The notes under the pieces are model-generated. The model was not told the DNA's origin, made no database searches, and saw only the letters and a program-made list of their open reading frames with translations. Shown here piece after piece: positions 1 to 64,000 of a stretch of 64,000 bases of DNA (the first letter of the stretch is position 1; every line of letters begins with the position of its first letter). Both the position numbers and the translations under genes were made by a program. Source of the DNA: Parcubacteria group bacterium GW2011_GWA2_40_23 (GTDB lineage Bacteria; Patescibacteriota; Patescibacteriia; UBA11705; JABHMO01); contig LBYP01000003.1 in the NCBI GenBank assembly GCA_000996245.1, forward strand, positions 9,509 through 73,508, written 5' to 3'.

Positions 1-1053
1 CGTCACTTCACCATAACCGCCGCTTTCGCCAATGAAGGGCATCCAGGCTTCAATGTCGTATTTTTTGTAGGCAGGAGTTCCCAGATCCCCCTTGCACATC
101 AATAAAACACGATAAGGAAGCTTGAGAGCCTGATAGAATTCTTCTTCGATCGAAAGCAATTCTTCGTGAGCCGCGGCACTTTGATCCGGCCGCACAAACT
201 GATAAATCTCAACCTTGCTGAATTGATGAACACGGTAGAGCCCCTTGCTTTCGCGACCACTACTACCTGCTTCTGTTCTGAAGCAGTGACTCACACCAGA
301 AATACGAATCGGAAGGTTCTCTTCTGCAATTACCGTATTGGCCATGTAGCCACCGATAGTAATTTCAGAAGTACCAATCAAGCTTAGAGCACCTTCTGTC
401 AACGAGTAAATCTGACTTTCTGGTCCTCGTGGCGAAAAACCAGAAGCAGAAATAATCTCGTCGCGAGCTAGTTCCGGTGTTGTAACCGGAGTAAAGCCAT
501 ACTTCATTGCAAGATCAAGTGCGTAACGAATGAGGCCAAGCTCAAGAAGAACAGCCTCGTTCTTCAAGTAGTAGAACTTTGCTCCTGCAACTTTCGCTGC
601 TGCCACAAAGTCCAAAATGTCCAAGCGTCGGCCAAGCTCAACATGATCAAGCTTCTGAAAGTCGAACTGCCGCGGCGTTCCCACATGTTTAATGGGAAGA
701 TTGCTTGCTTCGTCTTTCCCTTGGGGAACATCTGAGGCTGCTAAATTGGGAATCCGAAGCATCTCCTCAAGATAGGCTTTTTCCAGGACTGCGAGTTCTT
801 CTTTGAAAACAGCCAGGTGCTGCTTAAGACTTGTCATTTCCAGACGAAGCTGCTCCCTAGTCTCATCACCAGCATTTTTAAACTGCCCTGCAATCTGATT
901 AGCTCGGTGTTGAGCCTCCTCGGCCGCCCTTCTTTTCTGCTTCATTTGCAGATAAAGGGAAACTGTTTTATCAACATCCGCCAAGGCATAACGCTCTTGT
1001 GTGTTCCTTCGCACTAGCTCCACGTTTTCAATGATGAACTGGATATCGAGCAT
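1..1053 (-). CDS. serS: seryl-tRNA synthetase, N-terminal ~350 aa; the 3' end runs off the window start
   Basis: The reverse-strand translation starts MLDIQFIIENVELVRRNTQERYAL... (classic SerRS N-terminal coiled coil). It is followed by the class II core (GTSEITIGGYM, YRVHQFSKVE). ATG is at 1051-1053. Confidence 0.85.
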   Translation of the reverse strand, partial: MLDIQFIIENVELVRRNTQERYALADVDKTVSLYLQMKQKRRAAEEAQHRANQIAGQFKNAGDETREQLRLEMTSLKQHLAVFKEELAVLEKAYLEEMLRIPNLAASDVPQGKDEASNLPIKHVGTPRQFDFQKLDHVELGRRLDILDFVAAAKVAGAKFYYLKNEAVLLELGLIRYALDLAMKYGFTPVTTPELARDEIISASGFSPRGPESQIYSLTEGALSLIGTSEITIGGYMANTVIAEENLPIRISGVSHCFRTEAGSSGRESKGLYRVHQFSKVEIYQFVRPDQSAAAHEELLSIEEEFYQALKLPYRVLLMCKGDLGTPAYKKYDIEAWMPFIGESGGYGEVT

Positions 1054-1230
1054 GGTGCCTCTCCTTTGCGCGCTGTGGCGTTTAGAAATAATCCCTTCTT
1101 TCACAATAATACATTAAACTTAATTGTTAATTTAGTCAAAAAGTTGAATTGACAAATAACCGCTTTAAAGTTAAATTATATTCAGAGGCTAAGAGTAGCA
1201 CACTGAAACTCCAAAAAAGGGGGGGTAAAC

Positions 1231-2421
1231 ATGTCAGCCGAGACGTTAATCGAGAATTCGCTAGTTGTGCATGCGTTCCTGGCAGAAAAAGGTTGGCGAT
1301 CACAGATCTGTACCAAATGTGGCTCAACCTTTTTCATTAAAACTTCTAACTCCACGAATTCAACTTTTTGTGGATGGCACAAGTGTAACAACGGAACCTA
1401 TCCTTTCCGCACACTATCGAAGAGAAAAAGTCTACTAACGATTCAGCAAATCAACACTCGAATGCGTGAGTATTTTCGTTCTGTGGGATTTATACCAATC
1501 CCACCGTTAAACATTGCAAACGCAGCCGGCCAAACAGACCTGGTCATTGCTGGGGTGCAAGTGTTTGATAATATCATCCACAACGAAGAACCAATTCGAG
1601 AAGATCCGTTCTTTATTTCTCAACCTTGTGTGCGGATGCAATTCCAGCCACAAGTAGAATCTCAAGAAGGGACATCCAGCTCTTTTGTAAATGTCTGCAC
1701 TGAGAAAATGGGGGCGGGGATTACCCAGCACCTGCAGACCATAGACCAGTGGTGTACGTTTCTGTCCCAAATGGGTCTTCACATGAATGACTTCGTTCTC
1801 GTGCTGCGGACGCGAACAAACGACTGGGGGACCGGCGCCTTTCAATCCCTTGAGCTTTTCTTCTCCTATGGCGGACTTGAACTCGGGGATGCAGCCTTTG
1901 TGCTGATTCCCCAAGCAAACCGAGACCCAATTCCCATTAGTGATATTGGCTTCGGACTCGAACGAATCGCCTGGGCGGTCAATAAGACCGCTTCGTATTT
2001 CGACCTATTAACGCCCTGGACATCAACAGAATCCAGGGAACTACATGACGCCTGTCGAACTCTTTCTCTCCTCGTCCTCTGCGGAGTACAAGCATCAAAC
2101 AAGGGGCCAGGACTCCAGTTCCGGCGCTTTGCTAAGTTACTCAGCGAGAAATACTATGGGGCTGAACTATATGCCCTAATCCAGTACTACTATAACTACT
2201 GGGCACAGTTCATTGAACCCCATGTCGATTGCGAACAAACATTGTTACGAGCACGTCTCGAGATAGAAAGGTTCATCAACCGGAGGCTCTGTGCAGAGTT
2301 AAAACTTCCCCGGCCCGACGAAGAAACAACCGAAGACTACCTTAATCGGTTGGTATATCTACACGGGGCAAACCTGCACGAGCTACGTAACACAGTACAA
2401 ACATGCAAAAGGCAAAGGTAA
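1231..2421 (+). CDS. AlaRS catalytic-domain-like class II aminoacyl ligase (396 aa) with an N-terminal CxxC...CxxxxC zinc ribbon; no AlaRS editing or C-terminal domains
   Basis: Motif-1-like QTDLVIAGVQVF (compare AlaRS DPTLLFTNAGMNQF). SQPCVRMQ (compare SQRCVRAGG). Motif 3 is PIPISDIGFGLERIAWAV (compare PKPSVDTGMGLERIAAVL). A strong SD (AAGGGGG) precedes the ATG. The 3' end overlaps the next gene by 19 nt. Confidence 0.55.
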   Translation: MSAETLIENSLVVHAFLAEKGWRSQICTKCGSTFFIKTSNSTNSTFCGWHKCNNGTYPFRTLSKRKSLLTIQQINTRMREYFRSVGFIPIPPLNIANAAGQTDLVIAGVQVFDNIIHNEEPIREDPFFISQPCVRMQFQPQVESQEGTSSSFVNVCTEKMGAGITQHLQTIDQWCTFLSQMGLHMNDFVLVLRTRTNDWGTGAFQSLELFFSYGGLELGDAAFVLIPQANRDPIPISDIGFGLERIAWAVNKTASYFDLLTPWTSTESRELHDACRTLSLLVLCGVQASNKGPGLQFRRFAKLLSEKYYGAELYALIQYYYNYWAQFIEPHVDCEQTLLRARLEIERFINRRLCAELKLPRPDEETTEDYLNRLVYLHGANLHELRNTVQTCKRQR

Positions 2422-3098
2422 ACAATCAGATCTATTTGTCGGGGGGAGGAAATGAACACCAATCATTCCCCCTCGACAACTTTTTTTTCAATGCCCTTCC
2501 TAAAAAAGGATTCTTTTTATATATACCCATAGCTCTGCGTGGCCACAAACTTTTTTCAACTGCACCCGCATGGATGAAGGGACTTATCACACTACACAAA
2601 CGAAGGGACTTAACTTTTAAAACTGTTATCAATCTTCAAAAATATAAATTTGAAAATCTAGTTAACATTAATGGAATATATATTGGGGGTGGTAACACTT
2701 GGCTTTTAATGCAAGAGCTTAAGGACTCTCGTTTTGCAGATGTCCTAAATCAATATTTAAAAACTGGCGTCCTTTTATATGGGGGTAGTGCTGGGGCAAT
2801 TGTTTTTGGTAAAAAAATTGATACCCAAAACGATAAAAATGTAGTTAGACTAAAAGACCAGAATGGCTTAAATCTGTTAAATAAATATTCTATTATTTGC
2901 CACTACACTAAAGTTCAGGATGATAACTGTAAAAAATGGACTAAAAAAAATAAACTGCCGCTTATTTGTCTGCCAGAAGAAACGGGCTTGATTATTGAAG
3001 CTGACCAAGCAAGGTGTGTCGGGACAAAACCTTGTATGCTTTATTCGGCAACAGGCAAACAAAAATTGATAAAACCAAACAAATCATTCAACTTATAA
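2403..3098 (+). CDS. peptidase S51 family (dipeptidase E / cyanophycinase-like)
   Basis: GGGN...YGGSAGAIVFG serine-nucleophile motif, ~230 aa, typical S51 architecture. Confidence 0.55.
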   Translation: MQKAKVNNQIYLSGGGNEHQSFPLDNFFFNALPKKGFFLYIPIALRGHKLFSTAPAWMKGLITLHKRRDLTFKTVINLQKYKFENLVNINGIYIGGGNTWLLMQELKDSRFADVLNQYLKTGVLLYGGSAGAIVFGKKIDTQNDKNVVRLKDQNGLNLLNKYSIICHYTKVQDDNCKKWTKKNKLPLICLPEETGLIIEADQARCVGTKPCMLYSATGKQKLIKPNKSFNL

Positions 3099-3139
3099 AA
3101 ACAACCCACCCCTTTGACGAGGTGGGCCGATTGATGTCC

Positions 3140-4399
3140 CTAATACAAGTTCAACTCTCCCTGCACAATCCTTTGCGTCGTTTCGTTGACGTGAAGAAGT
3201 TTGTCTTTGATGATCTCTGCGATCAACTGACGTTGAAGTGTGTTCGCCATGGAACCACAAACTTCAACACAGGCAGACCAGGGATCCGAAAGACTTCGAC
3301 CCATCTGTGAGGTGAGGTAGACATAGGTCTCGAGCCCTGTTTGGGTGAAGATCCCCTCAGAAATGAGAGCGCAAACTGCGGTGTAGATCTTGCCCACGTG
3401 GTAGACAGGATTCTTGCCGCAACAAGCTTCCATGCTCATGTGTCTCGTAAACGGGATCACTCCATTGTAGCGATTCCCGCGACCGACAACACCTTCGTCT
3501 CCGCTTTCGATCGCACTTCCAGTCAATGTCAAATAGTAATCCGATTTACCAGGATTGTCTCTGGTATTTAGAAAGACCTTTACTCCATACTGACTGAAGT
3601 TCCTCTGCACCAAGTTACGAATGAATTCCTCAAGAAATTCAAGTTTCTCGGCGTAGAACAACTTGTCCGGCGTATAGCACGCTACAAACGGAACACAAAC
3701 AGTTATCTCCAGGCGCCTTCTCATCCGCCTGGCCATAACCTTGATATCCGTCCCAACATAGGGATGGAGTTTTTTAAATTCCGGACTGTTAAGCGTGGTT
3801 TCCACGAGCAGCACGATCTTCTCGGTGTTGCTAAGTGGACTGTACGCAACCGCTGTCGAGGTATCGTTCGAGCGGAGATTGTTGTCATGGAAAACAGCAA
3901 ACTCCTTCTCGGGAATTTCGAAAAAGAACTGCCGTTCGTTCTGCGAGGTTCCATCAGCGTCGTATACTACGCCCGGCCCCGGAGCAAAGTGTGTGTTGTC
4001 CACGATCACGAACCAACGATCAAGATCCAGCAAAGGCAAAACTGTCCCAAGGTGCTGAAAGACTGTCTCCCGAACAATATCCAGGTAGGGGATGGTCTCT
4101 TTCTGGTAGCTGCGCGTGAATCGACAATTAAGGTACAGGCGCGTTGGCTTCTGCATCTCACCACCGCCGAACTGAACCTTCGTCGCCCCACCAGAGAGAG
4201 CAATTTTGTCGACCATGTGCCGCAAAATAATTCCATAATGCCTCAAGCAATATTGTGAATATGCCTGAGACACCTTTTCGGCAAGCGTATCGCAAAGAGT
4301 ATCCGGATGTCCGATACCCTTACGCTCGACAACCTCAAATGCCGTCTGGTCGATAGCCAGGGCTCCTGACGAATAAATCAACAAATTACGCTGGTTCAT
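3140..4399 (-). CDS. archaeal-type S-adenosylmethionine synthetase (methionine adenosyltransferase, PF01941-like)
   Basis: VERKGIGHPDTLCD, HPYVGTDIKVM, GDEGVVGRGNRYNG and SMEACCGKNPVYHVGKIY all match archaeal MAT signatures. Length is 419 aa. Confidence 0.85.
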   Translation of the reverse strand: MNQRNLLIYSSGALAIDQTAFEVVERKGIGHPDTLCDTLAEKVSQAYSQYCLRHYGIILRHMVDKIALSGGATKVQFGGGEMQKPTRLYLNCRFTRSYQKETIPYLDIVRETVFQHLGTVLPLLDLDRWFVIVDNTHFAPGPGVVYDADGTSQNERQFFFEIPEKEFAVFHDNNLRSNDTSTAVAYSPLSNTEKIVLLVETTLNSPEFKKLHPYVGTDIKVMARRMRRRLEITVCVPFVACYTPDKLFYAEKLEFLEEFIRNLVQRNFSQYGVKVFLNTRDNPGKSDYYLTLTGSAIESGDEGVVGRGNRYNGVIPFTRHMSMEACCGKNPVYHVGKIYTAVCALISEGIFTQTGLETYVYLTSQMGRSLSDPWSACVEVCGSMANTLQRQLIAEIIKDKLLHVNETTQRIVQGELNLY

Positions 4400-4514
4400 T
4401 TGCGTTCCCTCCTGGCAAGTCGGGGTAAAAGACCTGGGCGAACTGAGTTCAACGTACTATTTATCAAAATCATTGTCAATTGAGTTTTCTCAAAAAATGC
4501 TAAGCTATATTCAA

Positions 4515-4766
4515 GAATAACCGCCCCAGATCGAGGTGTCTCATGACCAAGAAGAGAAGTCGTCCGCTCGCAGGTTTCAAGGGTTCGATACTCGGCGGCA
4601 ACCACCCACTCGACGACCAGACACGCCAAGCCATCGCCGACGCCAGAAGGTTCCGCCCAATAACAGAGACACATTGCCCACGTATTAGACCTCGACCACA
4701 AATGGCTGGTCACGTCGCGGTAACGAAAACGCCCCGCAGATCAATTCTGTGGGGCGCTCTTTTTTT
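4515..4766 (+). other. GC-rich (~58%) unit ending in a strong intrinsic terminator. It is either a structured ncRNA or the remnant of a foreign high-GC gene (the 75-aa ORF 4543-4770 has GC3-rich codons in its first half and an SD GAGGTG).
   Basis: Terminator hairpin CGCCCCGCAGA-tcaat-TCTGTGGGGCG plus a T7 run at 4730-4766. Composition contrasts sharply with the flanking ~35% GC sequence. Confidence 0.3.
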
Positions 4767-4896
4767 ATGATTACTGAATTACAAATATCAGGAGGTTATG
4801 AATTATTAATTGCCGAGGCCCTTCTTCTAACACTGATTACTCGACAAGGCCACCTAATTGTTTTCTTGCTTTTTTGTTTTATTGATTATCGTTTAG

Positions 4897-6024
4897 CTAT
4901 TGTTTTATGGGCATCACAATATACGTATAACTATCATCACCCTTTGGTCGAACAAGAAAAGGAACATTACCATCAACAAGGCTCAGTTCAACTTCTTCGG
5001 CGGAAATATTATTTAGTCCGTCGAGTAAATATCTATAATTCAAAGTTGTTTCATTGTCTTCACCAGCAAAAGCAACCGCCATTTCTGATTTACTTTCACC
5101 GAGTTGTGAGTTGGTGGCCTCAATAATTAATCCCTTGGCTGAATTAAATTTTAAATTCACATCAAAAATCCCCAACTTTGAAAACAGGGCCACGGCCTTA
5201 ATCGACTTAACAAGTTCAGAGGTAGCAACAACAACTTGGGTGCGAGTCTCTGTCGGAATAATTTGTTTATAATCTGGAAATTGACCTTCAATTAGACGAG
5301 AGATGAGTTCAATGCCATCGCAAGAGAACAAAATCTGGTTATCAGAAACAAATATTTGCAAAGCATCAATTTGATTTTCTTGTTCCTTGACCAAACCAAG
5401 CACACGCAAAACTTCTTGTAATGATTTTACTGGAACAATCACGTCTCGTTCCTCTTTGTTGTCGCTAATGGCGAGTGCCTTCTCGGTTAAACGATAACTA
5501 TCTGTTCCTACAAGATGAACCATGCCAGGTTTAATTTTATTGAAAGACATTAAGACGCCGCTGATCTCTGGGCGGGATTCAGAGTTGGCCACAGCAAAAA
5601 CAACTTGTGCCAAAGCTTTTTTAAAATCCTTAATATTTATTTTGTAAGAAGATGTGCGTTCGATCTTAGGTATAACAGGGAAGTCATCTGAGACAATGCC
5701 CTTTATCTTAGTTTCAGAAGAACGACAAGCAACTTTTAAAAAATCGTCCTTGGCTAATTCGAGGTTTACTTGATCGTTTGGTAAAAGACTAATGTATTCA
5801 GAAAGAAGGCGAGCGTCCGCTGTGAAGGCACCTTCAACGTCAACCTTACAACGAACATGACAACTAATTCCAATTTCTAAATTAGTACTAGAAAGTTTTA
5901 CTCCACTGCTATTTGCTTCTAATAAAACATTGTTCAATATTGGGAGGTTAATGTTTTTGTTTACTAAATGTCCTGTTGCTTGTAGTCCAAAGTTTAAGTT
6001 TTCTTGAAGGCACGTAAATTTCAT
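4897..6024 (-). CDS. dnaN: DNA polymerase III beta sliding clamp
   Basis: 375 aa. N-terminus MKFTCLQENLNFGLQ..., three-domain length, located immediately downstream of dnaA. Confidence 0.9.
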   Translation of the reverse strand: MKFTCLQENLNFGLQATGHLVNKNINLPILNNVLLEANSSGVKLSSTNLEIGISCHVRCKVDVEGAFTADARLLSEYISLLPNDQVNLELAKDDFLKVACRSSETKIKGIVSDDFPVIPKIERTSSYKINIKDFKKALAQVVFAVANSESRPEISGVLMSFNKIKPGMVHLVGTDSYRLTEKALAISDNKEERDVIVPVKSLQEVLRVLGLVKEQENQIDALQIFVSDNQILFSCDGIELISRLIEGQFPDYKQIIPTETRTQVVVATSELVKSIKAVALFSKLGIFDVNLKFNSAKGLIIEATNSQLGESKSEMAVAFAGEDNETTLNYRYLLDGLNNISAEEVELSLVDGNVPFLVRPKGDDSYTYIVMPIKQ

Positions 6025-6291
6025 ACTTGTGTTTATTTAAATCTCTTATATATAAAACATAATAATAGTAATAATGCTGTGTATTACAGTGGACAAGTCT
6101 TTAGAAGATTTAATTTTAAAGAAATTTCCCTGTGTGTTCGTCTGTGTTTTGCTTGTGTGTGTTGTTGTGTGTAAGTCGTGCTTTTGATTGTTTTGAGACC
6201 CTCAAAATTTAATCAACAGTTGGAGTAAAAAGTTCTAAACATGTTTTTCCAGATAATTTATACGACTTGTAAACAGTTTATCCAGAGAAAA

Positions 6292-7677
6292 CTAGTGTGC
6301 GTAGACCTTTTGTTTAATTAAATTTATTTCTTGGCGCAGTTTTTCATCGTTTTCAACCAGTCCACTTATCTTTTCGTGTGCGTGCATGGCGGTGGTGTGG
6401 TCGCGTCCACCAAGTTCGTGTCCGATAGTTGGGTAAGAACAGCGCAATTCTTCTCTCAAAAGGTACATGATGACTTGTCTGGGGAAGGCAAAACGTTTTT
6501 CGCGACTCTTGCCCAACATGTCTTGCATGGCGGTATCATAAAACTCGCTAACGAGTTCAATTAATTGGCGGGCAGAAACAGCTCCGCTTTGTTTGCTGGC
6601 AGAAGAAATAGAGAAAAGAACTTTTTTTACATTCTCGAGGGTTGGGGGGATGTGGTTGAGTTGGTGATGAGCGATGATTTTATTGAGAGCGCCCTCAAGC
6701 TCACGAATATTGTTTTGAATGTTCAGTGTAATATATTGAATAATGTCACGTTCCAGTGGAAAGTTTTTTTCTTGGCATTTTGTTTCAAGAATAGCGATAC
6801 GGGTTTCAAGGTCTGGTTGAGAAATGTCTGCAATCATGCCCCATTCAAAGCGAGAAAGAAGGCGATCTTCTAGTGTGGCAATGGCTTTGGGTGGTCTGTC
6901 AGAAGTTAAAACAATTTGTTTGTCACTTTGGTGTAGTGCATTAAAGGTGTGGAAGAAAGTTTCTTGTGTGCCCTCTTTGCCAGCGAGGAATTGAATATCA
7001 TCAATTAGCAAAACATCCGGCGTGCGGTAGGTGGCATTAAACTTTTCTGTTCGGCCAGAAGATACTGCATTGATGAAGTCATTAGTAAATTGTTCACAAG
7101 TGACATAAAGGACTTTTTTCTGTGGTGAATGTCGTTGTATTTCATTTCCGATTGCTTGTATGATGTGAGTTTTACCCAAACCAACACCACCGTAAATAAA
7201 AAGCGGGTTATAAGTTAAACCCGGCTTTTCAGCCACAGCTCTGGCTGCGGCGTGGACTAGTTCATTGCCCTTGCCAACAACGAAAGAATCAAAACAATAC
7301 TTAGCATTTAAGCCAATCGCCTGTTCGCCAATAGCAGGGCGAGTTCTAACCTCTGCCTGGAATTGTTTGGCCTCGGCAATAATGGTCTTTTTGATTTGTT
7401 CTTGTTCTTGGCAGTAGTTCTTAACAGTTTGAACTTTATAAGTAATTTCTTTGATGCGTTCTTTAGACTTGCTTTGGATAATGCGGTAAATGTCGGTGTG
7501 ATATTTCTGTTTTAACCAGGCCTGAGAAAAGGTGTTGGGTACGCCGACAACAATTCTGCCGTCTTCATTTTCGATAATAAAAGTATTTTTGAGCCAAGTT
7601 GTGAAACTTGCCTTGCTTAGGGAGAGCTCAAGCTCCCCGAGGACTGCTTGCCAGAGTTGCTGATTAGCTTCTTCCAT
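6292..7677 (-). CDS. dnaA: chromosomal replication initiator DnaA
   Basis: 461 aa. Walker A GGVGLGKTHIIQAIGNE, AAA+ core, C-terminal DNA-binding domain (…TTAMHAHEKI…). Confidence 0.95.
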   Translation of the reverse strand: MEEANQQLWQAVLGELELSLSKASFTTWLKNTFIIENEDGRIVVGVPNTFSQAWLKQKYHTDIYRIIQSKSKERIKEITYKVQTVKNYCQEQEQIKKTIIAEAKQFQAEVRTRPAIGEQAIGLNAKYCFDSFVVGKGNELVHAAARAVAEKPGLTYNPLFIYGGVGLGKTHIIQAIGNEIQRHSPQKKVLYVTCEQFTNDFINAVSSGRTEKFNATYRTPDVLLIDDIQFLAGKEGTQETFFHTFNALHQSDKQIVLTSDRPPKAIATLEDRLLSRFEWGMIADISQPDLETRIAILETKCQEKNFPLERDIIQYITLNIQNNIRELEGALNKIIAHHQLNHIPPTLENVKKVLFSISSASKQSGAVSARQLIELVSEFYDTAMQDMLGKSREKRFAFPRQVIMYLLREELRCSYPTIGHELGGRDHTTAMHAHEKISGLVENDEKLRQEINLIKQKVYAH

Positions 7678-8098
7678 AGTTTTTTTTGTTTTGTTTTACG
7701 TTTAAAGCTTTTAGCTTCTAGCAAGTTAGCTTATAGGTGCTGAGCTATAAAAGGCTAAACACCTAACAGCTAGAAGCTATTTCCTAGAAGCTTTGTATTG
7801 TAGGTGTTTCTATTTTAGCACGAATGAGTATGTGGACAAGTTGTGATGATCTCTTAAAAACTGCGTAACCTGTTTATAACTTGTTGATAACTGTAAATTA
7901 TATTATCTGAGTTAGTGAAAATATGCAAGAAATAAATTTGGTAAAAGGGAAAAGGGGTATGGGCGAAGGGGAGCTCAAAAACAATTTGATCATAATTAAT
8001 TTTCCCTTATTCCTTACCCCACATCCCATAACCCCTTCTCATTGACAAATCCGCAAAAACAAGCTATTCTATGGTTACTTTACTATTAGACATTTTAT
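7678..8098. promoter_or_regulatory. candidate oriC / dnaA control region
   Basis: DnaA-box-like 9-mers TGTGGACAA (~7831) and TGTTGATAA (~7882). An AT-rich stretch. A long imperfect palindrome at ~7712-7790 (agcttctagc...gctagaagct). An inverted repeat at 7940-8040. A second box cluster lies in the dnaN-dnaA spacer (TTATCCAGA ~6278, AGTGGACAA ~6087). Confidence 0.5.
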
Positions 8099-8245
8099 AT
8101 GCCAAAAAGAACCTTCCAGCCGAACGTTGCTAAGAAACTTAAGAAACAAGGTTTCCGAGCTCGCATGGCTACTAGCGATGGACGAGAAATTATCAAAAGA
8201 CGACGCGCGAAGGGTCGCAAAAGACTAACTGCGTCAGATAAATAA
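8099..8245 (+). CDS. rpmH: 50S ribosomal protein L34
   Basis: Translates to [48 protein letters not shown] (48 aa). Missed by the ORF track because it is under 60 aa. Canonical dnaA-rpmH-rnpA order. Confidence 0.9.
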
Positions 8246-8437
8246 ACGATGGCTTGTCCCAGAAGTTATGCGAAACGTGTGTAATTGAATGGCTTGCCAT
8301 AAAGTTACGCGATTAGCGTATACTTTATGGAAAATTTATTAAAAAGAAGCTACACTGTTAGTAGTTTCTTTTTTGTAAAGTAAAAATAAATTCTATTTAC
8401 TGGTGACTGGTTACAGGTTACTGGTTACCCACGAACT

Positions 8438-8794
8438 ATGCTACAAAAAATATATCGTATAACAAAGCAATTAGAATTTGACGCCTTCTTTGGCAATAAA
8501 TTCAAACAAGCCCGCGGCCGCAATTTTTCTACGGCTAATTTTATTTTTAAGAGTAAGCCAAATGGTTTAAAGAATTCACGTTTTGGTTTTGTTATTTCCA
8601 ACAAAATTGATAATCGCGCAGTCGTCAGAAATCGTCTGCGTCGTTATACCCGTGAGACAATTAGACTCAATTTAGACAAATTTAAACAAAATTTGGATTG
8701 TTTGATTGTCTTTAAAAAAGGTTCACAGACACTGGATCATGAAAAATTAGAAAAAGAAATTTTAGGCATTTTTAAAACAATTAGATTGTTATGA
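8438..8794 (+). CDS. rnpA: ribonuclease P protein component
   Basis: 118 aa, basic. The RNR motif region VVRNRLRRYTRE is present. Follows rpmH. Confidence 0.85.
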   Translation: MLQKIYRITKQLEFDAFFGNKFKQARGRNFSTANFIFKSKPNGLKNSRFGFVISNKIDNRAVVRNRLRRYTRETIRLNLDKFKQNLDCLIVFKKGSQTLDHEKLEKEILGIFKTIRLL

Positions 8795-9051
8795 AATTAA
8801 AAGTTTTTTTATATTATCCTCGATATATCGCGCTTAAGATGATTCGCTTTTATCAGCGAACTATTTCTTTTGATCACAGCCCCATGAAAGAGTTCTTTCC
8901 AGGTGGTTTTTGTCGTTACAATCCATCGTGTTCAGAATATACATATAAATCAATTGAAAAATACGGCTTAATTAAAGGTGGGTTTAAGGGGGCGTGGCGC
9001 ATTATGCGTTGTAATCCTTGGTCAAGGGGTGGCGATGATCCAGTAAAATAG
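8791..9051 (+). CDS. yidD: membrane protein insertion efficiency factor YidD
   Basis: 86 aa. The Cys motif region FCRYNPSCSEY...GGFKGAWRIMRCNPWSRGGDDPV is present. ATGA overlap with the rnpA stop. Confidence 0.85.
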   Translation: MKLKVFLYYPRYIALKMIRFYQRTISFDHSPMKEFFPGGFCRYNPSCSEYTYKSIEKYGLIKGGFKGAWRIMRCNPWSRGGDDPVK

Positions 9052-9192
9052 TTACGAATAGCCACAGAAAGTTGATGTTACGAATTACTGCTAAGACTCG
9101 ATTGCTAAACAGTAATTCGCAACCTCTAAATAATTGAGTTATTTGTAATATAAAAACACGCCGCACTCGACGAGGAGTACGGCGGTGGCTGG

Positions 9193-9570
9193 CTACTTGG
9201 GAGCAGCTGGAACCTTTGTTTGGGCGTTGAACCTTCGGACTTCCTCTTGGCGAAGCCGGTGCCAGGTCAGGTGCTCCATCACGAGCAGCCAGACGATGGC
9301 GATGAAGTAGACGATTGGCCCGAGGGCAATGGTGATCTTCATCAGGGCTTCTGCCAAGAAGTAGATTGTCGCGGCGAAGATGATCGCACACAGGAAGCTA
9401 ATGCCGGTGCGAGGTGCGAGGCGAATGTCCTTGTCCCAGCTCTTCAGCAGGAGGCTGGTGGTCTGTGCGGTTGTGAAGGAGAGGAACAGGAGGGTGAAGA
9501 GGAACACGAGGTGTCCGTTGCCGGGGCCAGTCCCCAGTTGCGTGGATAGGGAACCAAATAGCTCATACAT
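9193..9570 (-). CDS. hypothetical multi-pass membrane protein encoded in a high-GC island
   Basis: 125 aa, 3-4 hydrophobic segments, GC3-rich codons (~58% GC) in a ~35% GC genome. Confidence 0.45.
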   Translation of the reverse strand: MYELFGSLSTQLGTGPGNGHLVFLFTLLFLSFTTAQTTSLLLKSWDKDIRLAPRTGISFLCAIIFAATIYFLAEALMKITIALGPIVYFIAIVWLLVMEHLTWHRLRQEEVRRFNAQTKVPAAPK

Positions 9571-9791
9571 GGGATTCCTCTATGTTGATAACGTTTGTAT
9601 TGGTACTCCCCACAAGTGAATATAGCACAGGGAAACATCTTTGTCAACTAAAAAGAGAGAAGGGTATAATAAAGCAAAAGAGAAATAAAACAGTAAATTT
9701 AAATAAAATGTTTATGTTTATAGGGACAGGTCGCGACCTGTCCCCGTGCAAAAAAAATAGCGCCGGTAGAAATGTTCCTACCAGCGCATTG

Positions 9792-10148
9792 TCAGCGACT
9801 ACGAATGAGCACTCCCTGGTTGCTGCCAACCGGGCCCGTGCAGGCGATCAGGTCGACGTTCTTGTTCCGGGCGTTTATGGCCCTGAAGGGGCAGGCCCAA
9901 GTGTCTTCCTGGGTGCACCCGAATTCTCGTGCGGGAGCCTTGCAGGCGCCCACCTGGATATCGGCGTACCCTTGCTTCTTCACCGCGGCGGAGACCGTCA
10001 CCGGATTCGGGGGCGATTCCATCGACTTCATGTACTTCACGAACGCAGGCACGGCCACCATCGCGACGACGGCCACCATCGCGACTACGATCATGAGCTC
10101 GATCAATGTGAAACCCTTCCTCATTCCGAACCCCCTTGTGTTGAGCAC
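9792..10148 (-). CDS. type IV pilin / pseudopilin-like protein (prepilin N-terminal cleavage-methylation motif)
   Basis: Leader MLNTRGFGMRKG, then FTLIELMIVVAMVAV (the G|FTLIE class III signal). 118 aa with 4 Cys. High GC. Confidence 0.55.
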   Translation of the reverse strand: MLNTRGFGMRKGFTLIELMIVVAMVAVVAMVAVPAFVKYMKSMESPPNPVTVSAAVKKQGYADIQVGACKAPAREFGCTQEDTWACPFRAINARNKNVDLIACTGPVGSNQGVLIRSR

Positions 10149-10182
10149 TATTGAGCGACGCTGTTGACAGTTGTCAGGAAGG

Positions 10183-10545
10183 TCACCAGCTACGAATCAG
10201 CACGCCGGTGTTGTCGCCGGCAGTACCTGTGCAAACGGTCAGGGTAACGCGCTCCTCTCGTACGTTCTTGGCAGAAACTAAACAGGCAAATCGGTCACTT
10301 TCAGGACAACCGAAGTACTCGGGTTTGTCCGAGCATTTGCTGACCGTGATGTCAGTGTATCCTTGGCGCTGTACGGCCAGGGTAATCGCGGATTTGTTCA
10401 TGGGCACTTTGGGAGCCCGTGGAGACAGAAACAAGTTGTAGAACATGACAGCAATAAGTGACACAGCCGCCGCGATCATCACTATTTCCATCGATGTGTT
10501 GTCCTTGGCACGTGGCATCTTGAACCTCCTTGTGTTGAGCACCAT
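10183..10545 (-). CDS. degenerate paralog of the adjacent pilin-like protein
   Basis: The leader (MVLNTRRFKMPRAK) and C-terminus (CTGTAGDNTGVLIRSW versus CTGPVGSNQGVLIRSR) are shared, but the G-F-T-L-I-E motif is degraded (NTSMEIVMIAAAV). High GC. Confidence 0.45.
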   Translation of the reverse strand: MVLNTRRFKMPRAKDNTSMEIVMIAAAVSLIAVMFYNLFLSPRAPKVPMNKSAITLAVQRQGYTDITVSKCSDKPEYFGCPESDRFACLVSAKNVREERVTLTVCTGTAGDNTGVLIRSW

Positions 10546-10631
10546 TTGAACACACCGTCTTCAACAGATAATCATGCCAGCAAAAAATAATTTTGTCAAT
10601 ACACTGAGGAGTACGGCGGTTCGAACAGGCG

Positions 10632-10943
10632 CTACCTCCTGGGCGGAGGCGGCGTGACGAGCGGCTTCTTCTTGCCGAAGATGAGGGCGAGGATGTAGAT
10701 CGCGCCGCCGACGCAGACGAGGATGAAGGCCCACTTCGCGATCCAGATGGCGATGGCTAGCACGATGGTGCCGGTCACGGCCTTTACCACGGCGCGGACG
10801 ATCTGCTTCTGTAGCGGCTCGTCGGGAGCCGTTTTCTGGAGGAAGAAGAGGATGAACGCGAGAGCCAGGCACCCGATAACCCACAACAGCATGACGCACC
10901 TCCTTCGAAGCGTTTGAGAACCAGCAACCACTCGCGAAGTCAT
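10632..10943 (-). CDS. hypothetical membrane protein (high GC); a likely true start is the internal Met at ~10892 (MLLWVIGCLALAF...)
   Basis: Two TM helices and a C-terminal KKKPLVTPPPPRR. Lies in the same high-GC island. Confidence 0.4.
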   Translation of the reverse strand: MTSRVVAGSQTLRRRCVMLLWVIGCLALAFILFFLQKTAPDEPLQKQIVRAVVKAVTGTIVLAIAIWIAKWAFILVCVGGAIYILALIFGKKKPLVTPPPPRR

Positions 10944-11098
10944 AATTTAGTATATAAAGAGATAAAAGTCAATAGCAAGCGTTGTATGGTTTTGTCGGGA
11001 CGAGTTGCGATTTGTTCCCGCGTAAATGAGGGGTTAGTTGCTCATCATTAAAAAATTCGGCACCAGTCATGAGAGACGGGTGCCGCGTAGGAATGTGT

Positions 11099-11434
11099 TT
11101 AGGACTTTTTCGCTTTGGGCTCTTTGAAGCTGTGGTAGGTTATCGCGATGGCGAGAAGAATCCCGAGAATAGGAACCCTTGTTGCCAGAAGGACACAAAT
11201 GACAGAGTTGAACCCTGCCACGCCAAGGAGATAGACCAACTTTTTCCAGAGAGGGGCTTTGGAAACAGCACGGAGCAAGTCCCTGAAGAGTTCATATCTT
11301 TCTTTGTAGAAAGATTTAGCTTCCGGAGTTTCCAGGAAAATGTATAGGCGCTTGTACATGAAGGAAAGAACAACGCTGAAGTAGAGGGCACCGAAGACGT
11401 AAAAGTAAACGATGTGCTCCCTAAAGACCTCCAT
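11099..11434 (-). CDS. small hypothetical membrane protein
   Basis: 111 aa, two hydrophobic helices, low-GC native composition. Confidence 0.4.
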   Translation of the reverse strand: MEVFREHIVYFYVFGALYFSVVLSFMYKRLYIFLETPEAKSFYKERYELFRDLLRAVSKAPLWKKLVYLLGVAGFNSVICVLLATRVPILGILLAIAITYHSFKEPKAKKS

Positions 11435-11666
11435 GATTCACCATGACACAGTCAATTGCATTAAAATTAGTATAGAGAGAGTACTTTGTCAATGTTGCCA
11501 TTGAATTTAAAAGCAAATTTAGATAAAATGGGAGCATAGCAACAAAAAATAGTTTTACGACAATCAAAAAACAATAAAACAATAAAACAAAAAGTTAACC
11601 ATAGGAGACTCCTTGCTTCTTTGTTTTCTTGCTTTATTGATTGTGTGCCAAGCAATTTAAAATACA

Positions 11667-13085
11667 ATGTCCGAAATAAACTCCAAAATCGCCCAAAACT
11701 CAATCATCCAACTAACAGGAAAACTAGTTAGTCTGGTTTTAGGTTTAGTGGCAGTGATGATAATGACTCGCTACCTCGGACAAGAGAAATTCGGATATTA
11801 TTATACGGTTGTAGCCTTCCTCCAATTTTTTGGAATACTTGTTGACTTTGGATTAACTTTGACGACAGTGCAAATGATTTCTGATTCGCGCTGGTCCCTT
11901 ACCCGTGTCATGAACTCAATCATGTCCTTTAGAATTATTACCGCGACAGCCTTCCTCGGACTGGCACCAATCATTGTTTGGTTTTTTCCATACAACAATT
12001 TTATTAAATGGGGCGTGTTAATTACAGTTTTTTCATTTTTCTGCATTACAGTTATTCAAGCATTGACTGGTGTCTTCCAACAAAAATTTAAAATGTTAGA
12101 AATAACAATCGCTGAAGTTGTTGGTCGAATCATTCTCGTCGCTGGTGTGGCCTTGACTGCTTATCTTGGTAAAAATATTTATTGGATTTTTTGGATGATT
12201 TCTATTGGCGCGGTTTTAAATTTGTTGATTGTATTTTTCTATTCACGAAAATATATTCAATGGAAATCAGAAGTTGATTTAGAAATTTGGAAAGTCTTGA
12301 TTCAAAAGTCTTGGCCAATTGCACTCGCTATTTCATTTAATTTGATTTATTTGAAGATGGATTCGATTATTCTTTCTTTGGTTAGAACACAATCAGAAGT
12401 TGGTTTGTATGGTGCAACCTATCGGGTGTTGGATATTCTGACAATGCTACCAGCCGTTCTTTTGGGAATTGCTTTGCCTGTTCTATCAAAATATTTTATT
12501 GATCATGAAATCGATAAGTTGAAAAATTTATTACAGAAAATTTTTGACGCGTTAATTATTTTTGCAGTGCCAATTGTTATTGGAACACAGATTGCCGGCC
12601 GCCCGATAATGGAATTTTTTGCGGGCAAAGATTTTTCTGTGTCCGGCGACATTTTAAGAGTTCTTATTTTGGCGGCCGGTGCCATTTTCGTCACCACTGT
12701 CTCTGGCTACGCTGTTATCGCTGTTCAAAAACAAAAACCCATGACTTGGGGTTATTTAACTGCAGCAGTTTTAACTCTCGCCGGTTATTTATATTTCATT
12801 CCTAAATTCGGTTATTGGGGTGCGGCCTGGATGACAGTTTTTTCTGAAATTTTAATTATGATCTGGTCAACTGTTCTTGTTTATAAAACAATTCAGTTTG
12901 TTCCCGGCTTAAATATTTTTTGGCGTTCGCTTGTTCCAACTCTTGTTATGACGATAGCTCTTTACTTGTGCCGAGATTTGCATGCCCTCTGGTTGATTTT
13001 GATTGCAATCATAGTTTATTTTCCATTATTATATTTATTCCGTGGTTTTGACCCCAAGCATTTTCGTGGTTTGTTGCGTTCGTAG
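11667..13085 (+). CDS. oligosaccharide flippase (Wzx / polysaccharide biosynthesis protein family, MOP superfamily)
   Basis: 472 aa, ~12-14 TM segments, N-terminal region typical of PF01943. Confidence 0.65.
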   Translation: MSEINSKIAQNSIIQLTGKLVSLVLGLVAVMIMTRYLGQEKFGYYYTVVAFLQFFGILVDFGLTLTTVQMISDSRWSLTRVMNSIMSFRIITATAFLGLAPIIVWFFPYNNFIKWGVLITVFSFFCITVIQALTGVFQQKFKMLEITIAEVVGRIILVAGVALTAYLGKNIYWIFWMISIGAVLNLLIVFFYSRKYIQWKSEVDLEIWKVLIQKSWPIALAISFNLIYLKMDSIILSLVRTQSEVGLYGATYRVLDILTMLPAVLLGIALPVLSKYFIDHEIDKLKNLLQKIFDALIIFAVPIVIGTQIAGRPIMEFFAGKDFSVSGDILRVLILAAGAIFVTTVSGYAVIAVQKQKPMTWGYLTAAVLTLAGYLYFIPKFGYWGAAWMTVFSEILIMIWSTVLVYKTIQFVPGLNIFWRSLVPTLVMTIALYLCRDLHALWLILIAIIVYFPLLYLFRGFDPKHFRGLLRS

Positions 13086-13127
13086 GGGCTTGTAGGGGCT
13101 CAAGAGATTGAGCCCAGGCTAAAATAT

Positions 13128-14549
13128 ATGTTATACATCCTCATTATCTTCGTACTCTTATTCGCCTACCTCGCCTGGCGCAAACCAATCTGGGCCCTGT
13201 CTTTTGTTGTTTTGGCTTTACCAACATATCTTCTGCGGTTCGAGATTCGAAATATTCCGACAACATTACTCGAAATCATGATTTTAGTTTTGTTTGTCGT
13301 CTGGCTTATCAAAACAATTTTAGAAAAACAAAAAATAACTTTTAGCAAATACAAATGGTGGATTCTGTTGTTGCTTGTCGTTGCGACAGTTTCCGCCTTT
13401 GTGACTTCGGTAGGGGCTCAAAATTTTGAGCCCCTACCGTGGGGAATTTGGAAAGCCTATTTTATTGAACCAATTTTATTCTTCTTGGTGTTTATCAATA
13501 CAGTAAAAACAAAAAAAGAGTGGAACTTAGTCGTTGGTGCGCTATGGTTATCCGCTTTTTTGGTAGCGATTCCCGCAATCATCCAAAAATTTACTGGCTG
13601 GGGAATACCAAATGAGTTTTGGCGAAATGAAGCTACTCGTCGCATCACTTCTTGGTATGGATTTCCCAATGCTGTTGGTTTATATCTGGCGCCAATAGGC
13701 ATGTTCTTTGCTGGATTGTTAATGCAAAATAAAATTAATGTTATTGAAAAATTTAAACAAAACGGTCTTGTAGGGATAGGTCGTGACCTGTCCCCCTTCC
13801 GGAAAAATTTTTGGAAAACAATATCAATTTTATTTTTATTTGTTTTAATTGTGCTGTCTTTAATTTTCGCTGGTTCAGAGGGAGCGCTCATCGGTCTTGT
13901 CGCCGGACTAATTTTCCTTGGTCTTGTCTATCCCTATCGTTTAACAAGAATTGCGACGCTAATATGTTTGCTTTCTTGCTTTCTTGCTTTCTTGATTGTC
14001 CCCAACTGGCGAGAATACGCCTCTGAGAAGTTTACTATGAGTGACCGCTCCGGCCAAATCCGCCAGCAACAGTGGAAGGAAACTTGGACGATGTTAAAAG
14101 AGGATCACCAAATTCTCGGAGGAGGTTTGGCGAATTATCAAACAGCGATTAAGCCGTATCATGCCGAAGGAATTTGGATTAAAGATAAAAATGATCATGA
14201 TTGGATTAATAAAATTAGAATAAGTGAAGAATTTAGAATCAAAAACTGGCAACCAACTGAAATTTATTTATATCCACATAATATTTTGTTAAATTTCTGG
14301 TCCGAAATCGGAATTTTAGGGGCTGGAATAATGTTAGTTTTAGTGCTAAAGTTGTTCCTCGGATACCTGCGAGTCAAAAGTCAGGAAAACAAAAGGATGT
14401 ATTTGATTTTAATGTCAGTTTTTGTCGTTATTCTTGTTCATGGTTTAGTCGACGTGCCGTATTTTAAAAATGATTTAAGTGTGTTTTGGTGGATGTTGTT
14501 TGGTCTAAGTGTGGTATTAATTAAAAGAAAAGAAATATTAATAAAGTAG
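13128..14549 (+). CDS. O-antigen ligase-like (Wzy_C) polytopic membrane protein
   Basis: 473 aa, many TM helices, a large loop with GSEGALIGLVAGLIFLG. Contains in-frame copies of two palindromic repeat families (see findings). Confidence 0.55.
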   Translation: MLYILIIFVLLFAYLAWRKPIWALSFVVLALPTYLLRFEIRNIPTTLLEIMILVLFVVWLIKTILEKQKITFSKYKWWILLLLVVATVSAFVTSVGAQNFEPLPWGIWKAYFIEPILFFLVFINTVKTKKEWNLVVGALWLSAFLVAIPAIIQKFTGWGIPNEFWRNEATRRITSWYGFPNAVGLYLAPIGMFFAGLLMQNKINVIEKFKQNGLVGIGRDLSPFRKNFWKTISILFLFVLIVLSLIFAGSEGALIGLVAGLIFLGLVYPYRLTRIATLICLLSCFLAFLIVPNWREYASEKFTMSDRSGQIRQQQWKETWTMLKEDHQILGGGLANYQTAIKPYHAEGIWIKDKNDHDWINKIRISEEFRIKNWQPTEIYLYPHNILLNFWSEIGILGAGIMLVLVLKLFLGYLRVKSQENKRMYLILMSVFVVILVHGLVDVPYFKNDLSVFWWMLFGLSVVLIKRKEILIK

Positions 14550-14553
14550 AGAT

Positions 14554-15444
14554 ATGTTTCAAGAAGGAATGATGCCAACGGCGGCTGGTCCAAAAGATCC
14601 AGTCATGGAAGCAGCCGTTTACGCTGCACAAATTAAAGGACATGAAAAAATTAGAGTTTATCATAACGATGGACATGTTTTATTTGAGGGGACTCCGAGG
14701 GAAGTGGCAAATTTTTGGGGTATTGGTGGTTTAGCGCGAGTGGAGGAGGTTGGTTCCATTGCGGATGCCGAAGGGCAAACAATTGTTAAGATTAACAATA
14801 CAAATGAATCAGGGTCTATTGCGAGAAATAAAGTTGAAATGATTATGGGTGCTTTAGCAATGGATATAGAAGATGCTGATATTGCTCAAGACCGTGCAGC
14901 CGGTTGTACATTGTCGCCAGAAGAACAAGAAGCAGAATTACGTCGTTGTTATTCAATTAAAAAACAGGTTGAAGCTAAACATGGAGAAAAGTTACAGGAA
15001 CATTTACTTATGATGTCATTGGGAATTAACCCTGAAAATGAAGAACCGCTTTTTAGAACAGTTTCTGGTGAAGTTGGTCATAATTTTGAGGCACATGGTA
15101 TCGAGAAAAATGATCAATTAGAAAAATTATTAGCCTTACTTGAGAATGGTATTAATAAAGAGAAACCATTCTCAACAGCGCCATTTGAATTACCTCCGAC
15201 AGAACGAGGCGTAGCCATGGCTGAGCATAAAGTTGGTAGTGGGGTTTGTTATCAGAGCGGAATGGCTGTAGTCACTGGGGGTTACAGAGAAGGCTTAGTT
15301 GAGCGCGGCATTAAATACGTTTTTATCAATGATGTTTATGCAGAACTTTTGGCTCCACTGCGAAAATTATTTCCACAGTACAAAATTCATTTATTAAGTT
15401 TTCAAAAAGAAGTTTTGGATACGGAATTTGTTGAACATAATTAG
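14554..15444 (+). CDS. hypothetical protein
   Basis: Long ORF (296 aa) with native codon usage and no recognisable motif. Confidence 0.4.
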   Translation: MFQEGMMPTAAGPKDPVMEAAVYAAQIKGHEKIRVYHNDGHVLFEGTPREVANFWGIGGLARVEEVGSIADAEGQTIVKINNTNESGSIARNKVEMIMGALAMDIEDADIAQDRAAGCTLSPEEQEAELRRCYSIKKQVEAKHGEKLQEHLLMMSLGINPENEEPLFRTVSGEVGHNFEAHGIEKNDQLEKLLALLENGINKEKPFSTAPFELPPTERGVAMAEHKVGSGVCYQSGMAVVTGGYREGLVERGIKYVFINDVYAELLAPLRKLFPQYKIHLLSFQKEVLDTEFVEHN

Positions 15445-15459
15445 CCATTCCAAAAGAAT

Positions 15460-16065
15460 ATGAACAAGATAATTTAAATTGGTGGTGCTCCAACAGTAGG
15501 GAAATCATTTGTTGCTCAAAAACTTTCCGAAGATTTGAAACTGCCTTGGATTTCGACTGATATTATCCGCACTATAATGCAGAAAACGGTTAAGAAAGTT
15601 GATTATCCAGACTTATTTTATCCTGCTATGGATGAAGCACAAGACTATTTAGGAAAAAAGAGCTCGCAAAAAATTGTTGATGATCAAAACAAAGAAAGCG
15701 CAGTGGTTTGGCGTGGTGTTGAGGCGATGATAAGAACTCAGGATACGTGGGAATCATATATAATAGAAGGCGTCGCTATTTTGCCAGAGTATGTCTCTCT
15801 CGTAAGCAAGGAAGTCGAGAACATTCAGCCTTTCTTTTTGTACGAAGAACGAGTAGAGCGGATTCGTGAAGTAATTTTTACGCGTGGATTATGGGACGAA
15901 GCAGATAAATATTCAAAGGAATTAAAAGAAAAAGAAGTTGAGTGGGTTCTTTTGTTCAATCAGTTCATTAAAGACGAAGCGACAAAATATGGTTTTCCAT
16001 TAATTCAATACAAGGATGACGGTTCGTATTTTGAAGAGATAAAGAAGTTGTTCAAAGTGTTGTAA
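15460..16065 (+). pseudogene. P-loop kinase-like NTPase whose N-terminus is interrupted by an in-frame TAA (MNKII*IGGAPTVGKS...)
   Basis: ATG at 15460. TAA at 15475-15477 sits in-frame directly before the Walker A IGGAPTVGKSFVAQ. The ORF track only finds a TTG-initiated remainder from 15535. Confidence 0.4.
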
Positions 16066-16152
16066 TTGTTTACCCAGCACTTTAAGGGAACACTTAATAG
16101 TACAGGGTTATATCGCTTCGCTTGTAGTCAGTATCTTAAAATTAAAAAATAT

Positions 16153-16242
16153 GGAGGCGTGGCTGAGTGGTCGAAAGCACCGCATTCGAAACGCGGCAGA
16201 TCTTAACCGGTCTCAGGGGTTCAAATCCTCTCGCCTCCGCCA
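16153..16242 (+). tRNA. tRNA-Ser (anticodon CGA), long variable arm
   Basis: Acceptor GGAGGCG/CGCCUCC. Anticodon loop UUCGAAA. Long extra arm CAGAUCUUAACCGGUCUCA. T-arm GGGGUUCAAAUCCUC. Discriminator G followed by CCA. Confidence 0.85.
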
Positions 16243-16309
16243 TGAAGTACACACGGAGTGTGACTTCATGGTATACCATATTTGTTCAGATGTTTTGTAA
16301 AATAAATAC

Positions 16310-17248
16310 ATGAATACAAATCTTTTTAGAACAGAGGAAGAGCGAAAAGTCACTCTTACACCCAAAGAGCTGAAGAATATTCTTGGTGTTGATCCGCAGT
16401 TTGAATCTGTTTCCGAAGCGGTTTACTTTGATAACTACGATCTACCATGTCCAGTAAGGGTGAGCGTAACCACTAAAGACAAAAAAGTAGTAATGATAGT
16501 TCTTAGAAAGAATCGACACGGCGGTATAAAAAACGAAGTAAAAATCTTCCGCGCACTAAAAGAGTTTGGTCTTCCTGTCCCCGAAGTTCTAGTTGAACCT
16601 TTTAAAAATGAAGAAGGCGAGTATGTTGCTATTTTGTCGCTTTTACCAGGAGAAAATCTTCAGAAACTAGGAATGCGATCTGATGAAGGTTTAGCACAAG
16701 CAAAAGAATTGCTTGTGCAGGCCGTAATTACTCTTACCACCGCCACAGATTTTATTAGAAAACATGAAGTATCTAAGATTATTCCAAATATCTCATTAAT
16801 GAAAGAGTTGGCAGACGTAAATGTTGAAGAAAATTCGTGGTTTAAGGAAGAAGTTTTTCAGACCGCAGTCGAAAAACTAAAAAGTATTCTTGAGGATATT
16901 ACAACTCCGTTAGTACTTTCAAATGGAGATTATCAGCCAGGTAATTTTTTGGCAAAGGACGGAGAAATTACCGGTTTCCTCGATTTTGAATCGCTATCAT
17001 TTCAAGACCCGCTAATGGGTTTTGTAAAATATCCGATTTATGATTTACTTCCATTATCTCGAACAGATGTAGTTAAAATATTCTTAGATAAAAAAGGATT
17101 TTCTGAAAAAGACTTTAGTTGTCGCTTGGCTTTGGGATGTTTGAAAGTTCTCAAAAAAGAAATTCCTGTTTCGGGAGGTGATGAAGAAACTCAAGAGTAC
17201 AGAAATAGAACCCTGACCCTTCTGAAGAAAAGTTTGAACTCTCTATGA
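16310..17248 (+). CDS. phosphotransferase-family (APH/choline-kinase-like) protein kinase-fold enzyme
   Basis: Catalytic loop NGDYQPGNFL and a DFE(S) motif (GFLDFESL). 312 aa. Confidence 0.5.
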   Translation: MNTNLFRTEEERKVTLTPKELKNILGVDPQFESVSEAVYFDNYDLPCPVRVSVTTKDKKVVMIVLRKNRHGGIKNEVKIFRALKEFGLPVPEVLVEPFKNEEGEYVAILSLLPGENLQKLGMRSDEGLAQAKELLVQAVITLTTATDFIRKHEVSKIIPNISLMKELADVNVEENSWFKEEVFQTAVEKLKSILEDITTPLVLSNGDYQPGNFLAKDGEITGFLDFESLSFQDPLMGFVKYPIYDLLPLSRTDVVKIFLDKKGFSEKDFSCRLALGCLKVLKKEIPVSGGDEETQEYRNRTLTLLKKSLNSL

Positions 17249-17309
17249 GAAAGTCACAAATAGATTAAATGATGACGTGGTTAACCAGAATTAAAATTAA
17301 AGTTAATTT

Positions 17310-18512
17310 ATGAAACTCAACAGATTTTTACAAATTGGAATTTTTTGTGTCATTGTTGTGTTGGTAATAGGGGGAGTTTTTTATTTATCAACGAATAGCA
17401 CCTCTTCCTCAATCGCCGCTATCATCGAAAATTCGCCGATGAACTTTATTTTTAAAGAAAAGATACCGGAAATAACAAAAACTGAAGCAGTGATAGTTTC
17501 TGTTGGTGACATTTTCATGCATGACAATAATTTATTTGCAGCCTACAACAAAACCACCAAAAAATATAACTTTGATTCTGTTTTTTCAGCAACTAATAAT
17601 TATTTTAAAGATGCTGACGTCTCGACTACCTGGCTTGGTGCGGTTTATAGTCCAATAGGACCATATTTAGGCTACCCTTTATTTAAATCCCCGGTTGAGC
17701 TTATCGACACCTTACAAAACATTGAATTGGATGTGGCATTTAGAACCAATCACACCATGGACTTTGGTGTTAAGGGGTTGAATGAAACAACGCAAATTCT
17801 TAAAGATCACAATATCAACCAAGTGGCGGCGTATGATACAGAAGATTCCAGTAAAGAGATTTATGTTTATAAAAAAGATGATTTAAAAATTTCTTTCCTC
17901 GGATATATTTATGGTATGAACGGGTTGCCAATTAAAGAACCATGGATGATTAACTTGATCGATTTGGAAAAAATAAAAAATGATATTGCCAAAGCTAAAA
18001 CACAATCAGACTTTGTTGTCGTGGCTCTACATTTTGGTAACGAATATCAGAGGTTTCCTAGCGATTGGCAAAAAGAAACCGCTCAACAAATTGCTGACTT
18101 TGGTGCAGACATGATTATTGGTTCTCATCCGCACGTTATGCAACCAGCAGATGTAATAACCGCAAGCGATGGAAGAAAAGTTTTTGTGGCTTATGGGTTA
18201 GGGAACTTTTACTGTGGTCAAAGAGAACAATTTACAGATGCTGGTATGGTATTACGATATACAATTGAGAAAACAGAGGGGAAGACAAGTTTAAAAGATG
18301 TTGCTTATGTTCCAACCTGGGTGGCGCAGTACAAAGAAAATGGCCGAACGCAGTTTAAGGTTTTACCAAGTAAGGAATATATAAAATTATACGAAGAGAA
18401 AAAGGCAGATTTTCTTTCTGTGGCGAATTACAATCGTTTAAAGCAAACTTATCAGGAAACAGTAAAACATTTGGATAATCTCAGAATTGGTTTTGTGGAA
18501 TATCAGAAGTAA
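17310..18512 (+). CDS. CapA-family metallophosphoesterase (poly-gamma-glutamate capsule synthesis protein-like)
   Basis: N-terminal TM, then VGDIFMHD and GSHPHVMQP motifs. 400 aa. Confidence 0.6.
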   Translation: MKLNRFLQIGIFCVIVVLVIGGVFYLSTNSTSSSIAAIIENSPMNFIFKEKIPEITKTEAVIVSVGDIFMHDNNLFAAYNKTTKKYNFDSVFSATNNYFKDADVSTTWLGAVYSPIGPYLGYPLFKSPVELIDTLQNIELDVAFRTNHTMDFGVKGLNETTQILKDHNINQVAAYDTEDSSKEIYVYKKDDLKISFLGYIYGMNGLPIKEPWMINLIDLEKIKNDIAKAKTQSDFVVVALHFGNEYQRFPSDWQKETAQQIADFGADMIIGSHPHVMQPADVITASDGRKVFVAYGLGNFYCGQREQFTDAGMVLRYTIEKTEGKTSLKDVAYVPTWVAQYKENGRTQFKVLPSKEYIKLYEEKKADFLSVANYNRLKQTYQETVKHLDNLRIGFVEYQK

Positions 18513-18560
18513 TTATTCTAATATCATCTAAATTGGACTTTTTTATACAGTAATAGTTAA

Positions 18561-18728
18561 AATGATGTATATGAAAAATATACAAAAAGAACTGGTGCTC
18601 TTTGAGCGCTTTTACATTCGTCGTTGTTATGATGAAAAGACGGAAACATGGTATTTTTCGGTTATTGATATTATCGCAGCTTTAATTGAGCAAGCTGATT
18701 TTAAGTGCGCACAGAGTTATTGAACAAC
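18561..18728 (+). pseudogene. truncated Bro-N/DinD-like fragment (55 aa), homologous to the N-terminus of ORF 55049-55876
   Basis: ELVLFERFYIRRCYDEKTETWYFSVIDIIAALIEQ aligns with LTIFEGKQIRRLWDEEKELWYFSVIDVISALTDS. It is not in the ORF track because it is under 60 aa. Confidence 0.5.
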
Positions 18729-18932
18729 ACTAAAAAGTCGTCTAAAGAAGGAAGGGAATCAGTCGGTCACAAAATGTGACCAACTGAAAATGTTATTTGG
18801 GTGAGAATTAAAAAATCACAGTCCATCATTTAATCATGTAAATCATAGTACCGAAAGAAGGGTTAAATATTGCCCTTGCCTCGCCAACCAGTAATTGATT
18901 CAATAAAAAGGTTAATTTGGAAATAATATATT

Positions 18933-20039
18933 ATGGCACACGAAAAAATAGATTTAACAAAAAAAGAGCCAGTTACGGTTGAGCCAGAAGAAGGCGAAGC
19001 ACAGGTTTGGGTTCAAGCGCAACCGCCCTGGGAAGATTTCGCTTCAGTCAATGTTGATGAAGACGCCAAAAGAAAAGAAGCCACACCAGAACAGGCTAAA
19101 GAAATGGACAAACGGATGGCGGAACTTGGCGTCGCTTTTGCAGGATCAAAATTAAATTGGCATTTGGATGGAGCTTTAAATATTTCATTATTAGCGGGAA
19201 AATATATTGGTTATCACAAAGACGTTGATGTGTCAGTCGAGCAAGGAGAGTTAGCACAACTTGAAGCTCAACTTTTTGACCATGGTTATGGTCTTTTTTT
19301 GTCTAGTACCAACGAAGAAACAGGTGAACGTCAATTACGCCGCGTGGGATTTAAAGTTTTTCAAGATTCTGAAAAAGAACATATGCTGATTGCAGCCATT
19401 GATGAACGCAGAAAGTTGCGCGAGGATAAGGCTTTGAATTTCGTAGATGTTCATGTGTTAGCTAGAAATGAGGCGGGGCTAGCCTTAGGTTGTTTGGATG
19501 TAGTAATCCCCGAAAAGTGGACCAAACCATATCCAGTTGAATTCAACGGCCAACAAATAAATTTATCGCATCCAGGGAAAGTACTTTATTATAAATTACA
19601 TCAAGACAGAAATTATGATGTGACTGACGTTGAGCGGCTTATTAAAACAGGAAATTTAATGGTTGAAGATGTTGATGATGTCGGCGAAGTTTATGAAAAA
19701 GAATTTAAGGCAAATTTAGCAAGAGCACGTAAACGTTTTGCCCCAATCTCAGCAGAAATAAAATCTGGCACAACAGCAGAACAAATTGCTCAATTATTTT
19801 TTAATGATGAAGAATTTTCTCGCGCCGGCGAAGCGACAAGGCCGGCTTTTGTGGAATTGGGCAAGCAACTTATTGCTTCTGGCGATACTTCTGTCGAGAA
19901 TATGATAAAAATTGCTGTGGGCATATTCAAAGCCGAGGAACAAAACGATCAAATACGGGAGAAGATTGCAAAAATTAGGAAAGATGTTGAGGTGCAGGCG
20001 GAGTTGAAAAATGTTCGAGAGCAAATGTCTAAATCATGA
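18933..20039 (+). CDS. Lnu/ANT(2'')-like nucleotidyltransferase-domain protein with N- and C-terminal extensions
   Basis: NWHLDGALNISLLAGKYIGYHKDVDVSV resembles the lincosamide nucleotidyltransferase motif YWLDGGWGVDVL..HRDIDID. 368 aa. Confidence 0.4.
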   Translation: MAHEKIDLTKKEPVTVEPEEGEAQVWVQAQPPWEDFASVNVDEDAKRKEATPEQAKEMDKRMAELGVAFAGSKLNWHLDGALNISLLAGKYIGYHKDVDVSVEQGELAQLEAQLFDHGYGLFLSSTNEETGERQLRRVGFKVFQDSEKEHMLIAAIDERRKLREDKALNFVDVHVLARNEAGLALGCLDVVIPEKWTKPYPVEFNGQQINLSHPGKVLYYKLHQDRNYDVTDVERLIKTGNLMVEDVDDVGEVYEKEFKANLARARKRFAPISAEIKSGTTAEQIAQLFFNDEEFSRAGEATRPAFVELGKQLIASGDTSVENMIKIAVGIFKAEEQNDQIREKIAKIRKDVEVQAELKNVREQMSKS

Positions 20040-20319
20040 TTTTTGTGATTATATGATTGCCATGATTAAGATAGGTTGTTGTATCGGAAAAAGTTTGAAA
20101 TCATAATTATCATAAAAATCATAGTTAATCATAGTAATGGTAGTGTGCTTGAGTGAAATCATGGTAATCACAAAAATCATAGTTAATCATAGTAATGGTA
20201 GTGTACTTGAGTGAAATCATGGTAATCACAAAAATCATAGTTAATCATAGTAATGGTAGTGTTCCTGAGTAAAATCATGGTAATCATTTAATCATGTAAT
20301 CATAGTAAGCGAAGCGCAC
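20040..20319. repeat. array 1 of the ~58-bp tandem repeat (AAATCATGGTAATCACAAAAATCATAGTTAATCATAGTAATGGT plus a 14-17-nt semi-variable GC-richer segment), ~4 units
   Basis: The direct repeats can be read directly in the sequence. Further arrays at 21373-21651, 21934-22036, 23521-23794 and 24329-24621. Confidence 0.9.
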
Positions 20320-20889
20320 ATGCTCAAACAAATTGATCTTAATCAAAACAAAGTCGATTATACTCTTAAAGTCAGTAAACGTTCACGTCGACTGCGACTC
20401 GCAGTATATTGTGATGGTCAACTTGTTGTTACTGCCCCCAGATTCATGAGTCTACATTACGTCGAAGCGTTTATTTTACAAAAAGCTCAGTGGATTTTGA
20501 GTCGAATAGACTATTTTAAGAAATTTCCAGGCAAAGCCTTGGGGCGTTTAACGAAAAAAGATTATTTTGAACACAAAGCACCGGCCTTGATGCTTGTCCA
20601 GACTCGAATAGCGCACTTCAATCAATTCTATAATGTTAAAATAAACAGGATCAGCATTAAAAATCAAAAAACACGTTGGGGTTCGTGTTCCAAAAAAGGT
20701 AATTTGAACTTTAATTATAAAATAGTCTTAATGCCAACAGAAATGGCGGATTATATTATTGTACATGAGCTCTGTCATCTGATAGAATTTAATCATTCAC
20801 GTAACTTCTGGGTTTTAGTCGCGAGGACTATACCAAGTCATTTGAAAATACGTAGGGAATTAAGAAAAGGGAACTTTAAAATTATTTAG
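20320..20889 (+). CDS. YgjP-like metal-dependent hydrolase (DUF45/WLM-like, HExxH)
   Basis: WGSCS, then HELCHLIEFNHS. 189 aa. Confidence 0.65.
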   Translation: MLKQIDLNQNKVDYTLKVSKRSRRLRLAVYCDGQLVVTAPRFMSLHYVEAFILQKAQWILSRIDYFKKFPGKALGRLTKKDYFEHKAPALMLVQTRIAHFNQFYNVKINRISIKNQKTRWGSCSKKGNLNFNYKIVLMPTEMADYIIVHELCHLIEFNHSRNFWVLVARTIPSHLKIRRELRKGNFKII

Positions 20890-20958
20890 CATCGGGAAAA
20901 CTCGTCTAGATTATGCTTTTCATAATTATTTGATTACCATGATTAGGAAGAGAAAATC

Positions 20959-21372
20959 ATGATAAACGAAAAATATCCCGAGAGCGAATTAACTGAAAAA
21001 ATAATAGGTTGTACCATGGAGGTGCACAAGTATTTTGGTAATGGTTTTCAGGAAGTTATTTACCAAAGAGCATTGGCTATTGAAATGAGATCTCGGGGGC
21101 TGGTCTTTAGTCGCGAACATGAAATGGATATTTATTACAAAGGTACGCATATTGGAACAAGACGTGTCGATTTCTTTGTAGAAGATAAAATAATGGTTGA
21201 GTTGAAAGCCGTAATTACGCTAGAAGATGTTCATCTCGCACAAGCGCTAAATTATTTAGAAGCGTATAATATGGAAATAGGACTGTTGATAAATTTTGGA
21301 TCAAAAAGTTTAACATTTAGAAGGTTGATGAAGAAGAAACGAAAAATTAATCCATCGGAAAAACTCGTCTAA
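20959..21372 (+). CDS. GxxExxY-family protein (PD-(D/E)XK nuclease superfamily)
   Basis: GNGFQEVIYQRAL and EL...D core motifs. 137 aa. The C-terminal codons (PSEKLV) are encoded by the conserved repeat-boundary motif. Confidence 0.65.
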   Translation: MINEKYPESELTEKIIGCTMEVHKYFGNGFQEVIYQRALAIEMRSRGLVFSREHEMDIYYKGTHIGTRRVDFFVEDKIMVELKAVITLEDVHLAQALNYLEAYNMEIGLLINFGSKSLTFRRLMKKKRKINPSEKLV

Positions 21373-21651
21373 ATCATGATTTTTGTGATTATATGATTAC
21401 CATGATTACAACAAGCAGCTTTGTTGTGAAATCACAGTCATCATAAGAATCATAGTTAATCATAGTAATGGTGCTGTCCTCGAGCTAAATCATAGTAATC
21501 ACACAAATCATAGTTAATCATAGTAATGGTGGTGAGGTGCTCGAGCGAAATCATGGTAATCATCTAAATCATAGTTAATCATAGTAATGGTAGTTGGGTG
21601 AATAAATTAAAATCATAGTTATCATTTAATTATAGTAATCATAGACAAAGT
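21373..21651. repeat. array 2 of the ~58-bp AATCATAGT tandem repeat (~4 units)
   Basis: Direct reading of the sequence. Confidence 0.9.
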
Positions 21652-21933
21652 ATGGAAAACACAAATGTGAATCAACCGGTAGTCGAGAAAAAATCGTCGC
21701 ATAAAGTTCTTTGGGGTGTGTTGTGCTTAATTGTTCCTTTCTTGTTGTTTGTTCTGACCTTAAGTGCCTACGCTATTGTTGCCTTTATATCTCAGCAATC
21801 TGCCGTTGAGCCTACTGATACGATACAAAAGGTACAAATGGGTTTAGGTATTTTTGGCATGGTAGACTTTCTTGCTTTCATCGTAGGCATTCCTGTGGGC
21901 ATTGTTTTGTTAGTGAAGAGTAAGAAATCTTAG
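21652..21933 (+). CDS. small membrane protein (2 TM helices)
   Basis: 93 aa, two hydrophobic helices, flanked by repeat arrays. Confidence 0.4.
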   Translation: MENTNVNQPVVEKKSSHKVLWGVLCLIVPFLLFVLTLSAYAIVAFISQQSAVEPTDTIQKVQMGLGIFGMVDFLAFIVGIPVGIVLLVKSKKS

Positions 21934-22036
21934 TTTATAATTTAATCATGGTAATCATATAAATCATGTTAATCATAGTAATGGTGTTTGAGCGAAAATC
22001 ATAGTAATCACATAAATCATAGTTAATCATAGCTTT
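21934..22036. repeat. array 3 of the AATCATAGT tandem repeat (~1.5 units)
   Basis: Direct reading of the sequence. Confidence 0.85.
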
Positions 22037-22666
22037 ATGACGGTTTGGGATAACATCTACAAAAATTATCAAAAAGGCGGCGACGCTTGGGCAACTCTTT
22101 CGGAAGAAATTCACCCTCTATTTAAAGAATTTTTGGAGAAAGAGAATTTTGATCTTAAAAGTATTTTTGATATTGGCTGTGGAACCGGTAAATATTTAGA
22201 ATTTTTAAAAGCTTATGGTTTTAAAACAGATGGAATTGATTCGAGTGAAACAGCAGTTGAAATGACAAAAGAAAAGCTTAGTTCCGATTCTGTTGTCACT
22301 TGTACTAACATGTTTGAGTTTGCTATCCCGCAAAATAAATATGATTTAGTTATTTCTATTGCTACAATTCATCACGGGACCAAGAAACAAGTTCAGGGTT
22401 TGATCAATAAAGTTTATGCGGTATTAGTCGAAAGTGGTAAAATCTTTATGACCTTGCCCGATATTGAAAGCACCAAGAAATGGAATACCTTTAAAGATCA
22501 TAAAGAAGTCGCGCCAGGAACCTTTGAACCACTGGCTGGTCCGGAACAGGGTTTGCCACACAGTTTTTATGCCAAAGAAGAAATTGAAGAATTGTTTTCA
22601 CGATTTACAAATGTGCAGATAGATTTGGATGATAGAGGGCGGTGGATTATAAGAGGAATAAAATAA
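22037..22666 (+). CDS. class I SAM-dependent methyltransferase
   Basis: Motif I DIGCGTGKYLEFL. 209 aa. Confidence 0.65.
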   Translation: MTVWDNIYKNYQKGGDAWATLSEEIHPLFKEFLEKENFDLKSIFDIGCGTGKYLEFLKAYGFKTDGIDSSETAVEMTKEKLSSDSVVTCTNMFEFAIPQNKYDLVISIATIHHGTKKQVQGLINKVYAVLVESGKIFMTLPDIESTKKWNTFKDHKEVAPGTFEPLAGPEQGLPHSFYAKEEIEELFSRFTNVQIDLDDRGRWIIRGIK

Positions 22667-23520
22667 CAAATATGAGTCAATTTGATTTTCCACCACAAGA
22701 AAAGCCTCTAGGTGAGTCAGGTGCGACAATTAGTGTAGAAATTCTTGAGCAGATTAAAGAAGATTTGCGTGATTTATTTCGTAGTGCCGATGATCCAACT
22801 GCTATATTATTACAAACTATGGAATCTGAAGAATTTAAAGCAGTAGTCCCATCCGAACTGATTAATGATGTGAGAGAGAGACTACAAGCACTTACCTTTG
22901 AGAATGAAGATGATTTCGTAACTAAAGTAATTAGTGTTATAACGCCGGTATTAAAAATAACAAAACGAGGGAAAACGGATATTATTAAACAAGTTGGAAG
23001 AGAAATGTTTACACCGGCTGATATAGAAGCAACAAGTGCTATTATTAAAGAAAGCGGTGCAAAAAAAATTTATGTCGTGGGGAACACTGGGTCTGGCAAA
23101 ACAACCTTTGCGAGGGAACTTTCTCGAGAAGTTGCTTACAAAAACATAGACATAGATCAGTGGTTTCAAATTTTTCGCCAAGAACAAAAACACGAAGCGA
23201 CAGGTTTGAAGGAACTTGTAGCTTATATTCTTGAAAAAGAGAAGCCGCCTTTTATTATTAACCATGCCGATTTATTAAGACAAGATTTAATTGAAGATGC
23301 TGATTTAGTAGTTTTTCTTAATCCTAAAAAAGAAGAACAATTGAAAAGTCATCAACTGCGAACTGAAAGTGGTGCCGAGGGAGAATGGAAAAATGTCAGC
23401 ACCGATGATTACGAGCTAATTGCGGCACAAAATATTGCTAAATTAGAACTTTTAGGAGGAGAAATTAAATATCAGAATGAAAAATCTGGGACTTCTGTTC
23501 TTGTGATAGGATCCAATTAG
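22642..23520 (+). CDS. P-loop NTPase (kinase/AAA-like) with an N-terminal extension
   Basis: Walker A VVGNTGSGKTTFARELS. Overlaps the upstream methyltransferase by 25 nt. Confidence 0.5.
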   Translation: MDYKRNKITNMSQFDFPPQEKPLGESGATISVEILEQIKEDLRDLFRSADDPTAILLQTMESEEFKAVVPSELINDVRERLQALTFENEDDFVTKVISVITPVLKITKRGKTDIIKQVGREMFTPADIEATSAIIKESGAKKIYVVGNTGSGKTTFARELSREVAYKNIDIDQWFQIFRQEQKHEATGLKELVAYILEKEKPPFIINHADLLRQDLIEDADLVVFLNPKKEEQLKSHQLRTESGAEGEWKNVSTDDYELIAAQNIAKLELLGGEIKYQNEKSGTSVLVIGSN

Positions 23521-23794
23521 GTTTTATCTTTTTCTAAGGAATATGACCAAATAAATTTTTGTGCTATTTCTGAAGAAGTTTTTCATGATTAAAAAATCAT
23601 AGCCCATCAAATAATCATAGTAATGGTGCTTGAGCGAAATCATAGTCCATCATTTAATCATAGTTAATCATAGTAATGGTGGCTGTGTGTTCGAGCGAAA
23701 TCATAGTAATCACACAAATCATAGTTAATCATAGTAATAGTGCTGTCCTCGATCTAAATCATAGTCATCACATAAATCATAGTTAATCATAGTA
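23521..23794. repeat. array 4 of the AATCATAGT tandem repeat (~4 units)
   Basis: Direct reading of the sequence. Confidence 0.9.
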
Positions 23795-24328
23795 ATGGTC
23801 ACAATCACAAAAGCTCACCCAGGCGCCGAAAAGCAGATTTCTGCTTTAGCCGATGATTATTGTCTAAAAGATAAAACAGAAAAAATCAGTAATTCTGGTT
23901 TTATTGTTTTTCCTAAACCGCCAGCCAAGTTTTTGAAGCGGATTAATCATTGTCAGTATTTTTATGTGGCTAAAGAAGGGCACAAGTTAGTGGGATATTT
24001 ATTGGCTTATACATTGAAAGAAATGGAAGATCTGAATGAAAACTTTTCTTATTTTGATGATCTCAAAAATGCGAGCGAAGGCAAGGATATAGTTTTTTTA
24101 GATCAAATAGTAGTTAGTCGAGAGTATACTGGTCGTGGTCTTGGACAAAACTTATTAGATCATTTACTAAGCAACTTGAAGGATAAACATGTTTTTGGAT
24201 TTATACTTCATGCACCAACTAGAAATCAAAGATCGATAAATTTTTTTCAATCAAAAAACAACTGGCAGTTAATTAAAGAAGTAAGTATCGAAGGCATGCT
24301 CTGTGGGCTTTACGGTTTCAAATATTAG
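23795..24328 (+). CDS. GNAT-family N-acetyltransferase
   Basis: VVSREYTGRGLGQNLLDHLL (acetyl-CoA binding motif). The ATG lies inside the last repeat unit (TAATGGTCAC). Confidence 0.55.
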   Translation: MVTITKAHPGAEKQISALADDYCLKDKTEKISNSGFIVFPKPPAKFLKRINHCQYFYVAKEGHKLVGYLLAYTLKEMEDLNENFSYFDDLKNASEGKDIVFLDQIVVSREYTGRGLGQNLLDHLLSNLKDKHVFGFILHAPTRNQRSINFFQSKNNWQLIKEVSIEGMLCGLYGFKY

Positions 24329-24621
24329 TTGATAGAAAATCATGGTAATCATTTAATCATAGTTAATCATAGTAATGGTGGCGTTCCTGAGCTAAATCAT
24401 GGCAATCATTAAATCATAGTTAATCATAGTAAGGGTGCTGTTCCCGAGCTAAATCATAGTCATCACAGAAATCATAGTTAATCATAGTAATGGTGCTGTT
24501 CTCGAGCTAAATCATGGCAATCATTAAATCATAGTTAATTATGGTAATGGTGATGTGTCTGAGCTAAATCATGGTAATCACACAAATCATAGTTAATCAT
24601 AGTCCCGATAGTTAAGTTTTT
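24329..24621. repeat. array 5 of the AATCATAGT tandem repeat (~5 units)
   Basis: Direct reading of the sequence. Confidence 0.9.
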
Positions 24622-25131
24622 ATGAACATACTTTTATTAATCATTTTTATCTTCGCCATCACCTTCGCCTACGCTGGCATTCGTGGCGCACCTTGGGCAC
24701 CAACGAAAAAAAATGATGTACCGCGATTCTTAGAATTAGCTGATATCAAGGGTGGCGAAAAGGTTTATGATTTAGGTTGCGGTGACGGTCGTTTGCTTTT
24801 CGCAGCAGCAGAAAAAGGCGCGGAGGTCATTGGCTATGAGATTTCTTTGTTGCCTTATTTGATTGCGAAGATTAAGCAGTTTTCATTTGTGAAAAAAGAG
24901 CATACTCGGATATTTTTTAAAGATTTTTGGCATGTTAATTTAGCTGAGGCTGATCTTGTTTATTTTTTTCTTATGCCCAAAATTTATGACAAACTTAAAG
25001 CTAAGTTTGAAAAAGAATTAAAACCAGGTAGTCGCGTTATTGCTTATGTTTGGCCGATTGAGGGTTGGACACCGATTAAGGTTAGTACTCTCGAAAATGC
25101 ACAAAAGATTTATCTTTATAAAATAAAATAA
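24622..25131 (+). CDS. membrane-anchored small methyltransferase-like protein
   Basis: N-terminal TM helix, then YDLGCGDGRLL. 169 aa. Paralogous to ORF 26344-26904. Confidence 0.5.
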   Translation: MNILLLIIFIFAITFAYAGIRGAPWAPTKKNDVPRFLELADIKGGEKVYDLGCGDGRLLFAAAEKGAEVIGYEISLLPYLIAKIKQFSFVKKEHTRIFFKDFWHVNLAEADLVYFFLMPKIYDKLKAKFEKELKPGSRVIAYVWPIEGWTPIKVSTLENAQKIYLYKIK

Positions 25132-25153
25132 AATAAAATAATTAATTGACCAA

Positions 25154-26347
25154 ATGGAAAAAGGAAATAAATATTGTCATGATTGTGGCCAACCAAAAGT
25201 TGAACACATTAATACCTGGATGGAAGAATTGCTAGGTCGTGTTTTGCCATCATTAAAATTACCAAAAAAGTTGGAAGAAATTTCTGATATTATTATTGAA
25301 AAGATTTTTACTCTTTCGAAATTGGCGAGGTTTACAACTGATTTTACTTCGGCAGACATTCAACTCCGCTCATCTTGTTTTATGGCTGAAATGAGGCCAC
25401 GCGGCGCAGTTTTTTATGCTACTAAAACTTCTTATGGCTTTACTAATTATTTTAAAATGGAAGTTGCAGATAAAATTTTTAGGTTCGAGACATTACCCCT
25501 AGCAAAGTTCGAAAGTAAATACCCCGCGAAGCTTGTGGATGACAAAGAATTAGCCAAACGTCACTGCCAAAACGGAGGTTTTCCCATAGCCGAAGGACGG
25601 GTTTTTTGGTTTTGGCAGAAAAAGAAGGCCATGGAATTTGCTCGTCAAGTCGGTTTCCCTTTGGTTGTTAAACCGCGCAGTGGCTCTGTCAGTCGTCACG
25701 TCACAACCAATATACAAAATGACGAGCAGCTAGAAAAAGCTATTCGTCATAGCATCAGTTATTCTCCATCTTTTATTATTGAAAGATTTATGGCTGATAC
25801 TTCAGTGTATAGAGCCACAGTAATTGATTTTGATTTTGTGGCCTGTATTAAACAGGTGCCCGCAAATATTGTCGGCGATGGGATATCGACTATACGTGAA
25901 CTCATCAATCAAAAGAATAATGATTCACGTAGGGGTGACCCAAAACAAAAGCAATTAACGCTTTATAAATTGGTGGAAAATGAAACGACCCAAAAGTTAT
26001 TAGATGAAAAAATGTATGACGATGGTACTATTTTAGCAAAGGACGAGAGTTTCTTTCTACAAAACAATCCATTTTTGAAACTTGGTGGTGATCTTGTTGA
26101 AGTTACGCCTATTGTTCATCCGGACAATCTGCAATTATTTAGAGACTTGGCGCGTCATTTTGATATTCGTTTAACAGGGATAGACTTTTTGGTGAATGAT
26201 ATTTCAGTCTCCTGGAAAGATCAACCTTGCGCAATTCTAGAATTAAACAGTGCACCTTGCATTGAGTTACATCATTATCCATCTTCTGGGGAGCCGACCA
26301 ACCCGGCTGGCGCCTTGGCAGATATGTTTTTTAAATATTACCTATGA
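25154..26347 (+). CDS. ATP-grasp ligase (cyanophycin-synthetase-N-domain/RimK-like) with an N-terminal CxxC region
   Basis: GFPLVVKPRSGSVSRHV and ILELNSAPCIELHHYPSSGEPTNPAGALADMF. 397 aa. Confidence 0.55.
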   Translation: MEKGNKYCHDCGQPKVEHINTWMEELLGRVLPSLKLPKKLEEISDIIIEKIFTLSKLARFTTDFTSADIQLRSSCFMAEMRPRGAVFYATKTSYGFTNYFKMEVADKIFRFETLPLAKFESKYPAKLVDDKELAKRHCQNGGFPIAEGRVFWFWQKKKAMEFARQVGFPLVVKPRSGSVSRHVTTNIQNDEQLEKAIRHSISYSPSFIIERFMADTSVYRATVIDFDFVACIKQVPANIVGDGISTIRELINQKNNDSRRGDPKQKQLTLYKLVENETTQKLLDEKMYDDGTILAKDESFFLQNNPFLKLGGDLVEVTPIVHPDNLQLFRDLARHFDIRLTGIDFLVNDISVSWKDQPCAILELNSAPCIELHHYPSSGEPTNPAGALADMFFKYYL

Positions 26348-26904
26348 TAAGTTTATTTTTTTCAGTTTTTTTGGCAGCCATTATTGTTATTCTGTTCATC
26401 TTTTGGTTGATTTTTATGGTCGATTCTGTTACTCGCGGACATGACTTACCAACGGGACGAAATCAAAGAAAAGAAATCTTTAAAATTATTTCAGAACAGA
26501 AGACAGCTCAAACTTTTTATGATTTAGGTTGTGCACACGGGGCATTGGCTGTGCGGATAAAAGGGAAATTTCCAGCTTTGTCAGTTTATGCCATTGATAT
26601 GGGCTCAGTACGTATCTTCTTTGCTAAAATCAGGGCGTTTGTTTTAAGAAAAAAAGTAAATTTTATTTGTGCTGACATTTTCAATGTTGACTTAAGCCAA
26701 GCTGATATTGTCTACACCTACCTTTGGTATGATATTATGCCAGCCTTAGAAAAAAAGCTTCAAAAAGAATTAAAACCTGGTGCGATTGTCGTTACGAATA
26801 CTTCAAGTTTTCTGAATTGGAAACCAATAAAAGAAATAGCCCCACCGGACAAAGCTTCGCAAAAAGTAAATATTGAAACTTTGTTTGTCTATCGAAAAGA
26901 ATAA
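26344..26904 (+). CDS. membrane-anchored small methyltransferase-like protein (paralog of 24622-25131)
   Basis: N-terminal TM, YDLGCAHGAL, shared LKPG and DIVY motifs. ATGA overlap with the ATP-grasp gene. Confidence 0.5.
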   Translation: MISLFFSVFLAAIIVILFIFWLIFMVDSVTRGHDLPTGRNQRKEIFKIISEQKTAQTFYDLGCAHGALAVRIKGKFPALSVYAIDMGSVRIFFAKIRAFVLRKKVNFICADIFNVDLSQADIVYTYLWYDIMPALEKKLQKELKPGAIVVTNTSSFLNWKPIKEIAPPDKASQKVNIETLFVYRKE

Positions 26905-26905
26905 A

Positions 26906-26946
26906 AAAACCCCGCTAACAGTGTCGACCGAAAGCGGGTTTTTTAT
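26906..26946 (+). terminator. rho-independent terminator closing the accessory block
   Basis: AAAAACCCCGC...GCGGG hairpin followed by TTTTTTAT. Confidence 0.6.
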
Positions 26947-27016
26947 TTCCAATTGTCGCGAAGAGAGCGGCTTGCCCTGAAGTCAAACGCAGTTTGTACT
27001 TCAGGGGCGTTGTTGT

Positions 27017-27838
27017 CTATTCCAGCGGTCCGAAGCTGAGATCTTCGCCGCAGTAGGGACAGTTCTTGACCGCACCGGGCAGGCAGGCGAGCTTCGTCTG
27101 TTTTGCCCTCGGACCGGAGATGTCGATCCAGATGAGCGGTTCACCTTCGGGCGACCAGACGATCCTGTCGACCAGCCTGGTGAATCTGGGGAAGCCGCCT
27201 TGCTTCGGGGTGAGGCTGGCTTGGGCTTCGAGCGCCCGCATGTTTTTGCAGCGATGCAGGTAGCTGCCATCGGGATGGAGGGTCCAGACCGCGTTGTGCA
27301 GTTCCCACTCTTTTTGGAGCAGTTCGATGTACGCCCCGTGATCGAAGCCCAGGTGCGTAGGTACTTCGAACAAGGGGATGAACATGGGATTGACTTGAAG
27401 TGTGTTCAGCCATTTTAGCTCGGGCTTGGTTTCCAGGTCGAGGCGCAGGACCATCGAAAGCCGCCGCTTGTCTGTGCGCTTATCGCGATACAGATCCGAG
27501 TGGAAGTACTGCTTGGCCCAGAGCTTGGGGTCTATCTCGAGACCGAAAGTTGCGGCCAGACGCGTGGCTGTCTGGTTGATGTCATGGTCGCAGAGGCTTT
27601 CTTCGACAGCTGGTTTGCTGACAAAGCTGCGACGCTGACTGACTAAATTCCCGGTTGCGAACTCGGTCGTAGGCAGACAGTGCAAGTGCATCGGCAGGTT
27701 CACCAGGGACTCGAATTTGGGCAGAACGAGCAGGATCTCTGGGGTCTTGGTCCGGAACTTGCGGGTTACCATGATGGACAGGTCTAGCACCAGTGGTGTG
27801 AGTCTTGCTTTCTTGCTTGTCATGATGGGCTCCTTCAT
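27017..27838 (-). CDS. hypothetical protein with a C-terminal CPYC zinc ribbon, in a high-GC island (~55% GC)
   Basis: 273 aa, GC3-rich codons, ends ...CLPGAVKNCPYCGEDLSFGPLE. Confidence 0.45.
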   Translation of the reverse strand: MKEPIMTSKKARLTPLVLDLSIMVTRKFRTKTPEILLVLPKFESLVNLPMHLHCLPTTEFATGNLVSQRRSFVSKPAVEESLCDHDINQTATRLAATFGLEIDPKLWAKQYFHSDLYRDKRTDKRRLSMVLRLDLETKPELKWLNTLQVNPMFIPLFEVPTHLGFDHGAYIELLQKEWELHNAVWTLHPDGSYLHRCKNMRALEAQASLTPKQGGFPRFTRLVDRIVWSPEGEPLIWIDISGPRAKQTKLACLPGAVKNCPYCGEDLSFGPLE

Positions 27839-28429
27839 GCCCAGTTGGACATTTCAATTTAGCAAATTATTGCTGTTCCGTCAACTCCATCCGATTTGCT
27901 CCATCCGATTTGCGAGCCTGCCTGCCGGCAGGCAGGGAGCACCTTTGTTAAGAAAGCGACGTTTACCCTGCACCTAAAGGGCACACTTTATGGTACAGGG
28001 CGGCAATCTCTTAATCAATCCCAAGGAAGCAATCTCCGACATCTTGATGATCGTTAGTTAGTAGGGGCTCAAGATATTGAGCCCCTGGATCTAAATTATC
28101 TTTGCCGTTTACCCCGAATCCAAAGGTCATTGCGAACCCAGCTCTGGGCAGGGGTGAAGCAATCTACCAATTCTCAATGATTTTGTTCTGCTAGAGAACA
28201 AAAGCTTTTTATCGCTGTTATTTATGATTGTTTCATTTTCTTGTTCCTCATAATGCGGTAAATGAAAATGTCATAGGGGTTCAAGACATTGAGCCCTCAT
28301 GGAGTTTTGGTCAAAAATACATTTTTCTGGTATAATTTTGTTTGTAGAAGAGTTTGTAGGGGTTCAAGATATTGAACCCTGCCACAAACAACATTTCAAT
28401 ATTTTTATTAAAAATTATTTTTAAAATTT

Positions 28430-28693
28430 ATGTCCTTAAACTTCCTTAAAGATTTTTACCACAATGTTCGTAATACCTTTATCTGGTTCGTTGTCTATTT
28501 TTTTCTCCAAGCCATAATTTGGATCGCTCTCGCAATTTTAATCCTTGTTTACCCGCAGGCGCTCTACGTGTTAGCTGCGGTTTTCTTTTTTATACTTGCG
28601 GTCGTCAGTTTTTATTTCGCTTGTGTGGTTATCAAATACGCACGTAAAATTAAAAAATTAAAAGATGCCTTAACTGGAGATTTACTCGATTAA
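28430..28693 (+). CDS. small membrane protein (2 TM)
   Basis: 87 aa, ends 3 nt before galU. Confidence 0.4.
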   Translation: MSLNFLKDFYHNVRNTFIWFVVYFFLQAIIWIALAILILVYPQALYVLAAVFFFILAVVSFYFACVVIKYARKIKKLKDALTGDLLD

Positions 28694-28695
28694 GT

Positions 28696-29568
28696 ATGTC
28701 TATTATCAAAAAGCTCGTTATTCCGGTCGCTGGTTATGGCACTAGATTTTTACCAGCCACTAAAGCACAACCAAAAGAGATGCTGCCAATTGTCGATAAA
28801 CCGATCATCCAATATGTAGTCGAAGAGGCAGTTAAATCTGGAATTACAGACGTTATTTTAGTAACCGGAAGTGGTAAACGCGCCGTAGAAGATCATTTTA
28901 GTTATAATTTTGAAATTCAGCATTTTTTAAAAAGTGTTGGCAAAGAAGAAGATAGGGAAGCTTTGAAAAAAATTGCAGACATGGCCAATTTTATTTTTGT
29001 GCGTCAAAAAGGACCTTATGGTAATGGCACTCCAGTCCTGTGTGCCAAAGCTATCATCGGAAATGAGCCCTTTGCTGTTGTTTGGGGTGATGATTTTTGG
29101 CAGTGTCCCAAGGAACCACAAATCAAGCAACTTATGAATGTTTTTGAAAAATATGGCGATCCTGTTTTAACGGCTAAGGACATTTCACGGGCTGATACTA
29201 GCAAGTATGGGGTTATTGATGGTGTTGATTTGGGTAACGGAGTTTTAGAAGTTAAAAAATTGGTTGAAAAACCAGGCCCAGAAAAAGCACCTTCACTCGT
29301 TGGTTCTTTTGGTGGTTATATTTTAACTCCAGATATTTTTGAAGCACTCGAGAATACAAAGCTCGGCAAGGGCGGCGAACTTTGGCTCGTTGATGCGATA
29401 GTTAAGCTTATGAAAAAGCGTCCGGTCTATGCCAAAAAAGTTGTAGGTAAATATTATGATACAGGGTCAAAAATAGGTTATCTTTGCGCGAATGTGGAAT
29501 TTGCGTTGCAACGGCCAGATCTGAAAAAAGATTTCAAAAAATATTTAAAAAGCTTAAATATAAAATAG
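28696..29568 (+). CDS. galU: UTP--glucose-1-phosphate uridylyltransferase
   Basis: N-terminus KKLVIPVAGYGTRFLPATKAQPKEMLPIVDKPIIQY. 290 aa. Confidence 0.85.
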   Translation: MSIIKKLVIPVAGYGTRFLPATKAQPKEMLPIVDKPIIQYVVEEAVKSGITDVILVTGSGKRAVEDHFSYNFEIQHFLKSVGKEEDREALKKIADMANFIFVRQKGPYGNGTPVLCAKAIIGNEPFAVVWGDDFWQCPKEPQIKQLMNVFEKYGDPVLTAKDISRADTSKYGVIDGVDLGNGVLEVKKLVEKPGPEKAPSLVGSFGGYILTPDIFEALENTKLGKGGELWLVDAIVKLMKKRPVYAKKVVGKYYDTGSKIGYLCANVEFALQRPDLKKDFKKYLKSLNIK

Positions 29569-29569
29569 T

Positions 29570-31009
29570 ATGGTCAAACGAGGGGTTTTTAAAATGGCAT
29601 TAGTGTCTTTGATTGTTTTTGTTCTGCTCGTTACTACTGGTTGCGCTACGAAAGGCGGCACAACGGAAGCCAAAAATGCTTATAAACCGGTTAAATTAGA
29701 ATACTGGAGTGTCTGGAATGATGAAGCTGATGTAACACTTTTGATTAATGCTTATAGAAAAGTTCATCCCAATGTTACTATTAATTATAAAAAATTCCGC
29801 TACGAAGAATATGAACGCGCCTTGCTCGAGGCTATGGCTGAGGATAGGGGGCCAGATGTTTTTTCGATTCATAATACTTGGATGAGAAAATATAAAACAA
29901 GACTTTTGCCAGCACCAACATCAGTTAGTCTCCCCTATAAATATATGTCTGGTTCTATTAAACCAGAAGAAATAGTCGAGTTGCGACCCACCACAATTGT
30001 TTCTGCCAGTAGTGTGGGGAAAACCTTTTTAGATGTTGTTGCTCCTGATGTTGTGATGCCATATAATACTGCCCCAACTACCACGGGAACGAAACCAGTC
30101 TATGAAAATAAGGTTTTTGGTTTGCCACTTAGTGTTGATACCTTAGTTCTCTATTACAATAAAGATTTATTAAACAATGCGGGTATAATTTCTGCTCCAG
30201 CAGATTGGACAGAGTTCCAAAATCAGGTTAAGAAAATTACTAAAATTGATAAGGAAACTGGTGACATTATATTGTCAGGTGCTGCTGTCGGCGCGGCTGA
30301 CAATGTTGTGCGCAGTACCGATATTTTAGCCTTACTCATGATGCAAAATTTAGCACCCATGTTAGATGAAACAGGTAATGCTTCTTTTGATAAAATACCC
30401 AGAGGTTATCCTGAAATAACAATCCCACCAGGCCTGGGCGCACTCGAGTTTTACACTCAGTTTTCTTCGCCTCTTTATGAAGGTTATTGTTGGAATAATA
30501 AAATGCCGAATAGTTTAGAAGCTTTTATTAAAGGCAAAACAGCTTTTTTCTTTGGTTATGCCTATAATCGTGCGGAGATTGTAAGCAAAGCTCCGAAGTT
30601 AAATTTCAGTATCGCGCCGGTGCCACAGGTTAGCGAGGCGCAAAAAGTTAATTATGCTAATTATTGGGTAGAATCTGTTTCTAACAAAACCAAAGTAAAA
30701 GATTATGCTTGGGATTTTGTTAATTTTATCACCCAAGAAGCAAATGTTGAAAAGTATTTAGATCAATCTAAAAAACCAACAGCTCTCCGTTCAACAAAAT
30801 TAATTAACAAGCAATTGGCCAGTCCAGCCACAGAAGTTTTTGCTGATCAATTGTTGACTGCTAAGAGTTGGTATAAAGGCATGAATCCTGAGGCTGCCGA
30901 GCAGGCATTTAAAGAAATGATTAACGTTGTTTTAGATAGTTCGCTTGATACCCAAAAAGCATTGAAACAGGGCGTTGCTAAAGTAGATCAATCAATTTAT
31001 TCAAAATAA
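29570..31009 (+). CDS. extracellular solute-binding lipoprotein (ABC transporter SBP family 1-like)
   Basis: Signal peptide with lipobox VTTGC. 479 aa. Typical SBP length and composition. Confidence 0.5.
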   Translation: MVKRGVFKMALVSLIVFVLLVTTGCATKGGTTEAKNAYKPVKLEYWSVWNDEADVTLLINAYRKVHPNVTINYKKFRYEEYERALLEAMAEDRGPDVFSIHNTWMRKYKTRLLPAPTSVSLPYKYMSGSIKPEEIVELRPTTIVSASSVGKTFLDVVAPDVVMPYNTAPTTTGTKPVYENKVFGLPLSVDTLVLYYNKDLLNNAGIISAPADWTEFQNQVKKITKIDKETGDIILSGAAVGAADNVVRSTDILALLMMQNLAPMLDETGNASFDKIPRGYPEITIPPGLGALEFYTQFSSPLYEGYCWNNKMPNSLEAFIKGKTAFFFGYAYNRAEIVSKAPKLNFSIAPVPQVSEAQKVNYANYWVESVSNKTKVKDYAWDFVNFITQEANVEKYLDQSKKPTALRSTKLINKQLASPATEVFADQLLTAKSWYKGMNPEAAEQAFKEMINVVLDSSLDTQKALKQGVAKVDQSIYSK

Positions 31010-31011
31010 AT

Positions 31012-31440
31012 ATGCAGAAAACGATTATTGTTGTTGTCCTGAGTCTCTGTGTTTTTTCTTTAGCTACACCGGTTTTTGCTTTCCCCACTTTAGTGCCAGT
31101 TGAATGCTCTGGAGATGCTTTGCTTGATAATCCCTCAACGGCAGAAAAAGAATGTGAACAATGTGACTTGGGAAAAGAATCAGGTCCACAATGTTGTTGT
31201 AATCTTAGCTCTGTTGAACGTATTGCAGTTAATGTCATGCAAATTATTTTGGGCATTGCTGGTTCATTAGCCTTGCTAACATTCGTTGTGGGCGGGGTTT
31301 TGTATATGACCTCTGGCGGTGAACCGGCTAAGGTCAGTAAGGCTACAACAATGTTGAAAACCGCAGTTATTGGTATTGCCATTATTCTTTTATCTGGAAT
31401 TATAATTCAAACACTACTCCGAAAATTAACTGGTACATAA
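31012..31440 (+). CDS. T4SS pilin-like protein (TrbC/VirB2-like, PF18895-like), copy 1. Cys-rich variable region.
   Basis: Signal peptide, variable region (CSGD...CEQC...QCCCN), TM hairpin with the conserved (Y/W)MT(S/A)GG(D/E)P.K loop. Confidence 0.5.
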   Translation: MQKTIIVVVLSLCVFSLATPVFAFPTLVPVECSGDALLDNPSTAEKECEQCDLGKESGPQCCCNLSSVERIAVNVMQIILGIAGSLALLTFVVGGVLYMTSGGEPAKVSKATTMLKTAVIGIAIILLSGIIIQTLLRKLTGT

Positions 31441-31443
31441 AAT

Positions 31444-31833
31444 ATGAAGAAACTTTTTGTTATTTTTGCACTGATATTTTTATTTTGTTCTTTGGCTACT
31501 GTTGTTTTTGCTGGTGAAAAAGCGGCTATAGATGCGGCTATAGACAAAATAGATGTTGGTTTTGGTTCCGGTATTGTCACGGCCAAAGGGGGCGATCCCA
31601 GCACGGTAACTCAAGAATTAATTGGTAATGCCATCAAAATTCTCCTGGGGATAATGGGTTCTGTTGCTTTGTGCATTTTCATTTACGGTGGTATAATATG
31701 GATGACAGCCGGAGGCACACCGGAGAATATTACTAATGCGCAAAACACAATGATTTGGGCAGCAATAGGTCTATTTGCTATTTTTGCTAGCTACATGATT
31801 ATCAATTTCTTAATAGGTTCACTGACGTTTTAA
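31444..31833 (+). CDS. T4SS pilin-like protein, copy 2
   Basis: Same architecture: IWMTAGGTPENI loop between two hydrophobic helices. Confidence 0.5.
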   Translation: MKKLFVIFALIFLFCSLATVVFAGEKAAIDAAIDKIDVGFGSGIVTAKGGDPSTVTQELIGNAIKILLGIMGSVALCIFIYGGIIWMTAGGTPENITNAQNTMIWAAIGLFAIFASYMIINFLIGSLTF

Positions 31834-31870
31834 CAAGTTTAAATAAAAATTAATAATTAACTTTAAGCAC

Positions 31871-32296
31871 ATGCTAAACGTACAAAAAGTTAAAAACATT
31901 GCTCGCCTAGGTGTTTTTGCTTTGGCTATTTTGACTCTCGTTGTGCCAGTAATTCTTCCGTTTGTTACAGCATCAGCTGCAGTTGAGGATTTCGGACTAT
32001 CAGATGTAAGCACTAGCGCTGGTTTGAAGAATGCTGACCTTAAAGCAACTATTGGTAAATTACTCAAGGTTGCTCTAGGCTTCTTGGGTATTATTGCTGT
32101 CATCATTGTTTTAGTTGGTGGTTTTAAGTACATGACAGCTGGTGGTGCAGAAGAAAAAGTTGGTGATGCTAAGAAGTGGATTGTTTCTGGTATCATTGGT
32201 TTAGCGATCGTTTTGAGCGCCTACGCCATTACTTCTTTCGCACTTACACAATTTACAAAAGCATTAACTGATGCTGGCGCACCTAAGGTTGAGTAA
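31871..32296 (+). CDS. T4SS pilin-like protein, copy 3
   Basis: KYMTAGGAEEKV loop. Same family. Confidence 0.5.
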   Translation: MLNVQKVKNIARLGVFALAILTLVVPVILPFVTASAAVEDFGLSDVSTSAGLKNADLKATIGKLLKVALGFLGIIAVIIVLVGGFKYMTAGGAEEKVGDAKKWIVSGIIGLAIVLSAYAITSFALTQFTKALTDAGAPKVE

Positions 32297-32364
32297 TTTT
32301 TTAGTTTGTCCCTCGCCTTTAGCGAGGGACATGACACGAGTTAATTAATAAATTTAATTGATTC

Positions 32365-32769
32365 GTGTCATGTATGAAAAAGACCATTTATTTAAGTATA
32401 ATTTTTATTGCTATATTGACTTTGTTTGCTGCACAAGCAGTTTTTGCAGGTGACCCGCCAGCAGCAGCAAGTACTTTACGCAAAAGTCTCGACACAGCTG
32501 CGACCGAGCCAGGGCTTATTCCAACTAGCGGAGTTACAGACATTCCAAGTATGGTTGGTAAAATAGTGAGTGTGGCCTTGCAATTTGTTTCACTGTTATT
32601 TTTGATAATAATTGTTTACGCTGGTATTCGTTGGATGACGGCCAATGGTGACCCCGGAAAGGTAAAAGAAGCGCGCAGTTGGATGATCCATGCGGCCATA
32701 GGTCTACTTATAACCCTCATGTCTTATCAGGTAGTGGCTTATATAATCGACAAGATTGTAATTCAATAG
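32365..32769 (+). CDS. T4SS pilin-like protein, copy 4
   Basis: RWMTANGDPGKV loop. Confidence 0.5.
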   Translation: MSCMKKTIYLSIIFIAILTLFAAQAVFAGDPPAAASTLRKSLDTAATEPGLIPTSGVTDIPSMVGKIVSVALQFVSLLFLIIIVYAGIRWMTANGDPGKVKEARSWMIHAAIGLLITLMSYQVVAYIIDKIVIQ

Positions 32770-32788
32770 TGTTAGCCGTATAAAAAGT

Positions 32789-33169
32789 ATGAAAAAGGTT
32801 TTAATTTATTTCTTACTATTATCAGTTTTTTGGTGCGCAGGTGTGGCTTATGTCTCGGCTGCCACAGCGCAAGATATTGCCAAGGGTGGTCTTGATGCTA
32901 CTAATGCTAAGGTGGGGTTAGCGGAAGGCGACCCTGCTACAACTATTGGTGCGGCACTGGGCGTTCTGTTGAACATATTGAGTTTAATATTTTTAATAAT
33001 TTGTGTTTACGCTGGGGTTACGTGGATGACAGCTAGTGGCGAAAAAGATAATATTGCTAAAGCCAGATCCATGTTGATTCAAGGTTCTATAGGTCTTGCA
33101 GTAACGCTTGCAGCTTACGCCTTTACTGCGTTTGTGGTTGATCGTATAAGTACAGCTGTAATAAAATAG
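32789..33169 (+). CDS. T4SS pilin-like protein, copy 5
   Basis: TWMTASGEKDNI loop. Confidence 0.5.
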   Translation: MKKVLIYFLLLSVFWCAGVAYVSAATAQDIAKGGLDATNAKVGLAEGDPATTIGAALGVLLNILSLIFLIICVYAGVTWMTASGEKDNIAKARSMLIQGSIGLAVTLAAYAFTAFVVDRISTAVIK

Positions 33170-33173
33170 TGAT

Positions 33174-33596
33174 ATGAAAAACTTTATTTATAATCCACGT
33201 AATTTGAAAATCTTAAGCTTATTATTTATTATTGTTTGTAGTTTTGTTTTTGCTAGTGTTGGTCAGGCGGGGCTCGATTTAAATGGTCCACTAGAAAAGG
33301 CAGGTAAGGGTATTTACGGAGCAGATGCCTTGCCCACAGCAGATCAAATGCCGATTACTATTGGTAAAGTTATTGGAGTAGTTCTTTCCTTAGTTGGTAT
33401 AATTTTGGTAATCATAATCGTTTATGCCGGTTTTACTTGGATGACTGGTGGTGGTGATCCAGAAAAAATTAAAGATGCCAAGAGTTGGATGCTTAATGCC
33501 GTGATTGGTTTGTTGATTTGCCTCGTTGCTTATAGCTTGTCATCTTTCGTGGTGACTAAAATTTTTGAAGCAACAACTGCCACTAAGACACCATGA
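33174..33596 (+). CDS. T4SS pilin-like protein, copy 6
   Basis: TWMTGGGDPEKIKDAKSWMLNAVIGL, nearly identical to copy 7. Confidence 0.5.
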   Translation: MKNFIYNPRNLKILSLLFIIVCSFVFASVGQAGLDLNGPLEKAGKGIYGADALPTADQMPITIGKVIGVVLSLVGIILVIIIVYAGFTWMTGGGDPEKIKDAKSWMLNAVIGLLICLVAYSLSSFVVTKIFEATTATKTP

Positions 33597-34063
33597 AAAA
33601 AATAGGTTTTAAATATTTAATTAATTTTAGTATGATGAAAAAATTCTTCTCTTTGTCATTATTATTGATAATGACAGCCATCCTTGTATCTAATCTTTGG
33701 GTGGTCCCCGCTGTTTCAGCTAGTAATCTTCAATCCAACATACAAGGCAGTATGGACCAGGTGACAAAGGCAGCTGGGTATGGAGATGCTACAACCGGCA
33801 TATCAGATTTGCCAACAATGGTAGGTAATATAATTGGTATTGGTTTAGGTCTCCTTGGTATGGTCATGGTGATAATTATTATTTATTCTGGTTACCTTTG
33901 GATGACTGGTGGTGGTGACCCAGAAAAAATTAAAGATGCTAAGAGTTGGATGTTAAATGCAGTAATTGGTTTAATTATTCTTTTAGCTGCTTATTCGATT
34001 TCAGACTTTGTTATCTTAAAGGTTTTTTGCGCCACAAGCGACAATACTGCTGCTGGTTGCTAG
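33593..34063 (+). CDS. T4SS pilin-like protein, copy 7
   Basis: LWMTGGGDPEKIKDAKSWMLNAVIGL. ATGA overlap with copy 6. Confidence 0.5.
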   Translation: MKKIGFKYLINFSMMKKFFSLSLLLIMTAILVSNLWVVPAVSASNLQSNIQGSMDQVTKAAGYGDATTGISDLPTMVGNIIGIGLGLLGMVMVIIIIYSGYLWMTGGGDPEKIKDAKSWMLNAVIGLIILLAAYSISDFVILKVFCATSDNTAAGC

Positions 34064-34080
34064 TTCAATTACTTTATTTA

Positions 34081-34118
34081 AAAAGCTCCCCTCCAAGCAT
34101 GGAATAGGGGAGCTTTTT
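34081..34118 (+). terminator. rho-independent terminator after the pilin array
   Basis: AAAAGCTCCCCT...AGGGGAGCTTTTT. Confidence 0.6.
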
Positions 34119-34200
34119 GCTTGCCCAGCAGTCAAACAAAGTTTGTACTGCTGGGTTGTCCGCCAAAGACGGACTATATAAAGGACAATGACTAAAGCAA

Positions 34201-35199
34201 TTATTTCATTAATTTTTTGAATTTTTCTACCAAGTCTACTGGTGCTGGGTCTATCTTATATAATAAGGCCAAGTAATAGGATGTCCAAAGACCCAGTTGT
34301 AGTGTCGTTACTAGTTTATAAAGAGCAGAACCTTTCAACATTTCAATATTTTGCACATTTAACTTTTTGCCTAGCAACTTTGTAAAAATTTGTGTACGTT
34401 TTATATTGCGTGAATGTTCATCTGGATCAGTAATAATGAATGTTTTGTACTTTGTCAGCAAGTGAGTGAAGCCAACCATTTCATTGTGATTCATTTCAGG
34501 AAAAACATTCCAAAAACTTTGTGTCTTGGCATTTTCATTAAAATTTATCTTCCAAACCATAGCCGTGTATTTCCACTTATTCGTTGTGTAGACTAATACA
34601 ACCTTGTCTTTGGCTGCCTTAGCTAGTTTTTGTGCTTTCATTTCGAGAGAACTGACGACTGATTGAGCTTTATTAATGTCTTTAATAAAAGGCTTCTCGT
34701 CTAATTTGATCAATTTGCTGTTTACCAGAACTTTTAGCAAGGCTCCCACGTAAAAGCCATAAGCCATGCGTGGCTGCTTAGCATCAGGGATCTGAATAAA
34801 AGCATATTTTTTCTTGGCAGCTATTTTTTTTAGTTCTCCGGTATGTGCCAAGACTACAATATTTTTTAAACCACGTTTTTCAGCTTCTTTTAAACAAGCC
34901 AGAATTTCTTCAGTATTACCAGAATAGGAATTAAAAAAACCGCACCAAGTTTTGTCGGTTGCTTTTGGCAAAACATAGTCGCGGTTTATTTTTATGGAAG
35001 CGTGAAAATCTATTTTAGCAGTCGAAATGTATGTTTTTAAAAGATTCGCTGGTAAAGCGGAACCGCCCATGCCACAAAACACAATTTTTTTAGTGTCTGT
35101 AGGAATTTTTATGTCGGTAGAATTGTAGCCATCAAGAAATTGTTGTGGCAAGCCGTTGATGATCGCGTGCAGATTTTGGCTATCTAGCTTTTTGGACAT
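34201..35199 (-). CDS. bifunctional phosphoglucose/phosphomannose isomerase (SIS domain, archaeal-type PGI/PMI)
   Basis: GMGGSALPANLLK. 332 aa. Confidence 0.7.
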   Translation of the reverse strand: MSKKLDSQNLHAIINGLPQQFLDGYNSTDIKIPTDTKKIVFCGMGGSALPANLLKTYISTAKIDFHASIKINRDYVLPKATDKTWCGFFNSYSGNTEEILACLKEAEKRGLKNIVVLAHTGELKKIAAKKKYAFIQIPDAKQPRMAYGFYVGALLKVLVNSKLIKLDEKPFIKDINKAQSVVSSLEMKAQKLAKAAKDKVVLVYTTNKWKYTAMVWKINFNENAKTQSFWNVFPEMNHNEMVGFTHLLTKYKTFIITDPDEHSRNIKRTQIFTKLLGKKLNVQNIEMLKGSALYKLVTTLQLGLWTSYYLALLYKIDPAPVDLVEKFKKLMK

Positions 35200-35518
35200 A
35201 AATTATCAAAACATAAATAAACTTAATATAAACTTATCAGATATTATTAAATGATTCAATTAACTTATACACACGAAGAAGGAAACAAACAATCAATTAA
35301 TCAATAAAACAAAAAGCAAAATCAATGGTACGTGTAAGTCGCGACTTACACGTACGGGATTGCTAATCACCCGTAGGTGCAGGTCGCGACCTGCACCTAC
35401 GGGAAGGATGAATCCACTCGCAAAAAGAGCCTTGATTTTATGCCTGAATTTTGGTATGGTGTGAATGTAATTTAGAAGATTCAAAAGGGGTGATTAACTA
35501 TTAATCAGGCTATTTTTT

Positions 35519-36235
35519 ATGTCAGGACACAGCAAATGGGCCACAACCAAAAATGCTAAAGCCGCTGCAGACGCAAAACGTTCTAGTTCGTTTACAAAGC
35601 TTTCAAAAAATATTTCTATTGCCGCTCGCAAGGGGGGTGATCCGGATACAAATTTTTCGCTTCGTCTGGCTATTGATAAGGCCAAAGAAGGTAATATGCC
35701 GAAAGAAAATATTGATCGTGCTATTAAACGAGGAACGGGTGAACTCGAAGGAGCAACATTAGAAGAAGTCATGTATGAGGGTTATGGACCGAGTGGAGTG
35801 GCTGTTCTGGTTGAAGCAGTGACAGATAATAAAAATAGAACTACACCAGAGATCAGATCTCTTTTAACTAGAGCTGGTGGTTCTCTGGGAGCTCAAAATG
35901 CAGTGCAGTGGATGTTTGAACATAAAGGTGTAATACGCGTGAAGAGTGAGCAGATTACTGATAAAGATAATTTTTTATTGTCAGTTATTGATTTTGGTTC
36001 TGAAGATGTAATTGAAGAAGATGGCGGATTTACCGTCCGCTGTGCATTCTCTGATTTTGAAAAAGTAAAACGTGGAATAGAAGCTTTGGGTTTGAAGGTT
36101 GATTATGCGGAAGTTGAATGGGTGGCTAAGGATTTAGTGGAGGCAGCACCGGAAGCGCAAGAAAGTGTGAATTCATTAGTTGACACATTGGAAGCGCAGG
36201 ATGATGTTAATGGAGTCTATACTAATCTTAAATAA
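35519..36235 (+). CDS. yebC: YebC/PmpR-family transcriptional regulator
   Basis: MSGHSKWATTKNAKAAADAKR... 238 aa. Confidence 0.85.
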   Translation: MSGHSKWATTKNAKAAADAKRSSSFTKLSKNISIAARKGGDPDTNFSLRLAIDKAKEGNMPKENIDRAIKRGTGELEGATLEEVMYEGYGPSGVAVLVEAVTDNKNRTTPEIRSLLTRAGGSLGAQNAVQWMFEHKGVIRVKSEQITDKDNFLLSVIDFGSEDVIEEDGGFTVRCAFSDFEKVKRGIEALGLKVDYAEVEWVAKDLVEAAPEAQESVNSLVDTLEAQDDVNGVYTNLK

Positions 36236-36237
36236 GT

Positions 36238-36744
36238 GTGAGTACTAAAAACAAAATTATTCTGGGTATTGATCCAGGATATGGACTCACCGGGTACGGG
36301 CTTATAGTCGTTGCGGGGTCTCGTATTAAAGCTCTTGATTATGGCGTTATCGAAACTTCGAATCAGGATGAATTTCCTGGACGCTTAAAAACTTTACATC
36401 AAGAACTCACTAAAATAATTAAAAAATATAAACCAGACATTGTTGCTGTTGAAGAATTATTTTTTTATAAGAATGTAACAACAGCTATTAAGGTTGGTCA
36501 GGCACGTGGAGTTATTATTCTGTCAGCCGTTTTGGCACACGTACCAGTTGTTGAGTTTACTCCGTTACAGGTTAAGCAAGCCATCTCTAGTTATGGTCGT
36601 GCAGGCAAAAATCAAGTTCAGCAAATGGTCAAAGTGTTTTTATCATTAGATAAAATTCCTAAACCAGATGATGCGGCGGATGCTTTGGCGGTGGCTATTT
36701 GCGCAGCCAATTCAGTCAAGTTTTTGAAAAAGATTAGCCAATAA
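36238..36744 (+). CDS. ruvC: Holliday junction resolvase RuvC
   Basis: GTG start, ILGIDPGYGLTGYGLI... 168 aa. Follows yebC. Confidence 0.8.
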   Translation: MSTKNKIILGIDPGYGLTGYGLIVVAGSRIKALDYGVIETSNQDEFPGRLKTLHQELTKIIKKYKPDIVAVEELFFYKNVTTAIKVGQARGVIILSAVLAHVPVVEFTPLQVKQAISSYGRAGKNQVQQMVKVFLSLDKIPKPDDAADALAVAICAANSVKFLKKISQ

Positions 36745-36747
36745 TAT

Positions 36748-37500
36748 ATGCAGATGTTACAGAATATCTCTGGAGGAGTTCGAACCTCATATGGGGTTAA
36801 AAGAGAAGGGAAAACAGAGTTTGTTATTGTGGCTCCGCATGCAGGTGGAGATGATCGTTGTACGGGTAAGATTGCGCGTCTTATTGGAAAACAATTAGAA
36901 GCTGGGATAGTCATTAATAAGTTCTTTTTTAAAAAAACAAATTCACGTGCTGAGAAATTACCAGATAGAGCTATAGATTTTAATCGTTTGTATTGGAGTA
37001 GTCGTCAAGGAAAATATATTTGGAAAAAGCAATTTCCAGCCATGAAAGAGTTTTACACAGACATTGGGAAATTTTGCGATCGAGTAGCAGAAAGAAGTCA
37101 TAAAAAAGCAGTTGCAGTGTATATACATGGAATGAATATCCCTCGTCTAGGAATTGATATCGGAGTAGGTATGAAGGCGAAGGGGAAGGGTTTTAGGTTC
37201 GAAGGTAGTTTAAAAAGTCCCTATTATTGTTCTGGTGTTGCCACTCTTCAACTAAGTCAGGTAAAAAAAATAAAAAAGTTACTTGAGACGGGAATCATGA
37301 ATAAGTATGGTTTGATGGTCGGAGTTGGTAAGCATTATCCGGCCTGGAGTAAGCGCATCGCAGTTCAATTTCATAAAACAGCTGGTAGAGATGATTATGC
37401 CCTTCAACTGGAGATTGATAAGGAGCTTAGAAATAGTCCTGAAGATTTAGTCTATATATCAAATTTAATAAGTGAATCATTAAAAAATACATTTTGTTAA
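36748..37500 (+). CDS. hypothetical protein (possible metal-dependent amidohydrolase-like), translationally coupled to the downstream RimK-like ligase
   Basis: VIVAPHAGGDD motif. 250 aa. 7-nt overlap with the next gene. Confidence 0.3.
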   Translation: MQMLQNISGGVRTSYGVKREGKTEFVIVAPHAGGDDRCTGKIARLIGKQLEAGIVINKFFFKKTNSRAEKLPDRAIDFNRLYWSSRQGKYIWKKQFPAMKEFYTDIGKFCDRVAERSHKKAVAVYIHGMNIPRLGIDIGVGMKAKGKGFRFEGSLKSPYYCSGVATLQLSQVKKIKKLLETGIMNKYGLMVGVGKHYPAWSKRIAVQFHKTAGRDDYALQLEIDKELRNSPEDLVYISNLISESLKNTFC

Positions 37501-38423
37501 TTCCTATGAAAATTCATGCTCTCGTATTCGGTCGTCCTAATAAAATAGGACAAAACACAAAAGCCAACCTTGATTTGTTAAGTGAATCAGCGATTAAACT
37601 TGGTCACACACTAGAAATAATTCATGACTATGATTGTCAGATGGTTTTTGGTAAAAAACCACGACTTTTAATTAAGAATCATAAGCTTGAAAATGTAAAT
37701 GTGTTGATTGTTCGTGCAAACCCGAGTGGGAAAAACTTGGAATTTAGAAGTTCAATTATTAAACAGTTTGAAGTGATTGGCATTCCGGTCATCAATAATG
37801 CCTTGGCTGTCATGTATGCCAAAAACAAAATGAAGACCTTACAGCTTTTGACTAGAAAAAAAGTTCCAATCCCAAAAACATATGTGGTTTTTCATTCCCA
37901 GTATATTGATGATGTTATCGAAGGGATTGGCAAGTTTCCTGTGATTATAAAATCAGTTAGTGGTTCTCATGGCAAGGGCGTTTCTATCGTCGAAAGCAAA
38001 CGTGCTTTAATTTCTATTATTGATATGATTACTAGGGAGGACGCCTCCGAGCCAGTTATTGTTCAAGAATATGTAAAAGAATCAAAGGGTAAGGATATTA
38101 GAGTTTTTATTGTGGGTAAGAATATTGTCGGCGTCATGGAAAGAATTGCCACAAAACGCGGGGAATTCAGATCTAATTTCCATTTGGGTGGTCGCGTGCG
38201 CATTGCAACTTTGACCAAACAGGAAATTGAGATTGCTTTTGCGGCTGTTAATGCTTGTGGACTTGATGTCGCTGGCGTGGATATTATCAGAACTAAAGTC
38301 GGGCCCAAGGTTTTAGAAGTAAATGCAAATCCTGGGTTGGAGGGAATCACCAAAGCGACAGGCAAAGATATTGCTGGCTCAATTATTAAATATGCTGTTA
38401 AAAAAGCACGTGCCAAGAAGTAA
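37494..38423 (+). CDS. RimK-family ATP-grasp (alpha-L-glutamate ligase-like)
   Basis: DIRVFIVGKNIVGVMERIATKRGEFRSNFHLGG...VLEVNANPGLEGI. Confidence 0.7.
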   Translation: MLIPMKIHALVFGRPNKIGQNTKANLDLLSESAIKLGHTLEIIHDYDCQMVFGKKPRLLIKNHKLENVNVLIVRANPSGKNLEFRSSIIKQFEVIGIPVINNALAVMYAKNKMKTLQLLTRKKVPIPKTYVVFHSQYIDDVIEGIGKFPVIIKSVSGSHGKGVSIVESKRALISIIDMITREDASEPVIVQEYVKESKGKDIRVFIVGKNIVGVMERIATKRGEFRSNFHLGGRVRIATLTKQEIEIAFAAVNACGLDVAGVDIIRTKVGPKVLEVNANPGLEGITKATGKDIAGSIIKYAVKKARAKK

Positions 38424-38431
38424 AATAATAT

Positions 38432-41275
38432 ATGCCAATTTCTCAGCTCCATGTGGTCCATCATCGTCCACCGACCGAACATAAACATAAACGAAAATTA
38501 TTGAGAAAAATTATCAAGAAAATTTTTCTCTATGGTTTAGTTTTAGGTCTTTTGCTTGTTATTTACTTGATCGGAGCCTTTGCTTGGTATTCAAGATCTT
38601 TACCTGACCCAAATAAAATATTGGAAAGAAATTTAGCCCAAAGCACCAAGCTCTACGATCGTAAAGGTGAAACTATTTTGTATGATGTCCACGGAACTGA
38701 AAAAAGAACTTTAGTAAAACTGGAAGAAATACCTTTGTCTGTTCAACAAGCCACTATTGCTGCTGAAGATAGATATTTTTATGAACACGGCGGATTTAAT
38801 TTAATTGCCATGTTTAAGGGTGCTATTATAGATCCTTTAATGGGAAAACAGGCACGCGGCGGGTCAACTTTAACTCAGCAATTTGTTAAAAACTCCATTT
38901 TAACCAATGAAAGAAAAATATCTCGTAAGATAAAAGAGTTTATTTTGTCATATAAGATTGAAAAAGCTTTTACTAAGGATCAAATTTTACAGATGTATTT
39001 GAATGAAATTCCTTATGGCTCGGTGGCTTACGGTGTTCAATCAGCTAGTCAAACTTTTTTTAATAAAAGCGTTAAAGATGTGAATCTGGCTGAAGCTGCA
39101 ATTCTTGCGGCTTTACCAAAAGCGCCCAGCTATTATTCTCCATATGGCAGTAATATCGATCGTTTAATGGGGAGACAACAATATATTTTAGATCAAATGG
39201 CTGATCTTGGTTATATCACTAAAGACGAAGCAGAAGCTGCCAAAAAGCAGGAAGTAAAATTTGCTTTAAAACGCGAATCAATCACTGCTCCGCATTTTGT
39301 CATGTACATTAAAGAATTTTTGAGTGAGAAATTGGGTGAAGATTTAGTGGAGCGTGGAGGTTTAAAAGTTATTACAACCTTAGATTTGGACAGGCAAAAG
39401 ATTGCAGAAGAAGCTGTGGTGAAAGGTGTCGATGATCGTGGTGCAAAATACGGATTTTATAACGCGGCGCTTTTATCTCTTGATCCTCGCACTGGTCAGA
39501 TATTGGCAATGGTCGGATCAAAAGATTATTTTGATTTAGAACATGATGGTAATGTTAATGTAACACTCCGCTTGCGCCAGCCGGGTTCTTCGATGAAACC
39601 GTTAGTTTATGCCACAGCTTTTAAACAAGGCTATACTCCAAACACAATCCTTTACGATGTAAATACAACTTTCAAAACTGACACCGCCGATTATAACCCG
39701 AGAAATTACGACTTGGGGCAACATGGGCCAGTCACAATGAGGACAGCGCTTGCAGGTTCATTGAATATTCCAGCAGTAAAAACTTTATATCTAGCTGGGG
39801 TTAAAAACGTTATCGACTTTTTGGAGCTCATGGGCTATACGTCTTTTGAAGATCGCAGCCGCTTTGGTTTGTCCTTAGTTTTGGGTGGAGGAGAAGTTCG
39901 TCTAATTGAACACGCAGCTGCTTATGCGACTTTTGCTAATGCGGGTGTGGCTAATCCAGTTACAGGAATTTTACGAGTTGAAGATAGTAAGGGAAATGTT
40001 TTAATGGAGTTCGAAAAACGAGATCGTCGTGTGCTTGATCAAAATATTGCTAACATTATGAGTAATGTTTTGTCTGATAATGAGGCACGTACTTATATTT
40101 TTGGCGCGCAAAATAATTTAACGCTTTCCAATAGACCAGTTGCGGCTAAAACCGGCACAACTAATGATTATAAAGATGCTTGGACTATGGGTTATACTCC
40201 TTCGCTCGTCACGGGTGTTTGGGTTGGTAATAATGATAGTACAGAAATGAAAAAGGGCGCTGATGGTAGCGTTATTGCAGCACCAATTTGGCGTGAATAT
40301 ATGGATAAGGCTTTAGCAGGCTCGTTGATTGAGGGTTTTGCTGCAGCAACTATTGACTTGACGGGTAAACCGGTTTTGGATGGAGTGATTGGAGAAGAGA
40401 CAACTGTTAAAATTGATAAGTTTACCGGTAAATTGGCAACATCAGAAACTCCGGAAAGCGCAGTTGAAGAAAAGAAGTTTTATAATGCGCATGACATTTT
40501 ACATTATGTTATTAAAGAAGATCCGCGTGGTTCAGCACCAGCTGACCCAGCCAAGGCTGACTCTGCTTATGTTCAATGGGAAGCTGGGGTTAAAGATTGG
40601 GTTAAGTTAAAACAAGCTGAGCATAAAGATGGGGAACCGGAATTTGTTTATGATTCTGCTCCAACTGAAATGGATGATGTTCACATTGCAGCGAATAAAC
40701 CATTTATTTCTATTAACTCACCAACTAACGGTCAAACCGTTGAAGGTGTTATGCAAGTTTTTGTTAATGCTTCAGCTCCGCGCGGTGTGAGTCGAGTTGA
40801 ATATTATTTGAACAAAAGAAAAGTTGGTACTATAACGACTGCACCATATACTTTAACCTTGCCACTTAATAGTTTTTTTATGAAGGGCAGTCGTCAGTTG
40901 CGTGCGGTTGTTTATGATGATGTCGACAACTCGAATGAGGCGAGCGTTAATGTTAATATCAATATTGGGAATATTTCTCAACCGAGTATTGTTTGGCAGA
41001 ATGTGAATGGTGTTAGTTTAAAGACAAGCTCATTCCCGTTTACTATAAAAGCTCAGTTGACTGATGTCTTATCTAGTAAGAAAGTTGATTTATATTTACG
41101 CAATCAAGATTCTGGTACAGTAAATTTTTTGGGTGCGATGATATTACCGGAAAATAGTGGATTAGAAATGGTTATACCAACTTTAGCGGCTGGCCGATAT
41201 AGTTTATATGCTGAAATTACTGATCCGTTGGATAATAAGTATACAACCTCCTCGGCCACCTTTTCGGTGGAATAA
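38432..41275 (+). CDS. class A penicillin-binding protein (GT51 transglycosylase + transpeptidase) with a ~300-aa C-terminal extension
   Basis: GT51 motifs AAEDRYFYEHGG and GGSTLTQQFVKN. Transpeptidase motifs SxxK (PGSSMKP) and KTGTTN. 947 aa. Confidence 0.8.
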   Translation: MPISQLHVVHHRPPTEHKHKRKLLRKIIKKIFLYGLVLGLLLVIYLIGAFAWYSRSLPDPNKILERNLAQSTKLYDRKGETILYDVHGTEKRTLVKLEEIPLSVQQATIAAEDRYFYEHGGFNLIAMFKGAIIDPLMGKQARGGSTLTQQFVKNSILTNERKISRKIKEFILSYKIEKAFTKDQILQMYLNEIPYGSVAYGVQSASQTFFNKSVKDVNLAEAAILAALPKAPSYYSPYGSNIDRLMGRQQYILDQMADLGYITKDEAEAAKKQEVKFALKRESITAPHFVMYIKEFLSEKLGEDLVERGGLKVITTLDLDRQKIAEEAVVKGVDDRGAKYGFYNAALLSLDPRTGQILAMVGSKDYFDLEHDGNVNVTLRLRQPGSSMKPLVYATAFKQGYTPNTILYDVNTTFKTDTADYNPRNYDLGQHGPVTMRTALAGSLNIPAVKTLYLAGVKNVIDFLELMGYTSFEDRSRFGLSLVLGGGEVRLIEHAAAYATFANAGVANPVTGILRVEDSKGNVLMEFEKRDRRVLDQNIANIMSNVLSDNEARTYIFGAQNNLTLSNRPVAAKTGTTNDYKDAWTMGYTPSLVTGVWVGNNDSTEMKKGADGSVIAAPIWREYMDKALAGSLIEGFAAATIDLTGKPVLDGVIGEETTVKIDKFTGKLATSETPESAVEEKKFYNAHDILHYVIKEDPRGSAPADPAKADSAYVQWEAGVKDWVKLKQAEHKDGEPEFVYDSAPTEMDDVHIAANKPFISINSPTNGQTVEGVMQVFVNASAPRGVSRVEYYLNKRKVGTITTAPYTLTLPLNSFFMKGSRQLRAVVYDDVDNSNEASVNVNINIGNISQPSIVWQNVNGVSLKTSSFPFTIKAQLTDVLSSKKVDLYLRNQDSGTVNFLGAMILPENSGLEMVIPTLAAGRYSLYAEITDPLDNKYTTSSATFSVE

Positions 41276-41284
41276 AATGCGCAC

Positions 41285-41374
41285 AAAAAATTGTACGTAA
41301 CAACGCATTTGCGTTGTAGGGAACAAAAATTTTTGTTCCCTACCGTCCATACGGACGGTTCGTACAATTTTTTT
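41285..41374. repeat. ~85-bp nested palindromic element, copy A
   Basis: Outer stem AAAAAATTGTACG...CGTACAATTTTTTT. Inner hairpins GTAGGGAAC-aaaaattttt-GTTCCCTAC and GTCCATACGGAC. Confidence 0.8.
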
Positions 41375-41419
41375 ATTAAAATTAACGACCGGCTTCGATG
41401 AGGAAGTCGGTCGGGTCGG

Positions 41420-41815
41420 TCACTTGAGCGGTTCGAGCAAGACGAACATTGGCACTTCGTTTGCCGTTGGGATGAGGCAAAGCTTGGTGCCGAGCATTTC
41501 GTACTTGTAGATCGCTTCTTTTTCTTCTTTGCTCCGCGAGTTGAAGACGAAGCCGGCGCTTTCGGCCTGAGCGTGTTCATGAACACGCACGTAGAGCAGG
41601 TCCAGCCCAGCGTTCTTGATGTCGGACGGAATATCTGCCGTGGTCTTGGCCAGGTGTTCGGGGGACAGGATCCCTGCGATCGTAACCACGCGGCACGTGT
41701 AGACAGGTGGTTGCTTTCCTTCGGACTGACAGCAGCTGCTTGCTCTCATGACCAGGTACATTGCACTGGCCACGAGCACGAGACATCCGAATGTGAAGAG
41801 ACCACGGAACATCAT
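41420..41815 (-). CDS. hypothetical secreted/membrane-anchored protein, high-GC island (start placed at the MMFRGLF Met)
   Basis: N-terminal TM/signal, GC3-rich codons, C-terminal FVLLEPLK shared with the neighbour. Confidence 0.4.
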   Translation of the reverse strand: MMFRGLFTFGCLVLVASAMYLVMRASSCCQSEGKQPPVYTCRVVTIAGILSPEHLAKTTADIPSDIKNAGLDLLYVRVHEHAQAESAGFVFNSRSKEEKEAIYKYEMLGTKLCLIPTANEVPMFVLLEPLK

Positions 41816-41832
41816 GGTTGACCTCGATGTTG

Positions 41833-42267
41833 TTACTGGATCTTGAGCGGTTCGTACAGGACGAACACACCCATCCGAACGAGGTCGACGCAAAGCGGAA
41901 TCTTGTTCCGCTGGTAGTCGAGGATGCTGGTCATGTTGTTCGGGAACGGTGACGACAGGATGTAACCCTCGTACTTGATGTTGTTGCCCTCGACGTTAGC
42001 CAGCACCACGTACGGCAGTTTCATGAAGGCCGGTTTCACTGCCTCGTTGTGCGGGATGCGCGTCTCGTCGTCGTGGTTTTCCCTCGCGACGATGCTCTCG
42101 ATGGTGACCATGACTTCGGGGCACCAGACGGTGAGCTGCTTCTCTGCCGTGTGGGTGCAGCCCTTGAACGAGAAGAGGTAGCTTAAGCCGATGAAGAAGA
42201 GTGCTCCGAGGAGTAAGCCGCCAATCGCACCAAGGACGCGACGGAGAGTCATGGTAAGCCTCAACAT
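41833..42267 (-). CDS. hypothetical secreted/membrane-anchored protein, paralog of 41420-41815, high GC
   Basis: N-terminal TM (LGAIGGLLLGALFFIGL), C-terminal FVLYEPLKIQ. Confidence 0.4.
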   Translation of the reverse strand: MLRLTMTLRRVLGAIGGLLLGALFFIGLSYLFSFKGCTHTAEKQLTVWCPEVMVTIESIVARENHDDETRIPHNEAVKPAFMKLPYVVLANVEGNNIKYEGYILSSPFPNNMTSILDYQRNKIPLCVDLVRMGVFVLYEPLKIQ

Positions 42268-42366
42268 GGTTTATCGATCCGAACTTAAAAGAATAGCAAA
42301 ATGCGCTAATTTTGTCAACAGCAGGGGCTTTGTTAGAGGTTGGTTTTCTGCTATAATTGGAGAGTT

Positions 42367-45300
42367 ATGCATCTACAACGTATAGAAATCCAAGGCTTCA
42401 AGTCTTTTGCCCAAAAGACTGTTTTTGATTTCCCTGAATATTCCAACCACGACAAAAACGCCAAGAGCATTACAGCTGTCGTCGGCCCAAATGGATCTGG
42501 TAAATCAAACGTGTCCGATGCTATTCGTTGGGTCTTGGGTGAACAAAGTTTAAAACTGATTCGTTGTAAAAAATCTGATGATGTGATTTTTGGTGGATCA
42601 GAAAAAAAGGCCAGACAAGGTTTTGCTGAAGTTTCACTTTTCATGAATAATGAGGACAAAGAATTACCGGTTGATTTCAGCGAACTTGTTATTACGCGTC
42701 GTGTTTATAGAAACGGCGAGACCGAATATTTAATTAATCGTCGAGCCGTACGTCTTTTTGATGTTTTAATTCTTTTGGCCAAGGCAAACTTTGGGCAACG
42801 CAGTTACAGTATTATTGGTCAGGGCATGGTTGATCATATTATTAATATTTCTGCTTTTGAACGCAAAGAATTTTTCGATGAAGCAACTGGTGTTAAGCAA
42901 TATCAAATTAAACGCGACCAAGCAGTTAATCGTTTGCGTCGTTCACGAGAAAATTTAGATCAAACCAATAAAGTTTTAGCTGAACTCGAACCACGACTTA
43001 GATTGCTCACTCGTCAAATCAAAAAATTAGAAATGAGGAAAGAATTAGAAAAAGAATTAAGAGATTTACAGAAGAAATACTACAATTATCTTTGGACCAA
43101 AATGCAGGCAGATCGCCAACGAGAAGACGAGAAGTTTGGCATTAAAGACTCGTTTAAAAAAGATTTAGAAGTTCGTTTAAATGAAGTTCAAAACAAGTTA
43201 GCCTTTTTAGCACGACAAGAATCACGTAAAGACATTTTTAACAATTTACAGAAAGATTATAATAAATTACAAAGTGAACGTAATGACTTAATGAAAGAAC
43301 TGACCATGGTCAAAGGTAAGATGAGTTTAGAGTATGTAAAGTTTGGCAAGCAAAATCTTTCGTGGTTAGAAGATAAAAAAGATGAGCTAGGTCGTCGCAT
43401 TAAGGAAATCACTGAGAGTGCCAATAACCTAAAAGTAAAACTTGATTATCGTACAGAGACTTTATTGGAGCAAGAAGGCAAATTCAATGAGTTAACTGGC
43501 AATTTAGTTGTTTTACGTAACAATTTACAAGTAGCAGAGGAAAACCTCCTAAACCTCAAATCTGGGGCTAAAAATAGCCATTATTTAGATGCTGTTAAGG
43601 CGATACTGCGTCAAAAAGACAGTATCAAGGGAATTTATGGAACGGTCAGTCAATTAGGCGCAACTCAAGCAATGTATGAAACTGCTTTGGCCATTGCTGC
43701 TGGCAATCGTTTAAGTGCTGTGGTTGTTCAAAGTGATGAAATCGCAGTGCGTTGCATTAATTTTTTGAAAGAAAGAAAATTAGGTTCGGTTATTTTCATT
43801 CCATTAAATAAAATCCAGGCCAGCGCACCAAATAAAGACTCTAAAGAACTTTTAGTGGCGAATGGTGCCATTGGTTTTGCAGTTGAACTATTAAGTTTTG
43901 ATGAAAAATATAAAAAAGCTTTTCAATTTGTTTTTGGTTCAACAATAGTTGTAGATAATCTTGAGAACGCTAAGACAATCGGTGTCGGTCGCGAACGCAT
44001 GGTCACACTCGATGGTGATGTAATGGAAAAAACTGGCATGATGCGCGGTGGTTATCGTCGCGAAGGCTCAGTTTCTTGGTTCATTTTAGTTGATGATAAA
44101 TTTTCTGGTTCACAAGAAGAGCTAATGAGAGAAATTGCCATTTTGAAAAATAAAATTGAAGAATCAACTCGAGAAAGAGAAAGTTTGGAGCTCCAATTGA
44201 ACGAATCTCGAGTTGAGAAACAGATTAACGAAACCAAAACAAAGGGTTTAGCTAATGATTTGGTAGATTTGCAAAAAGAAAAAGAGAAGATTGAAGTTGA
44301 AATCAATGAAAATAAAATAGCGCCAGACGATCAAGATAAATATTTGAAAGATTTAGATGCACGTCGCAAGGGTTTTGAATTAAAGCTCGAGAAGGCAGAT
44401 GAAGAAGTCGCTGATATACGTCAAAAGCTCGACGTTTTCAACCTAGAAGAAGAGAAAAAGAAAGAAGAAGTTTTTGCCATGCAATCAGAAATGCAAAAAT
44501 ACCAGATGAAGTTGAATGAAGTTAGTAACGAAGTGAACACGATCAATATTACCATCGCTAAACTTGAAACAAAGCGTGAAGATTTAGAAAAAGAAGCGAT
44601 TCAAGAAGTTGGACCAGAATTTAAATTCACAAAATCAGATATTGAAGCGTTGAATGTTGATGAGCTTTGGTTCAATATCAGCAAACTAAGAAATAGTTTA
44701 GAACAAATTGGGGGCATTGATGCAGAAATTGTAGAAGAACATAAAGAAGTTTCTGAAAGATACGAATTTTTATCAGCGCAAGTCAAAGATTTGGACAAAG
44801 CGATTGGAGACTTGGAAAAAATTGTTGGCGAACTTGATGAATTAATCAATAAACAATTTGATTCATCATTTAAGAAGATTAATAAAGCGTTTGAAAAATA
44901 TTTTGAGAAGATTTTTAATGGTGGGAAGGCAAAACTGGAATTAGTTCAAAAAGAAAAACCCACAAAAGCTGAAGCCGAAGTCGTACAAGCGGAAACTGGC
45001 GAGGCAGTGGCTCAAGATGAGTCTGACGAAGAACTTCCGGAAGAGAAATCAAAGTTATTGAATACTGGAATCGATATTATGGTTGCCCCACCAAATAAAA
45101 AGATTAGTAATATTGCAGTTCTTTCTGGTGGTGAAAGAACCATGACTTCACTGGCTCTCATTTGCGCGATCATCGAAAGTAATCCATCTCCATTTATAGT
45201 TATGGACGAGGTGGAAGCAGCTTTGGACGAAGAAAACTCTCATAAGTTCGCCGCAATTCTTCAAGAGCTGTCTTATAAAGCCCAGTTTATTATTATCACA

Positions 45301-45420
45301 CATAATAGAGTTACCATGCACGTCGCTGACGTTCTTTACGGCGTGGCCATGGGGGAAGATGGTGTGTCAAAAACATTGTCGTTGAAGTTGACAGAAGCGC
45401 AGGCAACCGTGAAAAAATAA
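42367..45420 (+). CDS. smc: chromosome segregation protein SMC
   Basis: MHLQRIEIQGFKSF, Walker A GPNGSGKSN, long coiled coils, hinge, C-terminal LSGGE signature and Walker B DEVEAALD. The ORF track starts 9 codons earlier at a TTG. Confidence 0.85.
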   Translation: MHLQRIEIQGFKSFAQKTVFDFPEYSNHDKNAKSITAVVGPNGSGKSNVSDAIRWVLGEQSLKLIRCKKSDDVIFGGSEKKARQGFAEVSLFMNNEDKELPVDFSELVITRRVYRNGETEYLINRRAVRLFDVLILLAKANFGQRSYSIIGQGMVDHIINISAFERKEFFDEATGVKQYQIKRDQAVNRLRRSRENLDQTNKVLAELEPRLRLLTRQIKKLEMRKELEKELRDLQKKYYNYLWTKMQADRQREDEKFGIKDSFKKDLEVRLNEVQNKLAFLARQESRKDIFNNLQKDYNKLQSERNDLMKELTMVKGKMSLEYVKFGKQNLSWLEDKKDELGRRIKEITESANNLKVKLDYRTETLLEQEGKFNELTGNLVVLRNNLQVAEENLLNLKSGAKNSHYLDAVKAILRQKDSIKGIYGTVSQLGATQAMYETALAIAAGNRLSAVVVQSDEIAVRCINFLKERKLGSVIFIPLNKIQASAPNKDSKELLVANGAIGFAVELLSFDEKYKKAFQFVFGSTIVVDNLENAKTIGVGRERMVTLDGDVMEKTGMMRGGYRREGSVSWFILVDDKFSGSQEELMREIAILKNKIEESTRERESLELQLNESRVEKQINETKTKGLANDLVDLQKEKEKIEVEINENKIAPDDQDKYLKDLDARRKGFELKLEKADEEVADIRQKLDVFNLEEEKKKEEVFAMQSEMQKYQMKLNEVSNEVNTINITIAKLETKREDLEKEAIQEVGPEFKFTKSDIEALNVDELWFNISKLRNSLEQIGGIDAEIVEEHKEVSERYEFLSAQVKDLDKAIGDLEKIVGELDELINKQFDSSFKKINKAFEKYFEKIFNGGKAKLELVQKEKPTKAEAEVVQAETGEAVAQDESDEELPEEKSKLLNTGIDIMVAPPNKKISNIAVLSGGERTMTSLALICAIIESNPSPFIVMDEVEAALDEENSHKFAAILQELSYKAQFIIITHNRVTMHVADVLYGVAMGEDGVSKTLSLKLTEAQATVKK

Positions 45421-45503
45421 AAAATGTACGCGCAACACGTCTGTGTTGTAGGGAACAAAAATTTTTGTTCCCTACCGTCCAAATGGACGGGGCGTACATT
45501 TTT
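45421..45503. repeat. ~85-bp nested palindromic element, copy B (near-identical core to copy A)
   Basis: GTAGGGAACAAAAATTTTTGTTCCCTACCGTCCAAATGGACGG flanked by the AAAATGTACG...CGTACATTTTTT outer stem. Confidence 0.8.
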
Positions 45504-47053
45504 TATTGTTTCCACAGCTCCTCAAAATAATCATTGTACGATTGCACCAAATGTTCATTTTCAGAAATAAAGAAGATGGGCTTTTTTTTGTCTGCCCAAT
45601 TAGCAATGACGAGTTTTTTGCCATAGAGCCAGACAACATTGGGGTTGCCTATTTTTGAAAGATTATATTTTGTGCGACTCCATGGATATTTGGTAATGGC
45701 ATGGCCTTGGACACTACGATCAACAATATTGCGCCAAATAATCCCCGGAGTATTTTTGGCTTTGGCTTCAATCTTTTTAAAAAGTTCAGGATAATAATCG
45801 ATAAAATATCCGCGGGCGCCAATCAAGCGTAATTCCTTAGTGTCAAGCGCTTCAAACCAAATTTTCTGCAGAGCTTCTGGACCTTGAAGTGTGTACGTTT
45901 CTTGCTGCCAAATATTATCAAAATAATTTTTGAATGATTCAGCCATGATTGGATTATCGAAAGAGATAACAGTTGGAACTTTTTCGTAAAGAATGAAAAA
46001 AATCTTATTGTTATAAATATTTATCTGCATCGGTATGGGGGTGGTGTTGATGTATTTTCTTAAAAAGCTTACTTTGCCTTCGGGATCCCCACATTTGGCA
46101 AATTTTTCTTTTAAATTATCATATGATTCTTGAAAACAAAGCATTTTTGTTATTACACCTTTTTTTATTCTTTCGGTGTGAAATTTGTCGTAGAGTTCAT
46201 GGAAACCAGGTGGATAATCTTTGCCTAAAGCACCGAGAACATAATAATGTTCCCCAGGTTTTAGTGCATTGAGCTGATCATAAATAGCTTCTTCAACAGC
46301 ATCTAATCCAGTTTTAGTGATGGTTCGTTGATTCCAAAAATAGTTGAAGTATTTTTTAAAGCCCTCAACAATTTTTTTGTCTTTGACGCTAATCGTAATG
46401 GGGTTATCACTCATCAACCCGATATTTAAAAGATCATCAATAAAATCAAACCAAAAAGGGGAATCGATATTGAAGGGTAGAAAGCGAGCTTTGCTCAATG
46501 GCAAGGAGTTTCTCCACGCCAAGCCTTCTTTGACGAGTGGGTCAGATGAAAGCTCATATAAAATTTTTTGACTGATTTTTTTCTTTTCACGTTCTTTGTG
46601 AAAACGCTTCCAAAATGATTCCATTTCTGGTTTTGATGTTAAATTTGTTGCGCCAAGAACATAAAACTCACTACCAGCTGGATAATTTAAAACGCGATTG
46701 CGAGCTCTTTTAATCCCTTCAACGCCCGCAAAGATTTGGATGTCGCCAGCTTCTGTGGTGTGTCTTTTGTGTAGTTCAATAATAATTTCCTTCGCTGTTT
46801 CTTCTTGATCAAGAACGTTTTCGAGAATCGATTCAGGATTGTTGGGAATGAACTCAGCTACGCCACGAGAGGTGAGTTTTGAAACCAACTTTTTTTTAAG
46901 TAATGATTCAAGAGACGTATAAACTAGGTTACGATGTAATCCCGTAAGTTCAATTATTTTACCAGCGCGGCTTTTCCCGTTTTCAATTAGGTATAAATAT
47001 ACAGTGATTTCATTAGGTGAAAAGCCTAGTTGTTGTAGTTTGTCTTTTATCAT
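45503..47053 (-). CDS. TrmB-family transcriptional regulator with a triplicated C-terminal domain
   Basis: N-terminal wHTH (ITVYLYLIENGKSRAGKIIELTGLHRNLVYTSL). Three ~150-aa repeats ending FKKYFNYFWNQ, FKNYFDNIWQQ and YNDYFEELWKQ. Confidence 0.55.
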   Translation of the reverse strand: MIKDKLQQLGFSPNEITVYLYLIENGKSRAGKIIELTGLHRNLVYTSLESLLKKKLVSKLTSRGVAEFIPNNPESILENVLDQEETAKEIIIELHKRHTTEAGDIQIFAGVEGIKRARNRVLNYPAGSEFYVLGATNLTSKPEMESFWKRFHKEREKKKISQKILYELSSDPLVKEGLAWRNSLPLSKARFLPFNIDSPFWFDFIDDLLNIGLMSDNPITISVKDKKIVEGFKKYFNYFWNQRTITKTGLDAVEEAIYDQLNALKPGEHYYVLGALGKDYPPGFHELYDKFHTERIKKGVITKMLCFQESYDNLKEKFAKCGDPEGKVSFLRKYINTTPIPMQINIYNNKIFFILYEKVPTVISFDNPIMAESFKNYFDNIWQQETYTLQGPEALQKIWFEALDTKELRLIGARGYFIDYYPELFKKIEAKAKNTPGIIWRNIVDRSVQGHAITKYPWSRTKYNLSKIGNPNVVWLYGKKLVIANWADKKKPIFFISENEHLVQSYNDYFEELWKQ

Positions 47054-47230
47054 ATATTTAGTGACAGTTTTATTATAGTAAAATTAGTCAATAAAGACAA
47101 GCTTGCATCTATTTTGTCTGTGTGGTTTGATTATATTTTGACTAAATTTAAAGCAAAAGGCTTGATTTATCTTAATTTTTATGATATTATTATAAGTCCT
47201 GACAAGTAGGGACAAGACAAACCAACTCTT

Positions 47231-47842
47231 GTGGAGGCTCTCATGAAGCTCGCTAGCCTGATCCTCGCCCTTGCGCTGGTGCTGTCCTCGACCGTCTTCG
47301 CCCAGGAGCGTTCGCTCTCGGGCAACTTCGAGATCCAGAGCGTGACCCCTGCGGTCGAGAAGAACCTGATCCTGAGCGGCGGCCTGATCTACAAGGTCAC
47401 CCCGCAGTTCGCCGGGAAGCTCTTCTTCCTGACCAAGGGACCCTGGGCCGAAGTCTATGCGGGACCGATGTTCACGCCCGCAGCCTGGATTCAGCTCTAC
47501 GCGTGCGCGGGTGCGAGCCAGAAGGCTGGGGAGCTTGAGCTCCGGACCGCGTACGGCATCAACCTGATCTACCGCGCGTTCGTCTTCAGCGCGGGTACCG
47601 AGATGAACAATGCCGCCTACAAGGGCGACTACAAGTCCATCTGGTACGACATCACGGCTACTTATCAGCCCCTGTCCTGGCTCATCGTGGGCCTGAAGGA
47701 CCGGCGGCCTGTCGGTTTCGGTCCCATGATCCGCTTCCGCTACGACGTGGCAGAGGTCTGGGTCACCTGGGCACCGGTCTCGTCCGAGAACTCGACGACC
47801 GACATGGATCGCTTCATCGTCGGTTTGAAGTTCAACCTCTAG
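47231..47842 (+). CDS. secreted beta-strand-rich (outer-membrane-barrel-like) protein encoded in a ~60% GC island
   Basis: Signal peptide LILALALVLSSTVFAQ, alternating aromatic/hydrophobic pattern, strongly GC3-biased codons, its own terminator. Confidence 0.45.
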   Translation: MEALMKLASLILALALVLSSTVFAQERSLSGNFEIQSVTPAVEKNLILSGGLIYKVTPQFAGKLFFLTKGPWAEVYAGPMFTPAAWIQLYACAGASQKAGELELRTAYGINLIYRAFVFSAGTEMNNAAYKGDYKSIWYDITATYQPLSWLIVGLKDRRPVGFGPMIRFRYDVAEVWVTWAPVSSENSTTDMDRFIVGLKFNL

Positions 47843-47848
47843 CTAATG

Positions 47849-47888
47849 CCGGCGCACCTTCTCACGGAAGGTGCGCCGGATTCTTTTT
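47849..47888 (+). terminator. intrinsic terminator of the high-GC gene
   Basis: CCGGCGCACCTTC-tcac-GGAAGGTGCGCCGG followed by TTCTTTTT. Confidence 0.7.
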
Positions 47889-47965
47889 AATCAATTCTTT
47901 TCAATCACAGTTCCCAAGTAACTCTAATTTAGATATAATATAGTCATCAATTCTTAATCTTTTGT

Positions 47966-49033
47966 ATGGACGAATGGAGTTTAGTCATCTTAACCTTATT
48001 AGTGCTAATTTTGCCATCATTTAGGCAAGTTTTTTTTAGAAAAAATGAAAAAACAGAAGGCACAGTTGTCACTGAGCGATTAGTATTCTTCGACATCTTG
48101 CGCGGGATAGCTATTATTGCCGTTGTTCTGATCCATGTAACTTTTTTCTTTACTCATACCAAAGATTTAGTAAACAATAATTTTTTTATCAATGTCATTA
48201 ATAATATTTCTCGCTTTGCGATAGCTTTTTTCTTTATTTGCTCTGGAATATTGTTAAACCCAATTAAAACTAAACAAGATCTTAAAAATTTTTACTCCAG
48301 AAAGTTAGTCAGAATTGTCTTGCCTTATTTTTTTGTAACAATGTTTTTGTTCTTTGCAAATCCTGTTGGTATCAAAACACTTTTATTTCAACTTGTGACG
48401 GGAAAAGCCGCAGCTCCTTTCTATTTCGTTCTGGTTCTAATCCAAATGTATCTTCTTTACCCCTTGCTCTCGCGTTGGCGTTATAAAAGATGGTTTTTAC
48501 CCGTTATGTTTTTTGTCAGTTTGATTTACTTTGTTTCTCCGCTACCAGAGCAACCATTTGGATTCCCTATATTTCTACCATTTTTATTTTTGTTCTGTTA
48601 TGGCATGTACTATCGCGATCGGTTTTTAAATTATCAAGCGGATAAGCAAGAGATTTTTATTTGGATAATGATAATTTTAGCTGATGTTCTGATAATGATT
48701 TGGGGGCAAGATTATTATTATAATCAGCGCTATTTCTATGGCCCGGCTTTATTCAATGTCCTGTTTTTCTTCCGTCTCGGTGTTATGAGACACAAACGAG
48801 TCAGTAAATTTTTATTGGCTTTTGGAAAAAACAGTTTATGGATTTTTTTAACACATTTCCCGTTGATGGGTGTAATGTATCCGTATTTTTACATTTTTCA
48901 TTTTAATTATTATGTAACTTTTTTTGTCTGTTTTGTTGTCTCTTTGGGAACAAGTTATTTGTTGGCAAGAGCTTGTCAATTACTGTATGATTATGGAATT
49001 GAGCGATTTAAGATAAGAGGATCTAAAATTTAA
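47966..49033 (+). CDS. acyltransferase 3 family membrane protein (OafA-like)
   Basis: FFDILRGIAIIAVVLIHV, ~10 TM, 355 aa. Confidence 0.6.
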   Translation: MDEWSLVILTLLVLILPSFRQVFFRKNEKTEGTVVTERLVFFDILRGIAIIAVVLIHVTFFFTHTKDLVNNNFFINVINNISRFAIAFFFICSGILLNPIKTKQDLKNFYSRKLVRIVLPYFFVTMFLFFANPVGIKTLLFQLVTGKAAAPFYFVLVLIQMYLLYPLLSRWRYKRWFLPVMFFVSLIYFVSPLPEQPFGFPIFLPFLFLFCYGMYYRDRFLNYQADKQEIFIWIMIILADVLIMIWGQDYYYNQRYFYGPALFNVLFFFRLGVMRHKRVSKFLLAFGKNSLWIFLTHFPLMGVMYPYFYIFHFNYYVTFFVCFVVSLGTSYLLARACQLLYDYGIERFKIRGSKI

Positions 49034-49036
49034 ACT

Positions 49037-49699
49037 ATGAAATATAATATATTCCCAACAATAACGACTTGCCCCAATTTTTCATGGAAACATAAACTTC
49101 AAGAAGTTAAGTGTTTGGGTTTAACTGAGGTTTCTGTTTTTCCGACATTTATTGGCTTAGCAGAGCGCAAAAGGCTTTATAAAGAACTCGATAAATCAAA
49201 TATCAAATGGGTACCACACGTTCATGTCCGTAGTGATTTTGAAGTCTGGGAGTTTGAATTTTTTTGGAAACGCTTTAAAACACGCTCCTTTAATACTCAT
49301 GAGGATTTTATTTTTCAGTTAAAAAAGTGGTATAAATATCGTTATAATCTTTATGTTGAGTTTGACTATGAAGGGGCTGTCACCCAAAAAGCAGATTTGA
49401 AATTAGTAGCCGGTCTTTGCGTTGACTTGTCTCATTTGTGGTCAGCGAAGGCAAGGGGGAGGAAAGAATTCAATGTTCAGAACGAATATGCGACTAAACA
49501 CGGTGTTGGCTGTAACCATCTAAATGGATTCGCACGACACCTTACAAGAGATATGCATTACGTGCGAGACAAACACAATTTTGATTATTTGAAGGAAATT
49601 TCTAAGAAATTTTTTGGTAAAATTATTTCTTTAGAACTGAATAATTCAATCGAAAAGCAATTAGAGTATAAAAAATATATTGAGAAAATATTAAAATAA
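49037..49699 (+). CDS. hypothetical protein
   Basis: 220 aa, no clear motif. Confidence 0.35.
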   Translation: MKYNIFPTITTCPNFSWKHKLQEVKCLGLTEVSVFPTFIGLAERKRLYKELDKSNIKWVPHVHVRSDFEVWEFEFFWKRFKTRSFNTHEDFIFQLKKWYKYRYNLYVEFDYEGAVTQKADLKLVAGLCVDLSHLWSAKARGRKEFNVQNEYATKHGVGCNHLNGFARHLTRDMHYVRDKHNFDYLKEISKKFFGKIISLELNNSIEKQLEYKKYIEKILK

Positions 49700-49703
49700 A
49701 TTT

Positions 49704-50450
49704 ATGATTTGGATTTATTCATTGGTCAGTATCCTTGCTGTTAGTTTGATTTCTTTCCTTGGCGTTTTGTTCTTAGGAATTAAAAAGGAAAAATTAGAAC
49801 ATATACTTTTGTATTTTGTTAGTTTTTCAATTGGCGCGTTATTTGCCGAAGTCTTTATCCACATTATTCCGCGTATTGTCGAAGAGGTGGGGTTTACTGT
49901 TCGTTACGGATTATACTTTTTACTGGGTTTAATAGTCTTTTTTATTGTTGAGAAGTACGTTCATTGGCATCACTGCCATAAGGTTGACCATCATCACGAA
50001 ATTAAACCAGTTGCTTATACCAATTTAATTGGGGATGGGTTACATAACTTTCTTGATGGATTAATCATTGCTTCGAGTTTTGTCGTCAGCGTACCGTTGG
50101 GAATAGCCACTGCTTTTGCTGTGTTGTTTCATGAAATTCCTCAAGAAATCGGTGACTTCGGAGTACTTTTGTATTCTGGTCTTTCAAAAAAGAAAGCTCT
50201 TTGGTTGAATTTTGGTTCTGCCTTGCTCGCGGTTGTTGGTGGTGTTGTTGGAATTTTGTTGGCCAGTACGGTCAGCTCAATTGAAATGGTTATTCTGGCT
50301 ATAGCCGGTGGTGGTTTTGTATATATTGCTGGTTCAGATTTAATTCCGGAGTTACATCAAAACAAATGCTCTCGTTGCAGTTCAGTGTACCAACTTCTCT
50401 TTATGATTTTAGGAATTGTTGTTATGATGGGGTTGTTGCTTCTTGAATAA
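49704..50450 (+). CDS. ZIP-family divalent metal transporter (ZupT-like)
   Basis: HEIPQEIGDFGVLL signature, His-rich loop HWHHCHKVDHHHE, 8 TM. Confidence 0.7.
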   Translation: MIWIYSLVSILAVSLISFLGVLFLGIKKEKLEHILLYFVSFSIGALFAEVFIHIIPRIVEEVGFTVRYGLYFLLGLIVFFIVEKYVHWHHCHKVDHHHEIKPVAYTNLIGDGLHNFLDGLIIASSFVVSVPLGIATAFAVLFHEIPQEIGDFGVLLYSGLSKKKALWLNFGSALLAVVGGVVGILLASTVSSIEMVILAIAGGGFVYIAGSDLIPELHQNKCSRCSSVYQLLFMILGIVVMMGLLLLE

Positions 50451-50663
50451 CAGCTTAACTATAATCAAGAAAACAAAAAAGCAAGAAAGCAAGAAAGCAA
50501 GGAGTAAAAGCAATGAACAAGCGAAGCGATAGAGCATCTTGAACAATTAGAACAATTAAAATAAATAACAAATATACAAAGTTCAGCAAATTGTTTTCTT
50601 GTTTTCTTGCTTTTTTGCTGAGGTGCTAAGTAATTTGAATAAATTATTTGTAACTAAAAATCT

Positions 50664-51455
50664 ATGCCAACAGAAACATGTTGTCGTGGCCATAAATGGA
50701 TAATGGTGCTCGCCATAGTCTGTTTAACTGCCATTGTGCTTGTCGCCATTGTGCGCGATAGAATCGTCACTCAAAATAATTGGACTGTTCAGGTAACTGG
50801 TACGGGTGAAGTAAATTATGAACCAGATACTGCCAGTGTGAGTCTTGGTGTATCAATTATGAATGAAAAAAATGCGAGCAAAGCAATTGCCGATATGTCG
50901 GTAATAACAAAAAAAGTTATTGAAGCGGTTACAAAACTAGGCATTGCTACGGAAAATTTTCAAACAACAAACTTTAACCTGAATCCACATTACGTTTATC
51001 AAGATAATAATAACCCAACGGTTACTGGGTATGATGCCGAGCAGACATTGTTAATCAAAATAGAGAGCATTGATCAAAACAAAGAATTGTTAGGCAAGGT
51101 TATCGAAGCTGCCAGTTTAGTTGGCGCTAATAAAGTACAAGGAATTGATTTCACTTATTCAAAGATTGAAGAAGTGAAACAAGCAGCTAGAATTTTAGCT
51201 TTAACAGATGCCCGCACTAAGGCCAGTTCAACGGCGCAGGCAGCTGGTGTTAAACTAAGCAAGGTTGTTGGTTGGTGGGAAAATATGGTTTATCCAGAAG
51301 CTTTGGGTAAGGGCGGTTTTGGTGGGTCTGATGTGGCAGCCACAATAACTGTCCCAAGTGGTCAGCAAAAGATGAAGATTGAAATGAATGTCAGTTATTT
51401 GATAAAACCAGGTTATTTTAAGAGTTTTGATAGGGAACGTGGAGACAATAAGTAA
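50664..51455 (+). CDS. SIMPL-domain protein (DUF541 / 26 kDa periplasmic immunogenic protein family)
   Basis: N-terminal TM plus typical SIMPL length and composition (263 aa). Confidence 0.55.
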   Translation: MPTETCCRGHKWIMVLAIVCLTAIVLVAIVRDRIVTQNNWTVQVTGTGEVNYEPDTASVSLGVSIMNEKNASKAIADMSVITKKVIEAVTKLGIATENFQTTNFNLNPHYVYQDNNNPTVTGYDAEQTLLIKIESIDQNKELLGKVIEAASLVGANKVQGIDFTYSKIEEVKQAARILALTDARTKASSTAQAAGVKLSKVVGWWENMVYPEALGKGGFGGSDVAATITVPSGQQKMKIEMNVSYLIKPGYFKSFDRERGDNK

Positions 51456-51466
51456 AAATTGATTTA

Positions 51467-51500
51467 AAAAGCTCCTCATCTTGGGGAGCTTTTGGTTTTA
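51467..51500. terminator. bidirectional intrinsic terminator between the SIMPL gene and maf
   Basis: AAAAGCTCC...GGAGCTTTTGGTTTT. Confidence 0.5.
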
Positions 51501-51516
51501 CTTAATTTACGTAGAA

Positions 51517-52092
51517 TTAAAGAATTGTTATCCCAAACTTTTTCAACGCTTGTGCCAGTTCAAAGAGTGGAAGTCCCATAACATTTAAATAATCGCCTTC
51601 AATTTTTTTAACAATGACTGCGCCCAAGCCTTGAATGGCAAAGGCGCCGGCTTTATCGAGTGGTTCATTAGTCTTTATATAATTTTCTATTTCTTGAGTT
51701 GATAATTTTTTGATAAAGACTTTTGTAACGCATGCTTTAGAATAAGATTTTTTTGTGCTTGTATCGATAATCGTAAATCCAGTAATAACAGAAACAGCTT
51801 TGCCACTAATTTTTTTAAGAGACTTGCGCGCCTTTTCCATTGTTAATGGCTTTCCTAACAGTTCATCTTTAAGTGCAATAAAAGTATCAGCACCAATAAT
51901 AATATGGTTTGGATATTTGTTAGCGATTGATATAGCTTTTCCTCTGGATAAATGTTTTGCTAAATCTAGTGGTTTTAGCTTTAGCGTCATGTCTTCCTCA
52001 TAATTACTGCTTACAGCTGTGAACGACAGTCCACTTTGAGCGAGAATTTGTTTACGACGTGGAGAAGTTGAAGCGAGAATTATATGTTTCAT
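51517..52092 (-). CDS. maf: Maf-like nucleoside triphosphate pyrophosphatase
   Basis: ILASTSPRRKQIL N-terminus. 191 aa. Confidence 0.8.
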   Translation of the reverse strand: MKHIILASTSPRRKQILAQSGLSFTAVSSNYEEDMTLKLKPLDLAKHLSRGKAISIANKYPNHIIIGADTFIALKDELLGKPLTMEKARKSLKKISGKAVSVITGFTIIDTSTKKSYSKACVTKVFIKKLSTQEIENYIKTNEPLDKAGAFAIQGLGAVIVKKIEGDYLNVMGLPLFELAQALKKFGITIL

Positions 52093-52248
52093 ATTTCATG
52101 TAAATTTTAAACTGCTTATATTCTATCAAAAATAGCTGTTTTTACCAATTTTTATGTTAATTTGAAATAATTTTTATCTGTTGACTACTGATAACGGAGT
52201 TGTTAATATGCGAGTATCAATGGCATATGGTAAACGCTAAAAACCTCG

Positions 52249-52557
52249 ATGTGGAGGTCGTCCATGGCGCTAAAAAGGTTCGAGCTTGTTTTGCTCCAAA
52301 TTCTTAGCTCGAATCGAGCAGACTGGTGGTTGGCCCTGGACCTTGTTCGGGCCGCTCGAGGATATGTAGGACCACTCTCTGTTTACAGGAGATTCGCTCG
52401 TCTCGAAAAAGCGAGTTTCATTACCTCTCGCGACATGACAGAGGAAGAAGCCACGAACGAATATTGCGAGCTGCCTCGTCGTCGACTCTACCAGATCGCA
52501 ATCCTGGGTATTCGTCAGGCCCGTTCCTTGGGTCTGGTGCAAGGCCGATCAGGCTGA
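52249..52557 (+). CDS. small PadR-like winged-helix regulator in a high-GC island (likely start MALKRFE at ~52264)
   Basis: LSVYRRFARLEKASFITSR resembles the PadR recognition-helix/wing region. A sigma70-like promoter TTGACT-17-TAATAT lies at ~52181-52210. Confidence 0.35.
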   Translation: MWRSSMALKRFELVLLQILSSNRADWWLALDLVRAARGYVGPLSVYRRFARLEKASFITSRDMTEEEATNEYCELPRRRLYQIAILGIRQARSLGLVQGRSG

Positions 52558-52565
52558 ATCAAAAA

Positions 52566-52596
52566 CCCCGCATGGAGCAAGTCCGTGCGGGGTTTT
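52566..52596. terminator. bidirectional intrinsic terminator (A-run / hairpin / T-run)
   Basis: AAAAACCCCGCATGG...CCGTGCGGGGTTTT. Confidence 0.6.
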
Positions 52597-52605
52597 AAAT
52601 TCTAT

Positions 52606-52824
52606 TTATTTTTTATTAAAATCTTCTTTTGTTAAGTTCGCTTGCCTGACAATTGAACGGAAGGTGCCATAGGTTATTTCTTTTTCATGTATTGGAACAA
52701 TCACCGTTAGCGTCATTGTACTTTCTTTGCGATATTTTGCATGTGAGCCTGTTTGTGAAACAAAAAAGAACCCCTTAGACTTTAGGATTCTTAGAAGTAA
52801 GCGTAGCGGATAAGGCTTAGGCAT
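52606..52824 (-). CDS. hicA: HicA-family mRNA interferase toxin
   Basis: KSKGFFFVSQTGSHAKYRKES..TLTVIVPIHEKEITYGTFRSIVRQANL matches the YcfA/HicA fold pattern. Confidence 0.6.
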   Translation of the reverse strand: MPKPYPLRLLLRILKSKGFFFVSQTGSHAKYRKESTMTLTVIVPIHEKEITYGTFRSIVRQANLTKEDFNKK

Positions 52825-53035
52825 ACTGCAAGGTGATAGATTCGATAGCTGGTCGGCTGACGTTTAATTTCTTTGGGAGGGGGATATCTTCGAAATATAA
52901 TTCTAAAGCTTCGTGTAGGTTTGTTAATGCTTCTTTCTTTGTCTTTCCGAAACTGGAAACATCCACCTCTAAACATTGGGAGACATAGTATTTGCCTTCT
53001 TTCCAAACAACTGATTTTAGGTTTATTTTACTCAT
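52817..53035 (-). CDS. hicB: HicB-family antitoxin
   Basis: YYVSQCLEVDVSSFGKTKKEALTNLHEALELYFE (UPF0150 pattern). Overlaps hicA by 8 nt. Confidence 0.55.
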   Translation of the reverse strand: MSKINLKSVVWKEGKYYVSQCLEVDVSSFGKTKKEALTNLHEALELYFEDIPLPKKLNVSRPAIESITLQYA

Positions 53036-53100
53036 ATTATATGATTACATTAAAAGCATAAATTGTTTACAGGAGTATGTCAAATCTAGGTGGAATGAGT

Positions 53101-54117
53101 TTATTCCATTGGAATATTAGCACAAAATTCTTTGCTGTGACAACTGGCGTAGTTAGAAGCTTGAGTCACGCCACAGAACTCACAACGAGTTTCCTTTTCC
53201 GGACAGCCCTCACCAAAGGATACACAATAGGTTTCATCGTCAGTGATTTGAGCCTTAGAGTCGCCGGGTGCATAGTCAAAAATAACTTTCTTGATGTTAG
53301 GTATGAGCAATAAAGTTTTTTCTATAATTGGATGAATAATAGCCAGGGTCGAAGAAACGCCAGCCCAACCATCAACGTCAATGTTTAATAAAATGTAAAC
53401 TGTGTCAGCCCCAACATTAAGATAAGTGACAAAAGCCTTGTCTGGGCCGCCGCCTAAAGGAATCCCAGCGATTGCAGCCTCAGCACTGGCCTTGACAATG
53501 GCGCTAGTGTAAGGGATAATAATATTTTTTTGGACAAATTTTGTTGATGGTAATGGATCAATACCACCGACTTGAGCGTATTCAGCCATTCGTTGTTGAT
53601 AAAGCGCCAGATTTTCTGGAACCATAACTGTGATAGTCGTGGTACTGGTTGTATCGATAGAATTTGCAGGCTCAATATTTGAAATTATTCTAGCTAAGCC
53701 AGTGCTCGTTGCTTGTACTGTCTTATAAAAATCTTCGTAAGTTATTAGTGGTGCAGCAGTTGTGTGTTTTATGGCGAGCTTTAGTTCATTCGCCAGCGAT
53801 TTAAGACCAATCAAATTTAGCGTGATTTTTTCTGGGACTTTTTTATTAGCAACTTCAGCTTCAAACTTTCTAATTGTTGTTTCCAGTGACGTTGAAATTT
53901 TGGTGACGGTTTTGGTATATTCTTCGAATGTAGGTGCTAGCGCTGCGTCACCACGCATTAATGAGACGTTGAGATCATTGACGATATTTGTCAGTTCAGT
54001 TAGGACTTCAGTACTTGGCTTGTAGCTAGACGCGTTATTCGAGCTTTGTTGTTTGGAAGTACAGCCGGAAAAAAAGAGAAGAGAGATTGCTACTAGAAGA
54101 AAGAGACCTTTTTTCAT
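53101..54117 (-). CDS. hypothetical lipoprotein with a Cys-rich C-terminus
   Basis: Lipobox LLFFSGC. 338 aa. Confidence 0.45.
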   Translation of the reverse strand: MKKGLFLLVAISLLFFSGCTSKQQSSNNASSYKPSTEVLTELTNIVNDLNVSLMRGDAALAPTFEEYTKTVTKISTSLETTIRKFEAEVANKKVPEKITLNLIGLKSLANELKLAIKHTTAAPLITYEDFYKTVQATSTGLARIISNIEPANSIDTTSTTTITVMVPENLALYQQRMAEYAQVGGIDPLPSTKFVQKNIIIPYTSAIVKASAEAAIAGIPLGGGPDKAFVTYLNVGADTVYILLNIDVDGWAGVSSTLAIIHPIIEKTLLLIPNIKKVIFDYAPGDSKAQITDDETYCVSFGEGCPEKETRCEFCGVTQASNYASCHSKEFCANIPME

Positions 54118-54126
54118 ATTTTAAAT

Positions 54127-54516
54127 TTATTTAATTATATTTGGTATCTCTGTCCTTGGTATTTTGTGAACATTTACTTTCTTGTGTCCGAGAATTTTCG
54201 CTTTGACTAGTCGGTGTAGACCGTTCAGGATTAACCAACGCCCTTTATTCTCCATAATATCTATCGGATACAACAAATCAGATCCCATGGTTCGATTATA
54301 TTCAAGCTGATATGTATCCGGATCAGAAATGACCTGGTTGGGTGAAAGATTGTAGATAGCCTCTCCAACGCTCCAAAAAGGGATCTCGAAATGCCAGACT
54401 AATTCGGACAAGGAGATTTCCTCGATTGGGAAATTAAGAGCCCAGACTTTACGCTCATCCCAGCTGAAGTCAAAGCCAACTTCTTGAATAATTTTAGGTA
54501 ATTTTTTGTCTTCCAT
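54127..54516 (-). CDS. hypothetical protein with a ParB/Srx-like motif
   Basis: RWLILNGLHRLVKAKILGHKKV resembles the DGHHR region of ParB-like nucleases. 129 aa. Confidence 0.3.
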   Translation of the reverse strand: MEDKKLPKIIQEVGFDFSWDERKVWALNFPIEEISLSELVWHFEIPFWSVGEAIYNLSPNQVISDPDTYQLEYNRTMGSDLLYPIDIMENKGRWLILNGLHRLVKAKILGHKKVNVHKIPRTEIPNIIK

Positions 54517-54613
54517 AATATCTCTATCCTATCATAAACAAGCATGTCTCTCAATAAGCTTGATTTTTGTTAAATAATTTTATAATATGAGGAGACGGTT
54601 CCGCTTTTTTTTC

Positions 54614-54642
54614 TTGACTATTTAAGTAAATTTGCTATTATA
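54614..54642 (+). promoter_or_regulatory. sigma70-like promoter (TTGACT-16-TATTAT) driving the downstream ncRNA candidate
   Basis: The -35 and -10 hexamers read directly; there is no coding gene downstream. Confidence 0.5.
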
Positions 54643-54649
54643 TTTCTGA

Positions 54650-54896
54650 CGGCCATTTTCACCATGGAGGTATTCATCATGGTCCAGGCCAGTCTGACGT
54701 GCTGCGTGGTGGTGGGATAGCCGGGAGGCCTTCCACGCACCGGCTCCGACAGCGGAGCAGACGACGCTAAGAAAGTAGGTACTTGGAGGTCCCTATCTGG
54801 CACCTCCAGACGAGCGTCGTCTCCACCTCCCTGTTTTACAGGGATGCAGCAAGTGCTTGGGGCGGATTTCTCGTGAGATCCGCCCCGCTTTTTTTG
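54650..54896 (+). ncRNA. GC-rich (~57%) structured RNA candidate of ~245 nt between a promoter and a strong intrinsic terminator; class unresolved (6S/SRP-like/other)
   Basis: Multiple hairpins with a GGGA tetraloop. A long-range pairing GCAGACGACGCU / AGCGUCGUCU. Terminator GGGGCGGATTTCTCGTGAGATCCGCCCC plus a T7 run. The overlapping minus-strand ORF 54618-54932 is probably spurious. Confidence 0.45.
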
Positions 54897-55048
54897 TTTT
54901 ATATGTGTTTCAATCATAAAGGGTGGGGACAAATTGTCCCTACCCTTGGTACTATTGATTACTTGAGATGTCTACAAATTGTAGATAGCTGAAAGGCAAA
55001 TTCATTTATAACTTGTAGTGTTTAGAGAAACCTAATGTAGGTGAAAAA

Positions 55049-55876
55049 TTATTTTGGTAATAACGTTGTTTTTTTATTTGTAATTACTTTCTTACCAGTT
55101 TTGGCTTCAATTTGTTTGCGAGCGTTTCCTGCAATTGAACCGCCTTCACGTGCAACGTATCTATTCTCTGGAAATGTTCTTGGTAGTTTAACTTTTGATA
55201 TTTCAGTCGTGGATGTTTCTGCGAGCATATTCAAAACGATTTCGAGATTTGACATGTTGTCACGCAAATTTTCTTTCTTTAAGTTTTTAATTTTTTTGTA
55301 GTCCTTTGTCTTTAATCCTGCCCAAGCGAAAGTTATGTCATCAGTTAAAATAGCAAATTCTTTGTTAGTTAAAACGCCTCGTTCCTGCCATTCATTAGTC
55401 AAATCGTTTCTAATTTCAATACTTTTAAGCCGCATATCAATCCAGTTTTTGGAATAGCCTTTTTTCAGATATGTCTCTAACGCTCTTCGAATCGCTTTCT
55501 CTGGATCTTCTGTTTCTTCAACTCGTTCGTAGCCAACTCGAGCTAGCCAGAGTTTGAATGGTTCTGCTTTAGGCGAAGGGATAGACTGGATAATGCGAAA
55601 AAGACCCTCTGTATCTGCACAGTCGGTTTCTCTCATTTTCCCATCAGGTGCTTCTAGTTTAAACTGTCGACAAATTGTCGACGGTTCAAAACTAGACTCC
55701 TCTTTGACTCTGAGTTTCATTTTAAACCAATAATCGCGTGCGTTTAGGCTATCTGTTAAGGCTGAAATAACGTCAATAACAGAAAAGTACCAAAGTTCCT
55801 TTTCTTCGTCCCAAAGACGACGAATTTGTTTGCCTTCAAAAATAGTGAGGACTTTGTTAGTTTTTGTGTTTTTCAT
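55049..55876 (-). CDS. DinD/Bro-N-domain protein (DNA-damage-inducible protein D-like)
   Basis: N-terminal Bro-N pattern IRRLWDEEKELWYFSVIDVISALT. 275 aa. Confidence 0.55.
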   Translation of the reverse strand: MKNTKTNKVLTIFEGKQIRRLWDEEKELWYFSVIDVISALTDSLNARDYWFKMKLRVKEESSFEPSTICRQFKLEAPDGKMRETDCADTEGLFRIIQSIPSPKAEPFKLWLARVGYERVEETEDPEKAIRRALETYLKKGYSKNWIDMRLKSIEIRNDLTNEWQERGVLTNKEFAILTDDITFAWAGLKTKDYKKIKNLKKENLRDNMSNLEIVLNMLAETSTTEISKVKLPRTFPENRYVAREGGSIAGNARKQIEAKTGKKVITNKKTTLLPK

Positions 55877-55903
55877 ATACTTCCATTGTAACCCGTGGCG
55901 TTT

Positions 55904-56395
55904 TTAAAAGTCTAATCTAGGTGAAAACAGTTGTTTTGAGATGTAGCCAAGCTTCTCAAAAAACTCTCTCCCACCAGGGATCAGTTTTACGTCTCTAAGT
56001 TCGATGGGATCGAACCAGCGTACTTCAATTAAGTCATCATCGAGCTTGAGTTGAATCTTATCTGCCGTTTTATCATTAATAATAATTTTGAAACGATTAA
56101 ATTCCATATGGCACAAAACTTTTTCACCAGTGTCTTTTAATGTTTTTTCCGAGACTCCTTTAGCAACATAAGGGATGGCTTCTGGTTTATATGGAGTTAT
56201 GTCGAGACCAACTTCTTCTTTGACTTCTCGAATCAAAGCTTGCTCAAATGTTTCGCCTTCCTCAACTCCGCCACCAGGGATATGCCAGCAATCTGGGTAA
56301 ACGCCGCCTTTAGTTGGGTCTTTTTTACCCAGGAGGAGTTTATTGTCGCTACTAAAGATTAGCGCGGAAACAATGGTGCGATTGATTGTTCTCAT
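55904..56395 (-). CDS. NUDIX hydrolase
   Basis: Nudix box GGGVEEGETFEQALIREVKEEVGL. Confidence 0.8.
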   Translation of the reverse strand: MRTINRTIVSALIFSSDNKLLLGKKDPTKGGVYPDCWHIPGGGVEEGETFEQALIREVKEEVGLDITPYKPEAIPYVAKGVSEKTLKDTGEKVLCHMEFNRFKIIINDKTADKIQLKLDDDLIEVRWFDPIELRDVKLIPGGREFFEKLGYISKQLFSPRLDF

Positions 56396-56399
56396 ATTA

Positions 56400-56726
56400 T
56401 TATTTTAGTGATTGCTCAATCTCTTCTTCAATCGTTTTTGCCAGATCCTCTAGGTGTACGTTTTTCGCCAGATTTAAAATATCTTCAAATTCCAAAAGAG
56501 CGACTTCTGTATACCCAGCAGACAAATAGATTCTAGCTCAACGTAGATTAAATTGAATAAGGGCCGTTTGGTCGCCAGACGCTTCGAGCAAAGCTTTTTG
56601 TTCTAGCGCCATATTATTTAAAAGTTCGCTGACGATTGGATTGTCAGGGCCTTTTTCTTTAAGAAGTTGAGCTAGTTTTTGGTCGTGTTCTTGCACTGAT
56701 TCAAACTCAAATTTTGGACGAAACAT
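56400..56726 (-). pseudogene. hypothetical ORF split by an in-frame TGA (plus-strand tca at 56538-56540); the downstream half has no Met
   Basis: The minus-strand reading frame is continuous from 56726 to 56400 apart from one TGA. Confidence 0.35.
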
Positions 56727-57196
56727 ATTGATTTGCTATTTATATTTGTAATCGGTAAACTGATAACAGTGATCGCAATCTTTTCCGGAAGGAGGCGCTC
56801 ATGCTGATCGTTCGTCAACTTACCTCGAAAGGGGGTGATCCTCTCTACGGGTCCGTCTAAATTGGAATAATGCGGGAGACAAGACGGCTCCATTATAAAG
56901 GGTAAACAACAGAAGGGCTTCGGTCTTTGGCCGCGTGAGACGGCCCAGGGGAAGAGACCTTGATCTCGTTTTACATTCGTCAGATTGCTACATAGCGATC
57001 TGACGATTTATTTATACTACTAATTACGAATCTGCTACTTATCTACTAATAATTTCGTACGATTTGCGAGGAGCTAAGCCTTAAATATTTAAAGCGACGA
57101 AGCAATCTCTTGATCGAATACTGAAAAAACGGCTAGTGGTTGCTTCGTCTTGTCATCTAATGTGGCTTGAAAAACTAATTGTATTTTTTAGATGTT

Positions 57197-57574
57197 TTAT
57201 TTCTCTGCAACCTTCATTACTAATCTTTGATAAAACTCAGCCGCTGCTGTTCCGCCAAAAGCCATTGTACCTGAACCTTTATAAACATACATTAAAACTA
57301 TTTCATGAATGACGTCCATTGTGTCTTGATGTCCTTTTGTTTCAATTAATTTTTCAGCGCACAGTTCGACCAACCTTGGATAGAGTCTTGCTGCTTCACG
57401 TTTTTGTTCGGTAATCCATTCTGGATTGGGATCACGACCATAAACAATGTAAGCCGCTGTCGCATACTCGAGAGTTAATGCACTCAAATCTTCGCGGAAC
57501 TTGGCGAGGTCCGGTTTTGAAGGGATGGTTTCTGTTGTGAGAACGCTTGGCTGGTCTGGTTTTGGTTCTGGCAT
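57197..57574 (-). CDS. hypothetical protein
   Basis: 125 aa, no motif. Confidence 0.35.
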   Translation of the reverse strand: MPEPKPDQPSVLTTETIPSKPDLAKFREDLSALTLEYATAAYIVYGRDPNPEWITEQKREAARLYPRLVELCAEKLIETKGHQDTMDVIHEIVLMYVYKGSGTMAFGGTAAAEFYQRLVMKVAEK

Positions 57575-57773
57575 ATTATTTAAGTTATTAATAGTATTTG
57601 TATCGTAGTTTTTCCTGTGTATGTTATCACTTTAATTTACCTTGTTCTTTGGTTAATAGGGAGACTACTCCATACTAAGGTATCAAATTTATAATTACTT
57701 GCGGACGGATAGTACTTGACATCGTACAAAAAGTCCGTTACACTGTCTTTATCTAACAGTTAATATTAAAACT

Positions 57774-58793
57774 ATGAAGAAGTATGCATTTTGGAATAAC
57801 AAAGGTGGTACTGGCAAGACAAGTCTTGCTTTTCAAGTGATATGTGAGTACGCAAGGAGCAAGCCAACTGAAAAAATTCTGGCTATCGATGTGTGCCCAC
57901 AGGCAAACCTATCAGAAATATTTTTAGGAGGATTGCAACATGGGGGTAGCGACAACTTGCTAAAACGCCAAGGAGAAAGTGTACGTGCAACTATTGGAGG
58001 ATATTTTCAGATACGAATGCCGTCTCCTTTTAGTGTGCCTTCTTTTAGTCCTCAAGATTATTTGACTAAGCCATCTAAATACAATGAGCAAGTACCGGAA
58101 AATATTGACCTGTTATGTGGTGATCCTCTGTTGGAACTTCAATCTAATGCAATGTCAACTTTAGCAAATACACAAATTCCAGGTACCAATACATGGATTT
58201 CAATAATAGATTGGTTAAACGATTTTATCAAACCTTTAAGCAATAATTACGATGTTGTTTTTATTGATACAAATCCAAGTTTTTCTATTTATACACAGAT
58301 TGCCTTGTCGGTCGCTGAAAAATTGCTTTTGCCTGTAATGGCTGACGATTCATCACGAAGAGCGATTCAAAATGTCTTTTCACTTATATATGGGTTGAAG
58401 CTACCGGCAGAAATATATGCAAAATATGCTTTTGCTGAAAAGTTGAAGGAAGTAAATCGTTCTTTACCAAAAGTACATTTGATTATGAAAAATCGTCTTA
58501 CTCAATACATGGGAGCAGCTTCTGCCTATTCTACCGTATTAACAGCTATTGATGATGATATCAAATCATTGCTTGCCTCGCAGAGTTCAATATTTACATT
58601 CGATAACCTTAAAGATGGTATGGTTGATGTTAGAGATTTTCAAACAACTGGAGTGGTGGCGTTTGCGCGAGGTTGTCCATTTTATAAACTTTCTCCCGGT
58701 CGGCTTGATCTATTAGGACAGCGAGTGCAGGTTAAAGAAGAATATCGTAAAAATTGCATTGAAAATATACAAACCGTAGTTGATAAGTTGTAA
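57774..58793 (+). CDS. ParA/MinD-superfamily P-loop ATPase (deviant Walker A) with a divergent C-terminal half
   Basis: FWNNKGGTGKTSLAFQV near the N-terminus. 339 aa. Confidence 0.55.
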   Translation: MKKYAFWNNKGGTGKTSLAFQVICEYARSKPTEKILAIDVCPQANLSEIFLGGLQHGGSDNLLKRQGESVRATIGGYFQIRMPSPFSVPSFSPQDYLTKPSKYNEQVPENIDLLCGDPLLELQSNAMSTLANTQIPGTNTWISIIDWLNDFIKPLSNNYDVVFIDTNPSFSIYTQIALSVAEKLLLPVMADDSSRRAIQNVFSLIYGLKLPAEIYAKYAFAEKLKEVNRSLPKVHLIMKNRLTQYMGAASAYSTVLTAIDDDIKSLLASQSSIFTFDNLKDGMVDVRDFQTTGVVAFARGCPFYKLSPGRLDLLGQRVQVKEEYRKNCIENIQTVVDKL

Positions 58794-58819
58794 ATCCTAT
58801 ACATTAAATCATTTAAGAA

Positions 58820-58893
58820 TGGAGCGGAATACGGGAGTCGGACCCGCTTCTTTAGCTTGGGAAGCTAACATAATACCGTTATACGAATTCCGC
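58820..58893 (-). tRNA. probable tRNA-Gly (anticodon CCC) with an atypical T-loop
   Basis: Acceptor GCGGAAU/AUUCCGC, discriminator U plus CCA (Gly-like). Anticodon stem UUAGC/GCUAA with loop UUCCCAA. T-stem GCGGG/CCCGU. The T-loop is UCCGACU where U55 is replaced by C. The D-stem is weak. Confidence 0.55.
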
Positions 58894-58987
58894 AATATTG
58901 ATTCAATTTTAGCCTAAATTTTTGGAATTGAAAAGCTCCTTAATGACATTCATATCACTAAGGAGCTTTCATCCTAACGGCTGGCTA

Positions 58988-59302
58988 TCATCTGACAGCT
59001 GCGTTTGCGGTTTGTTTTCCATAATTTGCTTTAAGTTTTTTAGCGGCTCGTTCCTTTCTCTTCTGAATTTTGAAGAAATAGGTTGTGAGCATGGTACCCA
59101 CTGAACATCCGGCTGCATAAAGAAGAATTAGCTGCCAATTGTTAATGTCATTAACAAAGATGGTCAAAATGTAGTACCAGATTAAGACGTTGATTGATGT
59201 GATGATGCCGCTTTTTAAGACCTTGGCGTCGGAGACGACAGTAGTCCAAGCAGTCACAACAATCATTTCAACGATTCCGATTATGAATAGCATCATAGGC
59301 AT
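58988..59302 (-). CDS. small hypothetical membrane protein
   Basis: 104 aa, 3 TM helices. Confidence 0.4.
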   Translation of the reverse strand: MPMMLFIIGIVEMIVVTAWTTVVSDAKVLKSGIITSINVLIWYYILTIFVNDINNWQLILLYAAGCSVGTMLTTYFFKIQKRKERAAKKLKANYGKQTANAAVR

Positions 59303-59588
59303 TTTTTTATGTTAATCTGCATAAAAACAGCCGACCTTTTGATGATTCTGTTTTCACTGGTTTCCCAGTGGCTCTATTATAGGCTAAAAGCAAAATACTG
59401 TCAAGTCGTAAAAGGTCATATTTGGACTAATTTTAGGTAAATTTTGGGGAAAGAATAATGAATAATGAATAAAGAATAATGAAGCAAAACACGTTATTCG
59501 TTATTCTTAATTCTTTATTCCCGTCCATGGTATAATGAAGGTACTTGTTAAGGATTTAGGGTTTTAAACGTCTTATATTATAGAGCAT

Positions 59589-60095
59589 ATGCCCAGCCGA
59601 GAAGAAAAATTTGAGCAGTTATTTGAAATACACGCTGACGAAATTTTCCGTTTTGTCTATTTCCGAGTCTATGACAGGGAGTTAGCCAAGGATTTGGTGC
59701 AAGATACTTTTTTGCGCGCCTGGAGCTTTGAGCTTAAAGAGAAAGTTTGGAATAAGCGTGCACTCCTGTTTAAGATAGCTCGAAATTTGATTATCGATAA
59801 CGCACGTCAAAAAAGGGAGACTTACTCAATCGATCAAGTGTTAGAACAATCTGGGGTTGAGCCCATCGATAAAAAGGATCTGGACATCGAACTTGATGGA
59901 AAAATGTTTTTAGAGAACCTAGATAAACTCAAAACTGACGAGCAGGAATTAATTACACTCAGATATTTAAGCGGATTTTCTCCACGCGAAATTGCTAAAA
60001 TGTTAGAGCGTAGTGTCGGCGTAGTCTCGGTACAATTAACTCGAGCTAAAAATAAGCTCAAACAAATTTATGAAGATTCCATTCCGAAAAATTAA
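59589..60095 (+). CDS. ECF-subfamily sigma-70 factor
   Basis: Region 2 DLVQDTFLRAW. Region 4 LSGFSPREIAKMLERSVGVVSVQLTRA. An extended -10 (TGGTATAAT) lies at ~59528-59536. Confidence 0.8.
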   Translation: MPSREEKFEQLFEIHADEIFRFVYFRVYDRELAKDLVQDTFLRAWSFELKEKVWNKRALLFKIARNLIIDNARQKRETYSIDQVLEQSGVEPIDKKDLDIELDGKMFLENLDKLKTDEQELITLRYLSGFSPREIAKMLERSVGVVSVQLTRAKNKLKQIYEDSIPKN

Positions 60096-61206
60096 ACAAG
60101 ATTTTACCGCAGTTAGATTTTCATCTGAAGAAAAAGCGGGAGTATTAAAATCAATTAATTTGTATATGGCTGAAAATCCACTCGAAAGACAAGGTTTTAG
60201 TTTCAATTTATTCATAAGAAAAAATTATATGATTCCAGCAATAATTATCGCTCTATTACTAGCCACTTCTGGTGGCACCGTCGCTGCCGCAGAAAATTCA
60301 TTGCCCGGCGATATGCTTTACGGAGTTAAGCTCCAGGTAAATGAAAGAATGATGTCGGCTCTGGCTGTTTCTGATGATGCTGAAGCCGATGTCCAATCAA
60401 AACTGGCAGAACGTAGGCTCCAAGAATTTAACAAAATGATAGAAATAAAGGAATGGTCTGCTGAAAAGGAGCAAAAAATGGCAGATCGTTTGGCTGAGTA
60501 TCAAACAAAAACGCTGGCACTAATTGAAAGATTACGAACTGCAGGAAAGAATGAATTGGCTGATAGTATTTATGACAGAATGGTGGCTAAAGAAAATTCC
60601 CATGAAGAATTTGTCGCCATGATAAAAAATGCAAGTTCCGAAGATGTCAAAACCAAATTAGCGGAACGCATGAAGGAAATGCGTTCTAAAGTTGATGCTG
60701 CTGATGAAATCGTAAAAACCCCAGAAGGTTTAAAGGTTAGCGCAGAACAACACATTCAAAATGCAAAAGATGCTATTACTCAACTTGCGAAGGTTTACGA
60801 TGAGCAGAAAGCAACTCTCAGTGATCGTTTAAAAACTTATATGGAAAGCTCCTTAGCAGAAGCTCAGAGTAAACTGGCTGAAGCAGAAGCGAAATATGCA
60901 ATCCTCGAATATCAGCCAGCCTCAGATTTAGCCAAAGATGCTATGCATATAGCAATTAAGGCTCGTAATTTCAGCAGTATGATTGAAAATGCAGGGGAGC
61001 TGGTCAGCGAGAAAAAATTAGAAAAGATGGAAGTTCATCAGGAAACTAAAAATGAACCTCAAGACCTAGTTGAACAGAAAAAAGAAGAAGTAAAACAATC
61101 GAACAAAGATTTACAGCAAGACAGTCAAGACTCAAAAGAGACGCTAAGAGAAGATAGAAAGGAACAAGAAGATGAAGAAGAATTGGAAGTTGAAGATAGA
61201 AATTAA
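60070..61206 (+). CDS. putative membrane-anchored anti-sigma factor (coiled-coil rich, acidic C-terminus)
   Basis: Overlaps the sigma gene. Single TM IIIALLLATSGGTVAAA. Long helical repeats. Confidence 0.45.
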   Translation: MKIPFRKIKQDFTAVRFSSEEKAGVLKSINLYMAENPLERQGFSFNLFIRKNYMIPAIIIALLLATSGGTVAAAENSLPGDMLYGVKLQVNERMMSALAVSDDAEADVQSKLAERRLQEFNKMIEIKEWSAEKEQKMADRLAEYQTKTLALIERLRTAGKNELADSIYDRMVAKENSHEEFVAMIKNASSEDVKTKLAERMKEMRSKVDAADEIVKTPEGLKVSAEQHIQNAKDAITQLAKVYDEQKATLSDRLKTYMESSLAEAQSKLAEAEAKYAILEYQPASDLAKDAMHIAIKARNFSSMIENAGELVSEKKLEKMEVHQETKNEPQDLVEQKKEEVKQSNKDLQQDSQDSKETLREDRKEQEDEEELEVEDRN

Positions 61207-61212
61207 TTCAAA

Positions 61213-61296
61213 TAAAAATATACGGACCGCCCATTCGGACGGTAGGGATAGGTCGAGACCTGTCCCTACAACGCAGCGCGTTGATCCGTATATTTT
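61213..61296. repeat. ~85-bp nested palindromic element, copy C (inverted orientation, different central hairpin)
   Basis: AAAAATATACGG...CCGTATATTTTTT outer stem. Encloses CCATTCGGACGG and GTAGGGATAGGTCGAGACCTGTCCCTAC. Confidence 0.75.
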
Positions 61297-63105
61297 TTAT
61301 TCTTCTGTTTCTTCAACTACACCAGGACGTCTATTTTTATTGCGAGCATTTTTAGTTAAGCCTTTTTTACGGAGACGGACAAAGTGTGGAGTAATTTCTA
61401 GATATTCATCTTCCTTCATGATACTAAGTCCTTTTTCAATGGTAAGTTCAATCGGGGTAGTAAGTTCAATTGCTTCATCCGCATTAGAGGAACGCATGTT
61501 GGTTAGGTTTTTGCCCTTGATTGGATTTACTTCCATGTCATTGCCTTTGGCAGTATTACCAATGACCATGCCTTCATAAACTTGTGTTGTTGGAGCAGTA
61601 TATAATTGGCCGCGATTTTGTAAGTTAGCCAGAGAGAAGGCAAGAACTTTTCCAGTGGCCATAGAAATCATAGAGCCGAATTCAGTTTTTTCAATGTCAC
61701 CAGCATAAGGTCTAAAACCAAGGTTATGACTGCATAAAATTCCTTCTCCACGAGTGTCAACAACGAATTCAGCACGATAGCCAAGCAATCCACGGACAGG
61801 GATGTCAAATAATAATCTGGAGTTGCCATTATGGGTTGTGAGTTTTGTCATGATACCTTTGCGGCGTGAAATTTTATCAATAATAGTTCCGGTTAAATTA
61901 TCTGGAATATCAATGGTAATTTCTTCGTATGGCTCTAACTTTTGGCCGTTTTCTTCTTTAATAATTACAGTTGGTTGTGAAACTTGAAGTTCATAACCTT
62001 CGCGGCGCATGTTTTCTAAAAGAATAGCTACATGCAATTCTCCGCGACTGCTAATTTTATAATAAGTTGTTGGAGAAAAATCTACTTTAAGACCGACGTT
62101 AACTTCTAATTCTTTTTGTAAACGTTCTTTAATTTGGTTGTTGGTGACGTATTTGCCATCTTGTCCAGCAAAAGGTGAGTCATTTACCAAGAAGGATAAA
62201 GAAATAGTTGGTTCATCAATTTTAATGTGTGGGAGTGGTTCTTGATTTTCGTTTTCACAAATAGTATCGCCAATATAAATATTAGGAATACCAGCGATCA
62301 AAGCAATATCACCAGAATAGGCTGTTTGAACTTCTTGTCGTTTTAATCCATGAAAAGTAAAAAGTTTAGTTACCTTTGATGTTGAAATTCCATCTTGTTT
62401 AATAATGGTTACTTTTTGGCCTACTGAAATTTTGCCATTATAAATTCTGGCAATCGCTAAACGGCCTAAAAAATTATCATAAGCTAAGTTGAAAGGTTGT
62501 GCGGTCAACTCTTTGTTTAAAGCTTCTTCAGTTGTGGCTGGTTGGACGTATTCTAAAATAGTATCAAGTAAAGGATTTAAATTTTCTCCAGGAATAGCCG
62601 GGTCGAGCGTGCATTTGCCTTGCTTAGCGATGGCATAGAGAGTAGGAAATTTTAGTTGTTCATCATTAGCTCCAAGATCAAGGAAAAGTTCATAGATTTC
62701 TTCTTTAACCTCAGAAATTCGAGCGGCTGGTTTATCAATTTTATTAATAACAACAATTGGCTTAAGACCGAGTTCAATAGATTTTTTCAAAACAAATTTA
62801 GTCTGTGGCATTGGTCCTTCCTGTGCATCAACTAAAAGAACAACAGAGTCGATAGAACGCAAAACGCGCTCAACTTCAGAACCAAAATCAGCATGACCGG
62901 GAGTATCGATAATGTTAATTTTTACGTCTTTATAAATAACAGACGTATTCTTTGAGTAAATTGTAATGCCGCGTTCTTGCTCCAATTTATTGCTGTCCAT
63001 GCTTTCTTCCGCCTCGCACATGCCGTTTTGTTTCATGAGTGCGTCGGTGAGAGATGTCTTGCCATGGTCAACGTGGGCAATAATGGCGATGTTTCGTATT
63101 TCCAT
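61297..63105 (-). CDS. typA: translational GTPase TypA/BipA
   Basis: [24 protein letters not shown]... 603 aa from the internal Met; the ORF track begins 10 codons upstream. Confidence 0.85.
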
Positions 63106-63170
63106 AGTATTAATTTGATGACAATAGAATATCAAGAAAAGGGAATTTTGTCAATGTTTGTGATAATGCA

Positions 63171-63304
63171 TCCGATTTGCGAGGAGTCTCGCCCTAGCGG
63201 GACGACGTGGCAATCTCTTAATCATTCTTAAACAATCTTCTGCGACAGTTGCAAAAGATTGCTTCGTCGTAGAAATAGTTAAGATAGGACTCCTCGCAAA
63301 TCGA
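63171..63304. mobile_element. MITE-like ~134-bp element with 16-17-bp terminal inverted repeats (TCCGATTTGCGAGGAGTC ... GACTCCTCGCAAATCGA)
   Basis: Inverted termini read directly. Internal motif GCAATCTCTTAATCA. Partial copies at 27885-28016 and 57058-57130. Confidence 0.45.
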
Positions 63305-63370
63305 ATGTGGTTGTCGCAAACAAAACTCCGCGCGACAGAAAATTGCGTGCGGAGTGTTAAAGATTCTTTA

Positions 63371-64000
63371 TTACATCATTCCCCCCATGCCACCCATACC
63401 ACCACCTCCATCATGATCATGTTTATGTTCATCTTCAGGGTCATCAGTAATGACACATTCAGTTGTGAGCAACATGGCCGAAATTGAAGCTGCATTTTGC
63501 AAAGCGCAACGAGTTACTTTTGTTGGGTCAATGATACCAGCTTTAACCAAATCTTCGAACTTATCTGTTGATGCATTATAACCAACATTGCCGCTGTTGC
63601 GACGAACTTCTTCGGCAATAACTGCTCCATCTTTACCAGCATTAATGGCGATTTGTCGTATTGGTTCTTCGAGGGCTCGTTTTAAAATGTCGATGCCGAT
63701 TTTTTGTTCACCGGTTAATTCAACTTGGTCCAAAATTTTCTTAGCGCGGAAAAGTGCGACTCCGCCGCCAGGTACTATACCTTCTTCAACTGCGGCTTTG
63801 GTGGCATTGATGGCATCTTCGATGCGAAGTTTCATTTCTTTAACTTCTGTTTCAGTAGCCGCGCCAACTTTGATAACAGCCACGCCACCAGCAAGTTTGG
63901 CTAAACGTTCTTTTAATTTTTCTTTATCAAATTCAGAAGTACTAGTTTCAATTTCAGTTCTGATATGAGCAATTCTATCGTCCAAAACTTTTTTATCGCC
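63371..64000 (-). CDS. groL: chaperonin GroEL, C-terminal portion (gene continues beyond the window end)
   Basis: ...[10 protein letters not shown]... and the C-terminal [13 protein letters not shown] tail. Confidence 0.85.

What the first reader, a model, noticed from the sequence alone, without database searches (positions are those of the whole stretch)
47231..47888. Foreign-looking ~60% GC gene for a secreted beta-barrel-like protein with its own terminator
A 203-aa ORF with a textbook signal peptide, an alternating aromatic/hydrophobic beta-strand pattern and extreme GC3 bias is inserted between the TrmB regulator and an acyltransferase. It is followed by a perfect 13-bp-stem terminator. 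An outer-membrane-barrel-like protein is unexpected in a lineage that appears to lack outer-membrane machinery in this window. Together with the other islands it suggests repeated small-scale gene capture from a high-GC donor.
Basis: partly seen in the sequence, partly recalled or inferred. Interest (0 to 1): 0.6.

Follow-up and report, generated by a model that had tools for sequence, protein, structure and literature searches.

The report
GC-rich barrel-protein gene in Parcubacteria
A small, self-contained gene in an AT-rich ultra-small (CPR) bacterium encodes an exported 12-stranded barrel protein of the kind normally found in outer membranes. Its "foreign" GC-rich composition is an old feature that related genomes also maintain, not a sign of recent gene capture.

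Summary
A 62% GC gene (GC3 0.87) sits in a 39% GC window from Parcubacteria GW2011_GWC2_39_14. The compositional change points fall at 47233 and 47879, which is the Shine-Dalgarno site to the end of a perfect 13-bp terminator stem. The true start is probably ATG 47243 (199 aa).

AlphaFold2 with a 59-sequence alignment (pLDDT 94) gives a 12-strand antiparallel barrel. Its only significant PDB fold matches (E <= 1e-3) are transmembrane beta-barrels (a designed 12-strand barrel, intimin/invasin, KdgM/NanC, PcoB). One strand face is hydrophobic and aromatic, the other is charged. The family has about 180 clusters, no Pfam model, and mostly ends in Phe.

The "capture from a high-GC donor" reading is not supported. 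Named homologues are all Patescibacteria. Orthologues at 41-92% identity occupy the same slot, divergent from a TrmB regulator, in at least six related AT-rich genomes, and all are GC-rich. Their four-fold sites are near saturation yet stay 77-88% GC. Two other islands in the window behave the same way.

Alleles of this gene are also swapped between close relatives. I conclude it is a resident, probably TrmB-controlled, exported barrel or channel gene. Its GC content is held up by a gene-specific fixation bias. Which membrane it occupies, in a lineage thought to lack an outer membrane, is open.

The parts
45503..47053 (-). TrmB-family transcription regulator (516 aa), transcribed divergently from the barrel gene. 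It is the conserved partner of the gene.
   Evidence: Pfam PF01978 at E 1.1e-11. The divergent TrmB/barrel pair recurs in L004, L013, L027, L028, L029, L033 and, with a 258-aa TrmB, in L021.
47072..47100 (-). Candidate sigma-70-type promoter of the TrmB gene.
   Evidence: TTGTCT-17-TATAAT, 10 of 12 matches. The block is conserved in the orthologue alignment, where the -35 reads TTGACA in relatives.
47079..47089 (-). Candidate operator half-site GACTAATTTTA, inside the TrmB promoter spacer.
   Evidence: It is one of only three exact GACTAAWTTTA matches in the 64-kb window, and two of them lie in this intergenic region as an inverted pair. Its function is inferred.
47140..47150 (+). Candidate operator half-site GACTAAATTTA, just upstream of the barrel gene's -35 element.
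   Evidence: (inverted pair I8, 13 nt, 92% complementary). It is partly conserved. Its function is inferred.
47162..47190 (+). Promoter of the barrel gene: TTGATT, 17 nt, TATTAT, with an upstream TG (extended -10).
   Evidence: The -10 block TATGATATTAT is invariant in six orthologues, and the -35 is nearly so.
47196..47213 (+). Conserved 5'-leader hairpin candidate (GUCCU...GGGAC) at the predicted 5' end of the mRNA.
   Evidence: The sequence is conserved in six orthologues. A 5-6 bp stem is predicted in 4 of 5 leaders, but it is no more stable than shuffles. A role as an mRNA stabiliser or operator is inferred.
47233..47237 (+). Shine-Dalgarno sequence GGAGG. It also marks the upstream GC change point.
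   Evidence: Read from the sequence. Conserved. Change point at 47233.
47243..47842 (+). Coding sequence of 199 aa plus stop. The signal peptide is residues 1-20 (47243-47302) and the mature 12-stranded beta-barrel is residues 21-199.
   Evidence: ORF and deposited protein; AF2 models; fold matches; strand faces; family of 182 representatives.
47849..47889 (+). Intrinsic terminator: a 13-14 bp GC-rich stem (47849-47879) plus a T tract. Its end marks the downstream GC change point.
   Evidence: Compensatory changes in L004 and L008. Change point at 47879.
47911..47939 (+). Separate promoter-like site of the downstream acyltransferase gene. This makes the barrel gene monocistronic.
   Evidence: TTCCCA-17-TATAAT, 10 of 12 matches. 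TATAAT is conserved in relatives.

Best explanation
Window 47162-47889 is a resident, monocistronic gene of this Parcubacteria clade.

Shown: it has its own conserved promoter, leader, Shine-Dalgarno site and terminator. Its product carries an N-terminal signal-like sequence and is confidently modelled as a 12-stranded antiparallel barrel with one hydrophobic/aromatic face and one charged face. It belongs to an uncharacterised family of about 180-215-aa proteins found, as far as names and contexts show, in Patescibacteria.

Inferred: the protein is exported by Sec and forms a small monomeric membrane channel of the KdgM/NanC size class in a lipid layer outside the cytoplasmic membrane. That layer could be an unrecognised outer layer of the cell or the outer membrane of the host it attaches to. 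Conserved lumen residues (E30, E70, R101, E120, D136, R154, R155, E182) would line the channel or lock it. Expression is probably controlled by the divergently encoded TrmB-type regulator through the inverted GACTAAWTTTA pair.

The GC-richness is not a scar of recent import.

Shown: it is a stationary property shared by all orthologues, and it is confined to the transcribed segment. Alleles of this one gene are exchanged between relatives.

Inferred: GC content is kept high by a gene-specific bias in which substitutions become fixed, most likely tied to recurrent homologous allele exchange (GC-biased conversion). Selection on the transcript is the main alternative.
For: Gene anatomy and conservation.

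Identity of the genome and scarcity of homologues.

Fold:
- AF2 with 6 sequences gives pLDDT 82.8. AF2 with 59 sequences gives pLDDT 94.2 and pTM 0.82, with all five models above 93 and 12 strands.
- The 36 Foldseek PDB hits at E <= 1e-3 are all transmembrane barrels, the best at TM 0.54-0.63 (9fdg, 4e1s/4e1t, 8xua, 4pr7/4fqe, 2wjq, 7pge).

Membrane-type pattern:
- The hydrophobic face has 1 charged residue of 59 and 17 aromatic residues. The other face has 17 charged residues of 60.
- The family C-terminus is Phe in 79 of 140 members, with Gly at -6 in 91 of 140.

Family: 182 representatives at E < 1e-3, no Pfam, PDB-sequence or PHROG match. Named members are Parcubacteria, Patescibacteria and Magasanikbacteria.

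Conserved slot and TrmB pairing.

Persistent GC:
- Orthologue GC3 is 0.76-0.94 in the same-slot relatives, whose DNA outside the gene is 0.33-0.40 GC. The 41%-identity orthologue (L033, genome 0.375) is 0.558 GC.
- Four-fold-site divergence in the gene is 0.38-0.64, close to its own ceiling of about 0.6, with GC4 of 0.77-0.88. Neutral decay calibrated on the flanks predicts at most 0.36-0.60.
- In the closest pair, polarised four-fold changes are S>W 4 and W>S 4.
- GroEL and TypA have GC3 of 0.27-0.29, so this is not a generic high-expression bias.

Allele exchange:
- L012 vs L013 have 78 mismatches, all confined to the leader and the gene, followed by 620 nt at 100% identity.
- Window vs L027: the gene is 0.908 identical, against 0.72-0.87 for the genes around it.
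- L008 vs L013: the gene is 78% identical at protein level, against 68% for the flanks.

Envelope context.
Against: - No experiment or localisation data exist.
- The barrel is a prediction. Coordinates could not be inspected, so which face points outward is inferred from the residue pattern and the fold matches.
- The window protein ends in Leu, not the canonical aromatic residue.
- No barrel-assembly machinery is encoded in the window, and CPR cells imaged so far lack an outer membrane. A conventional outer-membrane location therefore has no support.
- TrmB control rests only on conserved adjacency and a short repeated motif.
- The cause of the GC bias is not resolved. GC-biased conversion in bacteria is debated. 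The sharp borders at the transcript ends fit selection on the mRNA at least as well. In the L012/L013 allele pair, most polarised changes are S>W (29:1), although the outgroup there is saturated and 94% GC3.
- The taxonomic range rests on four named proteins and about a dozen contexts. One member lies on a phage-like contig.
Confidence: 0.65

Rival explanations
1. One reading: a recently captured foreign gene from a high-GC, outer-membrane-bearing donor, inserted between the TrmB and acyltransferase genes and not yet ameliorated.
For: GC3 is 0.87 against about 0.30 in the neighbours, with sharp borders. The fold is of outer-membrane type in a lineage without an outer membrane. Some family members lie in 54-56% GC contigs.
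Against: The gene is present in the same slot in every relative recovered, down to 41% identity, and is GC-rich in each. Synonymous sites are near-saturated but still GC-rich, which is incompatible with neutral decay. No homologue from a named non-CPR organism turned up among 5.8 billion and 1.8 billion sequences. There is no integrase, tRNA or flanking direct repeat. The promoter and terminator are conserved.
Confidence: 0.04
2. Same gene and protein, but the GC-richness is held by selection on the transcript or on codon choice rather than by recombination-linked biased conversion. Possible targets are mRNA stability against AU-specific RNases, or a codon-biased subset of genes whose translation is tuned by the tRNA pool or tRNA modification.
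For: The GC plateau starts at the Shine-Dalgarno site and leader and ends at the terminator stem, so it matches the mRNA. Four-fold sites of the gene evolve roughly half as fast as those of its neighbours in the closest pair, which fits synonymous constraint. Several unlinked small genes in the window share the trait, and it is conserved in relatives. A conserved 5' hairpin is present.
Against: Genes that are normally highly expressed (GroEL, TypA) have ordinary GC3. GC1 and GC2 and the untranslated leader are raised as well, which points to a nucleotide-level force rather than a codon-level one. Synonymous constraint cannot explain an 11% allele difference on a background that is identical downstream. 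No expression data exist.
Confidence: 0.3
3. The barrel is not a structural channel of the CPR cell envelope. It is a secreted, host-directed pore or adhesin that inserts into the outer membrane of the Gram-negative host at the attachment site, to tap nutrients or anchor the episymbiont.
For: Imaged CPR cells lack an outer membrane but attach to hosts with two membranes. The window contains no assembly machinery. The barrel is minimal with short loops, like barrels known to fold unaided (this last point is from general knowledge). The gene evolves faster than its flanks at protein level and its alleles are swapped, as expected for an interface protein.
Against: No export route beyond Sec is evident. 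A C-terminal Phe/Gly(-6) signature normally implies assembly from the periplasmic side. There is no host information for this genome. The idea is entirely inferential.
Confidence: 0.25
4. Artefact: a chimeric metagenome assembly or a binning error that joined a high-GC fragment to an AT-rich contig.
For: The GC step is abrupt. The source is a metagenome-assembled genome.
Against: Three independent assemblies from other pipelines match at 100% identity across both junctions. The same arrangement occurs in at least six diverged relatives.
Confidence: 0.01

Closest known systems
KdgM/NanC family of small monomeric 12-stranded outer-membrane channels (PDB 4fqe, 4pr7, 2wjq, 8xua)
   Same: Twelve antiparallel strands, about 180-215 residues, short loops and a polar or charged lumen, with Foldseek TM 0.53-0.58. 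In proteobacteria these channel genes are induced by sugar-responsive regulators (general knowledge). Here the partner is a TrmB-type regulator.
   Different: There is no detectable sequence relationship: no Pfam hit and no hit of the family profile against PDB sequences. The organism is a CPR bacterium with no known outer membrane. The substrate is unknown.
Transmembrane beta-domain of intimin/invasin (4e1s, 4e1t) and the de novo designed 12-strand barrel (9fdg)
   Same: These are the best overall fold matches (TM 0.58-0.63, E 2e-5 to 1e-4). They share the strand number and barrel size.
   Different: Intimin and invasin barrels carry a passenger domain and a linker through the pore. This protein is only the barrel. 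Sequence identity is 10-11%.
Generic OMP beta-barrels with a C-terminal beta-signal (OmpA/OmpX/OmpW class; Pfam OMP_b-brl)
   Same: Signal peptide, dyad hydrophobic pattern, abundant aromatic residues, and a family C-terminus of G-x-x-hydrophobic-x-Phe/Leu. UniRef labels one member 'Outer membrane protein beta-barrel domain-containing protein'.
   Different: None of 59 members reaches any Pfam OMP model, even at E 0.1. It has 12 strands rather than 8. BAM is not known in this lineage.
Classical genomic islands and morons (recent horizontal acquisitions with atypical composition)
   Same: Atypical GC and codon use, sharp borders, own promoter and terminator, and a lineage-restricted small gene.
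   Different: It is present and syntenic across diverged relatives. It shows no amelioration despite saturated synonymous sites. It has no mobility genes or repeats, and no donor lineage is visible.
Recombination hot-spot surface-protein genes such as Neisseria porB, and recombination-associated GC enrichment in bacteria (Lassalle et al. 2015, cited from memory)
   Same: A surface-type barrel gene whose alleles are exchanged on otherwise near-identical backgrounds. GC is raised specifically in the exchanged segment.
   Different: The size of the GC3 excess (about +55 points) is far beyond reported recombination effects. Biased conversion is not demonstrated here.

Membership tests
Outer-membrane-type transmembrane beta-barrel (fold class) | N-terminal Sec signal peptide with a signal peptidase I site | tested here: inconclusive
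   MKLASLILALALVLSSTVFA|QE has an n-region, an h-region and V-F-A. AF2 models residues 2-17 as a helix. In the family, 129 of 140 members have an N-terminal hydrophobic run. No dedicated predictor was available.
Outer-membrane-type transmembrane beta-barrel (fold class) | Closed barrel with an even number of antiparallel strands joined by hairpins | tested here: met
   The AF2 model has 12 strands at pLDDT 94.2 and pTM 0.82. All 36 Foldseek PDB hits at E <= 1e-3 are transmembrane barrels. This is a prediction, not an experiment.
Outer-membrane-type transmembrane beta-barrel (fold class) | Alternating residues giving a lipid-facing hydrophobic/aromatic surface and a polar lumen | tested here: met
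   One face has 1 charged residue of 59 and 17 aromatic residues. The other has 17 charged residues of 60 and 9 Gly. Which face is outside is inferred.
Outer-membrane-type transmembrane beta-barrel (fold class) | C-terminal beta-signal ending in an aromatic residue | tested here: inconclusive
   In the family, the last residue is Phe in 79 of 140 members and Gly is at -6 in 91 of 140. The window protein ends G-L-K-F-N-L, which fits the motif but has a terminal Leu.
Outer-membrane-type transmembrane beta-barrel (fold class) | Barrel-assembly machinery (BamA/Omp85) in the same genome, and residence in an outer membrane | not testable with these tools
   No such Pfam family was found among about 50 window proteins or among the genes listed for related loci. 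The rest of the genome could not be searched. The literature reports no outer membrane in CPR cells.
KdgM/NanC porin family (Pfam KdgM) | Sequence match to the family model | tested here: not met
   There is no Pfam hit for the protein or for 59 relatives at E <= 0.1, and no PDB sequence hit with the family profile at E <= 10. Only the fold resembles this family.
Recently acquired genomic island | Atypical base composition and codon use | tested here: met
   GC is 0.62 against 0.39, and GC3 is 0.87 against about 0.30.
Recently acquired genomic island | Absent from close relatives (patchy distribution) | tested here: not met
   The gene is in the same slot in L027, L004/L028, L008/L029, L013 and L033, and beside one or both of the same flanking genes on the short contigs L011 and L012.
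Recently acquired genomic island | Composition decaying toward the host's (amelioration), with closest homologues in a donor lineage | tested here: not met
   GC4 is 0.77-0.88 although the flanks' four-fold sites are 83-100% turned over, and the expected value is at most 0.36-0.60. S>W equals W>S in the closest pair. The only named homologues are from Patescibacteria.
Recently acquired genomic island | Mobility genes, a tRNA target or flanking direct repeats | tested here: not met
   There is no integrase or transposase ORF nearby. The tRNAs are at 16 kb and 58 kb only. No flanking direct repeats bracket the gene.
TrmB-regulated gene (TrmB regulon member) | Conserved linkage to a TrmB gene and an operator in the shared intergenic region | tested here: inconclusive
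   The linkage is conserved in at least seven lineages, including a member at 37% identity. An inverted pair of exact GACTAAWTTTA sites is present, two of only three in the window. No binding or expression data exist.

The most novel reading that the evidence does not exclude
Two linked possibilities remain open.

First, these Parcubacteria and many other Patescibacteria make genuine OMP-type 12-stranded barrels although they have no outer membrane of their own. That would mean either an unrecognised outer lipid layer or insertion of the barrel into the host's outer membrane as a TrmB-regulated nutrient conduit at the episymbiont-host contact.

Second, the gene belongs to a small class of unlinked genes in these AT-rich, reduced genomes whose GC content (GC3 0.7-0.9) is actively held about 50 points above the genomic level over long evolutionary time. 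That would be a strong, localised fixation bias from biased conversion or transcript-level selection, of a size not described for bacteria.
Probability: 0.25. Interest if true: 0.85.

Novelty: new variant of a known kind. Interest (0 to 1): 0.62.

Why it matters
Three points follow if this holds.

1. CPR/Patescibacteria are treated as a monoderm clade in reconstructions of how the outer membrane was lost. A widespread CPR family of OMP-type barrels with a Phe-terminal signature either challenges that picture or points to a new way for an episymbiont to act on its host's membrane.

2. The locus is a clean counter-example to the routine inference that atypical GC means recent horizontal transfer. 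Here the anomaly is ancient, stationary and shared by orthologues. It offers a tractable case for measuring GC-biased fixation against AT-biased mutation in a reduced genome.

3. For annotation, about 180 clusters of 'hypothetical proteins' gain a fold assignment, a likely regulator and a testable role.

Tried and rejected
- Pfam, NCBIfam and PHROGs scans of the protein and of relatives found no family. A profile search against PDB sequences also found nothing.
- A second word-indexed search with the 59-sequence profile added little because of its candidate cap.
- Viral collections gave nothing. The wide alignment was too variable to seed a scan, the scan with the six-sequence alignment A1 found no relative, and tblastn against GenBank phages found none.
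- I tested whether the small signal-peptide ORFs next to TrmB in the more distant genomes L014, L017 and L018 are homologues. HMM and hhalign searches found no significant match. Only a similar C-terminal motif (TDMD...G-x-[KR]-x-N-[FL]) and a weak YfaZ hit were seen, so they are recorded as positional analogues only.
- Polarising the L012/L013 differences with L008 gave S>W 29 and W>S 1. I do not rely on this result because the outgroup is 94% GC3 and near saturation.
- The explanation 'generic codon bias of highly expressed genes' was rejected, because GroEL and TypA have GC3 of 0.27-0.29.
- The explanation 'all secreted proteins are GC-rich' was rejected, because seven T4SS-pilin-like secreted ORFs at 31.0-34.1 kb have ordinary GC3.
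- Rfam found nothing in the region or in the extra element of relatives.
- Literature searches found no report of CPR beta-barrels or of conserved GC-rich genes in CPR.
Full report
**What is there.** The window is AT-rich (GC 0.39) and matches Parcubacteria group bacterium GW2011_GWC2_39_14. The protein is deposited as hypothetical protein UT32_C0002G0060.
- The probable start is ATG 47243 (199 aa). It is preceded by GGAGG at 47233-47237, and both are conserved in six orthologues.
- GC is 0.62 and GC3 is 0.87, while neighbouring genes have GC3 of 0.31-0.34.
- A two-change-point fit puts the compositional borders at 47233 and 47879, which is the ribosome-binding site to the last base of the terminator stem. 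GC is 0.623 inside and 0.319 outside.
- The terminator has perfect 13-nt arms, folds at -28.7 kcal/mol and has z = -8.6.
- The DNA is 100% identical across both junctions in three independent assemblies, so it is not an assembly artefact.

**The gene is a complete transcription unit.** Alignment of the upstream region from six orthologues shows several conserved features:
- an invariant extended -10 (TATGATATTAT) and a near-invariant -35 (TTGATT, 47162-47190);
- a conserved short hairpin at the predicted 5' end (47196-47213), which is conserved in sequence but not unusually stable;
- the Shine-Dalgarno site and the ATG.

Downstream, the terminator hairpin is conserved in all six orthologues, with compensatory base changes in L004 and L008. 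The acyltransferase gene has its own promoter-like site.

The intergenic region also holds an inverted pair of exact GACTAAWTTTA sites. One lies in the spacer of the TrmB promoter and one just upstream of the barrel gene's -35. Only three exact copies exist in the 64 kb. I treat these as a candidate operator, and this is an inference.

**The protein.**
- No Pfam, NCBIfam or PHROG family matches.
- AF2 with six sequences gave pLDDT 82.8. With 59 family members it gave pLDDT 94.2 and pTM 0.82, with all five models above 93. The model has a signal-peptide helix followed by 12 antiparallel strands joined by tight turns.
- Foldseek against the PDB, run on the first (six-sequence) model, returned only transmembrane beta-barrels among its 36 hits at E <= 1e-3. 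The best are a designed 12-strand barrel (9fdg), the intimin/invasin beta-domains, the KdgM/NanC/VhGalP channels and PcoB, at TM 0.54-0.63.
- Within the strands, one face carries 1 charged residue of 59 and 17 aromatic residues. The other carries 17 charged residues of 60 and 9 glycines. E30, E70, R101, E120, D136, R154, R155 and E182 are conserved across the family.
- A 12-strand barrel with no plug and a charged interior fits a membrane channel and does not fit a soluble barrel.

**The family.** An exhaustive profile search found 182 cluster representatives at E < 1e-3, nearly all 180-215 aa.
- Most have an N-terminal hydrophobic segment. The last residue is Phe in 79 of 140 members and Leu in 25 of 140. 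Gly is at -6 in 91 of 140, which is the signature of outer-membrane barrel C-termini.
- The few members that carry names are from Parcubacteria, 'Patescibacteria group' and Magasanikbacteria. One is auto-labelled as an OMP beta-barrel domain protein.
- Every genomic context I could retrieve looks like CPR, except one phage-like contig.
CPR are treated as monoderm. Groundwater ultra-small cells imaged by cryo-TEM lack an outer membrane while attaching to hosts with two membranes. About 50 proteins of the window include no outer-membrane machinery.

**It is not a recent capture.** Orthologues at 92% (L027), 74% (L004/L028), 57-58% (L008/L029, L013) and 41% identity (L033) sit in the same place, divergent from the TrmB gene. 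The short contigs L011 (68%) and L012 (57%) carry the gene beside the same conserved promoter block, and L012 also beside the acyltransferase gene. In all but L033 the gene is immediately followed by the acyltransferase, the 220-aa ORF, Zip and SIMPL where the contig reaches that far.
- A member at 37% identity (L021) is again paired with a TrmB gene.
- In every one of these genomes (0.33-0.42 GC outside the gene) the gene is GC-rich. GC3 is 0.76-0.94 in the same-slot orthologues. The more distant ones are L033 at GC 0.558 against 0.375 and L021 at 0.56 against 0.42.
- Four-fold degenerate sites of the gene differ at 38-64% between orthologues. That is close to the ceiling of about 60% for its own composition, yet the sites stay 77-88% G or C.
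- I calibrated a simple F81 decay on the flanking genes, whose four-fold sites are 83-100% turned over. Even a 100% GC ancestor should now be at 0.36-0.60 at most.
- In the closest pair (window vs L027, outgroup L028) the polarised four-fold changes are balanced: S>W 4, W>S 4, S>S 6. A neutral expectation from the genome's equilibrium would be roughly 15:1. The numbers are small.
- No mobility genes, tRNA or flanking repeats are present.
- The GC-richness is therefore a stationary, maintained state.

**The other islands behave the same way.**
- The 273-aa ORF at 27017-27838 has orthologues at 73% and 53% identity in the same synteny. They have GC3 of 0.68-0.77 in genomes of 0.37 GC.
- The 144-aa ORF at 41833-42267 has GC-rich orthologues in L013 and L027.
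- GroEL and TypA have ordinary GC3 (0.27-0.29), and so do seven secreted pilin-like ORFs. Neither high expression nor secretion as such explains the trait.

**Alleles move within the clade.** The relative divergence of the gene and its flanks is inconsistent from pair to pair.
- Window vs L027: the gene is 90.8% identical and the terminator 97.9%. The genes around it are 72-87% identical (TrmB 82%, acyltransferase 83%) and the intergenic region is 80%.
- L008 vs L013: the protein is 78% identical, against 68% for the flanks.
- L012 vs L013: all 78 mismatches fall in the leader and the gene (11% divergence). The next 620 nt are identical.

Synonymous constraint alone cannot produce the last pattern. 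Homologous replacement of alleles can produce all three. Because the imported alleles land between the same AT-rich flanks, their reservoir must be the clade itself and not a distant high-GC donor.

**Mechanism I commit to.**
- Shown: the unit's anatomy, the conserved slot, the barrel prediction, the stationary GC and the allele exchange.
- Inferred, on function: the protein is exported through Sec and forms a small monomeric channel in a lipid layer outside the cytoplasmic membrane. Expression is set by the divergent TrmB-type regulator, by analogy with substrate-induced specific channels such as KdgM and NanC.
- Inferred, on composition: the GC level is kept up by a fixation bias local to this recombining segment (GC-biased conversion). 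Selection on the transcript is the main rival, because the plateau matches the mRNA exactly and the gene's synonymous rate is about half that of its neighbours.
- Open: which membrane the barrel occupies. A host-directed pore is a serious alternative.

**Comparison with known things.** By fold, the protein is an OMP-type 12-strand barrel closest in size to KdgM/NanC. By sequence, it belongs to no described family. As a compositional island, it fails three of the four defining features of a recent acquisition. I therefore rate it a new variant of a known kind. The two unusual aspects are the lineage it occurs in and the long-term maintenance of a roughly 55-point GC3 excess.

Noticed in passing
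window 9151-10950: A second GC-rich island lies directly after rnpA (8438-8794) and yidD (8791-9051). It holds four small minus-strand ORFs with GC3 of 0.63-0.84 (9193-9570, 9792-10148, 10183-10545, 10632-10943). One has a prepilin N-methylation motif. The products of 9792 and 10183 share a C-terminal motif, so they look like paralogues.
   Followed up: partly
window 27017-27838 (-): A 273-aa ORF with no Pfam match and GC3 of 0.74. Orthologues at 73% and 53% identity sit in the same synteny (NTP_transferase, SBP_bac_1, T4SS_pilin cluster) and are still GC-rich (GC3 0.68-0.77) in genomes of 0.37 GC.
   Followed up: yes
window 41420-42267 (-): Two tandem ORFs with N-terminal membrane anchors and similar C-termini (..FVL.EPLK), so probably paralogues. 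Their GC3 is 0.62 and 0.83. Orthologues of the second ORF in L013 and L027 are also GC-rich.
   Followed up: partly
window 1231-4713: A moderately GC-rich stretch (0.48-0.50). It contains an archaeal-type S-adenosylmethionine synthetase (PF01941, 3140-4399) and a 396-aa ORF with no Pfam match. This may be a separate compositional anomaly.
   Followed up: no
L004 3275-3440; L011 1275-1440; L008 880-1050; L013 8900-9075; L012 1030-1205: Relatives carry a structured element of about 150-230 nt between the barrel gene's terminator and the acyltransferase gene. It has a hairpin (TTACTTTTTG..CAAAAAGTAA) and a long-range GGGGG/CCCCC stem with some compensatory pairs. It lies on the same strand as the barrel gene in three lineages and on the opposite strand in two. 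It is absent from the window and has no Rfam match.
   Followed up: partly
L013 (CAZMEQ010000009.1): This GTDB representative contig is titled 'uncultured Gammaproteobacteria bacterium'. It is syntenic with this Parcubacteria window (SMC 88% identical, same gene order), so the label or the bin is probably wrong.
   Followed up: partly
window 31012-34063: Seven tandem ORFs of 126-156 aa with signal peptides, most likely T4SS_pilin-like paralogues. The first one hits T4SS_pilin (PF18895) here, and the syntenic clusters in L025 and L026 are annotated the same way. Their GC3 is ordinary (0.28-0.36), in contrast to the GC-rich islands.
   Followed up: no
L024 8001-8696: A family member (P0065) lies on a phage-like contig, next to a T4 rIIB-like gene, a NUDIX gene and many small ORFs. 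The contig GC is 0.56. No counterpart was found in GenBank phages or IMG/VR.
   Followed up: partly
L014 9282-9782, L017 8790-9320, L018 9212-9787: In more distant Patescibacteria (TrmB 41-46% identical), a different small signal-peptide, beta-rich ORF sits divergent from the TrmB gene. These ORFs are 166-191 aa and end in ..LPF..LPL or ..NFAWEL. They are also GC-enriched (L018 is 0.57 against 0.39). No significant homology to the barrel family was detected, so they are positional analogues.
   Followed up: partly
window 59425-59435: The third exact copy of GACTAAWTTTA in the window lies about 150 nt upstream of an ECF sigma-factor gene (59589-60095). It might belong to the same regulon.
   Followed up: no
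window 4897-9051: dnaN, dnaA, rnpA and yidD are clustered here, and the minimum of cumulative GC skew falls near 5 kb. The window therefore spans the chromosomal replication origin region.
   Followed up: no
window 52606-53035 (-): Two adjacent 72-aa ORFs on the minus strand. The first is called as a HicA toxin (PF07927) in the matching locus L001, so together they look like a HicA/HicB toxin-antitoxin pair.
   Followed up: no
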